From sequence record ON528736: a DNA stretch of 64,000 bases. One strand, given 5' to 3'. Source of the stretch: Shigella phage ESh26. Position 1 is the first letter of the stretch; the number at the start of each line of letters is the position of its first letter. The translations under genes were made by a program, and so were the position numbers. The notes below the pieces were generated by a model. It had not been told where the DNA came from. It did not search any database and saw nothing but the letters and a program-made list of their open reading frames with translations. Shown one piece after another: positions 1 to 64,000 of this stretch.

Positions 1-521
1 GTGAGTTCACACTGATAAAAATCTTTATGTGTAAAGAACGGACTGATATAAGCGGTGTTTTCTCCTGGGTCAACAGGTCTAATTTGCTTATTATCCCCTA
101 TTCCAATTATAGTACACCACGGCGGGATAGTTGAAAGCAGAATTTTAAATAGCTTTCTATCATACATTGACACTTCGTCGCAGATTAATACTCTGCATTT
201 AGCTAAATCCGGTACTTCTTTTTGTTCAAAAAGAACGTTTTCTTCATATGTTACCGGGTTAATTTTGAGAATACTGTGAATAGTACTCGCTTCTTTCCCC
301 GATAGTTTTGAAAGAATCTTTTTAGCCGCATGCGTAGGAGCTGCTAAAATAATACCAGTTTCGCCTGTAGATATTAAGGCTTCAATGATGAACTTAGTAA
401 GAGTAGTCTTACCAGTACCAGCAGGTCCATTAATAGTTACATGATGTTTCTTTTCTTTAATAGCCCTCATAACGATGTTAAAGGCATTTTTCTGGCCTTC
501 TGTCAAATCATCAAATGTCAT
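1..521 (-). CDS. dda: DNA helicase Dda, N-terminal part; 3' end lies beyond the window start
   Basis: Minus-strand ATG at 521-519 reads MTFDDLTEGQKNAF...GPAGTGKTTLTKFIIEA (Walker A); frame open to position 1. Confidence 0.8.
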   Translation of the reverse strand, partial: MTFDDLTEGQKNAFNIVMRAIKEKKHHVTINGPAGTGKTTLTKFIIEALISTGETGIILAAPTHAAKKILSKLSGKEASTIHSILKINPVTYEENVLFEQKEVPDLAKCRVLICDEVSMYDRKLFKILLSTIPPWCTIIGIGDNKQIRPVDPGENTAYISPFFTHKDFYQCEL

Positions 522-829
522 CGTAAATTCCCTGCAATTGGTATACTAACAATACGCCCAGTATCTAAAATTCGCCGATATAATCTTTGTGTGTCTACAT
601 CAGGCTTAACATGTTTAACTTCTATTTTATTAAACCAAAACTTGCGTGGAGTCTCGACTAATCTCGGAATTCCCATACCTAAAGCTAGTCGATACTGATC
701 TTTAAGAGTTGTAAATACTTTATCAGCAATCTCCCTTTCAAAAAATACAGCAGGGCGATGTTCATCAAGCGGAACTGGCACTGCAAATCCATCTTTATCT
801 CTATACACTATCGCATATACATAAAACAT
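518..829 (-). CDS. hypothetical protein (dda.1 position)
   Basis: 103-aa ORF, start overlaps dda start by 4 nt. Confidence 0.5.
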   Translation of the reverse strand: MFYVYAIVYRDKDGFAVPVPLDEHRPAVFFEREIADKVFTTLKDQYRLALGMGIPRLVETPRKFWFNKIEVKHVKPDVDTQRLYRRILDTGRIVSIPIAGNLR

Positions 830-830
830 A

Positions 831-1577
831 TTATCCTCGGATAAGTTTAAAAATTGAACAATTTAGCGGGTATCCTCTTTTCAGTTTAAGTTTATCAATA
901 AAAGACAAGTTTTGATACCGCTCTACACCTTGAATAATTTTATCACACATATCATATTGCATTTCTGCTTCTGACAACTTTTTCACAGTTTTCCAATCAG
1001 AGCCTTTAAGAAGAACGTTCAATTTAACAACTTCAGTGCCTTCTGCTATACGAGAACCATCAATACGAGCTTTGAGTGCTACAATCGTTAGCTTAATATC
1101 AGAGGTTTGTTTTGATTTAGAAAGCTGAGAAATGTGTTCAATTCGGTTTTCACGTTTTTTCTGTATAGCTTTAATTTGATTATAAGTCTTTTTGATTTTA
1201 GCCCATTTCTTTTCATCTAAATTTAGTTTATGAACTTTTTTCGCAGATGAACGACCAATTCGCAAAGCAAATAAATCACGCTTTTCAATCAACTCTTCTA
1301 AAGTATAATCAGAACGAAATGTATTATACTTTTTCTTTACTGCAATAACATTCCCTTTAATGTATCCAACGTTATTATCAAAACGTTCTAATGATAATTT
1401 CTCTCCTTCAATACGATTATCAAAAGGTTCTCCAGAGTAAGCGCAAACTTTCTGATCTAAAATGTTCTTAATGTAATTGAAGTCTAAGTTAAAATCTTTA
1501 GAACGTCTTTTAGCAGATGCCTGAGTATGCTCTAGACGACGTGTAATTTTACGAATTTGATTTTTAGACAGTTTCAT
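831..1577 (-). CDS. hypothetical protein at the srd position; contains His-less HNH-like segment
   Basis: 248-aa ORF; segment CAYSGEPF...LSLERFDNNVGYIKGNVIAV; early promoter 1607-1636 upstream. Confidence 0.5.
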   Translation of the reverse strand: MKLSKNQIRKITRRLEHTQASAKRRSKDFNLDFNYIKNILDQKVCAYSGEPFDNRIEGEKLSLERFDNNVGYIKGNVIAVKKKYNTFRSDYTLEELIEKRDLFALRIGRSSAKKVHKLNLDEKKWAKIKKTYNQIKAIQKKRENRIEHISQLSKSKQTSDIKLTIVALKARIDGSRIAEGTEVVKLNVLLKGSDWKTVKKLSEAEMQYDMCDKIIQGVERYQNLSFIDKLKLKRGYPLNCSIFKLIRG

Positions 1578-1606
1578 ATTTTTCTCACGGACGGTTAACT
1601 ACTTAT

Positions 1607-1636
1607 ACTATAACATTTTTACTTCAGCTTGTAAAC
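1607..1636 (-). promoter_or_regulatory. early promoter (GTTTAC-N18-TATAGT)
   Basis: Plus-strand gtaaac 1631-1636 and actata 1607-1612. Confidence 0.55.
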
Positions 1637-1692
1637 AACTTTATGAAAAATGCTTTAAAACTTTCATGGTATAATGAATCTAAGTCCTTCCA

Positions 1693-2295
1693 TTATAGAT
1701 TAAATCCTTCAAAGTCAAGAGTATAGATAGTGTATGTTGAATACTTTTTATACTCGTATCTATCCGCAATTTTAAATACACTTCCAGCTGGTATCATTAC
1801 TTCTTGTTCATCTGAAACTAATTCCATATTACGATAGCGATGGCTATCTGGAAACTTAAAACTCGGGCTGTATTCTTTACAACGTAGAGCTTTTATAGCA
1901 TACTCCTGGAAATTAAACACCATAGGAGCTTTGAATTCAAAAATAACTTGTGTATTGTATTCTAATCCAGAAGCAAAATGTAGAGCTATATTTTTATCAT
2001 ATGAAGCTGATACTACTTTATCAAATGTAATAATATCAATTCCTTGATTTAACACCTGCTTAGTCTCAACTGGAACACCTCTCCAAAGAGGTTTATCGTT
2101 TGGAACCAAACGAGATTTGATTATTTCATTTAACCAAGAATGATCGTCTGGCTTATTAGTAATACAATGAATTAAAAGTTCAATTTCAGATAAATTAAAT
2201 CCTTCGGAAAGTAATTCTTCACGAATAGAAGCACGCACGGATGCATCCATTGATTTGATTTTAAAATCTTTTAATTGCATTGCTGAATATTTCAT
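1693..2295 (-). CDS. modA: ADP-ribosyltransferase ModA
   Basis: 200 aa; R (LWRGV), S-x-S (VVSASYD) and EQE (DEQEVMIP) ART motifs; position after srd. Confidence 0.7.
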   Translation of the reverse strand: MKYSAMQLKDFKIKSMDASVRASIREELLSEGFNLSEIELLIHCITNKPDDHSWLNEIIKSRLVPNDKPLWRGVPVETKQVLNQGIDIITFDKVVSASYDKNIALHFASGLEYNTQVIFEFKAPMVFNFQEYAIKALRCKEYSPSFKFPDSHRYRNMELVSDEQEVMIPAGSVFKIADRYEYKKYSTYTIYTLDFEGFNL

Positions 2296-2915
2296 TCAAC
2301 TACCTCAATATCATACACTTTAAATGTTCCAAATGAATCGTGTAATTTTTCTTTTGAAATAGAAGTTATTTTATACTTTCCAATTGGAATCATCCATTCT
2401 TGTTCACGTACAATCATCATTAAGTTATCAGTACGTTCTGAATCTAATCCATCAGTATCTTCATATGTATACTTAAACTCAGTATTAGGAGAAGAAAGTA
2501 TAATATCGCTGATATGGTCAGAATAATTAAAAGCTTTATCAGTTTTTAAGCGAAATATTATTTCAGTGAAATATTCGGCATAAGAAAAAGAACACGCTGT
2601 ATGCAAACTAGTAGTAAATGAATCTACTCTGTTCGTTGAAAACACTTCTCCAACTTGTAAATCTTTAATGAGTTCTTTTGTCGATTTTGATATACCACGA
2701 TATAGCTGATAAGGCGATTTAGTTAAATGCTTTTTAACGATTTTATTCAACTGCTGATGAAGAGCTTCATTCTTTTTGGCTTCCATACATTGCCAAAGAA
2801 TTGACTGTTCAAAGTCAGTAAATTTTTCACAGACCTTTTTATACATATCATATTGAAAATCGACACTTTCAGCTTTTATAGATAATTGTTCAACATCTGC
2901 AAGATTAATAATCAT
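2292..2915 (-). CDS. modB: ADP-ribosyltransferase ModB
   Basis: 207 aa; YRGIS, FTTSL, EQEWMIP motifs; tandem with modA. Confidence 0.7.
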   Translation of the reverse strand: MIINLADVEQLSIKAESVDFQYDMYKKVCEKFTDFEQSILWQCMEAKKNEALHQQLNKIVKKHLTKSPYQLYRGISKSTKELIKDLQVGEVFSTNRVDSFTTSLHTACSFSYAEYFTEIIFRLKTDKAFNYSDHISDIILSSPNTEFKYTYEDTDGLDSERTDNLMMIVREQEWMIPIGKYKITSISKEKLHDSFGTFKVYDIEVVE

Positions 2916-2982
2916 GATAGCCTCCGTATACTTCAGAAGCTATCATATCATTGTTAGGAAGGAAAGTAAACAACTTTTTGAA

Positions 2983-3165
2983 TTATTTTGCCCAGGGAGC
3001 CCAGGGCGGAGGGTCAAGATGGTATGAAGCTAGTTCTTCTAGAAGAGCATCTGGGGCTTCAATTCCATAATTCTGTAATACTATACGGTACTCTTTCTTA
3101 TAATCACTAGAATCATTCTGGATATTCGTAGAATGATTATCTTCTAACATCTCAAATAAATCCAT
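2983..3165 (-). CDS. hypothetical protein
   Basis: 60-aa ORF in minus-strand gene train. Confidence 0.4.
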   Translation of the reverse strand: MDLFEMLEDNHSTNIQNDSSDYKKEYRIVLQNYGIEAPDALLEELASYHLDPPPWAPWAK

Positions 3166-3173
3166 ATTAATTC

Positions 3174-3644
3174 CTAGCGATAAAAACCAAAATGACGATT
3201 AGCTTCAATAATCTTTCTTTCTTCTTCGGACATTCTCCAGCGTAGTCCAACATCAAAATGAGCCCAGACCATCTTAACAAATGCATTTATATCTTTAATA
3301 TCTTCAATAATGAATGTTTTACTTTTAGAAGGTTGACTAGCTAATTTAACTTTATCGTCTTCAAACAGGTCAAAAAGACCATATTCATTAGCTCTTTTAT
3401 AGCCTTTAATAGTTAAAGCTTCAGAAGAAGAAAACGGTGAATCTGTATTATGTAAAATATCTTCAGTATGCTTTATAATTAGAATAACATTTTCTGGATA
3501 TTTTCTTTCTTTTATATCTTTAATTAAACGATCCGGATTTTCTGCTAAAGGAATAATTAATGAGCAATTTTTATTAAGTGTATTTACTGATTTACCTTCT
3601 TTAGACATAAATTCTATTGAATATCGTTTTGCTACTTCAATCAT
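3174..3644 (-). CDS. hypothetical protein
   Basis: 156-aa ORF. Confidence 0.5.
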
Positions 3645-3797
3645 GTGATTTCCTTTTGCCTACTAATGGACCGTCAGGAATTTTGTTTTCCTGGATATAT
3701 TTCTCATTTTCTTCCATCATTTTACTGCCAATTTTAAGAAGCAAATCCATTGCTTCATTTGCTTTAGCTTTAGCCTCTTCTAATGTCATATCTCTGT

Positions 3798-4001
3798 TCA
3801 CGATTTATCCCCATAGATGTCTCTCATTAATTTAAGCGCTGAGCGTTCTAATTTCTTTTCTTTCTCAGCACTAATCATTGATTTCATCCATTCTTCTGAT
3901 TCGTTCTGCATTTCTTTATTTGCTTGTTCAACCCAACCATCATCAATATACATTGAGTTTGGTCTACTGAACCATTCAAGCATTTTCTTCAGAACTTTCA
4001 T
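3798..4001 (-). CDS. hypothetical protein
   Basis: 67-aa ORF; overlaps next gene end. Confidence 0.4.
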
Positions 4002-4473
4002 TTGTTTTACCTAAAACAACAGTAGGAGCATCATCAAATTCATGAATTTTTAGCAAATTTGGATGTAAACTATTCCACACAGAAGAAATAAAGTATGATA
4101 AAGCATCTTCACTTGCAATTATAAATTTATTTCCTTTATCTATTTTCCAACTATATACTGAATCATACGAATAAAAAGATAAAGGGTTATCATTATATTG
4201 TTCTGCGCTAACATTAATGTATTCTGATTTAGTAAATGCTTCAATTGCTCTAAACGGAATATTTGGTACAGTTTCAATAATACCAATCTTTTTAAGTTTT
4301 ATTTCAGCATCTTCTGGAACTGGCATTGAAACGAAATTTTCTACGAGATACATTGGGTCACAATAACCCTTATCAATCATTACCGCTACGGTAATTGGAA
4401 CATCTTTAGCAAACGACAAACTATTACTGCTAATATACATTTCAAACAAAATCGCTTCCATAATTTTCCTCAA
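3976..4473 (-). CDS. hypothetical protein
   Basis: 165-aa ORF. Confidence 0.45.
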
Positions 4474-4808
4474 TCACAAGATGTAGATGAACAACTAAAA
4501 TCACAAGAACTTCCACATGAATCACCCGTCCACACATGAACAGGAACATTAGTATCATATGAATCAGAACTAGACTGTGTATTCTGCGTATTAGATGATG
4601 TAGGTGTTGACCAACGCCAAGGATTTTTATAATATTCTTGGGCTTCTTCATAAGTCATAGTAACTGCTTCTACTGTTCCATCTCCCATATAAACATATTC
4701 AACTACAGTTAAAGGAAGGTAGTCGTTTGAAATAGGAACTACACCTTCTCCGGGAGTTGTAGAGAAAAAATCCGTAAAGAAACTTTTAAACCAATTAAAG
4801 ATAAACAT
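4470..4808 (-). CDS. hypothetical protein with Cys/Ser-rich C-terminus
   Basis: 112-aa ORF ending [19 protein letters not shown]; ATGA-type overlap with neighbours. Confidence 0.45.
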
Positions 4809-5014
4809 TACAAAAAGCCTCTCTTGAATTCGACTTGCTTTTCGCCATAATCATATCGAATCTCTGCATTAAATTCGACAGAACCATCTGCGTACATCAT
4901 AAATGAATGCACAACAACTTCTGTAGACCATGGCTGCAGTTCATATTTTTTCATTACATGCCGTGAAATGATAATATCTAAATCTTCATTTGGTTTAATC
5001 CAGCGATTTAACAT
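4808..5014 (-). CDS. hypothetical protein
   Basis: 68-aa ORF downstream of promoter 5041-5070. Confidence 0.4.
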   Translation of the reverse strand: MLNRWIKPNEDLDIIISRHVMKKYELQPWSTEVVVHSFMMYADGSVEFNAEIRYDYGEKQVEFKRGFL

Positions 5015-5040
5015 AGTGCTCTCCTCTATAAGATAATTCT

Positions 5041-5070
5041 ATTATACCATACTCATTTTGGAAAGTAAAC
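5041..5070 (-). promoter_or_regulatory. early promoter
   Basis: gtaaac 5065-5070, attata 5041-5046, 18-nt spacer. Confidence 0.55.
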
Positions 5071-5080
5071 CGGTAAAATG

Positions 5081-5104
5081 AAAAAAGGACTCCCGAAGGA
5101 GTCC
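5081..5104 (-). terminator. intrinsic terminator after soc
   Basis: Hairpin ggactcc-cgaa-ggagtcc; U-run on minus strand. Confidence 0.7.
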
Positions 5105-5110
5105 TTGAAT

Positions 5111-5356
5111 TTATTCACCAGTTACTTTCCACAAATCTTCGTTTGCAGTAATCCATTCAGTACGTTGATTTTCTTCATATACTGTAGAATATGCTGCTTT
5201 TTCTGAAGGGAATGTCTGGTAATGAGCGCCAGAAATTTTGTGAACGTCAGAATAAAGAGGGAAAGCTACAGAAATTTCCTTTCCTTCAATTTTCTTATTT
5301 CCATCTAATTTTTGCTCAAATGTTTTAATATTAACATAACCGCGAGTACTAGCCAT
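5111..5356 (-). CDS. soc: small outer capsid protein Soc
   Basis: 81-aa ORF MASTRGYVNIKTFEQKLDGNKK... matches remembered T4 Soc; late promoter upstream, terminator downstream. Confidence 0.9.
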   Translation of the reverse strand: MASTRGYVNIKTFEQKLDGNKKIEGKEISVAFPLYSDVHKISGAHYQTFPSEKAAYSTVYEENQRTEWITANEDLWKVTGE

Positions 5357-5372
5357 GTAATTCTCCTTTTAT

Positions 5373-5582
5373 TTAAATTACATGACTATTTATAATAAAT
5401 TCTTGCGGAACGTTAAAATACCCAATTTTAGTTAATATAACAACATCACCGTTAATAATTACCGGAGAATAATCGGCTGGAGCATTAAACTTCCAATGGG
5501 CTCTAATATTATATCCATCAGAACCAAATGCTCGACTAGCCGGTCTCCCGGCTTTTTGCCATGCATAAAAATCAAATTTCAT
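5373..5582 (-). CDS. hypothetical protein (soc.1 position)
   Basis: 69-aa ORF. Confidence 0.45.
   Translation of the reverse strand: MKFDFYAWQKAGRPASRAFGSDGYNIRAHWKFNAPADYSPVIINGDVVILTKIGYFNVPQEFIINSHVI
5387..5394 (-). promoter_or_regulatory. late promoter TATAAATA for soc
   Basis: Plus-strand tatttata about 30 nt upstream of soc start. Confidence 0.65.
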
Positions 5583-5782
5583 TTTGAATGCTCTACAATT
5601 AATTTTAAGGCTTCTTCATGCACACACTTACCTAATGGTATATGTCCAGTTTTAATTGTGTAAGCTTTGTGGAGCTGATTAGATAAGAGCTCGTATGTGA
5701 GCTCCTTGTCATAATTTTTAAATAGCTGGTCAATACGTTTCTTGTGGGCTTTCTTAAGCTGACGTTTATTTAAACGAGCCAT
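5579..5782 (-). CDS. hypothetical protein (soc.2 position)
   Basis: 67-aa basic ORF. Confidence 0.45.
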   Translation of the reverse strand: MARLNKRQLKKAHKKRIDQLFKNYDKELTYELLSNQLHKAYTIKTGHIPLGKCVHEEALKLIVEHSK

Positions 5783-6300
5783 TAATAACCTCGGTCTTGA
5801 CGAGCGAAGTTTTCAGCATTTTTCAGATAATAAAGTTTAAAGATTTCTTCAGCCGTAAGACCGAGACCTTGGAACATGTTCAGAACGAAATGAAGAATAT
5901 CAATCATTTCGAATTTAATTTCCAACTGGTCTTGTGGAGACAAATCAGTAATTAAAGTTTCACGACGTTCACCATGCTGTGACTTCCAAGGTTTCCATAC
6001 AGCAGATGCATCTTTTTCGCCATTGCTCATACCACCAAGAGAAGTCAGAAGTTCGCGGAATTCATCATCAATATAATCTTTCTGATTACGCAGCCAATCA
6101 ACAACTTCGCCTGCAGTAGCCAAATCATCAGGATGACGGTTATATTCAGGTTTATCTTTAGCTAAACGAACCTGCAGAGATTTCTGCATATCAAGCATAA
6201 CTTGCAGCGGGTCTTTTTCATCACCGAGAATATCCCAGTATTCATTTTGAGCTTTATCAGCGCCTTCAATCAGTTGTGAACATTCGTTAAAGTATGCCAT
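5782..6300 (-). CDS. 56: dCTPase/dUTPase gp56 (MazG-like)
   Basis: Start chosen at internal MAYFNECSQ (172 aa, T4 gp56 size) rather than the 203-aa ORF start. Confidence 0.75.
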   Translation of the reverse strand: MAYFNECSQLIEGADKAQNEYWDILGDEKDPLQVMLDMQKSLQVRLAKDKPEYNRHPDDLATAGEVVDWLRNQKDYIDDEFRELLTSLGGMSNGEKDASAVWKPWKSQHGERRETLITDLSPQDQLEIKFEMIDILHFVLNMFQGLGLTAEEIFKLYYLKNAENFARQDRGY

Positions 6301-6371
6301 TATTTTTCCTTTCAATTCATGGGTTAGTAGATTAATTATACAATAAATATATAAAGCAATAAGGAGGACAT

Positions 6372-6572
6372 ATGGTACAAAAATTAATGGCACTTGTTAA
6401 TGCCATAAAAGGTAATAAAAAACGTATAGCTTTTACTATTTCTGCTATGGTAGGAATTTTACTCTGGAATTTTGTTTTATCACCAATTGCTATTGCTCAT
6501 GGTGTTAATATTCCAGTAATTACTCTTGATACATTCGTAGATTTAGCATTTGCTTTGGTTGGGTTAATTTAA
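6372..6572 (+). CDS. small hydrophobic membrane protein
   Basis: 66-aa plus-strand ORF in the 56-61 gap, AGGAGG 7 nt before ATG, two hydrophobic segments. Confidence 0.5.
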   Translation: MVQKLMALVNAIKGNKKRIAFTISAMVGILLWNFVLSPIAIAHGVNIPVITLDTFVDLAFALVGLI

Positions 6573-7597
6573 ATCTTAGCGTATTTAGATAGCCGCATTT
6601 TAGCCATCAACCCTTGGGCAATATTATTTTTCATATATTCCATAATTTGTTTAGGGGTTGCACCTTCCTTTCTAATCATATCATTAACATCCTTTGATTT
6701 CCAGGGAGATTTATCCCAAAACATAACCCTTTCTCCTGCATCAACTAATTTAGTCATTCGTTTAATAGTGTCAGGGTGACGAGGTTCATTATCTAAAACC
6801 CACACACGTCTATCTTTAAATGGAACAATTTCTAGGTCTAATTGACCACCCGTAATAGCTATACCATTTTCAATAAAAAGTGAATCTATAGGTCCTTCTA
6901 GAACATATACATCACCATCTTTGACTCGTTCAACTCCATAGATTTTTGTTGCCTCAGGATAAGCTTTGATGGTGATATATTTTTGAGGAGCATCTTTCTT
7001 TAATGCACGTCCTTGAAAAGACTCGGCTTTTCCGTTAGCATTATAAATTGGAATAACAAGACGAGGCTCGGGCATTTCCTTTTTATATGTTCCTGGCGCT
7101 ATACTATTAACTAATTTAGGCCATTCGGTTGTAAACCAAAGATATTTCCATTTATCCTTTGGAATACAACGAGCTTTTACATATTTTATAATTGGATGGT
7201 CTTCCGCCAGTTTATCTAGTCTAATGCATGACGGAAGAGATTTAATTATTTTCTTCTCAGGTTGTTTAGAAAGTTCTTTAGGTTTTTCTACTGGACGACT
7301 TTTACCTTTTTCTTTTCTTATTTCAAAGATATACTCACGATATAAATCAGGTTCAAACTCCTTTAAATATATTCCGATTGGTGCATGATAGTTACAGTTA
7401 TAACAATGAATATTTCCTTCATTATTATCGCCATAATACCATCCACGGGCTTTATTTTGATCGGTTTTTGAATCTCCACAAACAGGACATCTAAACCGTA
7501 ATTTAAAAGTTGAACTATTATTTACTTGTGCGAATTTAGGTAAATGAGCTAATGCACGGTATGCAAACTCATTATCAATCCAAGGTATTGATGACAT
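6569..7597 (-). CDS. 61: DNA primase gp61
   Basis: 342 aa; zinc ribbon CPVCGDSK...HCYNCNYH; position before gene 41. Confidence 0.9.
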   Translation of the reverse strand: MSSIPWIDNEFAYRALAHLPKFAQVNNSSTFKLRFRCPVCGDSKTDQNKARGWYYGDNNEGNIHCYNCNYHAPIGIYLKEFEPDLYREYIFEIRKEKGKSRPVEKPKELSKQPEKKIIKSLPSCIRLDKLAEDHPIIKYVKARCIPKDKWKYLWFTTEWPKLVNSIAPGTYKKEMPEPRLVIPIYNANGKAESFQGRALKKDAPQKYITIKAYPEATKIYGVERVKDGDVYVLEGPIDSLFIENGIAITGGQLDLEIVPFKDRRVWVLDNEPRHPDTIKRMTKLVDAGERVMFWDKSPWKSKDVNDMIRKEGATPKQIMEYMKNNIAQGLMAKMRLSKYAKI

Positions 7598-7599
7598 TT

Positions 7600-7764
7600 T
7601 TACTCTTCTTTTTCTTTAGATTCCTCTTTTTTCTTTTTAGGAATCTGTTCAGGACCTTTATTTACTACAGCGCCTGACGTTGTTCCAGTGGAGATATTTT
7701 CAGGATTACCACCTGAATCTCCAGCTACCATATCTTCTTTGATAAATTCTTTATATGTTTTCAT
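7600..7764 (-). CDS. small lysine-rich protein with CTS-like N-terminus
   Basis: 54-aa ORF below table cutoff: MKTYKEFIKEDMVAGDSGGNPENISTGTTSGAVVNKGPEQIPKKKKEESKEKEE. Confidence 0.4.
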   Translation of the reverse strand: MKTYKEFIKEDMVAGDSGGNPENISTGTTSGAVVNKGPEQIPKKKKEESKEKEE

Positions 7765-7765
7765 A

Positions 7766-8392
7766 TTAACCTCTATTCATAAAAGCATTAAAAATTTGGT
7801 CATCAATAGAAACATTTACTTTAGACTGTTTTTCTGATAGTAATTCATATCCACATATTACAATTTTGTGATCAATATCAAAATGCACAGAAGCAATATG
7901 ATTAATGATGTTTTCAGTAAAGTCTAAATCAACATCAATATCTTTTTGACCACAGCCCAAAGGATAAATAATGCGAGTAATTCGATTATCTTTAACAAAG
8001 ATTCCACCGACATACTCTGTGCTGCGTTTAAAGTCTACACGCCGACGAAATGAAAAATATTCAGGCTCTTTATGAGCTCGGCTCATAGGACACAACGAGT
8101 AACTAGAATAAGAGATGTCAAATCCTACGCCTTCAATATGAGCCAAAGTATTACGATTAAACCAATTATAATCGTACGCCAAATCCATTAGATTATAATA
8201 TGTAAAAGGCACCGGATTAACATCATTAGTCACAAGCACGTAATTAGCAATTGCTATAATTTCATTGTTTTTAACGAATACAAACCGTGATTGATGGGAA
8301 TGACCTGGACCCGCGTTTTCACGATTAATGATATAACACTGGGCACCTTTATATTTGTATGTATCTTTGCACTTGTGCATTTGATAGAGCAT
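7766..8392 (-). CDS. hypothetical protein (61.2 position)
   Basis: 208-aa ORF, translationally coupled to sp. Confidence 0.5.
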   Translation of the reverse strand: MLYQMHKCKDTYKYKGAQCYIINRENAGPGHSHQSRFVFVKNNEIIAIANYVLVTNDVNPVPFTYYNLMDLAYDYNWFNRNTLAHIEGVGFDISYSSYSLCPMSRAHKEPEYFSFRRRVDFKRSTEYVGGIFVKDNRITRIIYPLGCGQKDIDVDLDFTENIINHIASVHFDIDHKIVICGYELLSEKQSKVNVSIDDQIFNAFMNRG

Positions 8393-8685
8393 TATTCACC
8401 TACCACTTCAGCGATGATATTTTTATTATTAAAGTTTTTATCGCAATACAGAACATAATTATACTGCATTACACCACCAGACTTAAGCTGTTTTTGCACT
8501 TCAGCTTTCATTTCAGGACGATCACGCTCAACAATATTCATAATATCTGCTTCAATTTGAGTTTCAACTTCAGTCTGATCTGCAGTCATAGACCATTCAC
8601 ACAAATCTTTGTCATAACCCGCCATAGCAGGCTGAGCAGCACAAGAAGATAAAGCAAAAATTATAGCAAAGATAAATTTTTTCAT
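8392..8685 (-). CDS. sp: spackle periplasmic protein
   Basis: 97 aa with signal peptide MKKFIFAIIFALSSCAAQPAMA; T4 Sp size and position. Confidence 0.8.
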   Translation of the reverse strand: MKKFIFAIIFALSSCAAQPAMAGYDKDLCEWSMTADQTEVETQIEADIMNIVERDRPEMKAEVQKQLKSGGVMQYNYVLYCDKNFNNKNIIAEVVGE

Positions 8686-8745
8686 GATAATCTCCTCAGT
8701 AGTTTATGTTTATATAGTATCTCAATTTCCAATAAAAGTAAACAG

Positions 8746-9045
8746 CTATTTTAAAACTTCTGCATAATCACATGTTACAAACTGTTTCTCTAACTTGACG
8801 ATTTTACGAAAGTATCTTTTGCATTGGCGAATCTGTCGCTTCGTAGGGCGCACAGCAAACTTAATAAATTCCACTCGACCAAATGGAGGACTTTCTTCTG
8901 CTGGAATATCTAATACCAATTCCCACGTATCTGCGATAAGTGCTTTGAATTGAGTATTTTTCCTGACGTTATACGGTGTAGGTTTAAATAAAACAATATG
9001 CATATTATCCTCGGCAATCCACTTCGCATACTTTCTTGTCATCAA
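8746..9045 (-). CDS. hypothetical protein (61.4 position)
   Basis: 99-aa basic ORF between sp and dmd. Confidence 0.45.
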   Translation of the reverse strand: MMTRKYAKWIAEDNMHIVLFKPTPYNVRKNTQFKALIADTWELVLDIPAEESPPFGRVEFIKFAVRPTKRQIRQCKRYFRKIVKLEKQFVTCDYAEVLK

Positions 9046-9187
9046 TGAAAGCTTTAACTAGCGCTTTATTAACTTCAGCATATTGAGTAGTAGCCCATTG
9101 AACGTCATCTTTCATCATTGTGATTTCTTTAGTAAACATGCTTTCGTTCTTAAACCACCCCATAAAAACTACCTTTACCAATTCCAT
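9005..9187 (-). CDS. dmd: Dmd, inhibitor of RnlA/LsoA toxins
   Basis: 60-aa ORF directly downstream of gene 41, T4 Dmd size. Confidence 0.8.
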   Translation of the reverse strand: MELVKVVFMGWFKNESMFTKEITMMKDDVQWATTQYAEVNKALVKAFIDDKKVCEVDCRG

Positions 9188-9213
9188 AAAAATCTCCTCA
9201 TTTAACCAACAAG

Positions 9214-9246
9214 ACTACTATACCATAGTCTTGTCGGCTTGTAAAC
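9214..9246 (-). promoter_or_regulatory. early promoter upstream of dmd
   Basis: gtaaac 9241-9246, actata 9216-9221. Confidence 0.5.
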
Positions 9247-10673
9247 TAAAATTTTAATTCATTTGCCAAAGCATCTAACTGAGCTCGAGCGGATTCGTTT
9301 CTTTGATAGCGATTCTGTTCAGCCTGAATCTGCTGTGAACCTGCTACTTCGTTCACTTCGGTTGGAGTAGAATCTTGCTCAATTTCTACCCATTTCTGAT
9401 TTCCTTTTTGAACACCCATCAAAAACTTATTCCATTTATTCTTATCACCGTATCGTGATTTGATTTGCTTAATGAGTTGTTGTTCAGCAGCTGCTAGCTC
9501 CTCGGTTTCAATGACCGCAAGCATAAAATCAGCTGTTGCTGGAAGACCGGCAGATTCTGCAATATCGCTCATGTTAACATCAGAAGAGTCCCAAGCTTGC
9601 TTACCAACCTGTGCTGCAGTCCAAAGAACAGTTTCGGTTTCAACAGCCAGAGCACGCAATTCCTCTGCGATAGCTTTAACAGTCGTGTAACTATTTTCTG
9701 AATAAACTCTGATGCGGCAAGATTTACAAATACCCAGATAGTCAACAATAATGATTGTTGGAACAAAATTCTTCTTGAGCTTTAATTCATTTAAAAGCGA
9801 CCGAAATGTATTAGCGTCTGCTCCACCAGTAGGATATTGCTTAACGATTAAACGACCGAGAGTAGATTTCTCACGCCATTTTTCCATTTTTCCTTTATAC
9901 TCAGCGTAAGAAATATGCCCATCATCAATGTCATCAAGGGAAACATCAAGCATATTAGCATCAATACGTTTAGCACAAACTTCTTCTGCCATTTCCATGG
10001 AAATGTAAAGAACATTGTGTCCGAGCTGCAAATAATCTGCTGCCAATGAACACAATCCTAATGACTTGCCAACGTTAACACCGGCCATTAAAACGTTCAG
10101 TGTTCCAGTTTCAGCTCCGCCTTTAGTAATTTTATTTAGAATTTTGAGTTTAAATGGAACCTTACGAGCTTTATTCATATAAGATAGCCAACGTGCTTCG
10201 TAGTCATCCATCCAATCATGACCAACGTAACTATCAAATGAAATTGATAATGCTTGGCGCATGATGTCAGGAATAGCACCAACATCCGGCATTTTCTTAT
10301 TTCGTTTTTCTGGAGGAAGCTCAGCATTAGTTTGAATTTCAATTATTTTAGACGTAGCATTAAACATCGCCCTTTGCTGAACATATTTTTCTGTTTCTTT
10401 TACTAACCAGCTGTGGTCTTCTGGAGAATCGGCTAGTTTCGAAATAAGTGTTTTTACACCAGAATATTCTGTTTCAGTAAATGAACTATTTTCTAATGCA
10501 ACATTTAACGCATTAATAGATGGAACGCTATGGTATTCATTAACATGAGATTTAATTAATTTGAATGTATTTTTAGCTGGACCACTTTCAAAATATTCTG
10601 AATCCATATATGGCCAAACTTTTGAAAAATAAGCTTGATCAAATATGAGATGAGAAAGAATAATTTCTACCAC
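9246..10673 (-). CDS. 41: replicative DNA helicase gp41
   Basis: 475 aa; Walker A GVNVGKS; matches remembered T4 gp41 along whole length. Confidence 0.95.
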   Translation of the reverse strand: MVEIILSHLIFDQAYFSKVWPYMDSEYFESGPAKNTFKLIKSHVNEYHSVPSINALNVALENSSFTETEYSGVKTLISKLADSPEDHSWLVKETEKYVQQRAMFNATSKIIEIQTNAELPPEKRNKKMPDVGAIPDIMRQALSISFDSYVGHDWMDDYEARWLSYMNKARKVPFKLKILNKITKGGAETGTLNVLMAGVNVGKSLGLCSLAADYLQLGHNVLYISMEMAEEVCAKRIDANMLDVSLDDIDDGHISYAEYKGKMEKWREKSTLGRLIVKQYPTGGADANTFRSLLNELKLKKNFVPTIIIVDYLGICKSCRIRVYSENSYTTVKAIAEELRALAVETETVLWTAAQVGKQAWDSSDVNMSDIAESAGLPATADFMLAVIETEELAAAEQQLIKQIKSRYGDKNKWNKFLMGVQKGNQKWVEIEQDSTPTEVNEVAGSQQIQAEQNRYQRNESARAQLDALANELKF

Positions 10674-10682
10674 ACTTACTCC

Positions 10683-11045
10683 TTAAAAGAATTTAAATTT
10701 TTTCTTTGACCTTTTATTAAATGCATCTTGTAGTTGCATTGTAATACATTTTTCTACATGAGGAGCTAACTCAGCTTTTCTTTCTTGGTCAAGAACAGCA
10801 AAGTCCATTACGACTTTTCCATCAACCCAATCTAATTTTGTCACATACACAATGTGTGTAGAACCGTCTTCTAGTTTAATGACAATCTCCTGGATAACAT
10901 TTTCCATGGCAGATTTAATTATCTTAAGAGATTCATTAAAAAGACGTTCTTTTCTTTCTTCTTCCCCCTCCGAAGAGGGGGATTCATCGATAATTTCTAG
11001 ATCTAAATCTAAATCATCTTTATTCATTAAATTCTTCCATATCAC
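10683..11045 (-). CDS. 40: head assembly factor gp40
   Basis: 120-aa ORF between uvsX and 41. Confidence 0.65.
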   Translation of the reverse strand: MIWKNLMNKDDLDLDLEIIDESPSSEGEEERKERLFNESLKIIKSAMENVIQEIVIKLEDGSTHIVYVTKLDWVDGKVVMDFAVLDQERKAELAPHVEKCITMQLQDAFNKRSKKKFKFF

Positions 11046-12201
11046 TTAACTGATCTAGGTCAGTTTCTAAATCAGCTGCTGATTTACTTTTACTTTCTGG
11101 AGATTTAAATTTTTCAACCTTTGAGTTAATCAATTCATCAACTTCAGCTTCAACAATTTCATTACTATCAATAGCACCTAACTGATAAGCACGTTTAATA
11201 GCATCTCGGAATGGCTGATGCTTAAATAAAGGACCCCAGAATGTAGTGCAGTTGGTATCTTTTGCACGCCAAGATTTTTCTTCGCGAATCATCTCACCGG
11301 TTTCTTCGTCAAGAAATTCACGAGCATACCAGCCATTTTTAGGTTTTACCACAAATCCTAATTCTAGAGCCATATCTAACAATCCAGAATAAGGATCGAT
11401 GCCACCGTCAAATTTAACATCAATAAAGAATTTACTTTTTTCTTTAACGGTACGAGATTTTTCTACATTTAGAACAAATTGATACCCCTGAAGATCAGAA
11501 CCATCTTTAATCTGGCGCTTACCGATAATGAATACGGTATCAGCCGAATACATTACGCCTGTACCACCTGTCATCACGGTTTTACTAAACATTTCAATTG
11601 TTTCAATTGTATGGTTAACCGCAACGCATGGAATGTTTTTAATACTAAAATAAGGAGTAACAATACGGAATAATGACTTCAGTGATTTAGCACGAGTCAT
11701 ATCTGCTACAGATTTTTCATTCAAGGCATCTTCCGTTTCTTTCTTAGAAGCCATATTACCGATTGAGTCGATGAATACAATAACTTTTTCACCGCGCTCA
11801 ATAGCTTCAAGCTGATTCACCATATCAATTTTCAGCTGTTCAACTGACTGAATTGGTGTATGAATTACTCGTTCCGGGTCAACTCCCATGGATCGCAAAT
11901 AAGCTGGAGTAATACCAAATTCGCTATCATAAAATAGACAAACCGCGTCAGGATATTTGTTCAAATACGCCGCAACCATAGTCAAAGACATATTTGATTT
12001 AAAGTGTTTAGAAGGACCTGCAAAAATGGTTAAACCAGACTGCATACCACCATCAATCGCACCAGAAATAGCGATATTAAGCATTGGGATTTTTGTACGG
12101 ATTACATCCTTTTCATTAAAGAATTTAGATGCAGTCAGTTCAGCAGTCATTTTAGAAGTGGAAGCTTTAATCAAACGGGATTTTAAATCTGCAATAGACA
12201 T
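11020..12201 (-). CDS. uvsX: RecA-like recombinase UvsX
   Basis: 393 aa; MSIADLKSRLIKASTSKMTAE..., RecA fold motifs. Confidence 0.95.
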   Translation of the reverse strand: MSIADLKSRLIKASTSKMTAELTASKFFNEKDVIRTKIPMLNIAISGAIDGGMQSGLTIFAGPSKHFKSNMSLTMVAAYLNKYPDAVCLFYDSEFGITPAYLRSMGVDPERVIHTPIQSVEQLKIDMVNQLEAIERGEKVIVFIDSIGNMASKKETEDALNEKSVADMTRAKSLKSLFRIVTPYFSIKNIPCVAVNHTIETIEMFSKTVMTGGTGVMYSADTVFIIGKRQIKDGSDLQGYQFVLNVEKSRTVKEKSKFFIDVKFDGGIDPYSGLLDMALELGFVVKPKNGWYAREFLDEETGEMIREEKSWRAKDTNCTTFWGPLFKHQPFRDAIKRAYQLGAIDSNEIVEAEVDELINSKVEKFKSPESKSKSAADLETDLDQLSDMEEFNE

Positions 12202-12278
12202 TCATTTTTTCCATAGGCATCATTATATTTTCCTCACTGGTTAAAGATAGAGTAATTATAACACAATAAATTTAGGCA

Positions 12279-13127
12279 TTAATCGACTGCTATTGGATGA
12301 ATAGCATTAAACTTATGAAACGCTTCTGATTTTTCTTTGCGTGAAACACACATGCGAAGAACCTTTAATGGCTCGTCTTCTTCACCCAACGATTTTCTCT
12401 TTTCGATATTCGATGTTTTCCAACGAGCTTGCTCTGGAAACTCTCTATTGATTTGCTCAAGAGCTCTATTATGTTTTGAATTACTACGAATTGAACTACA
12501 TCCGCCAGGAGCTTGTGCTTTTCCAGATACAACCAGATATTTGAACAAGGCCAAATGCGGATAACCTTGATTAATTAAATTGAGAAATGCATACATATCT
12601 TCGCATAAATCAATTTTTCCATACCCAATTTGTTCTGTCGTGAGTTTTCCAAGGTCATACCATGTATTCGTGAATCCATATGAATTTTCACGATAATTAC
12701 CCCAAGATGAAGTAATTTTAAAAATTGGTAGACGAGCATGGCCATGATAATACCCACAATCCATGGCATCTTCAACGTATTGAATCAATTCATAGAACTG
12801 TTCACGAGTTAATTGATTAATTTTATCTACACAGCGACGATCATCTTTCTTTCGCATTGAACTCATACGAATAGTAGTATCATCGTCAATCATCCAGATT
12901 CGTTGACCTGCATACATATCAGTAATTGCTTTACGAGTACCAGCAATTCCATTAACATCATCAGGAATAGTTATAATTTTGGCTTTAGACCCGTAAGCGT
13001 CATAATAAGCTTTTTCTTCGTGTTCACGTACTACAATATGAGGTTCATAATCAGTCGGAAACATATCAAGGGCAGAAACTGCCCCTACGCGTTGATAGCT
13101 TGGAATTACGAATTGAATCATTTCCAC
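12279..13127 (-). CDS. glycosyltransferase, GT-A-like; candidate beta-glucosyl-HMC-alpha-glucosyltransferase
   Basis: 282 aa with DxD-type motif RIWMIDDDTT; sits where T4 has 351-aa beta-gt. Confidence 0.55.
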   Translation of the reverse strand: MEMIQFVIPSYQRVGAVSALDMFPTDYEPHIVVREHEEKAYYDAYGSKAKIITIPDDVNGIAGTRKAITDMYAGQRIWMIDDDTTIRMSSMRKKDDRRCVDKINQLTREQFYELIQYVEDAMDCGYYHGHARLPIFKITSSWGNYRENSYGFTNTWYDLGKLTTEQIGYGKIDLCEDMYAFLNLINQGYPHLALFKYLVVSGKAQAPGGCSSIRSNSKHNRALEQINREFPEQARWKTSNIEKRKSLGEEDEPLKVLRMCVSRKEKSEAFHKFNAIHPIAVD

Positions 13128-13858
13128 TCACCATTATAATCTTTTTTCACAATATGAGTTTCGCCAGTATTCCACCAATGATCAACCAAGTAAAAATGAC
13201 GAGAATATACATGAAGACTTCCAACATTCCATATAATAGAACCTGCTTTATACTGACGAGTTGAATCACCTGCATTCAAATCAGATACTAATTTATCTAG
13301 TACGTATTTTTGCCATGCATAATCATTACGGAATCCGAAGACAACGTCATTTGAACGCATGCTCACTACTGCATTGACTTTCTTATCACGAATCAGGTAC
13401 TGTACTGTATTCGTACACATGAAATCTGACATACCATCTTTATTGTAGTCAAACTGCATGGATGGACGAGTATAAATCATGATACCGCGTCGAGAATCAG
13501 GATTTTGACCAAGTTCAGCTAAACACATATCATATTGGGCATAGTTATCTTCTGACCAGATGGCCCAACCATAATTCGAATTAATTTCGCCTTTAGAAGA
13601 TGCTACCTGTTGCCAAATCTTCGGTGTTTCACCTGGAATATCTTTAACAAACAAACTTTTAGATTTATACCATTCAAGTTCACGCTGAATGTATTCATCA
13701 TTAAGAGCGCCAAAAATAAATGGTTCATCTGCTACAAATGATGCGCCAATAATTTCAATAGTTTTAACGCCAGTTTTATCAACTACGAAATCTTTTTCCT
13801 TTAATGCAAGCCCCAAATGAAGACGGATTTCTTCAACTGTCATAGAGTCACTAATCAT
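13118..13858 (-). CDS. 42: dCMP hydroxymethylase gp42
   Basis: 246 aa; thymidylate-synthase-like; T4 gp42 size and sequence. Confidence 0.95.
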   Translation of the reverse strand: MISDSMTVEEIRLHLGLALKEKDFVVDKTGVKTIEIIGASFVADEPFIFGALNDEYIQRELEWYKSKSLFVKDIPGETPKIWQQVASSKGEINSNYGWAIWSEDNYAQYDMCLAELGQNPDSRRGIMIYTRPSMQFDYNKDGMSDFMCTNTVQYLIRDKKVNAVVSMRSNDVVFGFRNDYAWQKYVLDKLVSDLNAGDSTRQYKAGSIIWNVGSLHVYSRHFYLVDHWWNTGETHIVKKDYNGEWK

Positions 13859-13865
13859 TTAAACC

Positions 13866-14015
13866 TCAATTGATACATTCATATTTAACTTGTAACAGTA
13901 ATAAACCCCAACCTATAATAAGTGTCGGAATCATACAAGGAACCGTTACGCTATAGTATATACTTATTATAATCATCAAGATTAAAAGCAATACTGCTAA
14001 AATTTTGCTTTTCAT
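13866..14015 (-). CDS. small membrane protein
   Basis: 49-aa ORF MKSKILAVLLLILMIIISIYYSV... below table cutoff; ATGA overlap with imm stop. Confidence 0.3.
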   Translation of the reverse strand: MKSKILAVLLLILMIIISIYYSVTVPCMIPTLIIGWGLLLLQVKYECIN

Positions 14016-14263
14016 TCCTTCTCTCTGATGATAATTACTTGATTCGGTTGTGCAGATTTTTTAGTTTCACCCGCAATTGACCAAATAAATGTAATAAACC
14101 AACCAATAATTGACCAATTAAACAGTAAAGATGTGAAAAAGATTCCTACTGTCGATTTTGACCCACGCATCAAGGCGATGAACCACGGAAGCATGTATAT
14201 AATGATAGCCAACACGCCTGAAACTAAAACCATAAAAATTGAACCTGCTACTAAAGTTTCCAT
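14012..14263 (-). CDS. imm: immunity (superinfection exclusion) membrane protein
   Basis: 83 aa, two TM segments, position after gene 42. Confidence 0.6.
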   Translation of the reverse strand: METLVAGSIFMVLVSGVLAIIIYMLPWFIALMRGSKSTVGIFFTSLLFNWSIIGWFITFIWSIAGETKKSAQPNQVIIIREKE

Positions 14264-14270
14264 GTTTTCC

Positions 14271-14651
14271 TCACTTAGTCAAATTTTTTACACATGAATT
14301 ATAAGAATTCACTACATACTCCATCGGAGCATTTTTACCGGTACGCCATTGGTAATTATTAGCCCAATTAGCCCAAAGTTCGGCGCAGTAGTTTTCAATT
14401 TTTTCTTCGCGTGTAATTACATCTGAATTACGATATGCTTGAGCAGATTCATCTGGACGAATAGCTTCGTCAAAATTCGCCTGCATTTGTTCTACTGTCT
14501 GTTTTGGAGCTTCTTTATAACACTTGACGTTAGGATTATAAAATTTGCTTGAACAGTTTACAATTTTTCCTACATCAGATTGATTTACTACCGGTCCTTG
14601 AGCTACACAGCCAGTAAGACCCAATGTAATAACCAAAATAGCAATTTTCAT
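14271..14651 (-). CDS. lipoprotein
   Basis: 126 aa; lipobox LTGC in MKIAILVITLGLTGCVAQ. Confidence 0.55.
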   Translation of the reverse strand: MKIAILVITLGLTGCVAQGPVVNQSDVGKIVNCSSKFYNPNVKCYKEAPKQTVEQMQANFDEAIRPDESAQAYRNSDVITREEKIENYCAELWANWANNYQWRTGKNAPMEYVVNSYNSCVKNLTK

Positions 14652-14661
14652 AATAATTTCC

Positions 14662-14919
14662 TCAAATACAAGCAGTAATTACTCCAGTAGTGCTTACACA
14701 GGTATTACCTAATTGAACACCAAGCGTTCCATTAGTATTCATATGAAGATTATCATCAATTTTTGTTGATACTTTACCATTCATGTGAATAACAGTATTA
14801 GATTCAATCACATTCTGAGTGTCATTTTCAATATCAATAAATGGAACAGCTGCTAATGCAACTAGAACAACTGCTAATGCAACTAAACACGCTGCTAAAC
14901 AACCATAAACAATTTTCAT
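14662..14919 (-). CDS. small membrane protein
   Basis: Start moved to MKIVYGCLAACLVALAVVLVALAAV because promoter 14952-14985 and terminator lie inside the longer ORF; GGAG RBS. Confidence 0.5.
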   Translation of the reverse strand: MKIVYGCLAACLVALAVVLVALAAVPFIDIENDTQNVIESNTVIHMNGKVSTKIDDNLHMNTNGTLGVQLGNTCVSTTGVITACI

Positions 14920-14951
14920 TTTATTCTCCAAATCCGTATCAGTTGATAGTT

Positions 14952-14985
14952 GTATAGTACCATGGAAGAACAGAGATGTAAACCG
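14952..14985 (-). promoter_or_regulatory. early promoter, conserved cassette copy
   Basis: gtaaac 14978-14983, atagta 14954-14959; near-identical to copies at 41413-41446 and 56596-56630. Confidence 0.6.
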
Positions 14986-15066
14986 TTTTGTGAAAAAATT
15001 TTTAATGAATTTACAGGACCTAGAATCATCTATTTTTCCTAAGTATAGATTTATATTACTTGTATG

Positions 15067-15087
15067 AAAAAGGGACCCGGAGGTCCC
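15067..15087 (-). terminator. intrinsic terminator after gene 43
   Basis: Hairpin gggacc-cgga-ggtccc with U-run. Confidence 0.65.
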
Positions 15088-15100
15088 TAGATTTATTCTA

Positions 15101-17797
15101 TCAGCCAAACAGGAAGTCTAACGAAGCTTTTTCCTCATAGTCCATACCTGCCGATTCACACATACCCGCAAGCGGTTTAACAAACGATTTTTGGAACAAA
15201 GTTGAGTAGTCAATCCAAGACAGTACGTCAGAACGAATTTCTTTTGGAAGTTCTGTACCCGATGGCCAAGCAATGCACTTATCACCAAATGGATTTCCTT
15301 CACGCAATGGAAGAACCATTACCTTATTTCCATCCAAAATTGGAGCTACACCTAAACCACTAACAGCTCGACGATAAGTTAGCACACCACGAATATGGAA
15401 CGGACATTTAAATCCTGGCCACCCTTTATCATCATATTTCGCTATATCGTTCGCAGTTTTTACTTCAGCAATAACTTTATAGTCAAGTTGACGATATTCT
15501 TTCTCAAAGTTCTTGTAATATTCTTGGACAGACTCTTCACCTTCCTGAAGAATACGACGAATACTTTCTTCGAGAGCTTCTTGTACTGCTTTTGGTGTTG
15601 AACTCTGTTGAGTTTCCATACCCATAATTTTTAGATGCGGTTCGGCAAATCGCTTATCTTCCATATCATAAACGTTCAGAGCATAACGTTTTTTCGCTTT
15701 CCAAAATCCACCAACACCCTTTGAACCAAGTGGAGGGCAAGAAATAGCTTCACGGTCCATATGCATCAGATGCTCGCGGTTATTCATATAATCACATAAC
15801 TCACGATATGCAACATCAATCATAGGTTCCATCTTTTTCTTACCAAACTGATTCATGAATTCAACTAAATCATTTTGTTCTTTAAAGCGATCAAGACCTA
15901 CTTTTTCAATAACTTTATCTACACAGACATATACCGAATCAGTATCACCTGCTGCGATGAAATCTTCACCATTAGTTCCACATACTTTATTCAGATATTC
16001 ATTAATTTTGCGAGCAATCCACTGAATACCGACTTGACCGAAAATTGTGATAGCAGTAGCATTTCGCAAATCATAGTAACGGAAATGAATATTACCAAGA
16101 GCACCATAAAGACTGTTAATAAGAATTTTACGGTTCAGCTGATTTGTGTTAGCAAGTGTAGCTGCTTTTTCACATTCTTCGATCAGACTATTAAGAACAG
16201 ATTCGGTGTAATTCGATAATTCGTTTAAGAAATCATCACTGAACTTAACATATCGTTCAACTTCTGGTTTAGTTGAGCAAGACCCTGCACCTTTCATAAT
16301 AATCTTTTTAATAGCTTCGGCATTCATTTCTTCCGCGAACATTTTCTTTTTCCAATCTTTACGCTGGAAAAATACTTTAGCGATTTCCTTTGGAATGATA
16401 CCTTCTTGGTGCTTATCATACATCCATCCATTCGGAGAGCAAGAATATTCATCACTTGGCTTAGGAGCTGTTCCTGCGATATATTCATGAATTGGATGAA
16501 CTTTAAACTGCCCGCGAATAGTCTCAGGACTAATGTTAACCTGACGAATAATGCTAGGATACAGAGACGTCAAGTCAAAACTCATAATGTATCGACGAGC
16601 AATCGGTTTAGGTTCAAATACAAATGCACCTGGAAAACTCTGTTTAACGTGCGAACCTTGTTGAGGAATAACCTTATGTTCACCTTTCAGTGAGTTAAAA
16701 ATAATAGCATCCCAAGTTTTAATAGGACTCATTACACCAGAAAAAGGCATTTTAGCGTAATAAGACATACTTAAAACTAGATCGATAAACCCACGAATTT
16801 TATCAATTGCTTGAACTGATTCTACGTCAATGATGTTATAACTAATGTATCGTTGATGATTAGTCTCACGAAGTTTATTAATAGGACCATCGTACGGCAA
16901 TTTACCTTTTTTGGTTTCATGTTGAGCAACTGATTCCAAAGAGAACGATGGCAAATTAGTAAATGCGAACTTCTTGTATAAATCTAAATAATCAAGAATA
17001 GATACGCCATCAATAGAATAAATTTCTTTGCTACCGTACATATTTTGAATTAGTTTAGATTTTACTCGACCGATTGGAGAGAAGCGTTTCATACTGCGTT
17101 CACCGAGAACCATTTTAACACGGTTCATGATATACGGAACGTCAAATCCCTCAATATTCCAACCAGTAAAAATAGCAGGTCGTTTCTGTTCCCAGAGATT
17201 AATATATTCCATGAGCATATCACGCTCATTATCGAATGGCATATAAATTACTCGGTCAAGAATTTCTTGAGGAACTTCATCACCACCTTCACAGTCAAGC
17301 TTAGCAGCTAACTTTGCATCCCATTTTGATACTGAACCGTACATTGAATTCAACAAATCAAAGACGTAAAAACGATCGTCAATTGAATCATAATGAGTGA
17401 TAGCATCAATTTCATATTCTGCTTTCATTGGGTCAGGAAATTTATCACCAGTAACCTCAATGTCACAGTTAGCTACACGAACAAATTTTCGGTCATAAAC
17501 AATTTCTGAACCATATGTATCACTGATATAAGCGAGTTTAAAATCGTTCATACCGAGAGCTTCGAGACCGATGTCTTCCATTCGCTTCATCCAGTCTCGT
17601 GCATCTTTCATTGATGGAAATTTTTGAGGAGCACAGTTTTTACCATAAATGTCTTTGTATTTTGACTCTTCCTTACAATGTCTAAACATAGTCGGAAGAT
17701 ATTCTACTTCACGAGTACGTTCCTTTCCGTTTTCATCAATATAACGCTCAACAATATTATTTCCGACTGTTTCGATAGAGATATAAAATTCTTTCAT
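15101..17797 (-). CDS. 43: DNA polymerase gp43
   Basis: 898 aa, family B polymerase with 3'-5' exonuclease; T4 gp43 size. Confidence 0.95.
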   Translation of the reverse strand: MKEFYISIETVGNNIVERYIDENGKERTREVEYLPTMFRHCKEESKYKDIYGKNCAPQKFPSMKDARDWMKRMEDIGLEALGMNDFKLAYISDTYGSEIVYDRKFVRVANCDIEVTGDKFPDPMKAEYEIDAITHYDSIDDRFYVFDLLNSMYGSVSKWDAKLAAKLDCEGGDEVPQEILDRVIYMPFDNERDMLMEYINLWEQKRPAIFTGWNIEGFDVPYIMNRVKMVLGERSMKRFSPIGRVKSKLIQNMYGSKEIYSIDGVSILDYLDLYKKFAFTNLPSFSLESVAQHETKKGKLPYDGPINKLRETNHQRYISYNIIDVESVQAIDKIRGFIDLVLSMSYYAKMPFSGVMSPIKTWDAIIFNSLKGEHKVIPQQGSHVKQSFPGAFVFEPKPIARRYIMSFDLTSLYPSIIRQVNISPETIRGQFKVHPIHEYIAGTAPKPSDEYSCSPNGWMYDKHQEGIIPKEIAKVFFQRKDWKKKMFAEEMNAEAIKKIIMKGAGSCSTKPEVERYVKFSDDFLNELSNYTESVLNSLIEECEKAATLANTNQLNRKILINSLYGALGNIHFRYYDLRNATAITIFGQVGIQWIARKINEYLNKVCGTNGEDFIAAGDTDSVYVCVDKVIEKVGLDRFKEQNDLVEFMNQFGKKKMEPMIDVAYRELCDYMNNREHLMHMDREAISCPPLGSKGVGGFWKAKKRYALNVYDMEDKRFAEPHLKIMGMETQQSSTPKAVQEALEESIRRILQEGEESVQEYYKNFEKEYRQLDYKVIAEVKTANDIAKYDDKGWPGFKCPFHIRGVLTYRRAVSGLGVAPILDGNKVMVLPLREGNPFGDKCIAWPSGTELPKEIRSDVLSWIDYSTLFQKSFVKPLAGMCESAGMDYEEKASLDFLFG

Positions 17798-17855
17798 AGA
17801 TATTCCTTAGTTTATAGCCCGAGTTATTAGGCTCTTAATATATTATACTCCAAAT

Positions 17856-17873
17856 AAGGGGCCGAAGCCCCTT
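17856..17873 (-). terminator. stable UUCG-loop hairpin (terminator or processing site)
   Basis: aaggggccgaagcccctt. Confidence 0.5.
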
Positions 17874-17877
17874 TGCT

Positions 17878-18114
17878 TTAAATTTCTATTGTACGACGCG
17901 ATATAACGGACTTGCCATCTTTATTTGTGGTTTTGATAATCGCATGAAATGCGAGCTGGTGCGGGTAAACTAATCGTTGGAATTCTTTTTGGAATTCTAT
18001 TTGTTTATCTTCCGGGAGGTCAAAAACCAGTTGGGTAGAAGACAGACCATATGTTTGTTTTAGATTTTCGAATATTAGAAAAGCTTCGGTAAACTGAATC
18101 TCTGATTGTGTCAT
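17878..18114 (-). CDS. hypothetical protein
   Basis: ORF between regA and 43; start set at internal MTQSEIQF to avoid overlap. Confidence 0.4.
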   Translation of the reverse strand: MTQSEIQFTEAFLIFENLKQTYGLSSTQLVFDLPEDKQIEFQKEFQRLVYPHQLAFHAIIKTTNKDGKSVISRRTIEI

Positions 18115-18124
18115 ATAATTTGCC

Positions 18125-18493
18125 TTAATTACCAATCGTATATTTAGGAACGAGTTTCCATTCGTGTTTTTGTTTAAAAGAAATAACTCGGAAGTTATTA
18201 GTTAAATCTTTCATAAAAGTTCTTTGACCAGGAACGATTTCAATCAGTCCCCAATCTTCTAACAGCCACGCAATCGAATCACGACGAACTTCATCTTCTT
18301 CTGTCATTTCAACCTGACGGCCATCCATACGAAGCATTTCTTTAAAATGAACGATATAGTATAGTCCTTTTTTCTGAAGAATATGACAGGACTGATACAG
18401 AACTTTATCTTTATTATTAGCAATTCCCATACGAGTCAAGGTTTCTTTTACTTTCAGAAAATCTTCAGGTTTTTTAAGAGTAATTTCAATCAT
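18125..18493 (-). CDS. regA: translational repressor RegA
   Basis: 122 aa, T4 RegA size and position. Confidence 0.85.
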   Translation of the reverse strand: MIEITLKKPEDFLKVKETLTRMGIANNKDKVLYQSCHILQKKGLYYIVHFKEMLRMDGRQVEMTEEDEVRRDSIAWLLEDWGLIEIVPGQRTFMKDLTNNFRVISFKQKHEWKLVPKYTIGN

Positions 18494-18494
18494 T

Positions 18495-19058
18495 TTACCA
18501 TTCCAATGCTAGTTTTTTGAGTTGTTTCTGTTCTTTTACATTCTTAGTCACTTCTTTCAAAAAATCATCCGTGACTAAACCTTTTAGTTCTTTTAATACT
18601 AAAGGAAGTTTTCCATTTTTAGTAAGAATTGATTTATAGTTAATTGCATCATTTGTATTAACTTGATACCGCTTAGCAAGTAACTTAATAATCAATACTT
18701 CGGTAGAATCTTCGACCAGTTTTGCCCATTTACCATATCTTTTACCACGAGGAACAGCAGCCATCAGATAATTAAAATGGGCTTCATCACTTAAACCTGA
18801 TCCAATTAAATTCATCGCATATACAGCTGGCATGCATTCAGGAAATTGTGATAATGCATTCTCAACCATGTATTTTGAATAATCTTTTTGAGCAATAGAG
18901 CATTTAGTTTTATTATTAATAGCTCCAATTATTTCAAAAAATTCATTTTCAGCTTTTTCCTTAAAAGAATCAGCAGCAGATTGGACAGCTGTCCAATCTT
19001 TTGAATACCAAGCAACTTGATGCTCGTTTAATTGAATATCATCTTCAAATAAGCTCAT
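18495..19058 (-). CDS. 62: clamp loader subunit gp62
   Basis: 187 aa, position. Confidence 0.85.
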
Positions 19059-19059
19059 A

Positions 19060-20019
19060 TCACTTCCACTGCATTTCGCATGCTAATTGAATGAAAAGAT
19101 ATGCTAAATGTAATTCCGTATTAGCCGCAATTCCATGATATTGGTTATTTTCACCAACAATTTCATACATACGAATAATACTTTGCGGAGTTACGCGTGT
19201 ATAAATTTCTTCGGCAAGTTTACCTACGAACCACGAATAATCAGCTGCATATTTTGGCGCTAAAGCTCTGAGCTGTTTAACATCTTTATTTTTGAGAGAT
19301 TCAAGAACATCATCAATAGCACCACGATCGTTAGTAACCAGTGATAAAATACCAGCATCCAAAACACCTTTAGATGAATAACTATCGAGCTCACCAATAG
19401 TTTTACGAAAATCAGGAAAATTCTTTTTAACCAAAGCTGCTACAACTTTCATATCAGCTATAGCAATTCCTTCATGCTTGCAGATTTCAGTCAATCGACG
19501 AATCATCTGCTTCATCATTTCAATTTTATCTTCATCGGTCGGCTGACCGAACGTAATAACTCGGCAGCGTGACTGAAGCGGTTTAATAATACCATCAATA
19601 TTGTTAGCAGTAATAATAATACTACAGTTTGAACTATAAGCTTCCATAAAGGAACGAAGATGTCGCTGAGACTCTGCTAACCCTGAACGGTCAAATTCAT
19701 CAATAATGATTACTTTTTGACGACCATCAAATGAAGCTGCACTAGCAAAATTAGTCAAAGGACCACGAACGAAATCAATTTTACAATCTGACCCATTCAC
19801 AAACATCATATCAGCATTTACATCATGACACAATGCTTTTGCTACAGTTGTTTTACCTGTTCCTGGAGAAGGAGAATGAAGAATAATATGTGGAATCTTA
19901 CCTTTACTTGTAATAGATTTAAAGGTTTCTTTATCAAAGGCGGGAAGAATACATTCATCGATAGTAGATGGACGATATTTCTGTTCAAGAATGTGTTCTT
20001 TTTCATTTACAGTAATCAT
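19060..20019 (-). CDS. 44: clamp loader ATPase gp44
   Basis: AAA+ motifs [16 protein letters not shown]; start at ATG of MITVNEK (table start is TTG). Confidence 0.93.
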
Positions 20020-20051
20020 AATTTCCTCATTCAAGTTTTAGTGTAAATTAT

Positions 20052-20069
20052 AAAGGGCCGAAGCCCTTT
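20052..20069 (-). terminator. UUCG-loop hairpin between genes 45 and 44
   Basis: aaagggccgaagcccttt. Confidence 0.55.
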
Positions 20070-20070
20070 A

Positions 20071-20757
20071 TTAAAAATCGTGGGTAGAATCAGCTTCAAG
20101 AGCTACTACATAATTCGCGTGTTCACCTTCAAATTTAGCAGCACCTTGTTTACCTTTTGCCCAGAGCAGAAGTTTATAATTTCCTGGTTGCATTTTCATA
20201 TTTGCCATATTGATAATGAAATTAAATGTATTTTCACCATCATAATCACCAAGAGTCAAAGAATATTTAACGCGAGTCAAAGCAGAATCTTCTACTTTGT
20301 TAAAACCGTTAATTACAATTTTACCTTCTTTTACTGTGATAGCAATTGTATCAATCTGCAGACCACGAGATACACGCAACAGCTGTTGAAGGTCTTCAGC
20401 TTTAATTTCGGTAACAACAGATGCTACCGGGAATGGAATTGGTTTATTAGGAGCAACTACTGTACTCGGATCGGCTGCTGGCCAAAAAATTGTTGAACGA
20501 GCATCAGCAATTTTAATATTTCCATCTTCTGACTGGGAAATTTCTGCATCGTCATTAACTAAAGACAGAATACCGAGAAAACCGTTCAAATCGTAAATTG
20601 CTACATCAAAATCAATAGTGTCAGAAATATTTGCTTCCGCATAAGTTGTACCATTAACTGCGCGAGTCATAATAAATTGACCAGATTTAAGCATAATACC
20701 AGAGTTAATAGTAGCGAAATTTTTGAGCAGAGCAGTAGTATCTTTAGACAGTTTCAT
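20071..20757 (-). CDS. 45: sliding clamp gp45
   Basis: 228 aa, position. Confidence 0.9.
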   Translation of the reverse strand: MKLSKDTTALLKNFATINSGIMLKSGQFIMTRAVNGTTYAEANISDTIDFDVAIYDLNGFLGILSLVNDDAEISQSEDGNIKIADARSTIFWPAADPSTVVAPNKPIPFPVASVVTEIKAEDLQQLLRVSRGLQIDTIAITVKEGKIVINGFNKVEDSALTRVKYSLTLGDYDGENTFNFIINMANMKMQPGNYKLLLWAKGKQGAAKFEGEHANYVVALEADSTHDF

Positions 20758-20788
20758 GTAATTTCCTTCAATTCAAATGAGATTTAAT

Positions 20789-20813
20789 TTTATAACTAAT
20801 TTAATCAAGCAAT
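20789..20813 (-). promoter_or_regulatory. possible MotA-dependent middle promoter for gene 45
   Basis: Minus strand ATTGCTTGA (MotA-box-like) about 12 nt upstream of TATAAA. Confidence 0.35.
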
Positions 20814-21202
20814 TAACGATTAAAATCGGCAGCAATTGTTTCTGCAACAATTTGAGCAGCAACAATTAGACGTTCATCTGCATTACCACAATAATCATCT
20901 TCAAGACGTTCACCACATGAAGTCATAATAAATTTAGCACCAGCATTTAAAGATTCTGTCGTATGTTTGCGCATTAGTTCAATCCATTTATTACTTACTT
21001 CACGATCGATAGCTTCATAATACGCATGACGAGCAGGTGCAGATTTAATTTTGCTCTGAATAACTTCCATCGCGTTATCAGAAAGAGACAAAACCCATGC
21101 TCGACGAATTTTATTTTGGTTTTGTGGATTTGAATCAGAACGCACGTGTTTTGGCTGAATATCTTTTACATCAACAGTATAATTCACAGTAATTTTAGTC
21201 AT
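20813..21202 (-). CDS. rpbA: RNA polymerase binding protein RpbA
   Basis: 129 aa, position after gene 45. Confidence 0.7.
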
Positions 21203-21211
21203 AATACACCT

Positions 21212-21400
21212 TTAGTCATAATAATCAGTAACAGTCCAAGCTTCATTCCTGTTGGACATTATTTTCGTATATTCTGATTTAAATGCATTCTTAAGCATAG
21301 ATTCAGTAACTATATGCTCTTCATTAGAAAAATTATTTCTCAGAATATATCGTTTTATTTCAGGAATAGTTAATAGATGCTGTCCAGTTGAATATTCCAT
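21212..21400 (-). CDS. hypothetical protein (45.2 position)
   Basis: 62-aa ORF. Confidence 0.45.
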   Translation of the reverse strand: MEYSTGQHLLTIPEIKRYILRNNFSNEEHIVTESMLKNAFKSEYTKIMSNRNEAWTVTDYYD

Positions 21401-21455
21401 GTTTTTCCTCCATAGAGATTATACTCTAATAAATTAAAGCATAATCTCTTATAAA

Positions 21456-23138
21456 TTAAACCATTACAGTAAATCGACCAACTTTCTTCATTTGAAGATG
21501 CTGACCATATGCTTGCGGGTCATGGTCTCTATGTGAAATAACAAAAACATTAGTATTTTTTAAACTATCTAAAATAGTTGAAATAGCTTTTACACCTTCA
21601 ACATCGGTTGCTGAATCAAAAACTTCATCAAGAATTAATGTGTTTATTTTAACACCTGAAACTTTTTCAGCAATATCACGCCAAGTAAATAAAAGAGCAA
21701 TATCAATTCGTGCTTTTTCACCTTGACTAAATGAAGCATAACTAAAATCTTCACGACCGCGGGATTTAATTGTCTCATTAAATTCTTCATCTAATGTAAA
21801 CACATAATCCGCTTCCATTATTTTAAGATAATGGTTAATCTGCTTATTAAATAATGGAATGTACTTTTTAATAATAGCACCTTTAATACCAGAATCTTTT
21901 AGCATATCAGTCAAAATTCCTCGGTGGTATTTTTCCATTACTAAATTAGTTTTTGTCTTAACAATTTTATCAAGTTCTTCTTGAAGCAGTGCTATTTCAT
22001 CAGCATGGTCAATAAACTCGGATGATGCTTTTTCTATAGCTGCTTTAACTTTTTTAGCTTTATCTACCGTCGTGATTAGAGATTGCTTTTTATTGCGAAT
22101 ATCATTCGCCAACGTCTGCTGGGTTTTAATATTATCTCGGTATTCATCAACGAGAACTTTTAAATTATCACGATGTGTTGAAAGCTGTTCAAACGAATGT
22201 GTGCATTCAGAAACTTTATCTTTAATTTTAGAAACAACTTTATCACCGGAACTTAATTGTGACAAACAAGTTGGACATAATCCACCTTCGTGATACATAT
22301 TAATGACTTTATTATACGAGTCAATTTTTGATTTAATTAAAAATGCTTCTTGACCGATTTTATTAAATGCATCAGTTGGATCTTCATCCAAAACAATATT
22401 AACTAATCTTTCATTAGCTTCTTCTATTTCCGATTTTAACGTTCTAGCTTCTTTTGCCAAATCATCATACATATTCTGTAGACGAGTAAGGTTATCACCA
22501 GTTAATTTTTTCTGGCGTTCAACGTTATCATTATATATTTTAATTTGTTGGATAATACTATCTTTTTTAACATCAAGCACTTGGTTTTGTGAATTTAATT
22601 CACGTATTAGTGCTTTATTGAGCTTATCCATTTCAGCTAATGTTCCTACCTCGAGTAGGTCTTCGACGAGTTTTCTTCTTGCAGGAGTGGATAGGCCCAT
22701 AAAAGGGGTATATCCAGCCGTGCCGAGTACGACGATCTGTTTGAAACTGGCGTATGACATTCCGATAAGCTGTTCAAATTCTGCTTGGAAATCTTTACTG
22801 CTGGCAGATTCATTAAGACGTGTACCGTTAACGGTGATTTCGAAAACGTTTGGTTTTTGTCCTCTTTTGATATAGTACTTTTTCTCATCATATTCCATCC
22901 ACAGTTCAACTAAAAGTTCTTTCTTATTCGTGCTGTTTATTAATTGACCTTTCTTTACATCACGAAATGGCTTGCCAAAAAGCCCAAATGTAATGGCTTC
23001 TAACATAGTAGACTTACCACCGCCATTTCGCCCAGTAATAAGAGTTTTTTGAACCTTATCTAGTTGAATGTCAATAGGATTTCCACCTACTGACATTATA
23101 TTTTGATACCTAACTCGGTTTAGTTTAAAATTCTTCAC
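21456..23138 (-). CDS. 46: recombination endonuclease subunit gp46 (Rad50/SbcC-like)
   Basis: 560 aa; Walker A GRNGGGKST, coiled coil, CPTC zinc hook, Walker B LILDEVFDS. Confidence 0.95.
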   Translation of the reverse strand: MKNFKLNRVRYQNIMSVGGNPIDIQLDKVQKTLITGRNGGGKSTMLEAITFGLFGKPFRDVKKGQLINSTNKKELLVELWMEYDEKKYYIKRGQKPNVFEITVNGTRLNESASSKDFQAEFEQLIGMSYASFKQIVVLGTAGYTPFMGLSTPARRKLVEDLLEVGTLAEMDKLNKALIRELNSQNQVLDVKKDSIIQQIKIYNDNVERQKKLTGDNLTRLQNMYDDLAKEARTLKSEIEEANERLVNIVLDEDPTDAFNKIGQEAFLIKSKIDSYNKVINMYHEGGLCPTCLSQLSSGDKVVSKIKDKVSECTHSFEQLSTHRDNLKVLVDEYRDNIKTQQTLANDIRNKKQSLITTVDKAKKVKAAIEKASSEFIDHADEIALLQEELDKIVKTKTNLVMEKYHRGILTDMLKDSGIKGAIIKKYIPLFNKQINHYLKIMEADYVFTLDEEFNETIKSRGREDFSYASFSQGEKARIDIALLFTWRDIAEKVSGVKINTLILDEVFDSATDVEGVKAISTILDSLKNTNVFVISHRDHDPQAYGQHLQMKKVGRFTVMV

Positions 23139-23350
23139 AAAAGATTCCTTTTAATGTATCTTTTAGACCATTCTATCATATCATCATAATCTAAAAAGTA
23201 TTCATCAAATTCAGCCATGCAAACAACACCTTGTGCTGCTTTTGATGTGATATAAATTATTCCAACATATCTAGAATCTTCTTCGGTGTAATCAATATTT
23301 GCTACGAATTCATCGTTAATGTCAAATGTCGAAAACTTCACAGTATGCAT
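23135..23350 (-). CDS. hypothetical protein (46.1 position)
   Basis: ORF after gene 46; start set at internal Met to limit overlap. Confidence 0.35.
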   Translation of the reverse strand: MHTVKFSTFDINDEFVANIDYTEEDSRYVGIIYITSKAAQGVVCMAEFDEYFLDYDDMIEWSKRYIKRNLL

Positions 23351-23585
23351 CCTTAATACAAGATACAGCCATATCTTGTAATGATTTAGGTGTGTCATTA
23401 TCTAAAATGTTGAAGTTAAAAGATACAGCCCAGTCAGTGCAGACCGTAACCTTTTTAATACAATTATCTTCAACCTCTAGCGGTTCAAACCAATATTCAA
23501 TAATTTCTTTATGCCCAATATCATCTTTTACTTCGCATTCAAAATGCTGACTCATCATAACATTTTTAAATTCATCAAAAGTCAT
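23322..23585 (-). CDS. hypothetical protein (46.2 position)
   Basis: 87-aa ORF. Confidence 0.4.
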   Translation of the reverse strand: MTFDEFKNVMMSQHFECEVKDDIGHKEIIEYWFEPLEVEDNCIKKVTVCTDWAVSFNFNILDNDTPKSLQDMAVSCIKDAYCEVFDI

Positions 23586-24601
23586 TGTGTTGCCTCTACA
23601 TATAACTGATTTGCATATTGAATAAGTGCTTCGCGGTCAGAATCAGTGATGTCTGGAATTGCATTAATGTATTCTTCCATCAACGTCTGAAGAGATTGAA
23701 CTTCAACTTCTTCACTATCATCTGACTCGACTGAGTTATCAATCTTTGACACAACTCGTAATGAATGCACAACTTTTTCTAGTTCAGATTCGAACTTCGT
23801 TAAATTTTTGTCTACTTCAGTTACTATAACACGCACTGATAGATTTGTAAAATCTTTATAGTCAATTTTTCCCTTAAATGGATATTGAATTCGACGATGC
23901 CAGGTGGTGTTGTTTGGAATAAATTCCATTCGTTCTGTTTCTGTATCAAACATCCAGAACCCACGAGGGTCATTCTCGTCACCTGCAGTTAGTGTCCATG
24001 GTGTCCCAATATATCTGACGTTAGCAGCCTCAGAGATAGTATGGAAGTGACCAGACCACACCTCTTTATAAGTCTTAAGGAAATCAGGTTCAAGACCGTG
24101 AGATTTCATTCCTTTATAAAAATAAAATCCATTCAGTTCCCAGTGACCAACACAAAAAGAAGCAGATGAAGTTTTGATGTGTTCAAGAATTTCACCAGTA
24201 TTTTCTTCGCACATCCAAGGAATTAAATCAATCAAACACCCGTCAAAATCTACTGTAGTAGGCTTATCATATACTTTAACATTAGGATATTTAGCCAAAA
24301 GCTCAGTAGAAGCATTTGGAGTTAAAGTATTTTTAAAGTGCATATCATGGTTTCCTACGACAGTATGTAGGGTAATACCAGCATCATCAAGCATTTGAAC
24401 TATTTCACGAGCGAACTCCATAGTTTTATGTGTGATTGCTTTTCGCACATCAAAAATATCGCCGTATTGAATCCATGTAGTAATTCCGTTTTTCTTAGAA
24501 TATTCTATTGCTTGTTTAATTCCATCCAACTGAATGGATTGAACCCACTCATCATCGGCTTTAACACCTAAATGCCAATCACCTAAATTTAAAATTTTCA
24601 T
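23582..24601 (-). CDS. 47: recombination nuclease subunit gp47 (Mre11/SbcD-like)
   Basis: 339 aa; phosphoesterase motifs GDWH, GNHD. Confidence 0.95.
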   Translation of the reverse strand: MKILNLGDWHLGVKADDEWVQSIQLDGIKQAIEYSKKNGITTWIQYGDIFDVRKAITHKTMEFAREIVQMLDDAGITLHTVVGNHDMHFKNTLTPNASTELLAKYPNVKVYDKPTTVDFDGCLIDLIPWMCEENTGEILEHIKTSSASFCVGHWELNGFYFYKGMKSHGLEPDFLKTYKEVWSGHFHTISEAANVRYIGTPWTLTAGDENDPRGFWMFDTETERMEFIPNNTTWHRRIQYPFKGKIDYKDFTNLSVRVIVTEVDKNLTKFESELEKVVHSLRVVSKIDNSVESDDSEEVEVQSLQTLMEEYINAIPDITDSDREALIQYANQLYVEATQ

Positions 24602-24761
24602 ATATCAAGAACCGTCATTGAAATGCAAAATAAAATTATTGAAATAAATCCATCTGGAGTGCTAAAGAACCCAATCCAACATGCTCTAGTGAATAGATAA
24701 AACGCGAGAAAAAGTATCACATATCCAAGAAATATCATTATATCAAACTCCGTATAAAGCT

Positions 24762-24779
24762 AAAGGGCCGAAGCCCTTT
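24762..24779 (-). terminator. UUCG-loop hairpin after alpha-gt
   Basis: aaagggccgaagcccttt. Confidence 0.55.
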
Positions 24780-25980
24780 ATTTTGTAATAATGTCAAACT
24801 GTTCTTTAAAGCAGAAGCTTGAATCTTGATGCTGATACAAAAATTCATAAGCTTTTTCGCGTTCACGGTCATAAAGAGCTCGGTCAGATGACAGTTCTTT
24901 AATACGCTCAAATGTTGATTCCATGTCATTTTCATCAAACCAAACGATACCGCTATCATGAGAAATTAACGGAGTATTATCAACACGGAATTTTAAATTT
25001 TCGCCAGTAGATTTCCAAAATACCGGAATTGTTCCGCACGCACCAAGCTCGAGATGAGTATATTCTAAAGAACGTTGTAGATATTTTTTGTCCAACTTAC
25101 TCAACTGATAACCAAATCCGGATTTACTCATGCGTTCAAGCATTTCGCTATTTACATAACGGTCGAGAATTTGCGTTGGCAAATTAGGAGCAATTTTAAT
25201 TTGGTCTACTTGATGAAGACGATAATACTCGTATGGAATTCCTTTTTCTTTAATAGGAATGAACGCTGGAGAACGTTCCAGACCTTCCATAATAGTACTT
25301 AGTCCAGCAGGTTTAAGATGTTTTTCGTGAAAATCAAACATCTGATAAAAGCCTTTCCATGTAGTCGTACGACCAATCCAACGGTTGACATTCATGTTAA
25401 TTTCAGAAACATCTTTCCAGTATGTTGATCGAACTTTCGCAATATCCATAGGAGGCTGAAAGTTGTATACGGTCGGTGCTTCTTCAATATCATCAAACAG
25501 AGAAACTGTTTCTGGATACCATTCTTTCATCAGAACTTTATTAAAATCACCATTATCAGAATGACTAAAAATAACATCAGCTCGGCGAACAGTTTCTTCT
25601 AATCCCAAATTTCGACGCAAAGAAAGAGAAGAATGGTCATGTTGATAAACTACAACACGAACCGAAGGTTTAATGTTATCAATAATTTTTTTATAGTTAT
25701 TAATAGTGTCTTCTTCGACTGAAGTAGCAGGAACTGAATTGATAATTAGAATATCACAATCATTTACCAGCTTAAGTGTTTTATCGTATTCTTTTGCCAA
25801 TAAAACCGGAATTGAAAATGATTTATAATCATGCGCGCAATTACGTGTAAATGATTTATCTTTAGCATAAACCAAAGTTACTTCATGACCATTTTTAATA
25901 AACCAATCACGCTGCTCAAGAGAAAATTTAGTTACGCCGCAACCTTCAAGACCTCGAGCCATAAAAATGCATACTTTCAT
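24778..25980 (-). CDS. agt: DNA alpha-glucosyltransferase
   Basis: 400 aa; N-terminus MKVCIFMARGLEGCGVTKFSLEQRDWF as in T4 AGT. Confidence 0.9.
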   Translation of the reverse strand: MKVCIFMARGLEGCGVTKFSLEQRDWFIKNGHEVTLVYAKDKSFTRNCAHDYKSFSIPVLLAKEYDKTLKLVNDCDILIINSVPATSVEEDTINNYKKIIDNIKPSVRVVVYQHDHSSLSLRRNLGLEETVRRADVIFSHSDNGDFNKVLMKEWYPETVSLFDDIEEAPTVYNFQPPMDIAKVRSTYWKDVSEINMNVNRWIGRTTTWKGFYQMFDFHEKHLKPAGLSTIMEGLERSPAFIPIKEKGIPYEYYRLHQVDQIKIAPNLPTQILDRYVNSEMLERMSKSGFGYQLSKLDKKYLQRSLEYTHLELGACGTIPVFWKSTGENLKFRVDNTPLISHDSGIVWFDENDMESTFERIKELSSDRALYDREREKAYEFLYQHQDSSFCFKEQFDIITK

Positions 25981-26030
25981 TTAATATCCTCATTGTTTTG
26001 GTTTATTTTACCAAAAATTTATAAAGCAAT

Positions 26031-26050
26031 ATAGGAGCCGAAGCTCCTAT
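26031..26050 (-). terminator. UUCG-loop hairpin
   Basis: ataggagccgaagctcctat. Confidence 0.45.
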
Positions 26051-26223
26051 CCGCATAATACACCGTACAGAGGCTCATTAGAGCTTCTAAATTTTATACG
26101 CTTATATGTTATAGTTCCTTCTGCTTTAGCTTTATCATGAGACTCTTTAAAGCGTCTCATCATTTCTACTTTAGAGGAACGAATTTTATTATAATCTATT
26201 TCAGAAGTCTGGGTGTTCATCTT

Positions 26224-26430
26224 TCACAGTTGCCACCATTTTTTGACTTGATAGGAATCAACCCACACTTTCATATTAGGGTCTGCTCTTACAATAGGAG
26301 GATTAACTTCTTTAATTGAACTATCATGGTATTCTTTTTCAGAAATTTTCACACAAAGATGACCATTCAAAGATTCAGTAAATCCGGCATTAATTTTAAG
26401 ACGCTTGAATTTTACGTGTGTAAGCATCAA
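26224..26430 (-). CDS. hypothetical protein
   Basis: 68-aa ORF. Confidence 0.35.
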   Translation of the reverse strand: MMLTHVKFKRLKINAGFTESLNGHLCVKISEKEYHDSSIKEVNPPIVRADPNMKVWVDSYQVKKWWQL

Positions 26431-26713
26431 TCATATCCTCAATCTGCGATCTAGTAGTCTTCCAAAGAATACTAATGAGTTCATCGTTATATGGCTGTTT
26501 TAGAATATCCCGACTTTTCTTGATAGCATATTCGTATTGAGCAAAATTATTGTTTTCAGCTGCAAGCTGAGCGTGCTTATAAAGACGGTTCAATTCGCGT
26601 TTGTTTTTAGACAATAACTTATTTGCTTTTCTTTCTGCTTCAAGACGGTTCTTTTCTTCAATAGAAGAAATAAGCTTTTCCACTTCATCATTAATTTCGG
26701 GTTTATCAGTCAT
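26396..26713 (-). CDS. hypothetical protein
   Basis: 105-aa ORF. Confidence 0.45.
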   Translation of the reverse strand: MTDKPEINDEVEKLISSIEEKNRLEAERKANKLLSKNKRELNRLYKHAQLAAENNNFAQYEYAIKKSRDILKQPYNDELISILWKTTRSQIEDMIDAYTRKIQAS

Positions 26714-26714
26714 A

Positions 26715-26933
26715 TTATTTCTCTAATATAAAATAAAAATCATCATCTGTTAAATGATACCGATAGTTTAATTCTACACCATTAGATTTAAAAGCGGTAT
26801 CATACGGATTTTCTGGATCAATATCAATGTCAAGAGCTAAAACTTCCCTGAGATACATTTTAAGTAAATAGGGAATAGCTTCAACTTCAGGTATTTCTTC
26901 CAAGAATCCGGAGAGGTTAATCGTTAGCCTCAT
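26715..26933 (-). CDS. hypothetical protein
   Basis: 72-aa ORF. Confidence 0.45.
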
Positions 26934-27480
26934 ATAAAAAATCCAAACTAGGAGAATCGTCTACAACACTTTTCTTTTCAGCCCCCGGTGTTCTATAGGT
27001 TGATTCTTCGTAATGCGTCATTTTATCGTAGATGTCTTGAATAAAAGTTTCATCTACTAACGCAACCATATCGTCGTCACGACTGTCATAGACATTGTGA
27101 ACGAAGTAACTGTATTTCTTTGCAACTTCCTTACGTTCTTTTTTAATACGTTGGACGAATGCATTAAAACAAGCTTGAGTTATATATGCATGTGGGTTTT
27201 TATATTTCGTTTCATCAAAATTATGAAGCCCCTTAATAGAAGCTTCTATACCATCTGCAATCATTTCTTGTTTCCAGGATTGGGTGTATCCTGAAAAGTT
27301 GAAACGTTTAGATAAGCCTTCTGCGATAAGCATAATGGCTAATCCGATAGTATCATTCTGACGAACTACTTTATTTGGGTCTTTATTATTTGCTAATTCT
27401 GTTTTCCAATCAATAATAGCTTGTAAAAGCTCTTTATTGTTTACGTAATTATATTTAGGCTTAGTTTCTGACATTTTCAC
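26917..27480 (-). CDS. 55: late sigma factor gp55
   Basis: 187 aa; matches remembered T4 gp55. Confidence 0.9.
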
Positions 27481-27552
27481 CTCTTAGCTCAATTCATAGA
27501 TCTATTATATCATAATATTTGAAGATCTATCTTAAAGCATAGAGGATATCAG

Positions 27553-27822
27553 TTATCTAAGTAAGCAGTATGCTTGGAATACTTTCTCCATCATCTTTTT
27601 AAATTCATGAATATCTATATAATGACTAGTTAAATCAGCATGATATAAAAAGTCTAAAAACTTTTCATGTGTGCTAGCATATTCACTTTCATTTAATTCA
27701 GAAACATGGCTTTCCCAATATCCAACACCAGTCTTATTTGGGAAAAATGAAATTTTCATGTATTGGTCAACATAGAAAATTCCATAATTTTCAATAGTAA
27801 TAGAAATATTAATAAATTTCAT
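27553..27822 (-). CDS. hypothetical protein (55.x)
   Basis: 89-aa ORF. Confidence 0.45.
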   Translation of the reverse strand: MKFINISITIENYGIFYVDQYMKISFFPNKTGVGYWESHVSELNESEYASTHEKFLDFLYHADLTSHYIDIHEFKKMMEKVFQAYCLLR

Positions 27823-28040
27823 ACATTCATCAACTTAGCCGCTTCAAGAGCTGCATCTAACGAATCAAACTGGTCAACGTATTCAATCAATTCGCCATAA
27901 TTAGCGTATAACCACCATTGGCTAAATTCATACTCAAGGATGAATCCATTTCCTTCAATTTGAGTTAAACCAATGCCATTTGTATTTACTTCATATCCGG
28001 CAAGACGCAAATCGTTAATAAGAGCTTCGTTCATATTCAT
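27819..28040 (-). CDS. hypothetical protein (55.x)
   Basis: 73-aa ORF. Confidence 0.45.
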   Translation of the reverse strand: MNMNEALINDLRLAGYEVNTNGIGLTQIEGNGFILEYEFSQWWLYANYGELIEYVDQFDSLDAALEAAKLMNV

Positions 28041-28363
28041 ACCTTAGCAATTTTCAGGTCAGCAAATTTTTTCTTGCGTTGATTTTTCATACGACGAATA
28101 GTTTTATCGGAAATTTCATGCTTTTGATAAGCTTTAGATTCTACGCCAAAAGCTTTAACATCAAATTCTGACAAGATATATTGAACCAACAATTCACGGA
28201 CAGTATTGCGCCCAATCTTCTGATCATTCTGTTTCATCGTCTGATGAAGCTCTTTTTCCCATTTATCCAAAATTTGAGGAGTTACAATATCACCTTTTTC
28301 TAGCAAAGAAACTACTTTATCATATGCATAAGAATTGATGGCGTTTTTAATTTGAATAGTCAT
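28037..28363 (-). CDS. hypothetical protein (55.x)
   Basis: 108-aa ORF. Confidence 0.45.
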   Translation of the reverse strand: MTIQIKNAINSYAYDKVVSLLEKGDIVTPQILDKWEKELHQTMKQNDQKIGRNTVRELLVQYILSEFDVKAFGVESKAYQKHEISDKTIRRMKNQRKKKFADLKIAKV

Positions 28364-28400
28364 ACATTATCCTCAATTACATTAAAATTTTATTATCCAA

Positions 28401-28416
28401 AAGGGCCGAAGCCCTT
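28401..28416 (-). terminator. UUCG-loop hairpin
   Basis: aagggccgaagccctt. Confidence 0.45.
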
Positions 28417-28615
28417 AGCTAAATTTTTTGGCACCCTTCCAGCCTTCGTACATCATTGCAGCTGATATTAATATTGCTCCTGCGCATTTTGAATATTTGT
28501 GATTCCAAAACCAGTTTAGAAAAACTTCGTCATCAATACCTTGGGCTATCATATTTTCAAAGAACTGACGACGAGCTTCAGCAATTCGTTGCGATAATTT
28601 AGATTCAGGATTCAT
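28415..28615 (-). CDS. hypothetical protein
   Basis: 66-aa ORF, hairpin at its 3' end. Confidence 0.4.
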   Translation of the reverse strand: MNPESKLSQRIAEARRQFFENMIAQGIDDEVFLNWFWNHKYSKCAGAILISAAMMYEGWKGAKKFS

Positions 28616-28747
28616 TTAAATTTTCCAGTTACCATTTTCATCAATAAATTTAATCCAGTCATTTACTGACCACTTGGTCGTATCGCCTTTTGGAGCAACA
28701 TTTAAAGTGTATAATCCTTGTTTAAAAAGCATGCGTTTGATATTCAT
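28616..28747 (-). CDS. hypothetical small protein
   Basis: Start set at internal MNIKRMLFKQ with GAGGAA RBS. Confidence 0.3.
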   Translation of the reverse strand: MNIKRMLFKQGLYTLNVAPKGDTTKWSVNDWIKFIDENGNWKI

Positions 28748-28754
28748 ATTTTCC

Positions 28755-29048
28755 TCAGCTATAACGATAACACTCGTTTGATTTACGCTTAGCAACTCGT
28801 TGAGAAGTATTGTAATCAAAATCATCGTCAATGTAAACTGATTTTTTCAACTTTCTTACTTCACCACGTAATTGACGATTTAGCTCATCTTTAACTTCTG
28901 AATCAATGCCTTTCATTCTACGCCATTTATCTGAGCGAAAAATGTTTTCAACCATATCTTTATGACTTACACCATCAGGAGCTTTACGCTTTCCGAAATA
29001 GTCATAATCACGAACTTTCAAGTCTTTACGACGATACGTTTTACCCAT
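28755..29048 (-). CDS. hypothetical basic protein
   Basis: Start set at internal MGKTYRRKDLK. Confidence 0.4.
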   Translation of the reverse strand: MGKTYRRKDLKVRDYDYFGKRKAPDGVSHKDMVENIFRSDKWRRMKGIDSEVKDELNRQLRGEVRKLKKSVYIDDDFDYNTSQRVAKRKSNECYRYS

Positions 29049-29223
29049 GGAGTTTAATTTCCTTAGCAACTGAACTAAATACAGCACGATCACAAATCAT
29101 CTGTTTATGTAACTTGAGTATAAGATAATAAACTTCAAAACCGTTTACATAAGTAACACGAACAACATTACCATTAATAAAATAATATTGTCCCTTTTTA
29201 ATTTCTTTATCAACCACAACCAT
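29041..29223 (-). CDS. hypothetical protein
   Basis: 60-aa ORF after promoter 29254-29283. Confidence 0.4.
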   Translation of the reverse strand: MVVVDKEIKKGQYYFINGNVVRVTYVNGFEVYYLILKLHKQMICDRAVFSSVAKEIKLHG

Positions 29224-29253
29224 ATCAAATCCTCAAAGGCAATTCATATGTTA

Positions 29254-29283
29254 ATAATACCATAGTTTGAACTTCTTGTAAAC
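29254..29283 (-). promoter_or_regulatory. early promoter
   Basis: gtaaac 29278-29283 with TATTAT-like -10. Confidence 0.45.
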
Positions 29284-29362
29284 AACTTTGTGAAATTATT
29301 TTAGGGAACGATAAGAAGGGAACGATAGATTAGAATGGTAATATACAGAATGCGAGAAAGAA

Positions 29363-29378
29363 AGGCCCAGAGGGCCCG
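29363..29378 (-). terminator. hairpin after nrdH
   Basis: GC stem ggccc/gggcc with A-run on plus strand. Confidence 0.4.
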
Positions 29379-29380
29379 TC

Positions 29381-29689
29381 TTAGTCTTCTATGATATCTC
29401 TATCATATCCAAGTGAAATGAGAGTTTCTTTGAAGTGTTTAATGTTCTTTTGTCTAGAATCATTGATGAAAATGACTGGATAACGAATGTTAAGAGATGT
29501 GAATCCAGCGCGTTTAGCAAGAGATACAATCAGTGGACGATCATACTCAATCTTACCATTATTTGTAAGAACTTTATAGAAAGTAAAAGGAGCATTGAGC
29601 TCCTTTAGAAGTTTTGTAACTGATTGACATCCAGGACAACGACCTACTTCATCTGGAATTCCATAGACTTCAATCTTATTTTGTTTCAC
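29381..29689 (-). CDS. nrdH: glutaredoxin/thioredoxin-fold protein (nrdH position)
   Basis: 102 aa; CPGC redox motif; adjacent to nrdG. Confidence 0.6.
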   Translation of the reverse strand: MKQNKIEVYGIPDEVGRCPGCQSVTKLLKELNAPFTFYKVLTNNGKIEYDRPLIVSLAKRAGFTSLNIRYPVIFINDSRQKNIKHFKETLISLGYDRDIIED

Positions 29690-29691
29690 AA

Positions 29692-29904
29692 CTATTCCTT
29701 ACTAAGAGCAGCATTCAGCTTATTAGTAATTTTATCCAGACGCTCATTGAACTCGCTAGAAGACAGTCCTTTTTCTGGAGAAATCAAACTAATCACGAAA
29801 AATATAACAATAAAAGGAATAAGGAAAATAGCTCCAACTGCCATAAACAAAAAGAATGTTACGGTTGTAAGAAAATCAGCTAAACCTTTACGAAATTTAT
29901 ACAT
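29692..29904 (-). CDS. small membrane protein
   Basis: 70 aa with one long hydrophobic segment. Confidence 0.45.
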   Translation of the reverse strand: MYKFRKGLADFLTTVTFFLFMAVGAIFLIPFIVIFFVISLISPEKGLSSSEFNERLDKITNKLNAALSKE

Positions 29905-30019
29905 ATTTTACCCTTAATTGATTAACCAAGCATTGATAAGCACTAAACTATATTGCGAATAAAATTCTGGACCAAAATGAAAAATCATATCATTTATAGT
30001 GTCCATAATATAATTCAAT

Positions 30020-30490
30020 TTAATCATGTTTCCACACCCCATCGGTATTTGACCAAAGTCGCTGATTATCTGATCCTCGCCACAGCTTTTTGGTCGGAAG
30101 ATTTTTCTCATACTTCCCATCAATAATAACATCAACATATTTAAGCATTTCTAGTTGTTTAATATCTTCAAACTTATATCCTGTCCACAACCAAATGCTT
30201 TTATTTGGATAAAGATTTTTTACTGTTTGAACCACAGAGTGAATAACATCTCGGTTATCGGGATAGAGAGGGTCTCCTCCAGTTATAGTTAATCCTTCTA
30301 TATAATCATTATTCAAACATTCAATTAATTGTTCTAGTGTTTCACCAGTGAATGGAACGCCATTTCTAGCGTTCCATGTTGATTTATTATAACACCCTTC
30401 GCATTTATGCAAACAACCTGTAACGAAAAGAACGACCCTGCATCCAGGGCCATTCACAAAATCGCAAGGATAAAATCTATCATAATTCAT
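30020..30490 (-). CDS. nrdG: anaerobic ribonucleotide reductase activase NrdG
   Basis: 156 aa; radical-SAM cluster CDFVNGPGCRVVLFVTGCLHKCEGC. Confidence 0.9.
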   Translation of the reverse strand: MNYDRFYPCDFVNGPGCRVVLFVTGCLHKCEGCYNKSTWNARNGVPFTGETLEQLIECLNNDYIEGLTITGGDPLYPDNRDVIHSVVQTVKNLYPNKSIWLWTGYKFEDIKQLEMLKYVDVIIDGKYEKNLPTKKLWRGSDNQRLWSNTDGVWKHD

Positions 30491-32304
30491 TGGTGTTTAA
30501 CCCTATGCATGATTTCTTTATTTTTGCCGAGATTAAATCCGCGTTCGTTCGGATTTCCCAAATAACCACAAGTTCTTCTTATTGTGTTCATCTTTTTAGG
30601 ATCAGTTTCTCCACAAATAGAACAAACAAATCCGTTTTCAGTAGGAGTCATTTCATGGGTACTTCCACATGTAAAACATTTATCTACTGGCATATTAACG
30701 CCAAAATAATCTAAATGTTGTGCAGCATAATCCCATACAGCCTCAAGACCTTTTAGGTTATTTTTCATATCAGGAAGTTCAACATAAGAAATGTGACCGC
30801 CTGTCGCAATGAAATGATATGGTGCTTCGCGAGAAATCTTTTCAAACGGAGTGATATTTTCTTCTACTGAAACATGGAAACTGTTAGTGTACCATCCTTT
30901 ATCAGTAACGTCTTTTACACTTCCATATTTTTCAGTATCAAGTTTACAGAAGCGATAACAAAGGTTTTCAGCAGGTGTAGAATACAAACTAAAAGCAAAA
31001 CCGGTTCTTTCAGTCCACTGTTTAAGACGAGCATTCATTTTAGTCAAAATTTCCTGTCCAATATCACGACCGACAAGAATATTCAATTCGTGAATACCAA
31101 TGTATCCTAGGGACACTGAACTTCTACCGTTTTTAAATAACTCAATTATGTCGTCATCAGGTTTAAGACGAACCCCGAATGCACCTTCTTGGTAAAGAAT
31201 AGGAGCAACAGTCGCTTTAACTCCTTTTAAGGAACTAATTCTACACATCAAAGCTTCAAAACACAAATCCATTCGTTCATTGAACAATTCGGTAAATTTC
31301 TGTTCATTGAACTGTGTTCCAATATAAGAATCTAATGCGATACGAGGAAGATTCAGTGTTACAACACCGAGATTATTACGTCCATCAAGAATTTCATTAC
31401 CAGTCGAATCTTTCCATACACTCAAGAAACTACGGCAACCCATTGGAGAAACAGGAATAGATGAACCGGTGATAGCTTTATTATTCTTAACTGAAATAAT
31501 ATCAGGATACATTCTTTTGCTTGCACACTCTAGAGCAAGCTGCTTAATATCATAGTTCGGATCGTCTTTATAAAGATTAACGCCTTCTTCAACGAACATA
31601 ACAAGTTTAGGGAAAATAGGAGTTATCCCATCGCGACCAAGGCCTTTAATACGATTTTTCAGAATTGCTTTCTGAATCATTCGTTCAGTCCAGTCAGTTC
31701 CCGTACCAAACGTAATTGTCACAAAAGGCGTTTGCCCATTTGAACTAAAGAGAGTATTTACTTCATATTCATAAGCTTGGAATGCATCGTATACGTCTTT
31801 TTCTGTTTTAGATTGAGCGTAATTCAACGCATCAGCGATTTGCCATTTTTCTGCATCCTCAATATGTTTTGCATAGGTGCGTTTAACATAAGGAGAAAGT
31901 ACTTTATCTACATTAGCAAAAGTCGTTCCGCCATATTGATGAGAAGCAACCTGCGCAGTAATTTGTGCCATAATTGCAGTAGCAACGCCGATTGATTTAG
32001 GAGTTTCAATCTGTGCATTACCGAGCTTAAATCCGTTTTCAAGCATTCCTTTTAAATCTACTAAACAGCAATTAGTAAATGGAAGAGCAGGGGAATAATC
32101 AATATCATGGAAATGGATAATTCCGCTTTCATGTGCTTTCATAATAAAAGACGGGACCATATTTTTGGCAATGTGTTTAGACACAATACCAGCCATAAGG
32201 TCCCGTTGAGTTGGAAAAACACGAGAATCTTTATTAGCATTCTCGTTCAAAAGGTCTTTATTAGTTTTATGAATCAATCCTTCAATTTCTTTTTCAATTG
32301 TCAT
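30487..32304 (-). CDS. nrdD: anaerobic ribonucleoside-triphosphate reductase NrdD
   Basis: Uninterrupted 605-aa ORF; C-terminal zinc ribbon and glycyl radical region. Confidence 0.95.
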   Translation of the reverse strand: MTIEKEIEGLIHKTNKDLLNENANKDSRVFPTQRDLMAGIVSKHIAKNMVPSFIMKAHESGIIHFHDIDYSPALPFTNCCLVDLKGMLENGFKLGNAQIETPKSIGVATAIMAQITAQVASHQYGGTTFANVDKVLSPYVKRTYAKHIEDAEKWQIADALNYAQSKTEKDVYDAFQAYEYEVNTLFSSNGQTPFVTITFGTGTDWTERMIQKAILKNRIKGLGRDGITPIFPKLVMFVEEGVNLYKDDPNYDIKQLALECASKRMYPDIISVKNNKAITGSSIPVSPMGCRSFLSVWKDSTGNEILDGRNNLGVVTLNLPRIALDSYIGTQFNEQKFTELFNERMDLCFEALMCRISSLKGVKATVAPILYQEGAFGVRLKPDDDIIELFKNGRSSVSLGYIGIHELNILVGRDIGQEILTKMNARLKQWTERTGFAFSLYSTPAENLCYRFCKLDTEKYGSVKDVTDKGWYTNSFHVSVEENITPFEKISREAPYHFIATGGHISYVELPDMKNNLKGLEAVWDYAAQHLDYFGVNMPVDKCFTCGSTHEMTPTENGFVCSICGETDPKKMNTIRRTCGYLGNPNERGFNLGKNKEIMHRVKHQ

Positions 32305-32774
32305 TTTAAACTCTTTCTAAGCTGCTTCTTAAATGAAGCTATTAATTGTGTTTTAGTGTCAGATTCATTATATTCAAATCCTCTTTGAAGCATCTCAGCC
32401 ATCATTTCCTCTTTTCCTAAACGAGAAAATTCCTTTGATTTATCTCCAACGAAGTTAGGGTGAATATTATTTTGGGTGTAATCGGATTTTAAATAAGTAA
32501 GTAAATTTTCTAACCATTCAAGATAATCAACGCCTTGTCCCTTTAAGCCAGAACGATTAAATTTGTGTTTCATTTGACCTTCCGCTGCATTGCAAAGATT
32601 ACAGAGCAATCCACGCACCTTTCCTGCTTTTGGTCCATTTAATTCATGGTCATGGTCAAGGTGATTAGCTTGAACATCAGGATTTAATTCTCGTTGGCAA
32701 ATTAAGCATTTACCGTTTTGTGCATCATAAAATTTCTGTTTTTCTTCTTTATATAATTTGCCAGTCAATAACAT
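32301..32774 (-). CDS. 49: endonuclease VII (Holliday junction resolvase) gp49
   Basis: 157 aa; CLICQRE...HLDHDH...CNLCN motifs. Confidence 0.9.
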   Translation of the reverse strand: MLLTGKLYKEEKQKFYDAQNGKCLICQRELNPDVQANHLDHDHELNGPKAGKVRGLLCNLCNAAEGQMKHKFNRSGLKGQGVDYLEWLENLLTYLKSDYTQNNIHPNFVGDKSKEFSRLGKEEMMAEMLQRGFEYNESDTKTQLIASFKKQLRKSLK

Positions 32775-32823
32775 AATAAAACCCTTACCTTGAATAGATA
32801 AGGGTATTTATTATTTTCAAGTA

Positions 32824-33288
32824 TTAAAACGCTCGGTCAGAAAAAGAAATTTGAGTTTCAAGCCATTCAATGTATTCTGCCGCAGCTTGCATCAAATTTC
32901 CTTCATAACCATCGTTATTTTCTTGTGCAGCTAATTTAGCTAATGCATATGAAATGCGTTCACCTTGAAAAGCGGCTTTAGGTTTATGAATAACTTGATC
33001 AACTCGTTCTACGACCTCTTCAATTTCGCCATTTTCTGCGGATTCAGTATTCCACAAGCACCAATACGTAATTGGCTTATCGTAGATGTTAATAATCTTT
33101 CCATCAGAAAGTTCAATTTCAATAATTCCAGTATCAGGTTCTATATCATCTTCGCATTCTTTTGCAAGTTCACGAACTTTAAAGACAGTACCTGCACTAA
33201 GTTCCGGCCAGTAATTACACAGCCCTTTATCAGCACGATTAATTCTAAACCACTTATCTACTGCAATCATATCCCATCTCCATATCAA
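32824..33288 (-). CDS. hypothetical protein (pin position)
   Basis: 154-aa ORF after gene 49. Confidence 0.4.
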   Translation of the reverse strand: MIWRWDMIAVDKWFRINRADKGLCNYWPELSAGTVFKVRELAKECEDDIEPDTGIIEIELSDGKIINIYDKPITYWCLWNTESAENGEIEEVVERVDQVIHKPKAAFQGERISYALAKLAAQENNDGYEGNLMQAAAEYIEWLETQISFSDRAF

Positions 33289-33393
33289 TTAAGTCATTTA
33301 TCGTCGGTTCATTATATACTGTTTCTTCATCAGTGTAAACCGGTTCTTCCGGCTCTGGCTCTACAGTTTCCCATCTAGCCGCCCACCAAGGTT

Positions 33394-33714
33394 TTATAGC
33401 GTAATCCATTCTCGTACTGTCTGAGTTACTACACGTTCACGGGGCTCGACTAGTTCAACAGTCGGAACTGCATAATACCAGTCAGAATGATAAGAACCTG
33501 AGCGAGATTCATTTACGGAAACATGTACATTGTGTTTTGGACTAAAATAAACACACTGACGATATTGGCATTTACCATCTTGCACCCAGTCTTCTATTTC
33601 AATAGGTTTAAGATAATCCGAAAAATCGAAATCATAATTTTCTGAAAATGCATCATGGTCTTCGATGATTTCGCTCAGAACTGCATCAACATCTAATTTA
33701 TTTTCAATATTCAT
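33394..33714 (-). CDS. hypothetical protein
   Basis: 106-aa acidic ORF. Confidence 0.45.
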   Translation of the reverse strand: MNIENKLDVDAVLSEIIEDHDAFSENYDFDFSDYLKPIEIEDWVQDGKCQYRQCVYFSPKHNVHVSVNESRSGSYHSDWYYAVPTVELVEPRERVVTQTVREWITL

Positions 33715-33724
33715 TTTTCACCAA

Positions 33725-33934
33725 TTAATTTCGCAATTTATTAAGTTCTTCATAATCAATCCAGGATTCTAGTCCTGATGGCAAATCAGATTCAATTTCC
33801 CAAAGAAGTTCTTCAATTTTCTGAAGACGATCTAATTCTTCAGCAGGAATAGTAACCATTGACGGAGTTCTTGATACGCTAATATCGTAAATCATATTTA
33901 CCCCAGTTTGACCATACAATCGCCATATTTCCAT
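33725..33934 (-). CDS. hypothetical protein
   Basis: 69-aa ORF. Confidence 0.4.
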   Translation of the reverse strand: MEIWRLYGQTGVNMIYDISVSRTPSMVTIPAEELDRLQKIEELLWEIESDLPSGLESWIDYEELNKLRN

Positions 33935-34113
33935 TTAGAAATAGACTTTTCACCATTAGAATAATAAACTTCAAGTTTAGCACGGTTATTTTTAATTTGA
34001 ATAACCTTGGCTGTCATCAAAGTTCCATACCCATAGTAAACTGCAACTTCATCACCTACATATACCGCGCTTCCGCGGTAGTCATGGATATAATCAGTCC
34101 CTTCGAGCATCAT
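33898..34113 (-). CDS. hypothetical protein
   Basis: 71-aa ORF. Confidence 0.4.
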   Translation of the reverse strand: MMLEGTDYIHDYRGSAVYVGDEVAVYYGYGTLMTAKVIQIKNNRAKLEVYYSNGEKSISKWKYGDCMVKLG

Positions 34114-34373
34114 TTAAAGTATTCCCGCAATTGGTCAAATCCACCAATATGACTTCCATCAGGAGCAAATACCTGAGGCATCGTCAAACCAATTTGAGTA
34201 TCACGACCTAGTTTCGTCAGAAGCTCAGCGATTTTCTCATCATCAAAAACACCTTTTTCCGGCATAATGTTGATAAATTCAAATGGCTGTTTCTTTACAG
34301 TCAAAAGACGTTTTGCATTATCGCAATACACGCATTTATGGATGTTGCTATCATAACCATATACTTTAAACAT
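34110..34373 (-). CDS. nrdC: glutaredoxin NrdC
   Basis: 87 aa; CVYC active site; T4 NrdC size. Confidence 0.85.
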   Translation of the reverse strand: MFKVYGYDSNIHKCVYCDNAKRLLTVKKQPFEFINIMPEKGVFDDEKIAELLTKLGRDTQIGLTMPQVFAPDGSHIGGFDQLREYFK

Positions 34374-34374
34374 A

Positions 34375-34617
34375 TTATTCCTTAATTCCTAGTACTTGTT
34401 TAAAAGTCTCATCGTAATCAAGACTTTGGCCCGTTTGTTCTTTATGTTTGTATATAATATCACTTACTTCTGATAGCATATTTTTATATGAACGGGTTAT
34501 AGCAGATTTAAGCACGCTGTATCTATCAGGAAATTTACCATGTTCATTATAATACGCTATTGCTAATTCACGGACTGCTTTTTCAGCAGTCTCCATATAT
34601 TCTTTACGCTTGGTCAT
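34375..34617 (-). CDS. hypothetical protein
   Basis: Start set at internal [13 protein letters not shown] to remove 134-nt overlap. Confidence 0.4.
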
Positions 34618-34618
34618 T

Positions 34619-34987
34619 TTAATCCAAAATATTATTAGGCATTGGTTGAACACTCGCAAGTTCTTTAAAGAACTCAGTAGAGTCAGGTAATTTAACCATT
34701 TCCGGAGCATGCTTGCTAAATTTGTGTTTACAATGACGGCATTTATATTCAAGTTCCGGTTTACGCCAGTTAATCAATTGAACCTGTTCAGTACCGCATT
34801 CAGGACAATTAGGAACGTTTTTAGAAGCCCTTTCGCGACGATCAACCATAGCCATAATAGCATCCCAGGCTGGAGGTTTAAAATCTAAATCGTCAGTAAC
34901 TAACAGTCCTTTATCAAACCCAGCGCATGGAGTCCATTCAGGAAAATCTGAAGCTTCGGCAATATCTTCTAATAGACGCTTTTTCAT
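34619..34987 (-). CDS. zinc-ribbon protein
   Basis: 122 aa; CPECGTEQ...CRHCKHKF. Confidence 0.5.
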
Positions 34988-35913
34988 TTCAATACCTCAA
35001 TAGCATTACGTAAACCATTTGCTTTTGCATTAAGAGCTTTTAACAATTTGGTGTGTTCGGCAATCTGGGCTTCAACTTCAATCAAACGAGCATTGAGATA
35101 TTCACGTTCTTCGCTCAAGTTATCAATCTTTTCTACTTTAGGCTCTTTTACAACTGTCTTATATGTATTAGGGTTCTTCAGTTTAATTAGAATACGTGAA
35201 CTGTATAACATTGAACCATTATCTTCGATTTCGTCATACATTTCTACTACGTCCATGATTTTTAACATCATGCGGAGTTTATAAGACAACGAACGAATAG
35301 TTTTGTTGTGCTTATTAATTTCTTTAGAGTTCATGGTGCCAAGATTACGTGAGTAATAATAAGGAACCTGGATATTAATTAACACTGATGAACCACCTGG
35401 CTTGTGTGTTACTTCATCAGCAATAACCCAATCCTTAACATGAACTGTATTTGTACGGTCATCACCAGCAGTAAATAGTTTGCGAGCATGCTTAAAAAGC
35501 ATATTCACTTGGTCATTGAATTGACAAGCAAATTTATCAGCAAATTTAGTTTCAGGAATGGTAGATAACCAATCAGCCAAGTGGGTCTTTTTAACATCGT
35601 TAACAATAGTAAATTCAACCAAATCGGTTATAGATGTTGCAGATTTAATGAAGCTCGGCTTCATAAAGTTTTTAATGTTATCGCGAGCTACAGTAGAAGA
35701 TAACATACGAGAACGTTTAAACCATTCAAGCAAATTGCCTAACGAATGAGAATAAGCGTTTTGAGTATCTTTACAGATATGATTTTCCTGACCAACATAT
35801 TGAAGGAAATCACGAAGAATATTATTGATTACTGCTCTGTGTCCGATTTGATAATTACGGTGTTTAGTAATAAGACTGTCAAAATAATCAATATAATGTT
35901 TACGAGTTTTCAT
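34984..35913 (-). CDS. coiled-coil paralog 1
   Basis: 309 aa; N-terminus MKTRKHY; C-terminal heptad region [44 protein letters not shown]. Confidence 0.55.
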   Translation of the reverse strand: MKTRKHYIDYFDSLITKHRNYQIGHRAVINNILRDFLQYVGQENHICKDTQNAYSHSLGNLLEWFKRSRMLSSTVARDNIKNFMKPSFIKSATSITDLVEFTIVNDVKKTHLADWLSTIPETKFADKFACQFNDQVNMLFKHARKLFTAGDDRTNTVHVKDWVIADEVTHKPGGSSVLINIQVPYYYSRNLGTMNSKEINKHNKTIRSLSYKLRMMLKIMDVVEMYDEIEDNGSMLYSSRILIKLKNPNTYKTVVKEPKVEKIDNLSEEREYLNARLIEVEAQIAEHTKLLKALNAKANGLRNAIEVLK

Positions 35914-35965
35914 GTTCTTCTCACTTGGTTAATGATTTATACTCCGAGCCATCCTTGGCTTTAAA

Positions 35966-36967
35966 TTACTTAATTAACTGTAAAGCTTGTTCAAGACGAT
36001 CCAGGCGATTAACAGATTCTTCCCAAATCCTTTTAGCCTGCTCATATTCTTTCTGCGCTTTATTAGAAATTTCTAGAGCTTCTTTATAAGCTTTTTCTAG
36101 TGCAATAACTTCTGGACGAATTTCTAGCGGTTCAGGCGAATCGTCAAGATTATCCATTAGTTCCTCAAGGGTAGTTTCTTCTTTAGGAGTATTCACAATT
36201 TCATCACATTTTTGTTGGTAAATTTCTTTATTAGTCGGTGAGTACGCACACTTTACTTCACGGAGACTAACTATAATTTTATATCCTTCCCAACCACACA
36301 TATTTTTGAAAGGATATGTATGAATACTTTTTACAGTTTCCATACAATCCAAAGCCGTTTCTAATTGATGAGTTATAGTGCTAGCAATTGAGAAAAATTT
36401 ATTAATATTCTTTTGGTTAGCTTCTGGTGTAAAAAATTCATAATTCACAAAAATAGCTACTTTATTTTTATCAAGCTCATATTCTTTTACGATAATCATA
36501 TCAGAAGCCAAAGGATGAATTTGACGATAATCACCATAACATAATTTAGAAGCTGATTTTAAAAGTTGCTTCTTGAAAAGTCTGAAATTACTAATCCAAC
36601 GACGAGTAAAAATATTCTTAGGGTCTTCTTTAATATTAAGATGATAAGAATTAACATCACCGAACCAATTGTATCCTATTACACCTTTAGTTCGTTTAAT
36701 TTCTTTCCCAAAATTACCAAGAATATCCCGATTAACCAAATATGAAAGAAGACGAGACCCTTTAAAGGTTATCTTAATATCATCTTTATCTACGCGGCTA
36801 GAAATTTCACGAACTTCATGAATAAATTTACTGGAAGAAACAATACTTGCATCAATACTGCTGAGCCATTGATTGATAATAGAAAGAACAGCATTCTGAC
36901 TAGACATGGGTTTAACTTTATCATCAATAACGCTATTGAATGATTTGATATATTCGTTACGAGTCAT
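35966..36967 (-). CDS. coiled-coil paralog 2
   Basis: Start at MTRNEYIKSF (GAGGAG RBS, promoter 36995-37025); C-terminal coiled coil. Confidence 0.55.
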   Translation of the reverse strand: MTRNEYIKSFNSVIDDKVKPMSSQNAVLSIINQWLSSIDASIVSSSKFIHEVREISSRVDKDDIKITFKGSRLLSYLVNRDILGNFGKEIKRTKGVIGYNWFGDVNSYHLNIKEDPKNIFTRRWISNFRLFKKQLLKSASKLCYGDYRQIHPLASDMIIVKEYELDKNKVAIFVNYEFFTPEANQKNINKFFSIASTITHQLETALDCMETVKSIHTYPFKNMCGWEGYKIIVSLREVKCAYSPTNKEIYQQKCDEIVNTPKEETTLEELMDNLDDSPEPLEIRPEVIALEKAYKEALEISNKAQKEYEQAKRIWEESVNRLDRLEQALQLIK

Positions 36968-36994
36968 AATAATCTCCTCAGTAGAAAGTAAGAA

Positions 36995-37025
36995 CATTAT
37001 ACCACATCCTTGTGGCAAAGTAAAC
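36995..37025 (-). promoter_or_regulatory. early promoter upstream of coiled-coil paralog 2
   Basis: gtaaac 37020-37025, attata 36997-37002. Confidence 0.5.
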
Positions 37026-38050
37026 TAGTTCAGTGCATTTAGTGCATTGTTCAGTTTAGAACGTTGCTTTGTCAGATTTTGAACTCTTGACTGTGCTTGT
37101 TCTAACACCTTTTCAGCTTCTAACATTTCATTAGTTGCTTTAACAAGTTCATCATCTACTGCTTTAAGAGACTTCTCAATCGCATCGGCGTGCCATTTTT
37201 CTACAGGTTTAAAATTTGAATTTTCAGTAGGAAGAAAACTCACTTTATTAAGTTTCCATGCATCTGTACTACTTGAACTGTACATCCAACATTTAGGATC
37301 GTTTGATGAGTAATTGGATAAATTTAAATTTAAGTTATCTTGCACTTCTTGCTTTTTCTCTTGTGTAACTTCGTCCTTTCTCAAAAATTCATATTTAAAT
37401 GAAACGATCATATCAAGTTCATATGTTGTTGTGTCTAATTTAAATCGTTCGAAATGTTGTGAAATCTTAGACTGAACAGCGGCAACAACATCCATATACT
37501 TAAATGCTTCTGTCAACTGCGATTTAAGGCATTCGCAAATTGAAAGAGAATTTTTTGTATTAGGTTTAAAGCTAATTCGTGCAGTTCTGTTATTTTCTTT
37601 TAATGGTCTTACTTCCATCTGAAGAGTATAACCATCAAATTTCAGGTTCTTTAAGTTAATGTCAGAACCTTTTAATCGACTAGCCGTCGACAAAATTTGC
37701 TTTAATTGTTTACGGAATAGAGCAATAAATCTCCATTCAATACGATAATGATTTGGATTGAAAAATCCAGATGATAAATCGACCTTACTCTGACCAACGC
37801 CTTGAACAAATAGAGGATTTTTATAATCAATAGTTTTACAGAAATCAATGAGCTGCTCACGAGCCGTCATTTGTGTAATATACCCCGCTTTACTAAAATG
37901 ACGTAACCATTCACTGCTATTCATATATTTAAAGTGAATATCACGATTAACTTTATCAGGGTCTAAATTATTTTGGCACAAAAATGTCATAACATCACGA
38001 GTATAACTGGCATTACGAACCATATCTTCAATTTGAGAACGAGTTTTCAT
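37025..38050 (-). CDS. coiled-coil paralog 3
   Basis: 341 aa; MKTRSQIEDM...; shared internal FxxFRKQLKxxxSTASRLK segment; C-terminal coiled coil. Confidence 0.55.
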   Translation of the reverse strand: MKTRSQIEDMVRNASYTRDVMTFLCQNNLDPDKVNRDIHFKYMNSSEWLRHFSKAGYITQMTAREQLIDFCKTIDYKNPLFVQGVGQSKVDLSSGFFNPNHYRIEWRFIALFRKQLKQILSTASRLKGSDINLKNLKFDGYTLQMEVRPLKENNRTARISFKPNTKNSLSICECLKSQLTEAFKYMDVVAAVQSKISQHFERFKLDTTTYELDMIVSFKYEFLRKDEVTQEKKQEVQDNLNLNLSNYSSNDPKCWMYSSSSTDAWKLNKVSFLPTENSNFKPVEKWHADAIEKSLKAVDDELVKATNEMLEAEKVLEQAQSRVQNLTKQRSKLNNALNALN

Positions 38051-38058
38051 GGTGTTCC

Positions 38059-38970
38059 TTAAGATTTAAGTAAATCGACAATTTTAATTAACTTTTCACG
38101 CTCAGATTTAGCTTTACTACTCAGTCCAGATAGTCTGAAAATTTCATCATCATATTGTTGAATAGAAATATTCAGCTCTTCAATCTGTTTATTAAAATAA
38201 TCAATTTGTTCAGAATGTTTTTCGTTACTACGAACTGGTACAGGTTTCGTAGGCAATGTAGTTGAACTGGATTCATTCGGGCGATAAATTAAAATACAAC
38301 TTGAACCAATAGGGCATTTTGCACCAGATGAATATTCTAATGTTCCAGCTTCTTTTAAAACTTCAAAAGCTAAACAGAGATGATGCCCCATATTAACATA
38401 ATCTGTAGAGTGAGCTCTGATGTAATAATCATCGCCACGAATACTAAATTTAAAGCATTTAAGGTCTTCTGTATTATTGGTCTTAAAAATCATTTGTTTA
38501 TCTAGACCTTTAGCTAATCGAGCGCCCAATGCTAATAATCGTCGTTGATTTTCCCACAAATCCGCAATCATTTGATCGAATGATAATTTCGGCATTAGTC
38601 GACCGTAAAGGTCATATCCTTTATTATAATTACGAAGGATTTCACTCGCGTTAATACGAGACAACGCTCCAATTTTATTAAGGGCTTTCATAATGCGATT
38701 AGATAAACTCATTCCAGACCCATTTGTTCGCTGCAAATGTTTTTCTAATCCAAATCCAATATCAACTTTAAATTTATCTAAAATTTCGGCATGAACATCT
38801 TTATCAATAACATTCAAATCCAAAGTTGGGTTAAATCTATGAAAAAATTTATCTGGCTCTGCACGGCGAAATACAGTCCATTCATTCATCATTTTTTTAT
38901 TAACTAAAGATTTAATTACTGCATTGACATTATTAATTACTACTGACATATTTTCCTCACTCAATTTCAA
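38059..38970 (-). CDS. coiled-coil paralog 4
   Basis: 303 aa; C-terminal coiled coil; 8 nt from paralog 3. Confidence 0.5.
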   Translation of the reverse strand: MKLSEENMSVVINNVNAVIKSLVNKKMMNEWTVFRRAEPDKFFHRFNPTLDLNVIDKDVHAEILDKFKVDIGFGLEKHLQRTNGSGMSLSNRIMKALNKIGALSRINASEILRNYNKGYDLYGRLMPKLSFDQMIADLWENQRRLLALGARLAKGLDKQMIFKTNNTEDLKCFKFSIRGDDYYIRAHSTDYVNMGHHLCLAFEVLKEAGTLEYSSGAKCPIGSSCILIYRPNESSSTTLPTKPVPVRSNEKHSEQIDYFNKQIEELNISIQQYDDEIFRLSGLSSKAKSEREKLIKIVDLLKS

Positions 38971-39364
38971 TTTTACTAAATATACAGAATAAGATGGAAC
39001 AGACTATATAAGCACCACACACAGATTGAACTAATGCCATTCCAAAGAACCAAACAATATTATCAAACAATGTCTGTTTTACGTCGAAAGGACGTAAACT
39101 TACAGTAATATTATCACCTTTTTCTATTGAAGAATACATCTCTGGGGAAATATATTCACTAAATCTATAACCGTCTTTGAGTTCATATACGGCAATAAAC
39201 GATAAACTAGACCCTTTTCCTTGTGTTCCCGTAATGGTATTAACTACAGTAACATCATAATCTTTATAGTGCATATAATCATTAATTGCGTAATAACCAT
39301 ATGCAACTACTACACATAAACAACATATCAATAAATTCAATCTTTTAATTATCAACTGTTTCAT
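38957..39364 (-). CDS. membrane protein
   Basis: 135 aa; N- and C-terminal TM segments. Confidence 0.5.
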   Translation of the reverse strand: MKQLIIKRLNLLICCLCVVVAYGYYAINDYMHYKDYDVTVVNTITGTQGKGSSLSFIAVYELKDGYRFSEYISPEMYSSIEKGDNITVSLRPFDVKQTLFDNIVWFFGMALVQSVCGAYIVCSILFCIFSKIEIE

Positions 39365-39419
39365 AATAATCTCAATTAAAAGGGCTTAGAACCATTATAC
39401 CATCCTTGGTATAAAGCGG

Positions 39420-39947
39420 TTATGCGAGTACCGTCTTTAACCGTTCTTCAAACTTCCGAAGAGTATTTTGGCGTTCAGCTCTTTGCTTTTTGTAAGTTTC
39501 AATACGCTCTGAAATGAGAGTGTATCGTTCATTTACCGATTCTTTCATAAAATCAGGAATTTCACGAGAAGCTTTAATCTCGTCAAATTTATCAATAACA
39601 GCTTGCTCTTCAGCAATTAAATTATCATACATTAAAATATCTTTCTTGATGAACTCAATATCTTCTTGAGTTACACGAGATAATTTAGATGCTTTATCCT
39701 TTTTGTACTGTTCGTTAGTATCACGAGACCAGTGTAATGCACGATTTTTATTCGTATTTTTGTAAATTTCTACAATACCGATCTCATCAATAATAACGAT
39801 CCAATTCCAACGGGATTTGTAAATTTGTCCTCCATCAACAGTGATTTCACCTCCGATTGAGATGTCATTAAAGAACTTGCTTTGTGCTTCAGATTTAAAT
39901 TTACCATCGTTATAATTTACCAAGTTGAAAATATCTTTAGCGTTCAT
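39420..39947 (-). CDS. hypothetical protein
   Basis: 175-aa ORF after promoter 39974-40007. Confidence 0.5.
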   Translation of the reverse strand: MNAKDIFNLVNYNDGKFKSEAQSKFFNDISIGGEITVDGGQIYKSRWNWIVIIDEIGIVEIYKNTNKNRALHWSRDTNEQYKKDKASKLSRVTQEDIEFIKKDILMYDNLIAEEQAVIDKFDEIKASREIPDFMKESVNERYTLISERIETYKKQRAERQNTLRKFEERLKTVLA

Positions 39948-39973
39948 TTTGTGTTCCTCCGTAGTTGATAGTT

Positions 39974-40007
39974 GTATAGTACCACAGAGGAACAGTCTTG
40001 TAAACCA
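39974..40007 (-). promoter_or_regulatory. early promoter, cassette copy
   Basis: gtaaac 40000-40005, atagta 39976-39981. Confidence 0.55.
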
Positions 40008-40322
40008 CTAAAAGAAACTTCTTTCACAATTTTTTCCACTGAACCAGGCGCTCACTGCTTTCTTAGTCTCAGGAGCAGTGTTATCCATAAACCATTCAAA
40101 GGCAGCCTTTTTATGATTCTGGAGGGCTTCTCGGGCTTTAATCTGCTCACGGTCTATTAACACTAACATATGAGCCTTTCTTGACACCATGGGCTTCTTA
40201 TGATTTTTTGAATACTCCCAGTCATTTGTCCATCGCATTGTCGTTGCGAACTGAAATACTGCTTCTTTAATTTTAGTTTCGTAAATTTCACGAGCCTTTG
40301 AGTATAACATCATTACCTCCAT
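40008..40322 (-). CDS. hypothetical protein
   Basis: 104-aa ORF. Confidence 0.45.
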   Translation of the reverse strand: MEVMMLYSKAREIYETKIKEAVFQFATTMRWTNDWEYSKNHKKPMVSRKAHMLVLIDREQIKAREALQNHKKAAFEWFMDNTAPETKKAVSAWFSGKNCERSFF

Positions 40323-40411
40323 TCACCAGTTTAATTCTAGTCATCTTTTTAATGGCAGTCCATATAATCTATTTCTGAACTGCCTTTTTGTCATAGAAGT
40401 CCTCTTATGAA

Positions 40412-41380
40412 TTATTTCAGAAGAGTAACCTCAGCGATTTCTTCCCAACCGTTTTTGTCGGTCATAATAAAGTCAGCAAGATAAAGAGCAGTACGCAGTG
40501 AAACATTGCGTAAACGGTTAACATTAACTTTCATCCATGATAATGCTTTATAAGTTTCTTCATCAGAAAGACCGCGCTTTTGCATCATGTCAGTTGAAAG
40601 AATAACATCTTCAACCCTGACCATAATTTCTTCATTAGTGTGAACACCCAAATCTAAATAAACCGAGCGGGACACTAATGCTTGTAAATGTGGAGCAAGT
40701 TTAGTACCACGGTCTAATTCGCGGTCAATGTCAACGTTTGTGATAAAAACAATCGTTCCTTTAAATTCAAACTCACGCTCAATGCCTTTTTCTTCTAAGT
40801 AAGAAGACGCAGTGCTCCAGCAGACTTTACGGGTCTCTCCAGTGTCCAGAGCGGCTTTTAGAAGATTAAGAATGTCCATATCAGAGAAAACATCCACATC
40901 GTCAATCAAAAGGACAGAATTCTCTTCACGATTATTCCAAAGCTGCTCATAAAGACCAATACCAGAGATTTTACCATTAATGCTTTTATATTCAATGTAT
41001 CCAATATCATTTGCTTTATTTAAAGCTTTATCTAAAGAATACGTTTTACCAATACCTGCTGCTCCTGAGATAATTAATGAACGAATATTTCCGTTAATAA
41101 TACCATTCGTCATCATTCCCATAACATTAAATCTTTTATTAATGCGGGTTTTCATATCTTCATACGATTCTTTAACTTCTTCAACTTTTACACCATCATA
41201 TGAAATATCTGATTTGTAAACCCAAACACCGCGACGTTTACCGTCAATTTCAACAAAAACTTTACCATCTCCTTGCGCATCTACCGGAGCATTATCTGGG
41301 AACCATTCGCCTAAGAGCTCAAAAGTTCCAGAGATTTCTTTACCGAAGTAGATACCCTTATTGATAGTTACAGTTTTCAT
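40412..41380 (-). CDS. AAA+ family ATPase
   Basis: Walker A GAAGIGKT, Walker B VLLIDDVDV, sensor-1-like FITN; start at MKTVTINKG after conserved promoter-RBS cassette. Confidence 0.6.
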   Translation of the reverse strand: MKTVTINKGIYFGKEISGTFELLGEWFPDNAPVDAQGDGKVFVEIDGKRRGVWVYKSDISYDGVKVEEVKESYEDMKTRINKRFNVMGMMTNGIINGNIRSLIISGAAGIGKTYSLDKALNKANDIGYIEYKSINGKISGIGLYEQLWNNREENSVLLIDDVDVFSDMDILNLLKAALDTGETRKVCWSTASSYLEEKGIEREFEFKGTIVFITNVDIDRELDRGTKLAPHLQALVSRSVYLDLGVHTNEEIMVRVEDVILSTDMMQKRGLSDEETYKALSWMKVNVNRLRNVSLRTALYLADFIMTDKNGWEEIAEVTLLK

Positions 41381-41412
41381 TTTATTCTCCAAATCCGTAT
41401 CAGTTGATAGTT

Positions 41413-41446
41413 GTATAGTACCATAAAGCTTTATGCTTGTAAACTG
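41413..41446 (-). promoter_or_regulatory. early promoter, cassette copy upstream of AAA ATPase
   Basis: gtaaac 41439-41444, atagta 41415-41420. Confidence 0.6.
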
Positions 41447-41474
41447 TTCTGTGAAAAAATTTTGAAATAAAAAA

Positions 41475-41493
41475 GGGAGCCCGAAGGCTCCCT
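41475..41493 (-). terminator. intrinsic terminator after nucleotidyltransferase gene
   Basis: gggagcc-cgaa-ggctccc preceded by a-run on plus strand. Confidence 0.65.
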
Positions 41494-41494
41494 A

Positions 41495-42508
41495 TCATTT
41501 ATAATAACTTCGGTGGTTTTCAAGATAAACCCTCTCAAGGAAGTCATCCCAGAAACCCATATCTACTTTTTGCTGCATACCGTTCTTAGAAGCTTCAATG
41601 GATGCTGCTTCTACTTGATCGACCACATCTTCCAAAAACTCTTGAACAGTTTTAAATGGATGTTTACCCAACTTCACGTCGAGAATAAATGGAGCGTCTT
41701 GAAGTGGATAGACTAAGTCACCAGTTTTGTAAATTTCCAATAGTTGGAGTCCACCACGACAAGCATGACTCAGAGCTTTCCAGTCAATGCCCTCATTCGC
41801 TTCAGCCTTACGAGCACGTTCGCCGTATTCAGCATCAAGTTTATTCAAAGATTGCTTAAGCTCGATAAGAGAAAGCGTTGTCTGATATTTACGACCCAAC
41901 ACAGTGTAGAACGTTTGTGGACCTGTTTTCTCATGATTATGGAATACCCATTCACAGAATTCGTTTTCTGGAAGACGATGCTTAATATCTTCTACCTTAG
42001 TTCGACGTTGCTTAATAGAACCATCTTCTTGATAATCAACCCATTGCTCAGGGATTTGATTAACTACTTTCAATACATCACGTAATGCGGCCAAACGAGA
42101 ACCCTTAACACCGTATTTAGAAGCTTGCTTGCGAACATATCCTAAATAGGATTTCATGTTAGTTGTATAAAAACGAGAACGATTGTCTTGAATAAACTTC
42201 CATACATCAGGCAAATCAGATTTAACTACCAGTTCAGGTGGAGTATGGAGCATATCCAATGCTACAGTTTCACCATCTGCTGCTAATTTAAAGAAATATT
42301 TAAGACTGTATAGTTCATGGTCAATATCATCTTTAGTGTTTTTAGATGATGTGTTGTTAGTGTTTTTACTCATATGCTCTTTAACATTTCCGATAAGAAT
42401 ATCACGAGCAGGAGGAACAAAGATTTCTTTAAAATCTACATCAGATTCTGGAGTAGAAGTTCCATAAAGATGACTACCAAAATAGCTTTTCATTACTGTT
42501 TTCATCAT
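41495..42508 (-). CDS. Pol-beta-superfamily nucleotidyltransferase
   Basis: 337 aa; N-terminal GSHLYGTSTPESDVDF motif (hG[GS]...DhD); terminator hairpin immediately downstream. Confidence 0.55.
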   Translation of the reverse strand: MMKTVMKSYFGSHLYGTSTPESDVDFKEIFVPPARDILIGNVKEHMSKNTNNTSSKNTKDDIDHELYSLKYFFKLAADGETVALDMLHTPPELVVKSDLPDVWKFIQDNRSRFYTTNMKSYLGYVRKQASKYGVKGSRLAALRDVLKVVNQIPEQWVDYQEDGSIKQRRTKVEDIKHRLPENEFCEWVFHNHEKTGPQTFYTVLGRKYQTTLSLIELKQSLNKLDAEYGERARKAEANEGIDWKALSHACRGGLQLLEIYKTGDLVYPLQDAPFILDVKLGKHPFKTVQEFLEDVVDQVEAASIEASKNGMQQKVDMGFWDDFLERVYLENHRSYYK

Positions 42509-42978
42509 TCAGCCTTATATTCAATAACAGGACATACTTTAGCTTTACGTGCTTTTAAAAATTCGACGATAATAGATTTCTTGGGTTGAATAGGAGGTAA
42601 ACCTTTATACGCTCTATCAATATTTTCTACATGTAAAGCATAATCCTTTTTCCATTTATAATCTTTATATTTTTCATGCAGTTGTGCAGGAATAACAAAT
42701 GAACCAATAATAAGTAAAACAAGCAAAATGGCAAGTATAAATGCTGATGGAATAAGAGTCCATAAACTACCAAAAATAAGCCATTTCTGTATGATTTCTG
42801 CGCAGATAATAGTTAGACCTGCGAGCATAGTACATCCGAATAAAGAAACGAAAAATGTAGGGATAACAATAGACCAAAAATACGCGCACAGTGTCTTAGG
42901 TCGTTTCCATTCGTCGTTAAACATTTTGAATAATTTATAATGCCAAGAGTTTTCATTAATAACCATAATTATAATCAT
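42505..42978 (-). CDS. membrane protein
   Basis: 157 aa, three hydrophobic segments. Confidence 0.5.
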   Translation of the reverse strand: MIIIMVINENSWHYKLFKMFNDEWKRPKTLCAYFWSIVIPTFFVSLFGCTMLAGLTIICAEIIQKWLIFGSLWTLIPSAFILAILLVLLIIGSFVIPAQLHEKYKDYKWKKDYALHVENIDRAYKGLPPIQPKKSIIVEFLKARKAKVCPVIEYKAE

Positions 42979-43496
42979 CCTTTCATTGAAGGTGTAACAG
43001 TTGTTAAATACTTAATCATAGCTTCAGCTTCTGATTTTGATAATGAAATTTCTCCATTGTTTTGACGAATAGAAATAAAATCCGGATGACGGTCACCACC
43101 AGCTTTTAAAATACACATATAAGTATCAGTTTCATCTTCAATATCTGAAATAATTGAAGCAGTTCCACATGAATGTGGTTTTTGATAAATCAATGCAGCT
43201 TTTCTTCCACCGTTTGACTGTTCATAAACTTTTAACACATCAAACAAATCGCTTCTTTTATCAATAGCTAAGATGTTGTTTTCATCTTCAATGTTAAATC
43301 CTTCGGATACTTCATAAAGTGTCACCCATAAATCACCAATATCAATAACAGCGTTCACCTTTCCATGATTTTCAAGCGTATGACAAATTTTCTTAATTTC
43401 ATCATAACTCATTTTAATAATATCATCTCCTTGAATAAGAAAGATGTCATTTTTAAATTCAACACGAATTAAACCACTTCCACTTGAAATAAACAT
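42975..43496 (-). CDS. hypothetical protein, tandem paralog A
   Basis: 173 aa; C-terminus SKSEAEAMIKYLTTVTPSMKG resembles next gene. Confidence 0.5.
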   Translation of the reverse strand: MFISSGSGLIRVEFKNDIFLIQGDDIIKMSYDEIKKICHTLENHGKVNAVIDIGDLWVTLYEVSEGFNIEDENNILAIDKRSDLFDVLKVYEQSNGGRKAALIYQKPHSCGTASIISDIEDETDTYMCILKAGGDRHPDFISIRQNNGEISLSKSEAEAMIKYLTTVTPSMKG

Positions 43497-43502
43497 ATTT
43501 CC

Positions 43503-44069
43503 TCACTTTGAAATCATAGTTGGAATGACAGAATCAAGATAAGTCTTTAGCGCAATAGCTTCGTCTTTAGTAAATGTAACAATATGCGATCGAAAATCGT
43601 CAATTTGACGAATAGTTAAGACATCTCCATCTTCATAGCATTTTGACACATTTAAAACAGTTTCATCATTTTGATCGCACTGATCGCAAGCGTTAGTAAT
43701 AATAGCATTGCAATTTTTGAGCCATTTTAAACTATGTTTTCTTTCATTAGAATAATAAAAATATTTAATGTAAGTTATAAAATTATCCCAATTATTAATT
43801 GATAAACACATTGACTCACTTTTAATATTAAATCCTGGGCATGAAGAATAAAAATGAATTTTGTGCTCATCATTGATGCTTACTATTTTATCAGTATAAG
43901 GATATTCAATTTGGGTTAAATGAATGATTTCACTAGGCATAAAATACAGCATATCGTCTTCTTGTGTCAAACGATACATGTTATTTACTTTTTCTATAGC
44001 CAATTCGCCAAAAAGCGGACTAACTTCTAATACTAATCGTTTCATATTGATTCTCTTCGACTCACTCAC
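43503..44069 (-). CDS. hypothetical protein, tandem paralog B (Cys-rich)
   Basis: 188 aa; C-terminus TKDEAIALKTYLDSVIPTMISK; promoter 44205-44234. Confidence 0.5.
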   Translation of the reverse strand: MSESKRINMKRLVLEVSPLFGELAIEKVNNMYRLTQEDDMLYFMPSEIIHLTQIEYPYTDKIVSINDEHKIHFYSSCPGFNIKSESMCLSINNWDNFITYIKYFYYSNERKHSLKWLKNCNAIITNACDQCDQNDETVLNVSKCYEDGDVLTIRQIDDFRSHIVTFTKDEAIALKTYLDSVIPTMISK

Positions 44070-44204
44070 AATTACATACTCCTTTGAATAATATCAATAA
44101 TGTTGTTCACCAAATTATACGTAAACATTGGGTAATTATATTGAATCATCACATACACAACAAACAAAACTTTCATTCTCTTCTCCTTGGCAGTTGACAA
44201 GATT

Positions 44205-44234
44205 ACTATACCATAACCTTGCCAACTTGTAAAC
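44205..44234 (-). promoter_or_regulatory. early promoter
   Basis: gtaaac 44229-44234, actata 44205-44210. Confidence 0.5.
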
Positions 44235-44399
44235 CATTAAATGACGTTTTCAATAAAATTCTGAAGCTTTGTGTGAGCATCAACCATGATTTTCATTTCT
44301 TCCTTTGCGAAAGCTGTACCTCTTTCCCGAGCAGAATACTCATAGTCAGAAACTGCGTTAGCATATTCTTCAATTAGCTTCATTAAAAACATCTGCTTT

Positions 44400-44594
44400 T
44401 CAGTTTTCATTATTCCACCTAATCATTTCAAGATATTGAACTAACTTAGCTTTGGATTTATCCAAATCCTTTTTAGCTGCTTCTATACCATCGTATGAGT
44501 ATCCTTCACAATGCTCAACTGCCAATTGGTATGAATCTATTTCAATATCACGTGCTAATTTAATGATTTTTTCAAACTGTTCACGTGTTAGCAT
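44400..44594 (-). CDS. hypothetical protein
   Basis: 64-aa ORF. Confidence 0.4.
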   Translation of the reverse strand: MLTREQFEKIIKLARDIEIDSYQLAVEHCEGYSYDGIEAAKKDLDKSKAKLVQYLEMIRWNNEN

Positions 44595-44596
44595 AC

Positions 44597-44836
44597 TTAA
44601 ACTCTCGTATTATGATCGATAATTTCATCAAGAAACATATCTAAAGCTTCTACAGCATTATCAACTTTAGCTTCAAGTTCTTCAGCACCTTTATTTGCAA
44701 TGCCTGCCGAAAACCAAGCAAAGTCACTAAGTTCCTCATCTGCTTTGCGAATTAAAGCTACCAATTCTTTAATTTTATCTGCTTGTTCAATGCTAATCAT
44801 TATTCCACCACATATGAAAGAGAGAATATTGCACAC
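44597..44836 (-). CDS. hypothetical protein
   Basis: 79-aa ORF. Confidence 0.4.
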
Positions 44837-44988
44837 GCCATATGAGTTGCAGCTTCATCACACATACTATAGCGTTTCTTAAGAAATTCTACAAGTTCTT
44901 CACTAGTAACTTCATCCATGTCGACGAAAAAATCACCATTAATGATGACGTAGATATTTCCTTCTTGATTAAGTGCTTCAATTTTCAT
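44800..44988 (-). CDS. hypothetical protein
   Basis: Start at MKIEALNQ (GAGGAG RBS); longer ORF contains promoter. Confidence 0.4.
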
Positions 44989-45013
44989 GATGTTCTCCTC
45001 TTTATCCGATAGT

Positions 45014-45048
45014 TGTATAGTATCACAGCTCAAATGGAAAGTAAACCG
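45014..45048 (-). promoter_or_regulatory. early promoter, cassette copy
   Basis: gtaaac 45041-45046, atagta 45016-45021. Confidence 0.55.
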
Positions 45049-45061
45049 GTAAAATGAAAAA

Positions 45062-45079
45062 AGTCTCCCGAAGGAGACT
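45062..45079 (-). terminator. intrinsic terminator after rI.1-position gene
   Basis: agtctcc-cgaa-ggagact with a-run. Confidence 0.65.
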
Positions 45080-45083
45080 AATG

Positions 45084-45470
45084 TTATTCGAGGGAAAGAA
45101 GATATTTGCTCTGGTAAAACATCCCAGTAATATCATCTATCGTGCTTTGAATGGCTGGAGGCATTTCTTTATAAATGCTGTTCGATTGGTCTAGTATGCG
45201 ATCAATCATTTTAATTGTGTCGGTAGGAAGTTTACTGGCATCTGGAATAGAAGGCGTGTATTTTCTACCAGAATACCCCAAATATTGCTCACCAAATTTA
45301 TCAATCAAATCTGGCAACTCAGAGAAAATAAAATCGTATGCTTTGTGTCTAGCATAACTTTTAGTTTCAAAATGTGCAGAATGAAAATAAGCTTGTGCAG
45401 CCATTAATAAACCTAAGTATTCATCTGCCTTTGAAGGTTTTCCACTTTGTGAAAAGTCGCTGAATTTCAT
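45084..45470 (-). CDS. hypothetical protein (rI.1 position)
   Basis: 128-aa ORF followed by terminator hairpin. Confidence 0.5.
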
Positions 45471-45760
45471 TCAGTCTCCAATTTAATGTTCATAATTCTA
45501 GCGTATGATTGTGCCATCTCCGCGCCTCGCTCTATACATTCAAAATCGGAAGAGCACGGGTCATTTTTATAAGTCGTTCGCATAAAACTATAGAACTGTT
45601 CAGATGATTCTACGCTTTTATTTTCAAAAAGCATATAAACGTGTCTAATACCAGATTCCATAAATTTATCAAAATGAGGATCGACATTCGCTTCAATCGG
45701 TGGAGACAAAGCAAATGCTAATCCTAGCATGGCAAATAGTGCCGTTGCTTTTAAGGCCAT
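45467..45760 (-). CDS. rI: antiholin RI (lysis inhibition)
   Basis: 97 aa; MALKATALFAMLGLAFALSPPIEANVDPHFDKFMESG... matches remembered T4 RI. Confidence 0.85.
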   Translation of the reverse strand: MALKATALFAMLGLAFALSPPIEANVDPHFDKFMESGIRHVYMLFENKSVESSEQFYSFMRTTYKNDPCSSDFECIERGAEMAQSYARIMNIKLETE

Positions 45761-45772
45761 AAAGGCCTCCTA

Positions 45773-45985
45773 TCATTTTTGTCCTGTATTTACTTTATGC
45801 CGATGCACGGCCTTAACTTTATCAAGGTATTTTTCAAAATTTCGCAATCTAGTATAGTCTGCCGGAGATTGGTTGAGTGATACTTCTCGACGCAAAGCTG
45901 AAATGATATTTCCAACTTCCCTACGAATTTCATCTAATTGAAGAACAGTAAGATTGCGAAGTTGCTTTTCAGTTAATTGTAGCAT
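45773..45985 (-). CDS. hypothetical protein (rI.-1 position)
   Basis: 70-aa ORF. Confidence 0.45.
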
Positions 45986-46027
45986 ATATACCCCTTTAGT
46001 TAGATAAACCTATTTATAACTTTTGCA

Positions 46028-46609
46028 CTAACCGAGCTTTTTAGTTAATTCATTCCAATGTTTTCTACACAAAGAAACATAAATTTCATCACCAATACAG
46101 ATTTGATTGCCTTCTTTAACTGGTGTTCCATCTTCCATTAATCGAGCTGTCATAATAGCTTTTTTACCACAATGACAAACTGCTTTTAGTTCAATAAGTT
46201 TATCTGCAATCGCCAAAAGTTCTTTAGAACCTTCAAATAATTTTCCAGCGAAATCAGTCCTTAGCCCATAAGCCATAACAGGAACATTATATGTATCAAC
46301 AATTCGGCTTAATTGATGCACCTGTTCAGTTTTTAAAAACTGGGCTTCATCTACAAATACACAATGAATATCTTTTTGTGCTTCAGCCCATTTATAGAAC
46401 TCAAAAATATCCATATCATCCGTAATAATATTCGCTTCCTGTTTAATTCCAATGCGAGAAACGACTTCACAGACAGAATCGCGAGTATCAATAGCAGGCT
46501 TAAGAACTAATACACCCATTCCGCGTTCTTTATAATTATGCGCAGCAGTCAAAAGAGAAGCAGATTTTCCAGCATTCATTGCTGCATAAGTAAAAATTAA
46601 ACTCGCCAT
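46028..46609 (-). CDS. tk: thymidine kinase
   Basis: 193 aa; P-loop AAMNAGKS; zinc ribbon CHCGKKA...C. Confidence 0.9.
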   Translation of the reverse strand: MASLIFTYAAMNAGKSASLLTAAHNYKERGMGVLVLKPAIDTRDSVCEVVSRIGIKQEANIITDDMDIFEFYKWAEAQKDIHCVFVDEAQFLKTEQVHQLSRIVDTYNVPVMAYGLRTDFAGKLFEGSKELLAIADKLIELKAVCHCGKKAIMTARLMEDGTPVKEGNQICIGDEIYVSLCRKHWNELTKKLG

Positions 46610-46618
46610 ATCACCTTC

Positions 46619-46804
46619 TTAAAGCGTATTCACATAAGCTATTAATTCGTTTTCTTTCTTATCAAACCGATCAGCAAATTCTTCCTGTTGTTCGGGAGAT
46701 AGCGGGCCGTATTCATCATAAAAGGTGTTTGCTTCTGTATGCTCATCTAGAAGTTCATGGATAAGCTCAAACAATTTATCTTTTTGTTCTTTGCTTAGGC
46801 TCAC
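46619..46804 (-). CDS. hypothetical protein (tk.1 position)
   Basis: 61-aa acidic ORF. Confidence 0.4.
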   Translation of the reverse strand: MSLSKEQKDKLFELIHELLDEHTEANTFYDEYGPLSPEQQEEFADRFDKKENELIAYVNTL

Positions 46805-46973
46805 AGTATGTCAATCCCCAAAAGTTTTAAAATGACTCGTTTCTGATTCATAACCGCTACGATTGAATGACCGTTGGGGTCTTTTTGACCCGATCCAATT
46901 ATAAATCCTTTTTGTGCAGAAAGTTCAATCAAAACATCGAGTTCACGTAATAGTTGATATTTTAAATCATCAT

Positions 46974-47186
46974 TCATTTTGGTTTACCTTCTTTAACGAA
47001 ATCAGGATAAGGATAAAATCCTGAATAAAATCCTTCACCTTTATGATTGATGCATCCTTTATTAGAACAATAGCACCAATAATCGAAATCACAAGCCATT
47101 TCATCATTACATAAAGCAAAAACAACCGGCCATTCACACTTTTCGCAGTGGGCATTTTTAAGAATACTAGTTTGGCTCATAACCAT
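46974..47186 (-). CDS. Cys-rich small protein, putative zinc binding
   Basis: HCEKCEW...CNDEMACDFDYWCYCSNKGCINH; start set at internal Met. Confidence 0.45.
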   Translation of the reverse strand: MVMSQTSILKNAHCEKCEWPVVFALCNDEMACDFDYWCYCSNKGCINHKGEGFYSGFYPYPDFVKEGKPK

Positions 47187-47389
47187 GTAACCTTTAAGCA
47201 ATATTCTTCTACGTGCTGTTTACGACCTTTCTTATCAATAAAGGTATATTCAACGAATGTTCCAATATAGTCTTTATCTACATCATGTGGACTATTAATT
47301 GGACATTTAGTACGGCAAATGCGTTCCCATTGACGAATAATTTCCACTTTGTTTTTAGGATCAAACGGATGCGGGTAATGTACTTTCAT
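47177..47389 (-). CDS. hypothetical protein
   Basis: 70-aa ORF. Confidence 0.4.
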   Translation of the reverse strand: MKVHYPHPFDPKNKVEIIRQWERICRTKCPINSPHDVDKDYIGTFVEYTFIDKKGRKQHVEEYCLKVTWL

Positions 47390-47840
47390 AATCCACCACT
47401 ATTAAATCAATATCAGGAGTAAACATGTCGATTAATTTAGAAACCTTATCCCAATCGCCGCCAGCAATACCGCAACCTATGCGTGGAATGTAAATTACTG
47501 GTTTAAACAAAAGGGTTTCTGCCTGTAGATTTAATTCTATCATGCAGTTTACTAAAGCACCATAATCAAGATTAGGACCCGGTTCGTATTGCGTATACAA
47601 ATTATAGCACATACTAAATCCTGTAGGATTATGTTTAAAAACAATAGACATATCGCCTAATTTATCACGAGAACCGTACTCGGTAGTGGTTTTATCTATT
47701 TCTAAAATTTTGGGATAGGCTCTTGCTAATTGACCTGCTACGCCAGAGCCCATTGTGTGAAAGCAATTGCACCCGTGCGCAATAATATTACCTTGAAGAA
47801 ATAGGGCGACAATATCGCCCTTGATATATTTTACAATCAT
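47361..47840 (-). CDS. macro-domain-like protein (ADP-ribose binding/processing)
   Basis: 159 aa; IKGDIVA...IIAHGCNCFHTMGSGVAGQL and IYIPRIGCGIAGGDWD resemble macro motifs. Confidence 0.5.
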   Translation of the reverse strand: MIVKYIKGDIVALFLQGNIIAHGCNCFHTMGSGVAGQLARAYPKILEIDKTTTEYGSRDKLGDMSIVFKHNPTGFSMCYNLYTQYEPGPNLDYGALVNCMIELNLQAETLLFKPVIYIPRIGCGIAGGDWDKVSKLIDMFTPDIDLIVVDYESTLPASV

Positions 47841-48178
47841 CTAGTACTCAATCCTCGATTATAAGAATCTACTAAACGGTCAACCATTGAATGACAAGCG
47901 GCTTTATCTTTCTCCTCCGCAACTGAACATTCTAAGGTATTCCACTTTTTAGCATATCGTTTTAACAATGTATCATTTTTGTATCTGCTTGATTTATCTC
48001 TTTCTCCGTCTTTATATGCATATATTAATTTCTGTGCAAATTCAGCTTGGCATGCTTTATTTTTCCCACAATAATCCGCGGCGGTACGGTTTACATACTC
48101 TCTAATTTCAGTATATGATGTATCTGCTAACGCAGAAAATGAAATTAATCCTATACATAAAACCAAAATTTTAGTCAT
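47837..48178 (-). CDS. secreted/periplasmic protein
   Basis: 113 aa; signal peptide MTKILVLCIGLISFSALADT; paired cysteines. Confidence 0.5.
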   Translation of the reverse strand: MTKILVLCIGLISFSALADTSYTEIREYVNRTAADYCGKNKACQAEFAQKLIYAYKDGERDKSSRYKNDTLLKRYAKKWNTLECSVAEEKDKAACHSMVDRLVDSYNRGLSTR

Positions 48179-48716
48179 TTACTATTTCCAAAAGTTTATT
48201 ATTTTTAAGGTAATTAGCCTTTTCTAGGACTTCAGAAGCATATTTAGAACCTGCTTTAACATTCCATCCCGAATTATAAGAGGATATTGCTTTTCTTATA
48301 TCACCCTTATGTATATTTAACCAATAAGAAAGTTCAATGTACGCCCAGGAAGCTGAATTGGACCGTTTATTCAACATTCTTTTTATTTCAGCATCGGTCA
48401 TATTATAACCAAGTTCCTTGACTCTCGCTCGCATAGTAGGCAAATAATTTTGGAACATTCCATAGGCATGATGCTTTGGTTTAGATTTTAAATTAACTCC
48501 GGCAGAGCTTTCTTGCCATAAAATAGCAGCCATTATATGACCCAATCCGCTCTTGTGGATATTTTTGTGTGTTTTATATTTTCCATCCTTAGAAAATTGT
48601 TCCCCGAATTGATATGCGTAGCGCATGTTATCGAGTTGGACATTACTGAAAGTATGCTCGGAGCTATGTGCCATCATTGAAATGGCCAATAGACCAGCGA
48701 GTAGTGCTTTTCTCAT
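48171..48716 (-). CDS. secreted lytic-transglycosylase-like protein
   Basis: 181 aa; signal peptide; SLT-like WQESS, YGMFQN, SSYNSGW. Confidence 0.55.
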   Translation of the reverse strand: MRKALLAGLLAISMMAHSSEHTFSNVQLDNMRYAYQFGEQFSKDGKYKTHKNIHKSGLGHIMAAILWQESSAGVNLKSKPKHHAYGMFQNYLPTMRARVKELGYNMTDAEIKRMLNKRSNSASWAYIELSYWLNIHKGDIRKAISSYNSGWNVKAGSKYASEVLEKANYLKNNKLLEIVND

Positions 48717-48723
48717 GCTTACC

Positions 48724-49185
48724 TCATTGAGTTTTAATTACTGCTTTAGAAGCCTTTCCTGGTAAACGACGACTGTTGATAATTGCCATCCTACATTGAA
48801 GCGACGGGTCTTTGAACTTCGCATTAGGTTTACAAACTGTAAATCCAAGCCAAAGATTTCCATCTGTGATTTCTAAACGTCCAGGGCGATATTCAACCCC
48901 ATCAATAAAATCCTCGTCAATGTCAGGACGCGGAGGCATACTCAGGAATTCATTAACTTCTAAAACATGGTCTTTTATTTTGTGGAATAATTCAAAAACA
49001 TATGTCTCATCAATCTCCCGTTGAATTGCACGATCAAGAAGATGCTGAGAATATTTTAGATGAAACGATGAGACCCCTGCTGCTTTTGATGCCTCACGAA
49101 TCTCATTGTTAATTTGACGAAACTCCGACTCAAAGTGACGACGAAGCTTATTTCGACGGATAAAAACTTCTGTGTTGATAGTCAT
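48724..49185 (-). CDS. regB: endoribonuclease RegB
   Basis: 153 aa, T4 RegB size and position; early promoter 49213-49242. Confidence 0.7.
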   Translation of the reverse strand: MTINTEVFIRRNKLRRHFESEFRQINNEIREASKAAGVSSFHLKYSQHLLDRAIQREIDETYVFELFHKIKDHVLEVNEFLSMPPRPDIDEDFIDGVEYRPGRLEITDGNLWLGFTVCKPNAKFKDPSLQCRMAIINSRRLPGKASKAVIKTQ

Positions 49186-49212
49186 GTTATTCTCCTCTTA
49201 ACTGATAGAAAA

Positions 49213-49242
49213 ATTATACCACAGTCAAGAGGAAAAGTAAAC
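49213..49242 (-). promoter_or_regulatory. early promoter upstream of regB
   Basis: gtaaac 49237-49242, attata 49213-49218. Confidence 0.55.
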
Positions 49243-49244
49243 AG

Positions 49245-49565
49245 TTATTCTTTAAATCTAATCAATTTATTCATAGACTTTGAAACTTCTGCACGGACCT
49301 CATGTAGGTTTTTAAGCTGTTCAAGACGCTGCTCATAGTAAGCAATTTCATCTTCTTCGAGACAGTCCTGTGAATCTTCTTTAAGATAACGTGCATAATC
49401 CTGGAAAGCTTTACGGACTACTTCTTGGAAGTCATCAAGACTTTGAATTTTCTTAGGAGCAACAGATACACGACGAGGGGCAGTATAATACTCATAACCA
49501 AACCCTGCGCTTAATTGAGCCATTAATATTTTTCCTCTGGTTGGAACACAGCACGACAAGCCCAC
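49245..49565 (-). CDS. hypothetical protein (vs.x)
   Basis: 106-aa ORF. Confidence 0.45.
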
Positions 49566-49825
49566 ATACTGGCTTCTTTGAGTTTCGTTTTAGCAATAGT
49601 TAACTGATCGAGGCTTTCAGCATAATTCTTCGCGAATTCACAGTCTTCACAATTATCTAGTGCTTCCCAAAATTCATCGTATAAAGCGTCAAAGATAAGT
49701 CCTAAACGAACTTCAGCGTCTTTGATAGCATTCACTTTACCGATTTTCTCTTCAGTGTGCGGCTTATAACCTTTAATGTCTTCAATCATATTTGACTTCC
49801 TCACCAGTACATAAATCATATTCAA
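49523..49825 (-). CDS. hypothetical protein (vs.x)
   Basis: 100-aa ORF. Confidence 0.45.
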
Positions 49826-50003
49826 CTAAACGAATAGGTTCATGAATGCCATATCCTTGAACAGAAATTTCTGTCGTAGGATAAATTCCATCAATATCAC
49901 CCATGGTCCACGCTTCATTAAATTGCTGTTCGCCTGAATTACTAAACCACTCGGCGAAAGCATTTAACACATCTTTAGAACCTTCAATAATTATCTTTGC
50001 CAT
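49782..50003 (-). CDS. hypothetical protein (vs.x)
   Basis: 73-aa ORF. Confidence 0.4.
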   Translation of the reverse strand: MAKIIIEGSKDVLNAFAEWFSNSGEQQFNEAWTMGDIDGIYPTTEISVQGYGIHEPIRLVEYDLCTGEEVKYD

Positions 50004-50365
50004 TACAAGCTCTCAGTAAAGGTACGAGCGATAACGTCGCGCTGCTGTTCCGGAGTCAGAGAGTTAAAGCGAACTGCATAACCGGATACACGGATGGTCA
50101 GCTGCGGATATTTTTCCGGATGCTTAACTGCATCTTCAAGAGTTTCACGACGCAGAACGTTAACGTTCAGGTGTTGACCACCTTCAATTTTAACTGTAGG
50201 CTGTGATTCAATTTCAATTTCACGGGTGTGCAAACCGTAGAAAATTTCTGGGTCTACAAAAGAGTCCTCTTTAAAGGTTTTAGAAACAATAATTCGTGCT
50301 TGAATACCATCTTCAAAATAAATAGTACCTTTATGTGTGCCTTCAAGAATTTGATATGCTTTCAT
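50003..50365 (-). CDS. autonomous glycyl radical cofactor (GrcA/YfiD-like)
   Basis: 120 aa; C-terminal half [42 protein letters not shown] matches the GrcA glycyl radical domain. Confidence 0.85.
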
Positions 50366-50371
50366 ATAACC

Positions 50372-50701
50372 TCAATTAGAAAATAAATTTATCCAAGACT
50401 GTTCTTTAATTAAAAATGGCTCAGAATCATATGCCATTAAACTTTGGGTGATTAGTCCTTTAAAAGGTCCATCAATAAATTCCATGGTAAAATATGGAAT
50501 TTTATTCATTAATCTTGCATTAGGAGCAGTACACAAAACTCTGCATCCTTTGAATACACCTTTTTGTAATTTGTATTGCTTAGGATAAAATTCGCTCAAG
50601 ACGTTGTTATTTGCCAAAATTTCAAAATGATTCACCAATTTATTTTTAATAGTTTTTGGCGAAAAATAAAGATATTCGAAAAGCTGTGTGTCTGTCATCA
50701 T
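50372..50701 (-). CDS. hypothetical protein
   Basis: Start set at MMTDTQLFEY to remove overlap with upstream gene. Confidence 0.4.
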   Translation of the reverse strand: MMTDTQLFEYLYFSPKTIKNKLVNHFEILANNNVLSEFYPKQYKLQKGVFKGCRVLCTAPNARLMNKIPYFTMEFIDGPFKGLITQSLMAYDSEPFLIKEQSWINLFSN

Positions 50702-51237
50702 TGCATTCCGATTACGAAAAACTGCGGACGAGTAATACCACCAATGCAACATTTAATATTACAGCAGTAGTGTACAGTGTCAATATGGACACTATAAATC
50801 TTATCCATATCAGGAGATTTAACAGGCTCATCAATTATATACAAAATTCGAGAAAGCGATAAACCTCTGAACTTGCTTCCTTTATTACCGATAAAACTAC
50901 GGACAGAATCAGTAAATAAGCGGAATCGAATATCATCACTAGAATAACGAGAAAATTCTTTTTTAATGTGGCCTGCAGAAATTTTAGCGTAAGCTGAAGT
51001 ATTAGAAAGAACAATAACTGTTCCACCGTCATACAGCCAATTAGCAGCAAAGTTAGTCACAGCAGTTGATTTACCAGATTGACGTCCACCATCTAGTCGA
51101 AGTGTGCAATACTGTTTGAGTAAGTCTTCAAATGGTGGGATATAATCGTTTTTACAAATTTCTTCTACTCTAGCATCAGAATGGTGTGTAAAAGCATTCA
51201 TCAGGGATAGATAAGGGCCAGTTAAAAATGTTCTCAT
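50698..51237 (-). CDS. small P-loop NTPase
   Basis: Walker A GGRQSGKST, Walker B ILYIIDEP; start at MRTFLTGPY after promoter-RBS cassette. Confidence 0.5.
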   Translation of the reverse strand: MRTFLTGPYLSLMNAFTHHSDARVEEICKNDYIPPFEDLLKQYCTLRLDGGRQSGKSTAVTNFAANWLYDGGTVIVLSNTSAYAKISAGHIKKEFSRYSSDDIRFRLFTDSVRSFIGNKGSKFRGLSLSRILYIIDEPVKSPDMDKIYSVHIDTVHYCCNIKCCIGGITRPQFFVIGMQ

Positions 51238-51390
51238 TTTATTCTCTCTAAATTTGGGCCATTCCATGGCACATGAATTGTCCATTTCTGTATTTACCCA
51301 TTACCGCACTCAGGCTCGACCTTATTACAGGTTGGCGGGAATCCCTCATAGAATCATGAGGTCCAGCTTGTTCCCATATTTCTTATTTGC

Positions 51391-51789
51391 TTATTTGAAT
51401 GATTTGACGTACTGAATAGAACCTTTACTATTCACGAAAGCGATTTTACCATTTTTGTTATACATGGTAGCAGTACGCTGATAGCCATAAGTTTGCTTAC
51501 CAGATTGATAACCAACTAATGCAAAATTATCTTCACCCATTTTATTCTGCTTCGCGCGGATACGTTCATGACCGTGCGCCATAAGAACCTTAGCATCGCC
51601 AGTTGAAATTGATCTACGAGTTTTTTCATCTTCAACTGTACTAACAAAGTCGTCAAATGAATCAAATTTAGCATGAGATTTATTATACAGTTTTCCATCT
51701 ACTGCATAATTATATCCCTGTACATCCATCTCAACTTCTGTACCATCATCCAATACAGCAGTGATTTTTTGACCTTTTTTAAATTTCAA
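51391..51789 (-). CDS. hypothetical protein
   Basis: 132-aa ORF. Confidence 0.5.
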   Translation of the reverse strand: MKFKKGQKITAVLDDGTEVEMDVQGYNYAVDGKLYNKSHAKFDSFDDFVSTVEDEKTRRSISTGDAKVLMAHGHERIRAKQNKMGEDNFALVGYQSGKQTYGYQRTATMYNKNGKIAFVNSKGSIQYVKSFK

Positions 51790-51877
51790 AAGATCAGTAA
51801 AAGATTCAGCAATAATTTGAGAATTAATAGCTGGCTGCTTCAGTGATAAATTCTTGATATGTTTTCATGTGTTTCCT

Positions 51878-52294
51878 TTAAATGTAAATATTTTTACCGT
51901 AGTATTTATACCAGTGTGGCTTCATTAAAATTTTTTCATCGAGTCGTTGTTGACTCAATTTAATAGCAGATTTGCATGGATTATAATCATTTTTCCATTC
52001 TGCTGGAATATCGCTGATGTCAGGAACTTCAGTATCTTTTATACTAAACCCACGTTTTAAGCATTCCGTTATAATGTCTGATTGACGCTTTCGCAAAAAT
52101 TCTAACTTATCGTAAAAGAACGTAACATGACCAGAACCTAAAATAAACTCAGAAGATATTTTAAAATCTTTAACCCGCTTACCATTTGCCACGTGTTTAC
52201 GAACTATACCAAAAACACGTGGCAATTCACGGTATTCTGCGATTAAATGTTGATCAGCAAGTTCAGATACTAAAGTCAAATTAATACGAGTCAT
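51878..52294 (-). CDS. denV: endonuclease V (pyrimidine dimer glycosylase) DenV
   Basis: Start at [17 protein letters not shown] (138 aa, GGAGG RBS); promoter 52321-52350. Confidence 0.9.
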
Positions 52295-52320
52295 TTTATC
52301 CCTCCAAGTAACTGTGAATA

Positions 52321-52350
52321 ATACTATCACAATTCTAGGAGAAAGTAAAC
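52321..52350 (-). promoter_or_regulatory. early promoter upstream of denV
   Basis: gtaaac 52345-52350, atacta 52321-52326. Confidence 0.55.
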
Positions 52351-52354
52351 AACT

Positions 52355-52885
<531 letters not shown>

Positions 52886-53341
52886 TTAAAAGAGGCTGTT
52901 CATTATTCGGTAAAGTGAAGGGCCCATCACATATTGCCACTGAGTACGAGGAATAAGAGCAAAAGCATCCATCTCTGGAATCATAACGCCATCTTTATTT
53001 TCAAAATAAGACTCGCAATGGCAATTTCTGAACATCTCATGCTCTACTGGAATCGTATAATAAAATAACTGTAAGTCTTTATTACTAGAATATTTAAATA
53101 CACCTAGGTCTTCTAGAAGGTCTGGATTATAATTGTTAAAACCAGTCTCTTCTGAGCATTCTCTTCGTGCTGCATCTAATGCGCTTAAATCAGAATTTTC
53201 TACACGCCCCTTTGGAATATCCCAGCGATGTGCCATCATTCCAGGCTTACGAGAACCAGTAACTCGTCCCATAAATAAATCTTTATCTTCTGTCATAAAG
53301 ATAATACCAGCTGATAATGTTTTCATTTTAATTTCCTGCAT
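52886..53341 (-). CDS. nudE: Nudix hydrolase NudE
   Basis: 151 aa; Nudix box GRVENSDLSALDAARRECSEETGF. Confidence 0.8.
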   Translation of the reverse strand: MQEIKMKTLSAGIIFMTEDKDLFMGRVTGSRKPGMMAHRWDIPKGRVENSDLSALDAARRECSEETGFNNYNPDLLEDLGVFKYSSNKDLQLFYYTIPVEHEMFRNCHCESYFENKDGVMIPEMDAFALIPRTQWQYVMGPSLYRIMNSLF

Positions 53342-53811
53342 TCAGTGATAAAGTTATTTAAATTTTGGGTATATTTCTTTTCATCAAAAATCTTTTGCTG
53401 CCTACGTAACCGCCATGGCATTTCAATGAACACGCACCATATTCCTGATAGTACTGCTGCTGTAAAAATATTAACAAGTATAATTAAAAGAATCCAATCT
53501 TCCGTTCTGCCTACTGGACTTTCTCCAAAGAAGCAAAATACAAATGATGTCACAGGAAAACTAATAATATACCACAGAATAACCTTCTTATCTGTGAACC
53601 AATCAGCGTTCGTTAACTTAGCACGACCATTTTGAATACACACGAATTTATCATCTGTTACAGTAGATGGCTTAACTGCTTGATATCCCATTCTAAACTC
53701 CCTAATTAATCGTTTCTTTGTATCTTCAGAACAGCCGCTCCAGTCAACTCTATCAACTGAAATGCCATCGTCCCCATCATCTAAATCATACCAGCGAGTT
53801 TTTAAAATCAT
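53323..53811 (-). CDS. membrane protein, CRK-tail family member 1
   Basis: 162 aa; two TM segments; C-terminus NFITECRKLK. Confidence 0.5.
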   Translation of the reverse strand: MILKTRWYDLDDGDDGISVDRVDWSGCSEDTKKRLIREFRMGYQAVKPSTVTDDKFVCIQNGRAKLTNADWFTDKKVILWYIISFPVTSFVFCFFGESPVGRTEDWILLIILVNIFTAAVLSGIWCVFIEMPWRLRRQQKIFDEKKYTQNLNNFITECRKLK

Positions 53812-54170
53812 TTAATTTTCCTACAATCACTCACAAACTCTTCCATTGATTCTTTTTCAATATAAGACATGTAGTTATTATATTCCTTTAATTGTATTTT
53901 GTAATCCTTTTTTCTTTGCCAATTTATTTTAAAATTATCATAATGAAAATATATCATGGTACCAAAGAATGAAAATAATGAAATCGCTATAGTATAATGA
54001 AGTTCACTCCAAACTTCTATTATATTTACTGTGCCGTCGATATTTAAAATAAGACAGTCAATTAACAATCCAATAAGACTACCCGCAAGAGCTGCAGCCA
54101 ACGCCACAGCAAAAATTAAAAATGACTCAGGAAGCGAATATTTGACTTTATTTAGTTTTGGCTTTTGCAT
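53808..54170 (-). CDS. membrane protein, CRK-tail family member 2
   Basis: 120 aa; TM segments; C-terminus EEFVSDCRKIK. Confidence 0.5.
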   Translation of the reverse strand: MQKPKLNKVKYSLPESFLIFAVALAAALAGSLIGLLIDCLILNIDGTVNIIEVWSELHYTIAISLFSFFGTMIYFHYDNFKINWQRKKDYKIQLKEYNNYMSYIEKESMEEFVSDCRKIK

Positions 54171-54565
54171 CGTGATTCCTTAACAAATTTCATAATTTCA
54201 TCAAATTCATACGCAGCAAGTTTAAGCTGGTGTTCCTTTTTAATCTTTTTACACTGTGCTTTCCAATCACGTACGCGTTTACGATAATGTCTTCCTTGAT
54301 ACCAGTATCCTACCCAATTTACGGGTACTAATAAAAGTGGAACTATTAATGGAAGAATTAGCATTAACACAAGTATTTCGCCAGAATCAATATCAGTCAT
54401 AACATCTAAAACACCTCCAATAATCAGTAGAATTACAAATGATATAAGTATTACAGGACCTATTAATACATCAGTAGAAATTATCTGGCGCTTTAATTCA
54501 TACTTTAAAGGTTTACTTGGAAGATACATTGATGGCTTTGACATATTCTCTACATTCCTTAACAA
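54152..54565 (-). CDS. membrane protein, CRK-tail family member 3
   Basis: 137 aa; TM segments; C-terminus IMKFVKESRCKSQN. Confidence 0.5.
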   Translation of the reverse strand: MLRNVENMSKPSMYLPSKPLKYELKRQIISTDVLIGPVILISFVILLIIGGVLDVMTDIDSGEILVLMLILPLIVPLLLVPVNWVGYWYQGRHYRKRVRDWKAQCKKIKKEHQLKLAAYEFDEIMKFVKESRCKSQN

Positions 54566-55127
54566 ATTTTTCTAATAATAAATCGCTTTCAAAATTAGGA
54601 TTTTCCACGAATTTATCAAAAAGATCATCAACAATAGTTAAGATATTCTTTTTACTAAGAATACGTTTATTTTCATATTTTGTTTCAGAATCAACTATAA
54701 GAGTAAAGAAATATTTCTTTCCCTGAAATTTTACCGTAGTATCAATATAGAACAAATTTGACTTTTGTAAATTACGTTTAAACCATGCGTCACTTAAACT
54801 ATAAACGCCAAGATAATCATAATCGTCATTTAAATAACAAACTGTCCATTCAGGAGAAATGAAATCAGTAAATTCAACATCAAAATCACATGTCAATGAA
54901 TGAATTGATTCAATACTTTTAATGAGTATTCCAGGACGTATTAAAGACTTTTTACCTCTAGAAAATCTTCCAGAAAGACTTTCATCAGTTTCATATGAAG
55001 ACCCCCAATAGTAATTACGTCCTTCTGCCATGCGTTTAAGAGCATTTAGTAATTGGTCTGGAACATCAACCTGTCTTTGGAACTCTTCAAACATTGAATT
55101 GAAATCACTTTGCATTTTCATTTTCAT
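54513..55127 (-). CDS. hypothetical protein with related C-terminal motif
   Basis: 204 aa; C-terminus EKFVKECREYVKAINVSSK. Confidence 0.5.
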   Translation of the reverse strand: MKMKMQSDFNSMFEEFQRQVDVPDQLLNALKRMAEGRNYYWGSSYETDESLSGRFSRGKKSLIRPGILIKSIESIHSLTCDFDVEFTDFISPEWTVCYLNDDYDYLGVYSLSDAWFKRNLQKSNLFYIDTTVKFQGKKYFFTLIVDSETKYENKRILSKKNILTIVDDLFDKFVENPNFESDLLLEKFVKECREYVKAINVSSK

Positions 55128-55147
55128 TCCTATTTACTCCAAGTAAT

Positions 55148-55163
55148 AGGGGCCGAAGCCCCT
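55148..55163 (-). terminator. UUCG-loop hairpin after PspA-like gene
   Basis: aggggccgaagcccct. Confidence 0.55.
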
Positions 55164-55168
55164 TATCA

Positions 55169-55762
55169 TTATTTCAGGGAATTAATGTATTCCTGAACAT
55201 CGGCAGAGGTAGTTTCAACCCCAGAAATATTACCGTTAAAGGTTTCAACTCGAGCAAGGGTATCTTCAATATCAACCTTAGTCAGTGCTGCAATTTCAAC
55301 TACATCATCGGCAGTACTAATTCCAAGGGCATTTGCTGCACGAGTTTCACGGATATATTCCAATTTAACTGCAAGTTCTTGGCGAGCATCATCTAATTCA
55401 ACTACTTTCTTGGCGATTTCAATTCGCATTTCAGCATAACCGTCAGCCTTAGTAGTCAACTGCTCAGCTGTTCGACGATATAGTAAACCGAGTTTAGCAT
55501 GCATTGTTACATCTTGACCTTCGGAAAGAAGTTTACGAATTTCACGCTCTTTTGATTCAGCCTGTCGATTCTTTTCGACAATAAGTTCACGAATACGTTT
55601 TTCTTCATTAATAGATTTAACAGAAGCAGTTTTTAGATCTTTAATTTTATCAAGTAGTTTTGCTGCTGCAGCAGTATACTGTTCTTCAACAGATAGATTT
55701 TTAGCCATAGCAGAACCAAGTTTAGTGCGAATAAACTCAACAATTTTCTTCAGTGTGTTCAT
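55169..55762 (-). CDS. coiled-coil protein, PspA/IM30-like
   Basis: 197 aa; heptad-rich; [11 protein letters not shown] resembles PspA DDTLARM; terminator downstream. Confidence 0.45.
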
Positions 55763-55836
55763 AGTATTTCCTTAGGTTGATTAAGATTTAAAATCCGTGT
55801 AGAATTATATCCTGTTATTTGAGAAATGTAAACATG

Positions 55837-56235
55837 TTATTTCATTTTTGCGAGACAGATTTCATTGGCTTCCCATTGAGCTTGCTTAATAATAGCTTTG
55901 GATACAGGAACCTTTTGACCATAAGTTTTTGACGTTGAGAGAACAATATATTTGTTTGCCTCATTATGCCAACCCCATGATTCTTCGCCATGAGTACCTT
56001 TAACTACAGCTGACACCTCAACAGAGCAGCCATCAGAACTAATCTTGGTGTCTACAATCCATTCATTTCTCTCGACAGCTTCATTTTCAGACCTCATTTT
56101 TTCTTCATACACGGCGGCCCAATCAGTTTTTGTCAAGCTTAAACTAAGAGCTTTCTCTAATTCTTTGGCAGCTTTTTGTTGTTCGGGTGTTAATGAATTA
56201 TATAACTCTCGCATTTCTTTATCTTCAATATTCAT
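55837..56235 (-). CDS. hypothetical protein
   Basis: 132-aa ORF. Confidence 0.45.
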   Translation of the reverse strand: MNIEDKEMRELYNSLTPEQQKAAKELEKALSLSLTKTDWAAVYEEKMRSENEAVERNEWIVDTKISSDGCSVEVSAVVKGTHGEESWGWHNEANKYIVLSTSKTYGQKVPVSKAIIKQAQWEANEICLAKMK

Positions 56236-56290
56236 TATGTTCTCCTCAAGTTACAGGCTCATAATATCTAAATCATGAGCCTATGTAAAC

Positions 56291-56554
56291 TTATTTCATA
56301 TTATTGAAATATTCTTCTGCGATTTCGTCGTTATCATGGTAAACTTTAGAAGACAGTTTAACATAACCTTCAGCTGTGAACATATTAATCACAACTTTTA
56401 CAGTATACCACTGACCATCTTCATTACCCATTACTGCGTAAGTTTCAAACATCGGATGGTCAGGACCGATAACTTTAATATCATTCACTGTACGACCGAA
56501 ATCTTCTGAAACGCATTTCATAAAGAAGTTGAACAGTTCGCCGTAATTATCCAT
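56291..56554 (-). CDS. hypothetical protein
   Basis: Start at MDNYGELFNFF after promoter-RBS cassette 56596-56630. Confidence 0.45.
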   Translation of the reverse strand: MDNYGELFNFFMKCVSEDFGRTVNDIKVIGPDHPMFETYAVMGNEDGQWYTVKVVINMFTAEGYVKLSSKVYHDNDEIAEEYFNNMK

Positions 56555-56595
56555 TTCATTCTCCAAGTTGTTTTTCTGTATCAGTAGTTGATAGT

Positions 56596-56630
56596 TGTAT
56601 AGTACCATGGAAGAACAGGGATGTAAATAG
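56596..56630 (-). promoter_or_regulatory. early promoter, cassette copy
   Basis: gtaaat 56623-56628, atagta 56598-56603. Confidence 0.55.
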
Positions 56631-56751
56631 TTTTGTGAAAAAATTTTTAGGGAATTATGGGGCAGGGAGGGGCAATTAAAAGGTAGGATAATATATTATA
56701 AAGGGTATAAACTAAATGATGCCTAGAGATGCCCAGAAAGGCCTAGATACC

Positions 56752-56777
56752 AAAAAGCCCTATCATTTAGATAGGGA
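56752..56777 (-). terminator. intrinsic terminator after IPIII-like gene
   Basis: a-run then gccctatc-attta-gataggg. Confidence 0.55.
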
Positions 56778-56784
56778 TTTAAAA

Positions 56785-57348
56785 TTATTTATCTAGTTTA
56801 GTTATTATAGCTTCTGCAGCAGCTTTTAGCTTAGATGCGGTGTTAATACGATTTTTAATTTCAGTATACGCATCGCCAAGAACATCAAGGCTATCAGAAT
56901 AAACACTTACACTATTGCGTTCGCTATTTGAAATAGAACCTTTAGTTTTGCGGTCAAAATCGGTGTACACGTCTTGAAGATCGCGGGCTGCCTTCTTTGC
57001 ATCATCCAATGCATCAAGAGCTTTATTCAAAGCATTAACGTATTTTTTAGTGTCGAACATATTCTTAGAAATTTTAACAGGTGCGCGTTCAGGAGTAGCT
57101 AACACAGATTTAGGAACCTGAGCGCCAGATGCCAATTTCTTAGAAATTTTGAAAAATGCTTTATTGAATTTATTTTCTTGACTCATTGTAAAAGAACTAT
57201 TATCGATGTTGTACATTTCAATAGCTTTAGCTTTCCACTTAAGAAAATCGCCGCGGTCTTTTGGGTCCAATTGGAAGAATACTTTAGTAAGATCTGCTTC
57301 AGATGGTAATTTTGCTGCTTCGGTTAAAAATTCGGCATAGGTTTTCAT
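56785..57348 (-). CDS. internal head protein (IPIII-like)
   Basis: 187 aa; N-terminal MKTYAEFLTEA capsid-targeting-sequence-like; terminator downstream. Confidence 0.65.
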   Translation of the reverse strand: MKTYAEFLTEAAKLPSEADLTKVFFQLDPKDRGDFLKWKAKAIEMYNIDNSSFTMSQENKFNKAFFKISKKLASGAQVPKSVLATPERAPVKISKNMFDTKKYVNALNKALDALDDAKKAARDLQDVYTDFDRKTKGSISNSERNSVSVYSDSLDVLGDAYTEIKNRINTASKLKAAAEAIITKLDK

Positions 57349-57438
57349 TTAAAATCCTTGAAATAATTTATCGGTTGGTTATTAATTATTTATTACTTTG
57401 TTACTATCCGTAGCAGCATTCTCTATGTGATTCAAACC

Positions 57439-57466
57439 AAAAAGCCCCAACCTTTCGGCTGGGGTT
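57439..57466 (-). terminator. intrinsic terminator after IPII-like gene
   Basis: aaaaa then gccccaacc-tttc-ggctgggg (GNRA-type loop on transcript). Confidence 0.6.
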
Positions 57467-57473
57467 AAGAATG

Positions 57474-57947
57474 TTATTTGATTTGTTTAGCAGACCAAAT
57501 GCGGTCTTTAATAATTTTTTGGATGTCTTCAACATACTCAAGAGAGTGAACATGCGGATTATCTTTGAAACTATAAGCACGGGCTAACTTTTGGCCTTCG
57601 GTTTTGATTACTAAAAGCTCTTTAAGGATAGCTTCATATTTAGCGATAATTCCTTTAACGATATTTTTTTCTTGTGCAGCTTTAGGATCTGCTTTAGGAG
57701 CAGGTTTACCCGAAGCCTTTGCAAAAGCAGCGCCAGTAGCAACTAAACTTTTCCAGGCCATACTAACTGCATTTCCCGTAAATCCTTCTGCTTTCATGTC
57801 GCGAGCAAATTGGAATCGTGATTCGTCAGAAGCATCTTTATAGGAATATTTACCCGCTGCAATGGCTGCTTTTGCGACAGCTTGAATTTCGGTGCTAGAT
57901 GCTTCATTTAACACCGCTTCATTTAAAAATTGAGCATATGATTTCAT
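57474..57947 (-). CDS. internal head protein (IPII-like)
   Basis: 157 aa; MKSYAQFLNEA; late promoter TATAAATA at 57988-57995. Confidence 0.65.
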   Translation of the reverse strand: MKSYAQFLNEAVLNEASSTEIQAVAKAAIAAGKYSYKDASDESRFQFARDMKAEGFTGNAVSMAWKSLVATGAAFAKASGKPAPKADPKAAQEKNIVKGIIAKYEAILKELLVIKTEGQKLARAYSFKDNPHVHSLEYVEDIQKIIKDRIWSAKQIK

Positions 57948-57987
57948 CTTATTTCCTGTTTTAATTCGTGGATTTAATATACTACTA

Positions 57988-57995
57988 TATTTATA
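57988..57995 (-). promoter_or_regulatory. late promoter TATAAATA for IPII-like gene
   Basis: Plus-strand tatttata 41 nt upstream of start 57947. Confidence 0.6.
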
Positions 57996-57996
57996 C

Positions 57997-58025
57997 TAAA
58001 AAGCCCCAACCTTTCGGTCGGGGCT
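57997..58025 (-). terminator. intrinsic terminator ending the tRNA-operon transcript
   Basis: aaaaa then agccccaacc-tttc-ggtcggggct. Confidence 0.6.
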
Positions 58026-58336
58026 AAGCCTTGCGGCAACCTTGTCGGGGTTCCACCTGCTAAGGCAAGTGTTTGTACGAAACGCCGGGATTCGAACCCG
58101 GTTATTAAGCAGTTGACGCTACTCAATATTTTTAAAAGGCCATATCTCGACCATATCCGAACGTTCCGTCAAAAACGCTACTCGGCTTACGGCAAAGATA
58201 TTTCCTCGAATCGATAATTCTGTGCGCCGTTTCTGCTGTGATGTAAGGGGACATTAACAGATCGTAAAGATTTGTTAATGCCAGTCCTTACCCAGGGAAC
58301 ATCAGTCCGACGACTTACCGGTAGCGACCCGGTTTC
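58026..58336 (-). ncRNA. structured GC-rich untranslated region after the tRNA operon; possible stable small RNA(s)
   Basis: No ORF; composite hairpin 58243-58291; tRNA T-arm-like CCGGG-TTCGAAT-CCCGG (minus strand) near 58086-58102; ends at terminator 57997-58025. Confidence 0.35.
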
Positions 58337-58687
58337 TTAATATTCTTTTAAAGCATCAATCTGTTCACGGCGTTTACGCCATAAATCAATTGCTTCATAC
58401 GCAGATTCAGCATTTCGAATTAGTCGGCATTTGTGTAAAGACTTGTGATTTTGATATTGCGTAGATAACGAAATTTTATCTAAAAGGTCTTTACGTTCAA
58501 AGTATTCGTAACCATCTAAGCCAAATGAACGATTTTTGAGAAATTGCCAATGACCATATTCGTTTTCGACATAAACATAATCCGCATGTTGATAAAGCAA
58601 ATTAATTACACGTTCAGAAATAACAGTGTCATTGTGATTAAAATAAAATGTTAAATCATGAACTACTAAATAAACATTACCTTTCAT
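58337..58687 (-). CDS. hypothetical protein
   Basis: 116-aa ORF immediately downstream of tRNA-Arg; GAGG RBS. Confidence 0.45.
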   Translation of the reverse strand: MKGNVYLVVHDLTFYFNHNDTVISERVINLLYQHADYVYVENEYGHWQFLKNRSFGLDGYEYFERKDLLDKISLSTQYQNHKSLHKCRLIRNAESAYEAIDLWRKRREQIDALKEY

Positions 58688-58703
58688 ATTTTCCTCACTT
58701 AAT

Positions 58704-58779
58704 TGGTCGAGGCAGTAGGGATCGAACCTACGACCTAGGACTTAGAAGGTCCTTGCTCTTCCTTCTGAGCTATGCCCCG
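58704..58779 (-). tRNA. tRNA-Arg (anticodon TCT)
   Basis: Manual cloverleaf: acceptor CGGGGCA/TGCCTCG, loop CTTCTAA, T-loop TTCGATC, encoded CCA. Confidence 0.85.
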
Positions 58780-58783
58780 TAAT

Positions 58784-58859
58784 TGGGGTGACCGATGGGG
58801 GTCGAACCCATGACTACGAGAATCACAATCTCGAGTTCTACCAACTGAACTACGGCCAC
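58784..58859 (-). tRNA. tRNA-His (anticodon GTG)
   Basis: Manual cloverleaf: acceptor GTGGCCG/CGGTCAC, loop TTGTGAT, discriminator C, encoded CCA; no G at -1. Confidence 0.75.
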
Positions 58860-58972
58860 ATTAATACCTACTCCAACAATCAAGATGTCTTCACACGAAA
58901 TTAAGAGAAGAGTGATCAGTTCAACCCTATAATCGCGTCAAGTAGATATTAATGTGACAGTTGTCACAAATT

Positions 58973-59047
58973 TGGCGGACGTGATAGGATTCGAACCTAT
59001 AACCAATCGCTTAACAGGCGATCGCTCTGCCATTGAGCTACACATCC
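58973..59047 (-). tRNA. tRNA-Asn (anticodon GTT)
   Basis: Manual cloverleaf: acceptor GGATGTG/CACGTCC, loop CTGTTAA, T-loop TTCGAAT, encoded CCA. Confidence 0.8.
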
Positions 59048-59051
59048 AAAT

Positions 59052-59138
59052 TGGTGGGGAGTGATGGAGTCGAACCACCCGAGTCGCAATGACAATGGAT
59101 TTACAGTCCACACCGCTACCTCTACGGGATAACTCCCC
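59052..59138 (-). tRNA. tRNA-Tyr (anticodon GTA), long variable arm
   Basis: 87 nt; acceptor GGGGAGT/ACTCCCC, loop CTGTAAA, T-loop TTCGACT, encoded CCA. Confidence 0.75.
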
Positions 59139-59151
59139 TTAATTCTTAATT

Positions 59152-59226
59152 TGGTGGCCCTGGGTGGAATTGAACCACCATCTGGCGATTATGAGTCGCT
59201 TGCTTGAACCTTCCAGCTACAGGGCC
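59152..59226 (-). tRNA. tRNA with anticodon CAT (Ile-lysidine type as in T4, or Met)
   Basis: Acceptor GGCCCTG/CAGGGCC, loop CTCATAA, T-loop TTCAATT, encoded CCA; position after tRNA-Thr. Confidence 0.75.
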
Positions 59227-59227
59227 T

Positions 59228-59303
59228 TGGTGCTGATTGACGGAATCGAACCGCCGACCTTCTCATTACAAGTGAGTTGCTCTACCTACTGAGCTAAATC
59301 AGC
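59228..59303 (-). tRNA. tRNA-Thr (anticodon TGT)
   Basis: GCTGATTTAGCTCAGTAGGTAGAGC...CTTGTAA...GGTTCGATTCC...CAATCAGCACCA. Confidence 0.9.
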
Positions 59304-59308
59304 AAAAC

Positions 59309-59398
59309 TGGCGGAGGCGATAGGATTTGAACCTATGAGTCGCCGGAGCGACTGCCGGTTTTCAAGACCGGTGCATTAAACCACTCTGCCACGCCTCC
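59309..59398 (-). tRNA. tRNA-Ser (anticodon TGA), long variable arm
   Basis: 90 nt; GGAGGCGTGGCAGAGTGG...CTTGAAA...GGTTCAAATCC...CGCCTCCGCCA. Confidence 0.9.
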
Positions 59399-59400
59399 AG

Positions 59401-59474
59401 TCTCCATACAAGGATTTGAACCTTGGACCTCCTGATCCCAAATCAGGCGCTCTACCAAACTGAGCTACACGGAG
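59401..59474 (-). tRNA. tRNA-Pro (anticodon TGG), CCA not encoded
   Basis: CTCCGTGTAGCTCAGTTTGGTAGAGC...TTTGGGA...GGTTCAAATCC; 2 nt from tRNA-Ser (dimeric precursor as in T4). Confidence 0.88.
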
Positions 59475-59484
59475 TAAATTAAAT

Positions 59485-59558
<74 letters not shown>

Positions 59559-59563
59559 AAATT

Positions 59564-59650
59564 TGGTGCGAGAAGTGGGACTCGAACCCACAAGGAAATC
59601 ATTCCGCAGCATTTTAAGTGCTGTGCCTTTACCAATTTGGCCATTCTCGC
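59564..59650 (-). tRNA. tRNA-Leu (anticodon TAA), long variable arm
   Basis: 87 nt; GCGAGAATGGCCAAATTGGTAAAGGC...CTTAAAA...GGGTTCGAGTCCC...CGCACCA. Confidence 0.9.
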
Positions 59651-59651
59651 G

Positions 59652-59724
59652 CTGGGAATAAAGGACTCGAACCTTTGCATCCTGGAATCAAAATCCAGTG
59701 CCTTACCAACTTGGCTAATTCCCA
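59652..59724 (-). tRNA. tRNA-Gln (anticodon TTG), CCA not fully encoded
   Basis: TGGGAATTAGCCAAGTTGG...TTTTGAT...GGTTCGAGTCC...ATTCCCAG; abuts tRNA-Leu. Confidence 0.88.
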
Positions 59725-59821
59725 ATTATTAACAAAGGCTCTTAAGCAAGAACCCTTGATGATAGAGGGTATTAATCAGTGCGATATGAGTTAATAATAA
59801 CAAATAATTCTTAAAGCATAT

Positions 59822-60109
59822 TTACCATTTATGATAATACATATTTACGATGCATTCAAGACCCAAAGGATTCTTGAAAATATCATATTCAAGAGGACCT
59901 TTTTCTGTTTCAATAAAGAAATCAAAATTTACTGTATTAAATTTACGGTCTTCCTTTACTAATTTAACTTGAGAAGATGAACGGTCAATGTAAACCTTTT
60001 CAACTTCAAAACATGTTAAAATGCCATAATCATCAATCAAGGCTTTAGCTGCTTCTTGATCATATTTATATCCATTTTCAATGGATGATACTTTCGCATA
60101 AAGAATCAT
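59822..60109 (-). CDS. hypothetical protein
   Basis: 95-aa ORF upstream of tRNA cluster. Confidence 0.45.
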   Translation of the reverse strand: MILYAKVSSIENGYKYDQEAAKALIDDYGILTCFEVEKVYIDRSSSQVKLVKEDRKFNTVNFDFFIETEKGPLEYDIFKNPLGLECIVNMYYHKW

Positions 60110-60111
60110 TA

Positions 60112-60555
60112 TTAACCTTTATCAACAATAGTATGTGTATTGGCATTTACGATTTGCCACCAATCGAAACTATCGCCAAATCGTTTTGATTTATTGTCTT
60201 CAATAATTTGGCGTAATTCATCTTCTGTTTCAGCATACGCAATCAAATCATCATATCCACCACAAGGATAGTAATTATCGCCTGCGAACAAAAGAAAATT
60301 TACTTTAGATGGGTCTACATAATAATGCTCTTTAGGATATTTAGTTCCTCTCCAATCAGTTACTTCAACATAACGATAAGAAAATCCATTTTTACTTTCA
60401 ATCCAACTCCACGCTTCAAAAGGAGTATTAAAAACTTTATCAGGTATTAAATTACCTTCAAAATGAGAAGGATTTGCATAATCCCCAGCATAAACATAGT
60501 ATTCGTTAATACTCACACTCATTCTATTCACCTTTAGAAATTTTATCCATAACAA
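60112..60555 (-). CDS. hypothetical protein
   Basis: 147-aa ORF. Confidence 0.5.
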   Translation of the reverse strand: MLWIKFLKVNRMSVSINEYYVYAGDYANPSHFEGNLIPDKVFNTPFEAWSWIESKNGFSYRYVEVTDWRGTKYPKEHYYVDPSKVNFLLFAGDNYYPCGGYDDLIAYAETEDELRQIIEDNKSKRFGDSFDWWQIVNANTHTIVDKG

Positions 60556-60709
60556 TAGCTATTAAACCAATTAAAAATGCTACTACAAGTGAAAAAACAT
60601 TTTCTGCTGTAGTCAATAATCCGCATATAAATCCAACAAACATTGAAAAACTAAAAGCGGAAGCAGAAATTGCAATAGCAACATTTCGAATTAATTCACA
60701 ACGTTTCAT
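60524..60709 (-). CDS. small membrane protein
   Basis: Start at MKRCELIRN after promoter 60736-60769. Confidence 0.4.
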   Translation of the reverse strand: MKRCELIRNVAIAISASAFSFSMFVGFICGLLTTAENVFSLVVAFLIGLIAIVMDKISKGE

Positions 60710-60735
60710 TTTATTCTCCTCAGTAGTTGATGAGA

Positions 60736-60769
60736 TAATAGTATCACTACCCCATCTAAAAGTAAACTT
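60736..60769 (-). promoter_or_regulatory. early promoter
   Basis: gtaaac 60762-60767, atagta 60738-60743. Confidence 0.5.
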
Positions 60770-61001
60770 ATTTTTTACGAAAAATTGATTTATTTTCTGC
60801 TGCCCATTTTTCAATAACTGCAGCAGGACCAGTAACAACAATTTTATCACCGTAATCTTCTGCGGCGAGTTGACCGAAATTATCTAATGCATCACGAAGA
60901 ACTCCATAAGGCATTTCACCCATTTTATCTTTCTTGCCAGTGTAAATAAACTCAACTTTTACATCAGAAGATTCAGCGATAAACTCTTTGAAAGTTTTCA
61001 T
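60768..61001 (-). CDS. internal-protein-like small protein
   Basis: Start at MKTFKEFIAESSD (CTS-like); promoter 61034-61067. Confidence 0.55.
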   Translation of the reverse strand: MKTFKEFIAESSDVKVEFIYTGKKDKMGEMPYGVLRDALDNFGQLAAEDYGDKIVVTGPAAVIEKWAAENKSIFRKK

Positions 61002-61033
61002 TTTGATTTCCATTTGATTTTGTTTTGATAGGG

Positions 61034-61067
61034 TAATAGTATCACTACTAAAACCCTGTGTAAACAA
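61034..61067 (-). promoter_or_regulatory. early promoter upstream of IP-like gene
   Basis: gtaaac 61060-61065, atagta 61036-61041. Confidence 0.5.
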
Positions 61068-61077
61068 CTTTGTGAAA

Positions 61078-61335
61078 TTATTTTAAATCTTCTAATCGTT
61101 TCTTCATCTTAGAACCATTTTTAGCAATTTCTCCTGCATCGGAGCATAACGCTAAAAGTGCTTTAACTTTAGTTTGGTCTCCTTTAAAAGATGAAGGATC
61201 GACTGCAGCAGCAAGTTCTTTAATACGAGAGAAAAGACGCTCAGCTTCAGCTAAAGCCATTCCAAGCTTTACTTCCATACCGTGAGAAGATTCAGTGATA
61301 GTAGTTTTTGTAGCAAACTCTTTGAAAGTTTTCAT
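61078..61335 (-). CDS. internal-protein-like small protein (ipI position)
   Basis: 85 aa; MKTFKEFATKTT; promoter 61364-61397; adjacent to 57B. Confidence 0.55.
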   Translation of the reverse strand: MKTFKEFATKTTITESSHGMEVKLGMALAEAERLFSRIKELAAAVDPSSFKGDQTKVKALLALCSDAGEIAKNGSKMKKRLEDLK

Positions 61336-61363
61336 TTTATTTTCCTAATTAATTTTGATGAGA

Positions 61364-61397
61364 TAATAGTATCACTACCTCATCAGCATGTAAACAA
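61364..61397 (-). promoter_or_regulatory. early promoter upstream of IP-like gene
   Basis: gtaaac 61390-61395, atagta 61366-61371. Confidence 0.5.
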
Positions 61398-61407
61398 CTT
61401 TGTGAAA

Positions 61408-62104
<697 letters not shown>

Positions 62105-62105
<1 letters not shown>

Positions 62106-62818
62106 TATAGTACCTTTAGTGTATTTTTAATTTTAGAAAAAAGTTCTTCAAGAGAACCATCGTTTGTAATTACTAAATCGCCATCACGAATTGGCAATCC
62201 AGCTTCTGTAATATGTGTATCATTGGATTTTTGACCAGGACGAACTACATGAATTACTGTAGCACCCATCGCCCTAGCCGCATCCATTTCATGATCTTGA
62301 CGAGTATCAGGAACGATATAATAATCATAACCTGAGTTAAATTTATCAAGATAATCTAAAGCAAATAATTTTACCCAATACATGCGGTCGAAGTTATTAA
62401 CAATCAAATCCGTACCTAGGGCTTGCATCAGACGACGGACTGACCATTGATCTTCAATATTATTTATAACGTCAGCAATCTTGTTAAATGCTACGAAATT
62501 AACTGCGTCATCAAAAACAAACACACCTTTAATTGGGCTTTTACTATTAAGATAGCAAAATGCTTGTTCCATAATCGTAATTACTTCTAATTTAGTCAGA
62601 TTTAAATTAGTTTCACGATCATAGTCAATTCCTTCAAACTCTTTACGAGTTAAGCAAGGATAATCAGTGTTTGCTGCAAATACGCCCCATGCATAAGCCA
62701 ATGCATCCTTAATAGGACCAGCAAGTTGATATTTAACTGCAGAATAATTTTTCATGATAAAATCTGCAGTAGTATCTTTTCCACTACGCTTTACACCACT
62801 TAAAAAGATTAGTTTCAT
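62105..62818 (-). CDS. 1: deoxynucleoside monophosphate kinase gp1
   Basis: 237 aa; P-loop GVKRSGKDT. Confidence 0.9.
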
Positions 62819-62867
62819 ATGTTTCTCCTCAAATTTAGTTAAGATTATAACACATGAAACTGAAGCA

Positions 62868-63398
62868 TTAAACTTCTGCTATAATTTTGCCATCTTTTTC
62901 TACTTGAAAATACATATAAGGAATCGTTGCTGTGCATACTAAGGCTGGGTCTGAATCTTCCGTGTAGCTAAATTCTACTTCAGAGAGGTCAGAAACCCAA
63001 GGCTTATAAAAATTTATTGACATCACGATTTCAGTTTTACTATTATCTAAAATGTAAAGCGTAATGTATTCAGGACCTGTTTTTTGGGCAGTATTTTCGC
63101 CTGTAAGATAGTTACTAGTTCCTAGCATCCATTCATACATTCCTATCCACGACTTAAGCTCTTCATCAACTATAAATCTCACGATGAGTGGATCATACTC
63201 AAATGTAACTCCTGGACGCTGTGCTCGGCCTAGTCCAAACGGCCCAGTCACGGTATCAGTAACAGGTATCCTAATTCCTGGAATAGGAACTGACTGAGCA
63301 TTTAAAGTAAAAGCAGATGTAGTATTACTATGCGGTATTGATACTACAAAGTTAGTTGTATTTGCTTGGTTAAAAATTTGTTGTAGTGCTTGCGACAT
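62868..63398 (-). CDS. 3: tail completion / sheath stabiliser gp3
   Basis: Start at MSQALQQIFNQANTTNF (176 aa, GAGGAA RBS) rather than the 203-aa ORF start. Confidence 0.8.
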   Translation of the reverse strand: MSQALQQIFNQANTTNFVVSIPHSNTTSAFTLNAQSVPIPGIRIPVTDTVTGPFGLGRAQRPGVTFEYDPLIVRFIVDEELKSWIGMYEWMLGTSNYLTGENTAQKTGPEYITLYILDNSKTEIVMSINFYKPWVSDLSEVEFSYTEDSDPALVCTATIPYMYFQVEKDGKIIAEV

Positions 63399-63504
63399 AT
63401 ATTCCTCATAATGCTTCATAAATGTTGGTGGTATAATGGGTCTAAGTCCCTTCCATTCAATTCCAATTAGAACAAACAATAGAAAAGAATGGAAGATAAT
63501 AGAA

Positions 63505-64000
63505 TTAATTTATTAGACTTCTTAAACGAGCAGAAGTCATAAATGGAAATTTTTCTAAAGTTGGCTTTCGCCAATATCTTGGATGACAAGTTGATTTAAA
63601 ATCAAGAACAATTTTCTTTGCTTCATCAATAGTGTTAACTCCAAAGTTATCTAACATTATTTTCTTTTCTTTTTCCCACCGTTTATTAGCTAAAGCAGAT
63701 TGAAGCTTTTTGTTTTTAAATGTGTCATTTTTTCTAGAATGAGTTGTGCCTTGTGTCGGACTCCATCCTCTTCCTAAAATAAATCCCTCAGGAATTATAT
63801 CTCCATCATGTAATTTTATACATCTTTTACCATTATTATAATATTTTCGTCCAGTTTGTGTATTTGAAATATTATTTGCATGTTTTCTTTTTAACCAACC
63901 ATAAACTTTATTATTTCTCCTAACATATTTAGTTGAAACCGTCATTTTTATGGCTGCATAAGATAATTTTAAAGAATTTGGGTGTATTTTTACTAATAGC
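63505..64000 (-). CDS. homing-endonuclease-like protein, C-terminal DNA-binding part; frame open to window end
   Basis: Basic ORF with YYNNGKRCIKLHDGDIIPEGFILGRGW; no in-frame stop between ATG 63945 and position 64000. Confidence 0.4.
   Translation of the reverse strand, partial: LLVKIHPNSLKLSYAAIKMTVSTKYVRRNNKVYGWLKRKHANNISNTQTGRKYYNNGKRCIKLHDGDIIPEGFILGRGWSPTQGTTHSRKNDTFKNKKLQSALANKRWEKEKKIMLDNFGVNTIDEAKKIVLDFKSTCHPRYWRKPTLEKFPFMTSARLRSLIN

What the first reader, a model, noticed from the sequence alone, without database searches (positions are those of the whole stretch)
7600..7764. Unlisted 54-aa gene next to primase starts with a capsid-targeting-sequence-like peptide
The minus-strand ORF MKTYKEFIKEDMVAG...KKKKEESKEKEE begins with a near match to the T4 internal-protein capsid targeting sequence (MKTYQEFIAE as I recall it), which directs packaging into the head and is removed by the prohead protease. 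A CTS-like leader on a small lysine-rich protein encoded far from the IP loci suggests an additional DNA-co-injected protein.
Basis: partly seen in the sequence, partly recalled or inferred. Interest (0 to 1): 0.45.

Follow-up and report, generated by a model that had tools for sequence, protein, structure and literature searches.

The report
T4 gene 61.1: capsid-targeting leader, capsid-like peptide
The 54-codon ORF is the known but uncharacterised T4 gene 61.1. It joins a genuine internal-protein-type capsid-targeting leader to a copy of the major capsid protein's maturation-cleavage site and N-terminal arm, so it is a credible but unproven extra substrate of the head-assembly machinery.

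Summary
Window 7600..7764 (-) encodes a 54-aa protein starting MKTYKEFIKE, 8/10 identical to the T4 IPII/IPIII capsid targeting sequence (CTS) MKTYQEFIAE.

- **Leader strength:** A matrix built only from internal-protein leaders scores it 27.9 bits (internal proteins 26.9-33.1). The next best of 822 Met starts in the window scores 3.6.
- **"Unlisted" is wrong:** It is the ortholog of annotated T4 gene 61.1, a hypothetical protein that is non-essential.
- **New finding 1:** Residues 2-38 are homologous to T4 gp23 residues 57-93. FIKE|DMVAGD lies in register with the gp23 maturation site FLTE65|A66EIGGD, followed by the gp23* N-arm.
- **New finding 2:** The ancestral family is about 155 aa, with a helical N-domain followed by this module, and always sits just upstream of primase. 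T-even phages carry a truncated form in which the N-domain is replaced by the CTS-like leader.

My best reading is that the protein is targeted to the prohead core and cut by the gp21 protease after Glu10, giving a 44-aa acidic peptide (confidence 0.4). Against this, the gene has early-type expression with no late promoter, it was not quantified in the T4 proteome time course I could read, no virion data on it were accessible, and the mature peptide is not basic. "DNA-co-injected" is unsupported.

Rival readings are an early capsid-protein mimic or anti-defence factor, and a replication-module accessory.

The parts
7600..7764 (-). ORF of 54 codons plus stop; ortholog of T4 gene 61.1
   Evidence: PHROG 1823 matched full length, E=7e-34. 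T4 61.1 differs at 2 residues. 501 phage records are at least 95% identical over residues 1-42.
7770..7773 (-). GAGG Shine-Dalgarno, 5 nt before the ATG. The 61.2 stop codon (7766-7768) lies between it and the start.
   Evidence: read directly; consistent with translation coupled to 61.2
7735..7764 (-). Codons 1-10, MKTYKEFIKE: CTS-type leader ending in the gp21-type motif I-x-E
   Evidence: Determinants at positions 4, 7, 8 and 10 from PMC9026906.
7732..7737 (-). Predicted gp21 cleavage junction Glu10|Asp11
   Evidence: In register with gp23 Glu65|Ala66 in BLASTP, HMM and phmmer alignments. Glu is at least 90% conserved across the family. Cleavage itself is inferred, not shown.
7648..7734 (-). 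Residues 11-39, DMVAGDSGGNPENISTGTTSGAVVNKGPE: module homologous to the N-arm of mature gp23* (T4 gp23 residues 66-94)
   Evidence: BLASTP 43% identity, E=1e-8. Family HMM hits only 61.1 orthologs and gp23 among 4160 six-frame segments. gp23 chains are the only PDB hits. The module is predicted disordered in the long-form model.
7603..7647 (-). Residues 40-54, QIPKKKKEESKEKEE: mixed-charge tail. Its purine-rich coding sequence also abuts the primase start 2 nt downstream.
   Evidence: Long-form relatives have strongly basic tails here, e.g. KKRKRIKVNLNKL.
6569..7597 (-). Primase gene 61 ortholog, the invariant downstream neighbour of the family
   Evidence: Same synteny in CC31, KVP40-like, Aeromonas, Acinetobacter and metagenomic relatives.
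7766..8392 (-). 61.2 ortholog = AdfA (anti-DarT factor A), the upstream neighbour
   Evidence: Pfam PF23813, E=1e-131. Part of the proposed anti-TA island (PMC9391042).

Best explanation
The ORF is the T-even short form of gene 61.1. I propose that it is a small substrate of the head-assembly machinery.

1. It is translated from the early 61.2-61.1-61 message.
2. Its N-terminal decapeptide acts like the internal-protein capsid targeting sequence and docks the protein on the prohead scaffolding core.
3. The gp23-like segment, a copy of the part of the major capsid protein that faces the core before maturation, may reinforce this docking.
4. When the prohead protease gp21 is activated, it cuts after Glu10 (I-K-E|D), the same position at which it cuts gp23 (L-T-E65|A66).
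5. This releases a 44-residue, 4.6 kDa, disordered, mildly acidic peptide.

**Shown:** the identity of the gene; the leader's membership of the IP-leader class; homology of residues 2-38 to gp23 57-93 with the cleavage sites in register; conservation of hydrophobic-x-Glu before the module across the family; the ancestral long form and its replacement by a CTS-like leader in T-even phages.

**Inferred:** targeting, cleavage, and any retention in the head.

The fate and role of the released peptide are open. It could be kept as an internal peptide, expelled with scaffold fragments, or modulate gp23-core contacts.
For: - **Leader strength:** It scores 27.9 bits on an IP-only matrix, inside the IP range, against 3.6 for the next best of 822 starts. 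The regex hits only IP genes and this ORF in 64 kb.
- **CTS determinants:** All four experimentally defined CTS determinants are present, and they are the conserved positions among diverged orthologs. Examples: MKTFKEFIKE, MKTYEEFLKE, MKTFKDFINE, MKSFKEVMNE, MKTYKEFVKLNE.
- **Homology to gp23:** BLASTP to T4 gp23 gives E=1e-8, gapless, with the cleavage sites aligned. A family HMM finds only gp23 besides 61.1 orthologs in a whole Krischvirus genome plus the T4 loci (5.5e-11 and 1e-9; next hit 3.9). The only PDB hits are gp23 chains.
- **Conserved cleavage-type motif:** A hydrophobic-x-E motif immediately precedes MVAGD in all 25 diverse representatives that carry the module. Glu is at least 90% conserved.
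- **Role of the matching gp23 segment:** gp23 residues 66-105 lie inside the unexpanded shell and are thought to contact the scaffolding core. Head-length mutations A66D, A94V and G97S map there (PMC9546572).
- **Leaders in other short forms:** Short forms in other genera also carry CTS-like leaders ending in hydrophobic-x-E:
  - IME13: MKTFLEC...VDE|D
  - an Aeromonas phage: MKSFMEV...IDE|D
  - Krischvirus: MIGFKQFVEENKLKE|D
- **Timing and essentiality:** The gene is non-essential like the ip genes. ipII and ipIII RNAs are also classed early in the same data set, so early RNA does not by itself exclude packaging.
Against: - There is no TATAAATA late promoter anywhere near the gene. The nearest upstream one on this strand is at 46011, whereas two IP-type starts (51868, 57947) have one 35-41 nt upstream.
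- The gene sits in the replication module in every lineage examined, not in the ip loci.
- The protein was not quantified in the T4 proteome time course, although its neighbour gp61.2 was.
- The only T4 head mass-spectrometry material I could read shows coverage figures for IPII, IPIII and Alt only, not a protein list. It therefore neither shows nor excludes gp61.1.
- The predicted mature peptide is acidic (pI 5.0), unlike the basic IPs. It is small enough that it might leave through the 14-17 Å capsomer openings described for scaffold fragments.
- P1' would be Asp, whereas the gp21 sites I could verify have Ala or Ser there.
- Some short forms have leaders that are not CTS-like, although they still end in L-x-E. 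Example: Klebsiella phages, MTLLDQYKQSLSE|MVAGD.
Confidence: 0.4

Rival explanations
1. Early cytoplasmic mimic of the major capsid protein. The peptide copies the gp23 segment around residues 57-98 and acts as a decoy or competitor for a host or phage factor that recognises that part of gp23. Candidates are a capsid-sensing defence system, or EF-Tu, which binds the first quarter of gp23. This would make 61.1 another member of the dmd-tifA-adfA counter-defence cluster. In this reading the CTS-like leader is incidental or adds mimicry of the uncleaved gp23 site.
For: - RNA is classed early and there is no late promoter.
- The gene is non-essential.
- It lies directly downstream of adfA and near tifA and dmd. 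Srikant et al. call this region an anti-TA island and name its other genes as candidates.
- Homology to gp23 is robust.
- The Gol/EF-Tu interaction maps to the N-terminal quarter of gp23 (PMC3014915).
Against: - The module is conserved from coliphages to Vibrio, Aeromonas and Acinetobacter phages. This is much broader than is typical for host-specific counter-defence genes.
- There are no PADLOC or Pfam hits.
- It does not explain why the leader keeps exactly the CTS determinants.
- The similarity ends about where I recall the Gol peptide beginning (from memory, not checked).
Confidence: 0.25
2. Replication-module accessory, with the short form a reduced remnant. The conserved helical N-domain of the long form works with the helicase and primase. 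The T-even 54-aa ORF survives mainly because the conserved disordered motif still binds its partner, or because its translation is coupled to that of primase gene 61. The resemblance to the CTS has no targeting consequence.
For: - The position 41 - (x) - 61.1 - 61 is invariant in all lineages, including metagenomic relatives.
- 1862 representative proteins share mostly the N-domain, with variable C-termini.
- The 61.1 stop lies 2 nt before the primase ATG.
- The N-domain occurs as a single copy per genome.
Against: - T-even phages have lost exactly the N-domain but keep the C-module under strong conservation. 501 records are at least 95% identical, and the motif is kept at 50-80% identity across genera.
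- Coupling alone would not conserve the amino-acid sequence.
- As I recall, the reconstituted T4 replisome needs no such factor.
- This reading does not explain the homology to gp23 or the conserved hydrophobic-x-E.
Confidence: 0.2
3. The leader similarity is a by-product of recombination between the shared 5' ends of ip genes and has no function.
For: - The first 7 shared codons are identical at the DNA level to an ip leader in the same genome. The window pair is 27/30 nt identical, and T4 61.1 and T4 ipI share their first 22 nt.
- IP loci are known recombination hot spots.
Against: - Codon identity is only weakly beyond codon-usage expectation (about 0.016 before correcting for roughly 9 comparisons).
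- The upstream DNA is unrelated.
- The leader is maintained with its determinants in diverged genera, which indicates selection.
Confidence: 0.1

Closest known systems
T-even internal proteins IPI, IPII, IPIII and the other Ip genes (CTS-bearing, gp21-processed, injected with the DNA; Ip1-3 inhibit GmrSD type IV restriction enzymes)
   Same: - The N-terminal decapeptide belongs to the same sequence class, with the same determinants and the I/L-x-E cleavage motif.
- The gene is small and non-essential.
- The RNA is classed early, like ipII and ipIII, in the T4 omics data.
   Different: - It is not in the ip loci and has no late promoter.
- The payload is a 44-aa disordered, acidic copy of a capsid-protein segment, not a folded basic protein.
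- The payload is conserved across Straboviridae, whereas Ip payloads are hypervariable.
- Presence in heads has not been demonstrated.
T4 major capsid protein gp23: propeptide junction and N-arm (residues about 57-98)
   Same: Significant sequence homology, with the maturation cleavage site in register. Both segments are flexible or disordered.
   Different: 61.1 has none of the HK97-fold body and cannot be a shell subunit. Database names such as "major capsid domain-containing protein" over-interpret this 37-residue similarity.
T4 prohead core proteins gp67 and gp68 and the acid-soluble internal peptides II and VII
   Same: These are small, partly acidic core components cut by gp21 into peptides, some of which stay in the head. 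That is the kind of product predicted here.
   Different: They are essential late genes in the head cluster. There is no sequence similarity, and 61.1 is early and dispensable.
Long N-terminal propeptides (over 100 residues) of head proteins in giant phages such as SPN3US
   Same: The long-form 61.1 (about 105-aa N-domain, then hydrophobic-x-E, then payload) has the same layout as a head protein with a long propeptide (PMC5694885).
   Different: No proteomic evidence exists for the long form. Its N-domain is single-copy and is encoded in the replication module.

Membership tests
T-even internal proteins (Ip, CTS-directed head proteins) | N-terminal capsid targeting sequence of the MK[TS][YF]x[EQ]F[ILA]xE type, with aromatic residues at positions 4 and 7 | tested here: met
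   27.9 bits on an IP-only PSSM (IP range 26.9-33.1; next best 3.6). Regex specificity. Determinants.
T-even internal proteins (Ip, CTS-directed head proteins) | gp21 cleavage motif (L/I)-x-E at the end of the leader, actually cleaved in proheads | tested here: inconclusive
   The motif I-K-E10 is present and in register with the gp23 site. Cleavage cannot be tested here, and P1' is Asp rather than Ala or Ser.
T-even internal proteins (Ip, CTS-directed head proteins) | Physically present in proheads and virions and ejected with the DNA | not testable with these tools
   Not quantified in the T4 infected-cell proteome. The T4 head mass-spectrometry supplement I could read shows coverage figures for IPII, IPIII and Alt only, not a protein list.
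T-even internal proteins (Ip, CTS-directed head proteins) | Encoded in the hyperplastic ip loci, with a late promoter just upstream | tested here: not met
   The gene is 44-54 kb from the IP-type genes in the window. No TATAAATA lies upstream before 46011, whereas IP-type starts at 51868 and 57947 have one 35-41 nt upstream.
T-even internal proteins (Ip, CTS-directed head proteins) | Basic mature protein | tested here: not met
   The predicted mature peptide has 7 K against 9 D+E, pI 5.0. Long-form relatives do have basic tails.
gp61.1 family (PHROG 1823 short form; PHROG 2086 long form) | Full-length profile match and position immediately upstream of primase gene 61 | tested here: met
   phrog_1823 E=7e-34 over residues 1-54. 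phrog_2086 positions 109-154 matched. T4 annotation. Synteny.
Major capsid protein gp23 family (Pfam Gp23) | HK97-fold capsid body | tested here: not met
   Only residues 2-38 align, to gp23 57-93. No Pfam hit. The protein is 54 aa.
Anti-toxin / counter-defence genes of the dmd-tifA-adfA island | Location in the island, early expression, dispensability | tested here: met
   Adjacent to adfA. Early RNA. Non-essential. Island proposed in PMC9391042.
Anti-toxin / counter-defence genes of the dmd-tifA-adfA island | Demonstrated inhibition of a defence system, or homology to a known inhibitor | not testable with these tools
   No homology to Dmd, TifA or AdfA was seen. No PADLOC or Pfam hits.

The most novel reading that the evidence does not exclude
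Gene 61.1 marks an ancient partial duplication of the major capsid protein's core-facing, protease-cut segment, which serves as a portable ticket into the prohead. In most Straboviridae it would carry a roughly 105-residue helical domain, encoded in the replication module, into or onto the assembling head, where gp21 would release it. In T-even phages that domain was swapped for the 10-residue internal-protein CTS, leaving a processed 44-residue peptide that is a previously unrecognised head component or a modulator of the gp23-scaffold contact that sets head length.
Probability: 0.25. Interest if true: 0.65.

Novelty: new variant of a known kind. Interest (0 to 1): 0.5.

Why it matters
- **A possible new head substrate in T4.** T4 head assembly is among the best-studied assembly pathways, and the CTS is used as an engineering tool to load foreign proteins into capsids. 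A natural CTS-type leader on a conserved gene outside the ip loci would add a head-machinery substrate that gels and standard tryptic searches would have missed. I did not find this noted in any literature I could search.
- **A handle on gp23-core contacts.** The payload copies the gp23 segment that faces the scaffolding core and carries head-length mutations. The peptide is therefore a natural reagent for asking what that segment binds.
- **Correcting annotation.** The result corrects the recurrent "major capsid protein" annotations of this small gene.
- **Defining the family.** It defines a large uncharacterised family (1862 representatives at 50% identity) whose N-domain has no known function.
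- **If the rival reading is right.** The gene would instead be a capsid-protein mimic in an anti-defence island, which would also be of interest.

Tried and rejected
- **Pfam, PHROG, PADLOC.** Scans of short and long forms returned only unknown-function PHROGs.
- **Leader covariation test.** I asked whether the 61.1 leader covaries with other CTS-type leaders in a distant genome.
  - In the complete Krischvirus kaaroe genome, only 61.1 and the UvsW.1 homolog start with M..[FY]..F[ILVM].E.
  - UvsW.1 is a conserved helicase partner, not a known head protein, so the test is inconclusive.
- **Own-genome co-evolution of 61.1 with gp23.** My hand count from the sequences gave 14-16 identities of 31 in all four T4/kaaroe combinations. 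This gives no sign of recent gene conversion.
- **DNA-level descent of the leader from an ip gene.** The evidence is suggestive only.
- **Literature.** Searches for gp61.1, "gene 61.1", the CTS sequence and "CTS-like" found no functional statement about 61.1. Miller et al. 2003 (PMC150520) is not held, so an older remark cannot be excluded.
- **Chance ORF rejected.** The gene has a strong RBS, is conserved in more than a thousand phage records, and has a specific profile.
- **Capsid protein fragment or pseudogene rejected.** The module is maintained as part of a distinct, syntenic gene family.

Full report
**1. What is there**

Window 7600..7764 (minus strand) is an ATG-initiated ORF of 54 codons: MKTYKEFIKEDMVAGDSGGNPENISTGTTSGAVVNKGPEQIPKKKKEESKEKEE.
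- A GAGG Shine-Dalgarno lies 5 nt upstream of the ATG.
- The start is 1 nt after the stop of the upstream gene. The ORF's own stop is 2 nt before the ATG of the downstream gene.
- The window comes from a Tequatrovirus; 538 phage records match this kilobase, most at 95-99%.
- In T4 (NC_000866) the same position holds annotated gene 61.1 (NP_049649.1, "gp61.1 hypothetical protein"), between 61.2 and primase gene 61. The T4 protein differs at two residues and starts MKTFKEFIKE.
- The downstream neighbour is the primase (PHROG 47). The upstream neighbour is AdfA, the anti-DarT factor (Pfam PF23813, E=1e-131).

So the ORF is real and is next to primase, but it is not "unlisted".

**2. The leader**

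T4 ipII and ipIII both begin MKTYQEFIAE, and ipI begins MKTFKEFTSTTTPVSTITE. The decapeptide is quoted as the CTS in PMC8442874. The window protein matches IPII/IPIII at 8 of 10 positions.
- **Specificity by regex.** In all six frames of the 64 kb window, M[KR][TS][YF].[ED][FVLIM] occurs five times. Every hit is at a minus-strand ORF start: four in the internal-protein loci (51868, 57348, 61335, 61001) and this ORF. A sixth IP-type gene starts MKSYAQFLNE at 57947.
- **Specificity by matrix.** A position matrix trained only on seven IP leaders scores 61.1 at 27.9 bits, inside the range of the IP genes themselves (26.9-33.1). The next best of 822 candidate Met starts scores 3.6.
- **Functional determinants.** The review by Kuhn and Thomas summarises the Mullaney-Black mutagenesis. 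Targeting depends mainly on residues 4 and 7, and processing on residues 8 and 10 (PMC9026906). In 61.1 all four are kept.
- **Conservation pattern.** Among diverged orthologs these four positions are the ones that persist, while positions 5, 6 and 9 vary. Examples: MKTFKDFINE, MKTYEEFLKE, MKTYKEFVNE, MKSFKEVMNE, MKTYKEFVKLNE.
- **DNA level.** The shared codons are identical to those of an ip leader in the same genome (27/30 nt). This is only weakly beyond codon-usage expectation, and the upstream DNA is unrelated.

**3. The payload is a copy of part of the major capsid protein**

Several database sources call relatives "major capsid domain-containing protein", so I tested this directly.
- **BLASTP against T4 gp23.** Residues 2-38 align without gaps to gp23 57-93 (43% identity, E=1e-8).
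- **Cleavage sites in register.** FIKE|DMVAGD lies opposite FLTE65|A66EIGGD. Glu65|Ala66 is the maturation cut that removes the 65-residue propeptide (for the cut).
- **Family HMM.** An HMM of the 61.1 C-terminal module was searched against 4160 stop-to-stop segments (a whole Krischvirus genome, this window and the T4 loci). It finds only 61.1 orthologs and gp23 (5.5e-11 and 1e-9); the next hit has E=3.9.
- **PDB.** Against all PDB sequences, the only hits are T4 gp23 chains.
- **What the matching gp23 segment does.** According to the T4 capsid structures, gp23 residues 66-105 are disordered and inside the shell before expansion and probably contact the scaffolding core. They become the external N-arm and N-fist afterwards. 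The head-length mutations A66D, A94V and G97S map there (PMC9546572).

**4. The family**

- **Long form.** In Karamvirus CC31, KVP40-like vibriophages, Aeromonas Ceceduovirus and Acinetobacter phage Acj61, gene 61.1 encodes 150-160 aa and again lies just upstream of primase. The T4-like sequence is its C-terminal third.
- **Breadth.** About 100 long forms were retrieved. A profile search of 1.84 billion representatives gives 1862 hits at E<=1e-3, most sharing only the N-terminal domain. That N-domain is found once per genome, and reaches a Pelagibacter myophage.
- **Conserved motif.** The alignment shows hydrophobic-x-Glu, then [DESA] or nothing, then M-V-A-G-D-[SA]-G-G...I-A-x-G-x-[TS]-[ST]-G-A-[VI]...G-P, then a lysine-rich tail. 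All 25 diverse representatives that carry the module have hydrophobic-x-E just before it.
- **Short forms.** They occur in Tequatrovirus and several other genera.
  - Many start with CTS-like leaders ending in hydrophobic-x-E: IME13 MKTFLEC...VDE|D; an Aeromonas phage MKSFMEV...IDE|D; Krischvirus MIGFKQFVEENKLKE|D.
  - Klebsiella phages have MTLLDQYKQSLSE|MVAGD, which is not CTS-like but keeps L-x-E.

The T-even gene is therefore a truncated family member in which about 105 residues were replaced by a ten-residue leader of the type T-even phages use to load their heads.

**5. Expression and dispensability**

- **Late promoters.** There are eight TATAAATA sites in the window. None lies upstream of 61.1 on its strand before 46011, whereas IP-type starts at 51868 and 57947 have one 35-41 nt upstream.
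- **T4 omics data.** In the T4 transcriptome/proteome time course, 61.1 RNA is classed early and the protein class is NA. gp61.2 is quantified. ipII and ipIII are classed "early RNA, late protein" (PMC9697503 supplements).
- **Why the negative is weak.** If the protein were cut after Glu10, the expected fully tryptic peptide EDMVAGD...K would not exist, so standard searches would miss it. This is my inference.
- **Essentiality.** Insertion mapping classes T4 61.1 as non-essential, with 13 of 13 sites hit (bioRxiv 10.1101/2025.11.20.689424, supplement 7).
- **Genomic neighbourhood.** Srikant et al. describe dmd-tifA-adfA as an anti-TA island and name its other genes as candidates (PMC9391042).

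**6. Interpretation**

The most economical reading of leader plus payload is a protein built to engage the prohead core and its protease. It has a targeting leader, a copy of the core-facing gp23 segment, and a cleavage site at the homologous position. I give this a confidence of 0.4.
- The steps "binds the core", "is cut by gp21" and "stays in the head" are all inferred.
The predicted product is a 4.6 kDa peptide with pI 5.0, and it could well leave with the scaffold fragments.
- Rivals: an early cytoplasmic gp23 mimic or counter-defence factor (0.25); a replication-module accessory of which the T-even form is a remnant (0.2); a functionless recombination by-product (0.1).

**7. Novelty**

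The gene is long annotated, so the ORF itself is not new. In the searchable literature I found no statement linking 61.1 to the CTS or to gp23. If the targeting reading is right, this is a new variant of the internal-protein theme. Either way, the homology to the gp23 cleavage site and N-arm, and the long/short family structure, are concrete results that can be tested with one mass-spectrometry experiment and one reporter fusion.

Noticed in passing
window 51824-51868 (-), with TATAAATA at 51903-51910: A 14-codon ORF, MKTYQEFITEAASY*, with a perfect CTS and its own late promoter. It looks like the decapitated remnant of an internal-protein gene, lying just upstream of a 132-aa ORF (51391-51789).
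   Followed up: partly
window 56785-57348, 57474-57947, 60768-61001, 61078-61335 (all -): Four intact IP-type genes with leader variants MKTYAEFLTE, MKSYAQFLNE, MKTFKEFIAE and MKTFKEFATKTTITE. Their payloads look unlike T4 IPI-III by eye (not compared formally). This phage seems to carry a different internal-protein repertoire from T4.
   Followed up: partly
L014 2605-2841 (-) (Escherichia phage kaaroe) and L004 about 9211-9441 (T4 uvsW 3' part): The UvsW.1 homolog starts MISFKRFLVEAAIDG in the Krischvirus, and the T4 sequence reads MLLEFKQFLYEASIDE. Both resemble a CTS followed by L-x-E|A. In the Krischvirus it is the only ORF besides 61.1 with this start pattern.
   Followed up: partly
P0125 (251 aa, locus L019 6001-6756) and P0138 (247 aa): Metagenomic long-form 61.1 proteins continue past the lysine tail into a second CTS-like motif (MVDFKQFVESLE|A, VSNFKQFVEGLE|A) and a further ~100-residue C-terminal region, as if a 61.1 gene were fused to a CTS-bearing gene.
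   Followed up: no
alignment A2, positions 92-95 of the CC31-type long form: A second, invariant Glu is preceded by [IL]-[TSN] (for example NITE|S, GLTE|S), about 14 residues before the main hydrophobic-x-E. It could be a second protease-type site or a structural residue.
   Followed up: no
window 7766-8392 (-): The upstream neighbour is a full-length AdfA (anti-DarT factor A, Pfam PF23813). The cluster dmd (9005-9187), 61.4/tifA region, sp (8392-8685) and adfA is intact in this phage.
   Followed up: partly
window 6372-6572 (+): A 66-aa hydrophobic ORF lies on the opposite strand, overlapping the 3' end of the primase gene. The equivalent ORF is annotated as a hypothetical protein in Shigella phage ESh16, and a same-sized ORF at the equivalent position in Klebsiella phage SAKp28 carries the label "DNA packaging ATPase", which looks wrong for a ~66-aa ORF.
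   Followed up: no
phage records listed: Several GenBank and RefSeq records annotate the 61.1 gene, short or long, as "major capsid protein". This error propagated from the 37-residue similarity to gp23.
   Followed up: yes

Follow-up and report, generated by a model that had tools for sequence, protein, structure and literature searches.

In T-even phages, the product of ba-gt, the beta-glucosyl-HMC-alpha-glucosyltransferase, decides whether hydroxymethylcytosine (hmC) in the phage DNA is mono- or di-glucosylated, and hence how susceptible the phage is to defense systems that recognize modified DNA. Roughly 75% of hmC is alpha-glucosylated and roughly 25% is bare in both T2 and T6 (PMC6024577, PMC13160076), and the gentiobiosyl share of hmC is ~5% in T2 (PMC6024577, PMC13160076) vs ~72% in T6; when T6 is deprived of ba-gt, alpha-glucosyl-hmC alone is left (PMC11078745). 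LC-MS of ten environmental Durham Tequatroviruses that carry alpha-gt together with a TET-associated glycosyltransferase (TAGT) detected hmC, alpha-glucosyl-hmC and alpha-gentiobiosyl-hmC, and no beta-glucosyl-hmC, and in the same study the TAGT gene was explicitly stated to be syntenic with the beta-gt gene of T4 (PMC13390438). In nearly all phages with such enzymes, a TAGT accompanies either alpha-gt or beta-gt, and alpha-gt and beta-gt occur together in only 6 of 753 genomes, those of T4 and phages closely related to it; modeled with AF3, the T6 TAGT adopts a GT-A fold, sister to GT2, with TarP as the reference structure, as in the present analysis (PMC13216743). Deletion of ba-gt raises the sensitivity of T6 to the glycosylase Brig1 (PMC11078745), an enzyme that leaves gentiobiosyl-hmC DNA uncut in vitro, and the glucose of gentiobiosyl-hmC is not removable by BapA (PMC13160076); GmrSD still targets gentiobiosyl-hmC. 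Published work already covers the enzyme, the GT-A fold, the synteny of the gene with T4 beta-gt, the formation of gentiobiosyl-hmC and the effects on Brig1 and BapA, and the locus described here adds nothing new.

The DNA analyzed here is a 64-kb window (the whole stretch under study) of the ~167-kb genome of Shigella phage ESh26 (ON528736), an ordinary Tequatrovirus that matches several sequenced phages at ~97.6% identity across 25 kb. The window contains a minus-strand open reading frame at 12279-13127 that we identify, with high confidence, as the Tequatrovirus ba-gt gene (also ggt or g-gt; Pfam TAGT), the orthologue of the T2 and T6 genes, operating in the gentiobiosyl-hmC pathway proposed below. 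The original prediction of a 282-aa protein between uvsX and gene 42 was right about the position; the length of 282 aa results only from reading the frame from the GTG at 13127, and the start is likely the ATG at 13121, which yields a protein of 280 aa (MIQFVIPSYQR...). This ATG is preferred because it overlaps the TGA stop codon of gene 42 as ATGA, because GGTGAG lies 5 nt upstream of it at a suitable Shine-Dalgarno spacing, and because the orthologues of T2 and phage IsaacDaniel are annotated as 843-bp coding sequences from the equivalent ATG; the GTG start, with an unusable Shine-Dalgarno spacing, was rejected. The resulting coding sequence (12279-13121, minus strand, 280 codons plus stop) is delineated by the open reading frame itself, the annotation of the orthologues and the matches to PF20691 and PHROG 842.

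The ba-gt gene occupies the same slot as in T2 and T6. Upstream of it lies gene 42 (13118-13858, minus strand), which encodes the dCMP hydroxymethylase that makes the hmC precursor, and the cassette is flanked downstream by the gene of the uvsX recombinase (11020-12201, minus strand), both in synteny with T6, T4 and IsaacDaniel. Beyond gene 42, the window continues with imm, imm.1 and the DNA polymerase gene (gp43). An open reading frame between imm.1 and gene 43 (14662-15108, minus strand) encodes 148 aa with a hydrophobic N-terminus when read from a TTG codon, and more likely ~85 aa from an internal start (MKIVYGCLAAC...); only a short gap is present at this place in T4, and small hypothetical genes in T2 and IsaacDaniel.

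Comparison of the window with T4 (NC_000866) by blastn showed that homology ends at 12189 and restarts at 13136, leaving a segment without DNA homology to T4 at 12190-13135; the cassette therefore measures 946 bp here vs 1,941 bp in T4, where it holds segA and beta-gt. The original prediction had correctly placed beta-gt in this slot of T4 and made no mention of segA, the homing endonuclease gene between uvsX and beta-gt in T4, which is found neither at 12190-12278 nor elsewhere in the window. No relatives of T4 beta-gt or segA were detected by tblastn in the 64-kb window (best E for beta-gt, 6.5), and the absence of beta-gt is accordingly established for the window, that is, for 64 kb of the ~167-kb genome. 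A scan of positions 11900-14100 yielded 12 promoter-like sites, vs 10.4 in shuffled sequence, and a single terminator-like site, vs 0.9, so neither count rises above background and no regulatory element is proposed. The terminator scan flagged a 9-bp hairpin, GGGGCAG-TTT-CTGCCC, with a weak T-tract at 13067-13087 (minus strand), within codons 12-19 of ba-gt; this hairpin is identical in T2, T6 and IsaacDaniel.

Over its full length, the ESh26 protein is identical to T2 ggt at 275 of the 280 residues (98%, five substitutions) and to the T6 protein at 274 of 280 (98%, six substitutions). The protein matches PHROG 842, 'beta-glucosyl-HMC-alpha-glucosyltransferase' (E 4.9e-89), and aligns end to end with the Pfam TAGT profile, PF20691 (residues 3-207 on profile positions 2-205 of 205), at 38.8 bits, above the gathering cut-off of 27.5; its homologues carry a precomputed PF20691 assignment. 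Given that this score is modest, the T-even enzymes form a divergent branch of the TAGT family, in which ESh26 is further distinguished by the source of its acceptor, namely, the thymidylate-synthase-like hydroxymethylase gp42 together with alpha-gt, not the TET/JBP dioxygenase pathway. The agreement with the T2 and T6 enzymes extends to the length of 280 aa, the locus between uvsX and gene 42, the co-occurrence with alpha-gt and gp42, and the motifs; ESh26 differs from the sequenced T6 stocks in being free of their private lesions, and from T2 in lacking its private His11. The identification is based on orthology, synteny, predicted fold, conservation of motifs and presence of alpha-gt, and we infer the chemistry and its extent from relatives.

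A diverged T4 beta-gt was considered as an alternative identity and rejected: the best BLASTP match has an E-value of 3.3 over 8 residues, and tblastn against the window was negative. Strong similarity to T4 beta-gt, the result that the original prediction had named as speaking against it, is absent, and alignment to the T2 and T6 transferases, which it had proposed as a check, gave the near-identity described above. The T4 enzyme (GT-B fold, 351 aa) has in common with ba-gt the genomic slot, the UDP-glucose donor and a beta linkage on phage DNA, but lacks sequence similarity to it, has a different fold, and uses bare hmC as the acceptor, whereas the acceptor of ba-gt is alpha-glucosyl-hmC.

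A sequence search of the PDB with ba-gt returned chance matches only (E of at least 0.75), and because sequence comparison detects no relative with a solved structure, the fold had to be predicted. The homologue search produced 11 clusters at 90% identity, and ten full-length TAGT homologues, from 99% down to ~30% identity, were aligned. The AlphaFold model has a mean pLDDT of 72.7 and a pTM of 0.75; the N-terminal 80 residues are modeled at 80-93, and two stretches, residues 196-211 and the C-terminus, appear disordered (pLDDT below 50). With an alignment of only 10 sequences, the model is of moderate confidence. It predicts a GT-A fold, with a single Rossmann-like nucleotide-sugar domain and GT-A enzymes as the nearest structural neighbors, and with the DxD-type residues D79-D80-D81 at the end of a beta-strand (residues 74-79). 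Together with the published model of the T6 enzyme (PMC13216743), this agrees with the initial assignment of the protein to GT-A-type enzymes, as does the segment RIWMIDDDTT, which had been singled out for its DxD-type motif and is indeed present in the frame.

Three conserved elements stand out in the alignment and the model. The DDD of RIWMIDDDTT corresponds to residues 79-81 of the protein read from the ATG (12879-12887, minus strand); all three aspartates are invariant and lie at the end of strand E74-79 at a pLDDT of ~88, and we predict that they constitute a DxD-type motif for binding of a metal and the UDP-sugar. At the N-terminus, the strand and loop FVIPSYQR (residues 4-11; 13089-13112, minus strand), with invariant I6, P7, S8, Y9 and R11 and with strand E2-6 in the model, resembles the (S/T)xYN(R/K) nucleotide-binding start of GT2-type enzymes and may bind UDP. 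The pair E174-D175 (in 'CEDMY'; 12597-12602, minus strand), with D175 invariant and E174 nearly so among the 10 aligned sequences, may correspond to the 'ED' motif that supplies the catalytic base in inverting GT2-like enzymes. The DDD, D175 and R11 remain unchanged across homologues down to ~30% identity. GT2 enzymes invert the anomeric configuration, and an inverting GT2-like mechanism would fit the formation of a beta linkage from UDP-alpha-glucose. The GT2-type GT-A enzymes used for comparison (TarP, 6H1J; TarS, 5TZE; BcsA, 4P00; AvpGT, 9JMA) share 6-14% sequence identity with ba-gt, from which they differ in the acceptor, a sugar on duplex DNA in the case of ba-gt, and in having no counterpart to its 70 C-terminal residues, which are basic and poorly modeled.

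The partner enzyme is retained, as originally noted: the minus-strand frame at 24778-25980 is intact, encodes 400 aa and matches the T4 DNA alpha-glucosyltransferase (PDB 1XV5) end to end (E 7e-257), so that it can be assigned as alpha-gt, the enzyme that makes the alpha-glucosyl-hmC acceptor. The pathway established for the relatives would, by analogy, run in ESh26 as follows. The gp42 hydroxymethylase would produce hm-dCMP, leading to incorporation of hmC into phage DNA, and about three in four hmC residues (~75%) would then receive an alpha-linked glucose from alpha-gt. To this glucose, ba-gt, as a GT-A enzyme with a DxD motif and a probably inverting mechanism, would add a second one from UDP-alpha-glucose through a beta-1,6 linkage, producing gentiobiosyl-hmC. 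The hmC out of the reach of alpha-gt, roughly 25%, would remain unglucosylated, because no beta-gt is present to modify it.

The expectation of a 'T2/T6-like' modification is supported by the LC-MS of other Tequatroviruses that harbor the same gene pair (PMC13390438), but this label spans the ~5% gentiobiosylation of T2 and the ~72% of T6, and because such different outcomes come from nearly identical enzymes, the extent of gentiobiosylation cannot be read from the presence of the gene. The ESh26 orthologue might therefore act weakly, in the manner of T2, so that the DNA would contain mostly alpha-monoglucosyl-hmC and bare hmC and only a small percentage of gentiobiosyl-hmC. We consider this unlikely. 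Although the T2 gene is 98% identical and nevertheless accompanies only ~5% gentiobiosyl-hmC (PMC6024577, PMC13160076), and ESh26 agrees with T2, not T6, at positions 40, 55 and 106, the ESh26 protein shares Arg11 and Pro251 with T6 and the other family members, only T2 records have His11, and all ten Durham Tequatroviruses contain substantial gentiobiosyl-hmC, from ~40% to two thirds (PMC13390438). Occupation of the beta-gt slot could also be taken to mean that the enzyme does the work of T4 beta-gt with another fold, attaching glucose straight to bare hmC and not to alpha-glucosyl-hmC; TAGT homologues are found in phages that have neither alpha-gt nor beta-gt (PMC13216743), so that some members of the family must use other acceptors. 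For ESh26, such an activity is highly improbable, given that T2 and T6, with enzymes 98% identical to this one, keep ~25% of their hmC unglucosylated and contain no beta-monoglucosyl-hmC (PMC11078745, PMC13160076), that T6 without ba-gt retains only alpha-glucosyl-hmC (PMC11078745), and that beta-glucosyl-hmC is missing from the Durham phages (PMC13390438). Finally, lesions in ba-gt are known from laboratory stocks, where T6 has an amber mutation at codon 10 in one case and a DDD motif short of one Asp in another, but the chance of the ESh26 frame being a pseudogene or staying unexpressed is next to negligible, with a frame intact from ATG to stop, every invariant residue in place, and a start translationally coupled to gene 42. 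The reading of the ESh26 gene as an active orthologue that extends alpha-glucosyl-hmC is thus preferred over all three.

Within that preferred reading, the substitutions that separate T2 from ESh26 bear on the extent of the modification. From the window to T2, these are R11H, K46R, K92R, I101V and P251S; in the 10-sequence TAGT alignment, Arg11 is invariant and Pro251 nearly invariant, and T2 alone has changed at both positions, which ESh26 keeps. A 30-nt probe for the His11 codon (codon 11 is at 13089-13091 of the window) matched 8 records, 7 of T2 and 1 of the T2-sized phage SV76, and His11 is confined to T2 and T2-derived records, whereas the Arg11 probes matched at least 154 records in all, at least 123 with the codon context of ESh26 and a further 31 with the T6-type context. 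A tentative explanation of the ~5% vs ~72%, which we regard with more doubt than belief, is that R11H, possibly together with P251S, renders the T2 enzyme hypomorphic. ESh26 would then resemble T6, and because it keeps the consensus Arg11 and Pro251, we infer that a gentiobiosyl-rich pattern like that of T6 or the Durham phages is to be expected. Should the T2 enzyme indeed be hypomorphic, the ba-gt genotype at positions 11 and 251 would predict sensitivity to defenses specific for alpha-glucosyl-hmC, such as Brig1 and BapA.

The T6 records themselves are heterogeneous at this gene. In MH550421 (L001; region 4924-4976), codon 10 of ba-gt is an amber codon (CAA/CAG to TAG), and the gene is annotated from Met20 with 261 aa. 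In AP018814 (L004, 4135-4974; identical to RefSeq NC_054907), the DDD is one Asp short (GATGATGAT to GATGAT), a loss that is also seen in phage HP3.2. Each of these two independent T6 genomes carries a private change in ba-gt that is probably damaging, and since T6 serves as the textbook example of a phage rich in gentiobiosyl-hmC, the activity may be weakened or gone in some laboratory stocks. A mutant sequence may also underlie models that start from the T6 protein of RefSeq.

By megablast, 479 phage records carry ba-gt at 90-99% nucleotide identity, mostly phages of Escherichia, Shigella, Yersinia, Salmonella and Citrobacter, and most of these genes are annotated as beta-glucosyl-HMC-alpha-glucosyltransferase. 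The T4-type beta-gt was found in 29 records, nearly all of T4 or close derivatives. These counts, along with the published survey (PMC13216743), indicate that alpha-gt plus TAGT is the common state among Tequatroviruses and that T4 is the exception. The ESh26 gene is ordinary, being in the usual state of T4-like coliphages, and with the same gene in about 480 sequenced phages, its value as a discovery is nil. The description of the enzyme as one that replaces T4 beta-gt holds with respect to the shared slot and the lack of similarity to beta-gt, and fails with respect to the direction, the T4 arrangement being the rare one. The associated expectation of an altered sensitivity to modification-dependent defenses has been borne out in relatives for Brig1 and BapA (PMC11078745, PMC13160076). 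That ESh26 falls into the common class with alpha-gt plus TAGT, and not into the T4 class, is of use for annotation, choice of hosts and design of therapeutic cocktails.

Public annotation of the two enzymes is crossed in places: the T4-type beta-gt of RB55 (KM607002) and RB59 (KM607003) is mislabeled 'beta-glucosyl-HMC-alpha-glucosyl-transferase', and the TAGT gene is named 'b-gt' in the T2 record LC348380/NC_054931, so that product names alone are unreliable for separating beta-gt from TAGT.

Follow-up and report, generated by a model that had tools for sequence, protein, structure and literature searches.

The locus described here lies between gene 43 and imm.1 of Shigella phage ESh26 (ON528736), within a window of 64 kb (the whole stretch of 64,000 nucleotides that was analysed). 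It comprises, on the minus strand, a terminator-like hairpin after gene 43 (15071..15088, a terminator in the SA20RB record), an early promoter with its leader (14917..15011, referred to here as copy 1) whose -35 box lies 88 nt downstream of that hairpin, and an 85-aa open reading frame (14662..14919; phrog_4189, unknown function) that lies between copy 1 and imm.1 and is missing in T4. Two further units of closely similar sequence are found on the same strand: copy 2 (41378..41472), the early promoter and leader of nrdC.10, is located between nrdC.11 and nrdC.10, and copy 3 (56552..56656) is the early promoter and leader of e.8.

To our knowledge, the early region of a T4-type phage is the best studied of any phage, and the window is recognisable from its sequence as the early region of a Tequatrovirus (T4-like phage). 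All of its early genes lie on the minus strand. The ∼3 kb around this locus is 98.8% identical to Escherichia phage vB_EcoM_SA20RB, the closest relative, and 496 of the 547 matching records, from Tequatrovirus, align over at least 80% of the ∼3-kb query length. T4 (AF158101) is colinear with the entire window from ∼10.2 to 76 kb, most blocks having 91–98% identity. The homing-endonuclease genes segA, mobB, mobC and I-TevII are present in T4 and missing from the window, as is dam; unrelated sequence is substituted for the T4 segments with segF, mobD and segB, and b-gt has been swapped for a beta-glucosyl-HMC-alpha-glucosyltransferase gene (SA20RB annotation). In the T4 comparison these differences fall at 5394–6361, 12189–13136, 25971–25996, 30470–30490, 31766–31769, 42509–43478 and 58337–59207. 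The tRNA cluster at 58707–59724 gives 11 tRNA matches in Rfam, one of them barely over threshold, compared with 8 in the T4 record. Two extra segments of ∼250 bp, each about one small ORF, lie between regA and gene 43 (17878–18124) and between gene 55 and 55.1 (27547–27808), neither with an adjoining early-promoter cassette.

Read along the minus strand, all three copies present the same order of elements, namely an A/T block, the -35 GTTTAC (for which copy 3 has ATTTAC), a spacer of 18 nt with TGG at its end, TACTAT, ACAACTATCAAC, GGAG and ATG. In copy 1 the UP (A/T) block occupies ∼14984–15011, the -35 GTTTAC 14978–14983, the 18-nt spacer 14960–14977, TGG with the -10 box 14954–14962 (TACTAT at 14954–14959), the element GGAGAATAAAA, which holds the Shine-Dalgarno (SD) sequence and a RegB consensus, 14919–14929, and the ATG 14917–14919. 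The corresponding positions in copy 2 are 41439–41444 for GTTTAC, 41415–41420 for the -10, 41380–41390 for GGAGAATAAAA and 41378–41380 for the ATG, with the palindrome CATAAAGCTTTATG inside the spacer; in copy 3 they are 56623–56628 for ATTTAC, 56599–56604 for the -10, 56561–56564 for GGAG and 56552–56554 for the ATG. The tract AAAAATTTTTTCACAAAAC lies 5′ of the -35 in all three, in keeping with an A/T-rich UP element (-40 to -60), and in the sigma-70 convention each copy reads TTTACA-17-TACTAT with TG, as do the -35, -10 and TGn elements of a T4 early (Pe) promoter. T4 early promoters are of the UP/-35/TGn/-10 type, with extra consensus regions (Hinton 2010), and 20 minus-strand sites upstream of ORFs in the window share GTTTAC-N18-TAnnnT in register.

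T4 carries all three units, at imm.1 (27080), nrdC.10 (55384) and e.8 (70696), with few bases different from those of the window. Copy 1, the promoter between gene 43 and imm.1, is the orthologue of T4 Pe26.4 and is labelled a T4-type early promoter in the SA20RB record. A T4 transcriptome paper gives map unit 27,044 as the start of the Pe26.4 transcript. On the T4 orthologue of copy 1 this is 7 nt past the -10; the start of copy 1 is therefore predicted at ∼14947, giving a leader of ∼28 nt. By their sequence, then, the repeats are T4-type early promoters with short leaders that make up one subfamily of paralogues. The original prediction had described them as promoter plus 5′UTR units, which agrees with the T4 early-promoter architecture, the SA20RB annotation and the Pe26.4 orthology, and its three main copies (14917–14995, 41378–41455 and 56552–56635) are all present on the minus strand, although the unit is not ∼80 nt long but about 95–105 nt (14909–15011 for copy 1). 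Several of its details need adjustment: a -35 GTTTAC with an 18-nt spacer is correct for copies 1 and 2, but copy 3 has ATTTAC and a longer leader; the -10 box that it gave as TATAGT is there, but this is the plus-strand reading of what the coding (minus) strand reads as TACTAT after TGG; and in place of a ribosome-binding site of the form AATAAAGAGG the trio has GGAG(AATAAAATG), and GGAG then AATAAA.

The resemblance between the copies is far closer than their class requires. A 21-nt core, TGGTACTATACAACTATCAAC, occurs exactly four times in the 64 kb (14942, 39964, 41403 and 56587), where ∼0.01 matches would be expected even with up to three mismatches allowed. Identity was scored in register, from -30 of the -35 as far as +25 past the -10, in place of free-end-gap alignment; on this measure the pairs of the trio score 0.78, 0.79 and 0.64. 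The 20 early promoters of the window, compared in all 190 pairings, have a median of 0.45 (sd 0.08), and composition-matched random sequence gives 0.29. The excess sits at positions without promoter-consensus constraint, in the spacer and the leader. Copies 1 and 3 have 17 of 18 spacer bases in common together with the upstream block, out to 15011 and 56656 respectively (93% over 71 nt), and copies 1 and 2 have the whole leader in common through ATGAAAA, which takes in the start codon and four bases beyond it (98% over 55 nt). The likeness of copy 1 is thus a mosaic, its spacer going with copy 3 and its leader with copy 2. The copy 1 sequence also matches 547 phage records at 3865 places, or ∼7 per genome.

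Five diverged copies had been listed alongside the trio, and all five are early-promoter sites, but only that at 39947–40010 is clearly above the generic range, with a mean identity of 0.61 to the trio and the exact TGGTACTATACAACTATCAAC core; the other four score 0.50–0.54, against 0.35–0.54 for unlisted early promoters. The proviso attached to that list, that the copies might be no more similar than generic promoters, is accordingly false for the trio and 39947–40010 in the pairwise in-register comparison and nearly true for the remaining four. The closest diverged copy is the nrdC.8 early promoter (39945..40005). The others, likewise on the minus strand, are the mobD.5 early promoter (44986..45079, with its -35 at 45041–45046 and a terminator hairpin at 45062–45079), the trna.4 early promoter (60707..60767, with a perfect GGAGAATAAAA at 60709–60719), which forms the left boundary of the replaced ipI segment, and two early promoters that precede internal-protein-type ORFs: 61001..61065, before the ORF at 60768–61001 (MKTFKEFIAE...), and 61335..61395, before the ORF at 61078–61335, the latter being the orthologue of the T4 ipI promoter. 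Those at 60707, 61001 and 61335 form a separate subfamily within the internal-protein locus. The earlier list omitted comparable promoters, among them those at 8743 and 29283. The promoters at 5070 (mrh.2) and 45046 (mobD.5) have a terminator hairpin and an upstream block, CGGGAG(T/A)C TTTTTTCATTTTACCG GTTTAC TTTCCA, in common, and constitute a paralogous pair 40 kb apart.

The genes led by the cassettes encode products of unrelated PHROG families of unknown function (phrog_4189, 1754, 1250, 2678, 2274 and 3024), and homology stops 8–10 nt into the ORF, so that the repeats cannot be explained as the duplicated 5′ end of related downstream proteins. Among the cassette-led proteins, Pfam hits were obtained from nrdC.10 only, all below threshold. 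These sub-threshold matches of nrdC.10 (40412–41380, 322 aa) are to AAA/STAND-type P-loop NTPases (AAA_14, E = 6e-5; nSTAND3, E = 5e-4).

A structured 5′UTR or riboswitch-like element was considered for the shared leader and rejected: in the three copies the leaders fold like shuffled sequence (z -0.04, +0.86 and +0.55), and an Rfam search of the window found no family at the leaders, 11 tRNAs being the only matches. A different property of the leader end stands out. The SD sequence GGAG lies 6–7 nt ahead of the ATG in the ∼28-nt leader, and the consensus for a strong RegB/S1 cleavage site is GG*AGRAYARAA (Durand et al. 2006, as quoted in the review by Uzan and Miller, PMC3014915). GGAGRAYARAA has exactly three matches in the 64 kb, all on the minus strand and all in cassettes listed earlier, at 14919–14929 (copy 1), 41380–41390 (copy 2) and 60709–60719 (11/11), where ∼0.4 matches would be expected and three were reached in 1 of 100 shuffles; copy 3 has 10 of the 11 positions (GGAGAATGAAA). 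In copies 1 and 2 the consensus lies in an unstructured translation-initiation region, as the sequence definition of a strong site specifies. Compared with the established RegB/S1 sites, copies 1 and 2 and the 60709 leader agree at 11/11 positions at the SD and are candidate sites from sequence. The motA gene is a documented RegB target (Hinton 2010; PMC3014915), and the motA genes of relatives have a promoter of the same family in front. Given that the SD of copies 1 and 2 is within a perfect RegB/S1 match, early inactivation of these mRNAs by the phage endoribonuclease is probable, and the shared leader end is probably a RegB site that would restrict the mRNAs of copies 1 and 2 to the opening minutes of infection.

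A stem-loop had been proposed as part of the cassettes. Terminator hairpins lie at varying distances upstream of the trio; inside the promoters of the trio, folding against shuffles revealed no stem-loop (z -0.05, +0.92 and -0.95). In addition to the hairpin that follows gene 43, there is a terminator hairpin after nrdC.11 (41474..41493, minus strand), situated 29 nt ahead of the copy 2 -35 and with its T-run directly adjoining the UP region of that copy, and a terminator-like hairpin (56758..56776, minus strand) about 130 nt upstream of copy 3. The last of these is one of three similar hairpins (56758–56776, 57445–57464 and 58002–58025) that bound a 1.2-kb insertion relative to T4.

Many early promoters outside the trio have an inverted repeat centred on the -10, the spacer forming its 5′ arm and the initial transcribed region its 3′ arm. 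Such repeats were recorded on the minus strand at 39940–40005, 49178–49242, 9180–9246, 52290–52350, 44170–44234, 56225–56290 and 61328–61395; their folds have z-scores from -3.4 to -5.4, none of 200 shuffles being as stable (z -3.6 for that of 61335..61395). The 3′ arm extends as far as the SD at the promoters of regB, nrdC.8 and denV. At nrdC.8 the spacer is complementary to the SD region of the same promoter, and the resulting hairpin (-22.5 kcal/mol, z -5.3) has the -10 in its loop. The mean energy of spacer-leader duplexes is -10.3 kcal/mol for cognate pairs versus -7.3 kcal/mol for non-cognate pairs (permutation P<5e-5). Five stem substitutions between the window and T4, in the hairpins at 9246, 44234 and 61395, preserve pairing, four of the five via G-U; in the 40005 hairpin one terminal pair is broken between the window and T4. 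Since both arms would occur in read-through transcripts only, the -10-centred hairpin could serve to silence translation or to attenuate read-through.

Comparison of copy 1 with its T4 orthologue indicates where its mosaic character may have come from. The copy 1 spacer starts ATCTCTG, resembling ATCCCTG at e.8, where the T4 orthologue has AAGACTG, and its leader resembles that of nrdC.10 in lacking an ACT and ending in AATAAAATG, where the T4 orthologue has ACTACT and the end AATGAAATG. The differences between copy 1 and the T4 orthologue therefore fall in exactly the e.8-type spacer and nrdC.10-type leader patches. The loss of ACT from the leader could reflect slippage in ACTACT and not conversion; for the clustered three-base patch in the spacer a slippage account is harder to sustain. 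The family was surveyed in IMG/VR (21 stretches from a handful of contigs) and in a single metagenome scan, and in the contigs from both one and the same core stands ahead of at least 13 different genes, motA and frd.3 among them, with spacer and leader types that do not track the locus. This part of the mosaic evidence comes from metagenome contigs, in which assembly chimeras at repeats are conceivable, whereas the frd.3 result comes from isolate genomes. There, an alignment of six isolate Tequatrovirus genomes from the gene 32 terminator to frd.3 (L069–L074) is near-identical throughout except for the 15-nt spacer, which occurs in four unrelated types: nrdC.10-type in T4 and Lutter, e.8-type in SV76 and U115, motA-type in Pu-Krd-SF6, and in ESh29 a fourth type that is resident at the promoter of an 87-aa ORF. 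These types differ at 9–11 of 15 positions and must for that reason be replacements, not mutations. The invariant blocks on either side of the spacer would be the obvious homology anchors.

Genes also come and go at the cassettes. The 85-aa ORF is carried by a 261-bp insertion relative to T4, the right junction of which lies at ATGAAAAT of copy 1, and a 10-nt direct repeat, ATGAAAATTG, is found at both ORF junctions (14919 and 14651); in other genomes imm.1 stands directly behind the copy 1 promoter, without the ORF. In one relative (L018), three additional small ORFs and two more promoter cassettes lie between the copy 2 core and the SD of nrdC.10, both junctions of the insertion being inside copy 2. 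Both ipIII and ipII are missing from the window, where an ipIII-type promoter is fused to the SD of denV, and T4 has three similar promoters in this ipIII/ipII-denV region. The e.7 and ipI segments are replaced relative to T4, between flanking promoters. Upstream of copy 3, between e.8 and the rnaC/tRNA region, the 1.2-kb insertion (56776–57993) contains a pair of internal-protein-like ORFs, with a near-identical terminator hairpin behind each. A repeat family, D6, encodes the internal-protein capsid-targeting leader (MKTY/F-x-EF...) and starts five ORFs (7600–7764, 56785–57348, 57474–57947, 60768–61001 and 61078–61335); a sixth copy (51826–51868) runs into a stop after 14 codons and appears to be a truncated internal-protein gene downstream of denV.

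Taken over the whole window, 5 of the 38 breakpoints relative to T4 lie inside cassettes compared with 1.3 expected (P about 0.012, uniform-position permutation), and for breakpoints within 100 nt of cassettes P is about 0.07 by the same permutation. The enrichment is weak, because the uniform null ignores gene boundaries and whole-gene indels must end in intergenic DNA. Most indels between the window and T4 concern homing-endonuclease genes, or segments holding them, and not cassettes. The near-verbatim trio occupies conserved orthologous positions in T4 and hundreds of relatives, and its members are not themselves mobile. They lie 26–42 kb apart and flank essential replication genes, so that crossing-over between them in one genome would be lethal and their likeness cannot serve deletion or mini-circle formation. 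For the trio, conversion together with capture or loss of adjoining genes is plausible, as opposed to excision between copies. More generally, recombination and gene shuffling at cassettes are supported by these sequence comparisons, and the proposal that the cassettes flank accessory genes and can serve modular shuffling fits both the published PeSL (promoter-early stem-loop) model and the indel and spacer comparisons with relatives.

The explanation that best accounts for these observations as a whole, to which we assign a probability of roughly 0.88, is that the repeats belong to a T4-type early-promoter subfamily whose members are alike by common descent and short-patch exchange and which form preferred junctions for accessory genes, as in the PeSL model. 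Host sigma-70 RNA polymerase would bind the UP block, the -35 GTTTAC and the extended -10 TGG-TACTAT, and would start ∼7 nt downstream of the -10, to judge from the T4 orthologue; the ∼28-nt unstructured leader would then present the GGAG SD before the ATG. The identity of spacers and leaders would derive from common descent and repeated short-patch exchange among paralogues, the invariant blocks TTTTTTCACAAAACnGTTTACA and TGGTACTATACAACTATC acting as homology anchors, with the spacer between the anchors, and the leader with the gene downstream, exchanged between loci and co-infecting phages. Homologous recombination functions of the phage itself are presumably responsible. With spacer, leader and gene exchanged in this way, the cassettes would be junctions at which small accessory genes are preferentially inserted, deleted or replaced, by the published PeSL mechanism.

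Convergence could in principle account for part of this resemblance: if selection pushed all strong early promoters and leaders to one optimum, there would be no need for shared descent, exchange or a role in recombination. The 20 early promoters do share an extended consensus (median 0.45 versus 0.29 for random sequence), and consensus regions beyond the -35, TGn and -10 are on record for such promoters (Hinton 2010). However, the trio is identical at positions that vary freely, in 17 of 18 spacer bases of copies 1 and 3 and in the full leader of copies 1 and 2, and the 15-nt spacers that alternate at one locus, with 9–11 differences, each equal the spacer of another locus, which point mutation under selection cannot give; we consider convergence alone very improbable. 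Just as improbable is a dedicated mobile or site-specific element, integron attC-like or MITE-like, that a specific recombinase or nuclease would recognise. Modules of gene size that bring their own promoter have indeed been inserted at the same short sequences, and the relevant passage of Arbiol et al. 2010 left open “homologous or site-specific recombination”, but there are no terminal inverted repeats and no target duplication beyond the 10-nt microhomology, hundreds of genomes have the copies at orthologous positions, and the junctions vary, from the ATG (85-aa ORF) to just past the -10 core (L018) and between the -10 and SD (denV), as homology or microhomology would allow.

The remaining alternative, which we regard as unlikely but less so than either of these, is that the TGGTACTATACAACTATCAAC block and the leader are a co-regulation signal, bound by a phage or host factor that switches a small regulon (the imm.1 region, nrdC.10, e.8, nrdC.8, motA, frd.3 and others), recombination being a by-product. 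Invariance of the core at no fewer than 13 loci in many genomes, while flanking spacers and leaders vary, would be expected of such a signal, as would the agreement of the leader 3′ end with the RegB/S1 site and the presence in the family of motA, itself a documented RegB target. Against this, the loci were found by searching for the core, which makes its invariance partly circular, no known factor binds TGGTACTATACAACTATCAAC, and the leader is unstructured; a shared signal is in any case compatible with descent and exchange among promoter paralogues, and does not compete with them exclusively.

Returning to the preferred explanation, the repeats are real and the phenomenon is already known and ordinary. 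What matters is that regulatory cassettes organising T-even early transcription can be flagged from sequence alone, and that these cassettes double as gain and loss junctions for small accessory genes, often with host-range or anti-defence functions. The local additions made here are the assignment of genes to cassettes, the 85-aa ORF at the imm.1 promoter, the cassette-bounded loss of ipII and ipIII with replacement of ipI, and the spacer swaps between paralogous promoters. Wholesale swapping of a spacer between two invariant anchors is not described in the PeSL papers or the literature searched, and is an elaboration of the PeSL model. We would put forward only tentatively, as a doubtful extension, a two-anchor exchange system in which UP/-35 and TGn/-10/initial-transcribed blocks of ∼20–25 nt let the 15-nt spacer swap among at least 13 loci apart from leader and gene, re-tuning early expression if the spacer tunes output. 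Should promoter strength, Alt/ModA responsiveness or the read-through hairpin depend on which spacer is present, early genes would in effect be re-tuned by recombination.

Set beside known systems, the cassettes differ from integron attC sites and mobile repeats: neither a fixed recombination point nor inverted termini are found, and junctions vary between events. For T-even phages, Repoila et al. reportedly described in 1994 a conserved 5′ cassette at the internal-protein (IP) loci. The promoters listed at 61001–61067 and 61335–61397 resemble it in preceding ORFs with MKTFKEF capsid-targeting leaders in the replaced ipI locus, whereas the genes behind the three main copies are not IP genes, and these copies are of another sequence subfamily. 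Correspondence with the T4 Pe promoters of imm.1 (Pe26.4), nrdC.10 and e.8 is close, in orthologous position, orientation and sequence as well as in UP, GTTTAC, TGn and -10 elements; the differences are that copy 1 of the window drives an extra 85-aa ORF before imm.1 and has an e.8-type spacer patch and an nrdC.10-type leader, and that copy 3 has ATTTAC.

Another close counterpart is the system of PeSL cassettes of T4-type phages, which are associated with modular gene shuffling (Arbiol et al. 2010, PMC2839356; Comeau et al. 2014, PMC4122927). PeSL mini-circles were demonstrated experimentally in RB49/phi1, with crossovers between the -10 and the ATG, and the choice between “homologous or site-specific recombination” was left open in that account (PMC2839356). 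Comparative genomics extended the model to the T4/PST pair, with the consensus TTTACW-N17-TAYWAT, in a paper that also recalls, in the part consulted, the earlier IP-locus observation (Repoila et al. 1994; PMC4122927). The copies described here share with PeSLs an AT-rich 5′ region, a sigma-70-like early promoter and an SD with ATG at the 3′ end, small-ORF indels between close relatives with junctions in the cassette, and stem-loops nearby. They differ in that the trio has no stem-loop in the promoter, its terminator hairpins lying 29, 88 and 130 nt upstream, and in that its members, 26–42 kb apart, are too distant for viable mini-circle excision. Stem-loops that overlap the -10 do occur at other promoters of the window (40005, z -5.3; 61395, z -3.6), and these -10-centred hairpins resemble the “stem-loop overlapping the -10 box” of the RB49/phi1 PeSLs.

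Follow-up and report, generated by a model that had tools for sequence, protein, structure and literature searches.

The nrdC.3 to nrdC.6 block of a T4-like Shigella phage: an array of ancient paralogs and candidate immune inhibitors

Introduction

A T4 deletion mutant regains growth on Escherichia coli carrying the Dsr1 defence when T4 nrdC.5 is expressed (PMC9391042). The gene and its anti-Dsr1 activity were reported by Srikant, Guegler and Laub (eLife 2022), who worked with the T4 allele and with Dsr1 from ECOR17. The phenotype is known for nrdC.5 alone, in T4 alone, and from one complementation experiment by plasmid; I found no literature on NrdC.5 binding or biochemistry. Dsr1 itself has as its sensor a TPR domain that the major capsid protein triggers (PMC12803255). 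One system that is alike by description is DSAD1 of the SPbeta-like phages, which inhibits DSR2 and, like NrdC.5, is a phage protein without an enzymatic domain directed against a SIR2-domain NADase defence (PMC11087589, PMC10973363). The action of DSAD1 serves here as the proposed working model for NrdC.5. DSAD1 belongs to another phage group and host, its target senses the tail tube whereas Dsr1 senses the capsid protein, and direct target binding, which is shown for DSAD1, is what I infer for NrdC.5.

In T4, nrdC.5 sits among nrdC.3, nrdC.4 and nrdC.6, and the HIDEN-SEQ supplement shows that all four tolerate transposon insertions and are non-essential. Neighbouring genes include two with proven anti-defence activity, 49.2 (anti-OLD) and nrdC.1 (anti-Septu), whose products resemble those of nrdC.3 to nrdC.6 in being small to medium, host-specific, devoid of known domains and encoded in the same early non-essential block from gene 49 to nrdC.11, but differ in having unrelated sequences, in being much smaller and in standing outside any paralog array. 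The literature that I found on defence neutralisation by the four genes concerns T4 nrdC.5 only, with nothing for nrdC.3, nrdC.4 or nrdC.6. Pfam already places T4 NrdC.3 and NrdC.4 in one family (PF26897), and the first two genes described below are their orthologues, as the fourth is the orthologue of T4 NrdC.6 (PF26899). The locus is already known, and the modest novelty presented here is that three database families are one.

The locus and its four genes

The window, that is, the whole stretch of 64,000 nucleotides analysed from Shigella phage ESh26 (ON528736), carries at positions 34984-38970 of its minus strand four consecutive open reading frames homologous to T4 nrdC.3, nrdC.4, nrdC.5 and nrdC.6. 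Gene order is shared with T4 from nrdC.2 to nrdC.11, the region matches 656 phage records (top match 97.5%), and it is the nrdC.3-nrdC.4-nrdC.5-nrdC.6 block of a T4-like (Tequatrovirus) phage. All on the minus strand, the homologues occupy 34984-35913 (nrdC.3, 309 aa), 35966-36967 (nrdC.4, 333 aa), 37025-38050 (nrdC.5, 341 aa) and 38059-38949 (nrdC.6, 296 aa), separated in that order by 52, 57 and 8 nt; the stop of nrdC.3 overlaps the start of nrdC.2. Identity to the T4 proteins is 89% for nrdC.4 and 98% for nrdC.6, while the nrdC.3 allele, the most variable of the four, is merely 60% identical to T4 NrdC.3; nrdC.5 has the same length and neighbours as T4 NrdC.5 and shares 92% full-length identity with it, the remaining ~8% of residues differing mainly in the linker, and is its orthologue, flanked by nrdC.6 and nrdC.4 as in T4.

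The initial annotation had listed these proteins at 309, 333, 341 and 303 aa, and only the last length changes, since the alternative TTG start at 38970 (ORF 38059-38970) falls within the last part of nrdC.7, the gene upstream, the ATG at 38949 has a Shine-Dalgarno sequence (GAGG) ahead of it and the T4 annotation likewise gives 296 aa, so that nrdC.6 most likely begins at 38949; the phrog_2257 match begins at residue 8 of the 303-aa version. For nrdC.4, the ATG that yields 333 aa has a GAGGAG Shine-Dalgarno sequence 6 nt upstream, and a longer version with a TTG start at 37018 appears in the mechanical ORF list. A pattern search also placed a promoter-like site of the sigma-70/T4-early type in the nrdC.5-nrdC.4 spacer (36996-37024, minus strand; GTTTACT, 17 nt, TATAAT with TG), and, given that the region holds 39 such matches against 36.6 expected from shuffled sequence, this lack of excess makes the site suggestive at most. 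By analogy with T4, together with these pattern-level matches, the genes of this phage would be expressed early.

At the level of existing families, nrdC.3 and nrdC.4 belong to PF26897 (Phage_T4_Y04OP) and phrog_1435 (E = 6.9e-117 and 8.3e-166, respectively); PF26897 is carried by 64 of 64 nrdC.4 homologues, and at one locus (L013) by the nrdC.3 and nrdC.4 homologues alike. The Pfam family DUF7235 (PF23882) matches nrdC.5 with 381.6 bits (cut-off 30), from residue 1 to residue 341 and along all 307 positions of the model, and nrdC.6 falls into phrog_2257 (E = 1.1e-151) and PF26899 (Phage_T4_Y05B), the latter carried by 105 of 105 nrdC.6 homologues. Searches of PDB, Pfam enzyme families, NCBIfam and PADLOC gave no match, in keeping with the earlier observation that no enzymatic motif could be recognised; no enzyme or known domain or fold was detected in Pfam, NCBIfam or PDB. 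Many GenBank records label these proteins as thioredoxin or glutaredoxin, a candidate function that was rejected, as there is no corresponding Pfam or NCBIfam match and CxxC is absent from all four; the label is a carry-over from the locus name nrdC.x.

Three database families, one superfamily

The proposal made from the sequence, that the four genes are same-strand paralogs in tandem, very divergent and ending in C-terminal coiled coils, is upheld by profile comparisons and structure models. By BLASTP, the pairwise relationship extends to nrdC.3 and nrdC.4 (E = 3e-7), and all other pairs gave no significant match, so the remaining links come from hhalign profile-profile comparisons run with the coiled coils removed. 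Comparison of nrdC.3 with the nrdC.4 family gave 98.2% probability, and 98.3% (E = 2e-14) once the coils were taken out; without the coil, nrdC.4 matched nrdC.5 at 84% (E = 7.5e-6), and three distant relatives serving as intermediates (P0234, P0236 and P0237) matched nrdC.4 at 94%, nrdC.5 at 79-89% and nrdC.6 at 96.6%. With merged profiles, nrdC.3 plus nrdC.4 matched nrdC.5 plus nrdC.6 plus the intermediates at 97.1% (E = 6.8e-11), and nrdC.6 matched nrdC.5 plus the intermediates at 96.1%. The chain thus runs from nrdC.3 to nrdC.4, to nrdC.5 and the intermediates, and on to nrdC.6 with 79-98% per step, and reversed and shuffled controls reach at most 0.3%. Direct hhalign of nrdC.6 against nrdC.3, nrdC.4 and nrdC.5 was not significant (0.3-9%), and the link of nrdC.6 to them runs through P0234, P0236 and P0237 and through structure models whose confidence is moderate (nrdC.5 pLDDT 61.5).

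The AlphaFold models, which cover nrdC.5 and nrdC.6 (pLDDT 61.5 and 76.6), present secondary-structure elements in the same order, a comparison that covers element order and, for nrdC.5, relies on a model of low pLDDT. Both models match the same BFVD entries, A0A7G3KGN9 (E = 2e-6 for nrdC.5 and 5.5e-7 for nrdC.6) and A0A0A0PZG4 (E = 6e-5 and 1.1e-6), uncharacterised T4-like phage proteins whose genes occupy this genomic position, as single copies, in Kanagawavirus and Mosugukvirus.

It could still be argued that nrdC.3 and nrdC.4 are paralogs of each other only, and that their likeness to nrdC.5 and nrdC.6 is convergent, the proteins being alike in size, having a basic helix each and ending in a coiled coil that pushes the scores up. 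Such an argument would draw on the single significant BLASTP pair, on direct hhalign values of 0.5-9% for nrdC.5 against nrdC.6 and at most 2% for nrdC.3 or nrdC.4 against nrdC.6, on the separation into three families in both Pfam and PHROGs, and on the low TM-scores (0.26-0.48) of the shared structural matches. Yet the signal persists without the coiled coils and disappears in the reversed and shuffled controls, the alignments are collinear across 115-137 columns, helices and hairpins follow the same order in the models of nrdC.5 and nrdC.6, these models and the two HMMs alike lead to one single-copy gene that other genera carry at this genomic position, and low TM-scores are expected of multi-domain proteins with flexible linkers, all of which makes convergence very unlikely. 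The databases keep PF26897 and PF26899 separate from DUF7235; the analysis here unites the three, and nrdC.3 to nrdC.6 are ancient, strongly diverged paralogs of one superfamily restricted to T4-like phages.

A probable common architecture

Each protein (34-40 kDa) would consist of an N-terminal helical domain, a conserved core, a low-complexity linker and a C-terminal coiled coil, with the core predicted to comprise two helices bearing a basic A-[SA]-[RK]-L...G motif, followed by a beta-hairpin, a helix and a second beta-hairpin. The sequence features that the initial annotation had singled out hold up well: the N-terminal MKTR/MTR start is found in nrdC.3, nrdC.4 and nrdC.5, with divergent orthologues retaining 'TR..(Y/F/L)I', and the internal basic segments quoted there are mutually aligned by hhalign in nrdC.4 (aa 128-149; 36521-36586, minus strand), nrdC.5 (aa 108-130, FIALFRKQLKQILSTASRLKGSD; 37661-37729, minus strand, the conserved basic helix motif of its core domain) and nrdC.6 (aa 131-153; 38491-38559, minus strand). 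A counterpart is present in nrdC.3 (aa 137-154, NMLFKHARKLFTAGDDRT; 35452-35505, minus strand), which has the same motif, A-[SR]-[RK]-L...G-D, and P0234, P0236 and P0237 share the basic motif RxFLAxGARLCxGxxRxM. The heptad-repeat C-terminus is borne out as well: the heptad pattern exceeds that of sequence shuffles in all four proteins (p = 0.016, 0.013, <0.0005 and 0.003 for nrdC.3, nrdC.4, nrdC.5 and nrdC.6). The segments map, on the minus strand, to 34987-35112 in nrdC.3, 35969-36115 in nrdC.4, 37028-37198 in nrdC.5 (aa 285-341) and 38062-38220 in nrdC.6, and long helices are modelled in the latter two (residues 282-340 of nrdC.5; 243-272 and 278-295 of nrdC.6). These coiled coils probably make the proteins oligomeric.

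Gain, loss and allele replacement

Related phages carry 1, 3 or 4 copies of the family, so that copy number does vary, as expected of accessory host-interaction genes, and the variants seen include an nrdC.4 with a frameshift and a naturally occurring fusion, nrdC.5::nrdC.3. For nrdC.3, three allele classes occur among 653 phage records; the centre of the protein (aa 76-270) is 33-60% identical and the ends are 83-93% identical. Genes of the nrdC.4, nrdC.5 and nrdC.6 types are present in other genera, and the duplications are ancient, not recent.

Diversifying selection, which had been invoked for this array, is not borne out. Pairwise Nei-Gojobori estimates give gene-wide dN/dS values of 0.05-0.35 for nrdC.3 to nrdC.6, with 0.32 for the most variable part of nrdC.3, its centre; the gene-wide values are 3-10 times higher than those of neighbouring genes (0-0.09) yet well under 1, and thus indicate purifying selection at a raised rate. 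Where alleles differ greatly, dS is high as well (0.66-1.4), a sign that old diverged alleles have replaced the resident ones rather than of fast in-place change. The pattern at this locus is one of gain, loss and allele replacement.

Discussion

Taken as a whole, these observations are best explained, with a probability of roughly 0.6, by a set of ancient T4-like paralogs that act as non-enzymatic accessory inhibitors of bacterial immune proteins, nrdC.5 being the member directed against Dsr1. The counter-defence role suggested earlier for the array is a published one for nrdC.5 (T4 against Dsr1), whereas nrdC.3, nrdC.4 and nrdC.6 are known only as non-essential in T4. Because nrdC.5 of T4 overcomes Dsr1 and the four are paralogs of one gene, the other three are good candidate blockers of other immune systems. 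As anti-defence genes would be, all four are non-essential, variably present accessory genes, judging from the insertions tolerated by their T4 orthologues, the copy numbers of 1, 3 or 4, the pseudogene and the fusion. The proteins would be made inside the infected cell and most likely work stoichiometrically. From its sequence identity to the T4 protein, the nrdC.5 product described here may be expected to overcome Dsr1 also, presumably by binding it directly at the capsid-sensing TPR sensor or at the SIR2 effector, such that NAD+ would not be depleted. Its three paralogs would neutralise other immune sensors or variants, the variable N-terminus and core providing specificity and the conserved coil serving to oligomerise the protein, and the array would grow, shrink and exchange alleles from phage to phage depending on which hosts are encountered.

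The family could instead include a single immune inhibitor, nrdC.5, with nrdC.3, nrdC.4 and nrdC.6 serving other accessory roles, such as nucleic-acid binding or the early modulation of host transcription, translation or metabolism, and I regard this as credible though rather unlikely. A basic pI of 9.1-9.4 (nrdC.3, nrdC.5 and nrdC.6) would fit nucleic-acid binding, as would a basic helix as the most conserved motif; nrdC.3 to nrdC.6 were without significant fitness change in one comparison within the available part of the HIDEN-SEQ supplement; and aa 30-86 of nrdC.3 weakly resemble the core-binding (SAM-like) domain of tyrosine recombinases (Pfam E = 0.057; NCBIfam E = 0.0017). Those recombinase-like matches, however, lie far under the curated cut-offs and are absent from the nrdC.4 family, inhibitor paralogs usually retain their mode of action, and presence or absence, allele turnover and proven anti-defence neighbours fit host-specific functions better than a general take-over of the host. 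A structural or assembly role, akin to that of tail completion or tail terminator proteins, is suggested by weak Foldseek matches of the nrdC.5 model to tail completion, tail terminator and neck proteins (E = 5e-3 to 3e-2), and I consider it exceedingly improbable.

Returning to the family as a group of immune inhibitors, a bolder version, speculative and distinctly doubtful in this specific form, would see it as a modular oligomeric scaffold that plugs immune sensors, one per paralog, with the coiled coil multimerising the protein and the variable core and N-terminus forming a decoy or clamp for a different pattern-recognition sensor in each case, for example the TPR sensors common to Dsr1 and Avs7, which recognise capsid protein. 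If this were true, the array would be a phage-encoded set of sensor blockers that duplication, loss and the exchange of alleles had diversified, an anti-immune equivalent of the receptor gene families of hosts.

The nrdC.3 to nrdC.6 locus

The four consecutive genes at window positions 34984-38970 (minus strand) are homologues of T4 nrdC.3, nrdC.4, nrdC.5 and nrdC.6, and the locus is thus already known as a set of named T4 open reading frames, one of them functionally characterised. The source is a T4-like phage: 656 phage records match the 3,987-nt stretch (the top one 97.5% identical), nearly all of them from Tequatrovirus phages infecting Escherichia, Shigella and Yersinia, and the flanking genes, nrdG, nrdD, gene 49 (endonuclease VII), nrdC, nrdC.1, nrdC.2 and nrdC.7 to nrdC.11, stand in T4 order. 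All on the minus strand, the homologues of nrdC.3 (34984-35913, 309 aa), nrdC.4 (35966-36967, 333 aa), nrdC.5 (37025-38050, 341 aa) and nrdC.6 (38059-38949, 296 aa) are 60, 89, 92 and 98% identical to the respective T4 proteins. The initial annotation had recognised the same four genes, and only its start codon for nrdC.6 needed correction from 303 to 296 aa, as the TTG giving the longer protein sits inside the last codons of nrdC.7, while the ATG at 38949 has GAGG 5' of it and agrees with the T4 annotation; the nrdC.4 ATG at 36967 has GAGGAG just 5' of it. Rfam and tRNA scans returned no match within 34984-38970, and a promoter and terminator scan of the region found no more sites than in shuffled sequence. 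As pattern matches only, minus-strand sites resembling T4 early promoters (TTTAC-17-TA..AT with TG) lie at 36996-37024, 39976-40004 and 41415-41443, directly upstream of nrdC.4, nrdC.8 and nrdC.10, respectively, and 3' of nrdC.11, at 41474-41493, there is a strong hairpin with a T-run behind it. Elsewhere in the window, nrdD is a single unbroken 605-aa ORF (30487-32304, minus strand), unlike in the T4 record (compared locus L008), where it is interrupted by an insertion with a homing endonuclease gene, and a cluster of 11 tRNAs (Arg, His, Asn, Tyr, Met, Thr, Ser, Pro, Gly, Leu and Gln) occupies 58704-59724 on the minus strand.

Existing databases divide these proteins among separate families: nrdC.5 belongs to Pfam DUF7235 (381.6 bits) and phrog_2351, nrdC.3 and nrdC.4 have phrog_1435 and PF26897 ('Phage_T4_Y04OP') in common, and nrdC.6 falls into phrog_2257 and PF26899 ('Phage_T4_Y05B'). 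Scans against NCBIfam and PADLOC, and of each family member against Pfam, yielded no match above cut-off, in keeping with the earlier remark that no enzyme motif could be recognised, and a weak hint of a tyrosine-recombinase N-domain in nrdC.3 was dropped, being absent from the nrdC.4 family scans. Many GenBank records nevertheless label these homologues 'thioredoxin'. They possess neither a thioredoxin or glutaredoxin domain nor a CxxC; the label seems to be inherited from the locus name nrdC.x, and this widespread annotation should go.

A divergent paralog family

The initial annotation described the four genes as divergent tandem paralogs. By BLASTP, only nrdC.3 and nrdC.4 are recognisably similar (27% identity over 159 aa, E = 3e-7) and the remaining pairs are at noise level, so that pairwise searching alone would have led one to reject paralogy wrongly. 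When family alignments, built from protein searches and related loci, were compared by hhalign, the match probability was 98.2% for nrdC.3 with nrdC.4, 71% for nrdC.4 with nrdC.5, 33% for nrdC.3 with nrdC.5, and no more than 21% for nrdC.6 with each of the other three. Because the nrdC.5 and nrdC.6 families reached only 0.5-9% in direct comparison, linking them required three distant relatives from an exhaustive HMM search. The nrdC.6 family is narrow, its profile retrieving only 14 matches from 1.84 billion representative proteins, and three of these (P0234, P0236 and P0237) are distant full-length relatives that bear RxFLAxGARLCxGxxRxM, a motif similar to the basic segment in each of the four window proteins. 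With a profile of these intermediates, the match probability was 99.0% for nrdC.6 (E = 7e-18), 97.6% for nrdC.5 (E = 3e-12) and 92.9% for nrdC.4 (E = 4e-7).

Since coiled coils can inflate such scores, every alignment was cut ahead of the linker and compared again, giving 98.3% for nrdC.3 with nrdC.4, 84% for nrdC.4 with nrdC.5, and 94.3, 79-89 and 96.6% for nrdC.4, nrdC.5 and nrdC.6, respectively, with the intermediates. Merged coil-less profiles of nrdC.3 and nrdC.4 against nrdC.5, nrdC.6, the intermediates and the single-copy genes of other genera matched at 97.1% (E = 6.8e-11, 137 columns), and nrdC.6 against merged nrdC.5 and intermediates at 96.1%; reversed and column-shuffled control profiles stayed at a probability of 0.3% or less (E of at least 0.19). 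Across 129 ORFs of at least 150 aa in the fetched loci, five family HMMs matched only nrdC.3 to nrdC.6 family members. Paralogy is borne out by the coil-less chain and the merged profiles, which join all four proteins. The new element is that DUF7235, PF26897 and PF26899, judged by their profiles, constitute one superfamily confined to T4-like phages, and they could be merged into a single clan.

AlphaFold2 models of nrdC.6 (pLDDT 76.6, pTM 0.65) and nrdC.5 (pLDDT 61.5 overall, 70-89 in the core) follow a common order of N-terminal helices, two helices with the basic motif, a beta-hairpin, a helix bearing an 'A(L/F)..M..V'-type motif and a second beta-hairpin, after which come a disordered linker and long C-terminal helices. 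In Foldseek searches of BFVD, both models match the same uncharacterised T4-like phage proteins, including A0A7G3KGN9 of Enterobacter phage IME523 (E = 2e-6 for nrdC.5, 5.5e-7 for nrdC.6) and A0A0A0PZG4 of Pectobacterium phage PM2 (E = 6e-5 and 1.1e-6), and the nrdC.6 model also matches similar proteins in Acinetobacter, Citrobacter, Klebsiella, Yersinia and Serratia phages. The C-terminal coiled coils proposed from the sequence hold up, with heptad periodicity in the last 56 residues exceeding that of shuffles in all four proteins (p = 0.016, 0.013, <0.0005 and 0.003) and long modelled C-terminal helices in nrdC.5 and nrdC.6; within families the coil is conserved, and per-domain conservation otherwise follows no clear pattern. 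The nrdC.5 model (m9da22ea40596) additionally gave weak Foldseek matches to tail completion, tail terminator and neck proteins (E = 5e-3 to 3e-2), which may be noise or may hint at a core that imitates a virion protein; a tail-terminator-like reading, unsupported by the nrdC.6 model, was set aside.

Gene turnover and selection

Homologues number 653 (nrdC.3), 553 (nrdC.4), 539 (nrdC.5) and 741 (nrdC.6) among 50,697 phage records, all in T4-like phages, and the composition of the array varies. T4 and the window have all four members; Gaprivervirus VR26 and Dhakavirus QL01 have nrdC.6, an nrdC.5-like gene and nrdC.4 and lack nrdC.3; a Tequatrovirus subclade (L004 and L005) lacks nrdC.4 and has nrdC.3 with divergent nrdC.5-like and nrdC.6-like genes (only 32 and 39% identical to the window's); and Kanagawavirus (IME523) and Mosugukvirus (PM2) have one single-copy member each, coding for the BFVD-matched proteins A0A7G3KGN9 and A0A0A0PZG4 and located at the equivalent position between nrdC.9/nrdC.10 and nrdC.2. 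In L004 (9253-9666) and L005, a membrane protein with 44% identity to nrdC.7 lies between nrdC.2 and nrdC, not beside nrdC.6. An IMG/VR phage (L002, 6916-7948) has nrdC.4 in two overlapping ORFs of 193 and 158 aa, probably a frameshifted copy, and in protein cluster P0056, a natural fusion, the C-terminal two-thirds of nrdC.5 run in frame into the C-terminal half of nrdC.3 (junction near 'NKV|NMLF') with nrdC.4 lost, an arrangement suggesting recombination between paralogs. One compared sequence labelled E. coli (L013; GCA_025336695.1, JAODFN010000001.1; 489,447 nt) keeps T4-like gene order across the 21 kb read; its length, about three phage genomes, makes a concatemer or mis-binned phage DNA the probable explanation, not an integrated element.

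The member with the most variable alleles is nrdC.3, which occurs in three classes of about 95-100, 75 and 61% identity, the window and T4 proteins being 83-93% identical over residues 1-75 and the final 40 and only 33-60% in the centre (dN/dS 0.32, dS 1.4). The adjacent nrdC.2 (34619-34987) varies strongly too, with 66% identity to T4, 48% to L004 and dS of 0.84-1.9, so an allele-replacement tract seems to span both genes. Pairwise dN/dS was 0.07-0.28 for nrdC.3, 0.24-0.31 for nrdC.4, 0.15-0.34 for nrdC.5 and 0.05-0.35 for nrdC.6, compared with 0-0.09 for nrdC, gene 49, nrdC.8, nrdC.10 and nrdC.11; the four proteins thus evolve faster than their neighbours, with alleles exchanged between lineages. 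No value came near 1, and the diversifying selection that had been proposed does not emerge at pairwise resolution.

Known and proposed counter-defence roles

The suggestion of a counter-defence role stands for one member. An evolved T4 clone with part of its genome lost no longer grew on ECOR17 or on MG1655 with the ECOR17 dsr1 gene, and plasmid-expressed T4 nrdC.5 restored its growth (PMC9391042); the T4 orthologue of the window gene therefore defeats Dsr1. Dsr1 has a SIR2 domain and a presumed NAD+-depleting activity, and its TPR sensor, common to Avs7, is reported to be triggered by the phage major capsid protein (2026 preprint, PMC12803255). Nearby, gp49.2 inhibits OLD defence (PMC13096335) and nrdC.1 inhibits Septu defence (bioRxiv 2025.11.20.689424). 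The HIDEN-SEQ supplement lists all four as non-essential in T4, with insertions tolerated at 91 of 94 (nrdC.3), 97 of 101 (nrdC.4), 82 of 82 (nrdC.5) and 79 of 82 sites (nrdC.6). The four are dispensable, variably present paralogs whose non-enzymatic architecture appears to be common to all. Full-text literature searching located PMC9391042 as the one functional report on nrdC.3 to nrdC.6, no paper on the NrdC.5 mechanism, and no other names or functions for nrdC.3, nrdC.4 and nrdC.6.

By analogy with DSAD1, which binds DSR2 directly, NrdC.5 probably binds Dsr1 directly, blocking capsid sensing or NADase activation. The coiled coil would render these proteins oligomeric, specificity would be set by the core and the N-terminal region, both variable, and the other paralogs would likewise block other sensors or variants. 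The main rival explanation confines immune inhibition to nrdC.5 and gives nrdC.3, nrdC.4 and nrdC.6 other accessory functions; nucleic-acid binding would also be compatible with the basic pI and the basic helix. Membership in the superfamily gives the three a candidate function, immune blocking, that is testable.

T4 is the best-studied phage, and most of its approximately 100 accessory genes have no function assigned. If nrdC.5, the anti-Dsr1 gene and sole characterised member, is one of four paralogs, each of the other three T4 genes gains a concrete, testable hypothesis of blocking an immune system, and the same reading would account for the copy-number and allele differences among otherwise near-identical therapeutic T4-like phages, which is relevant to their host range.
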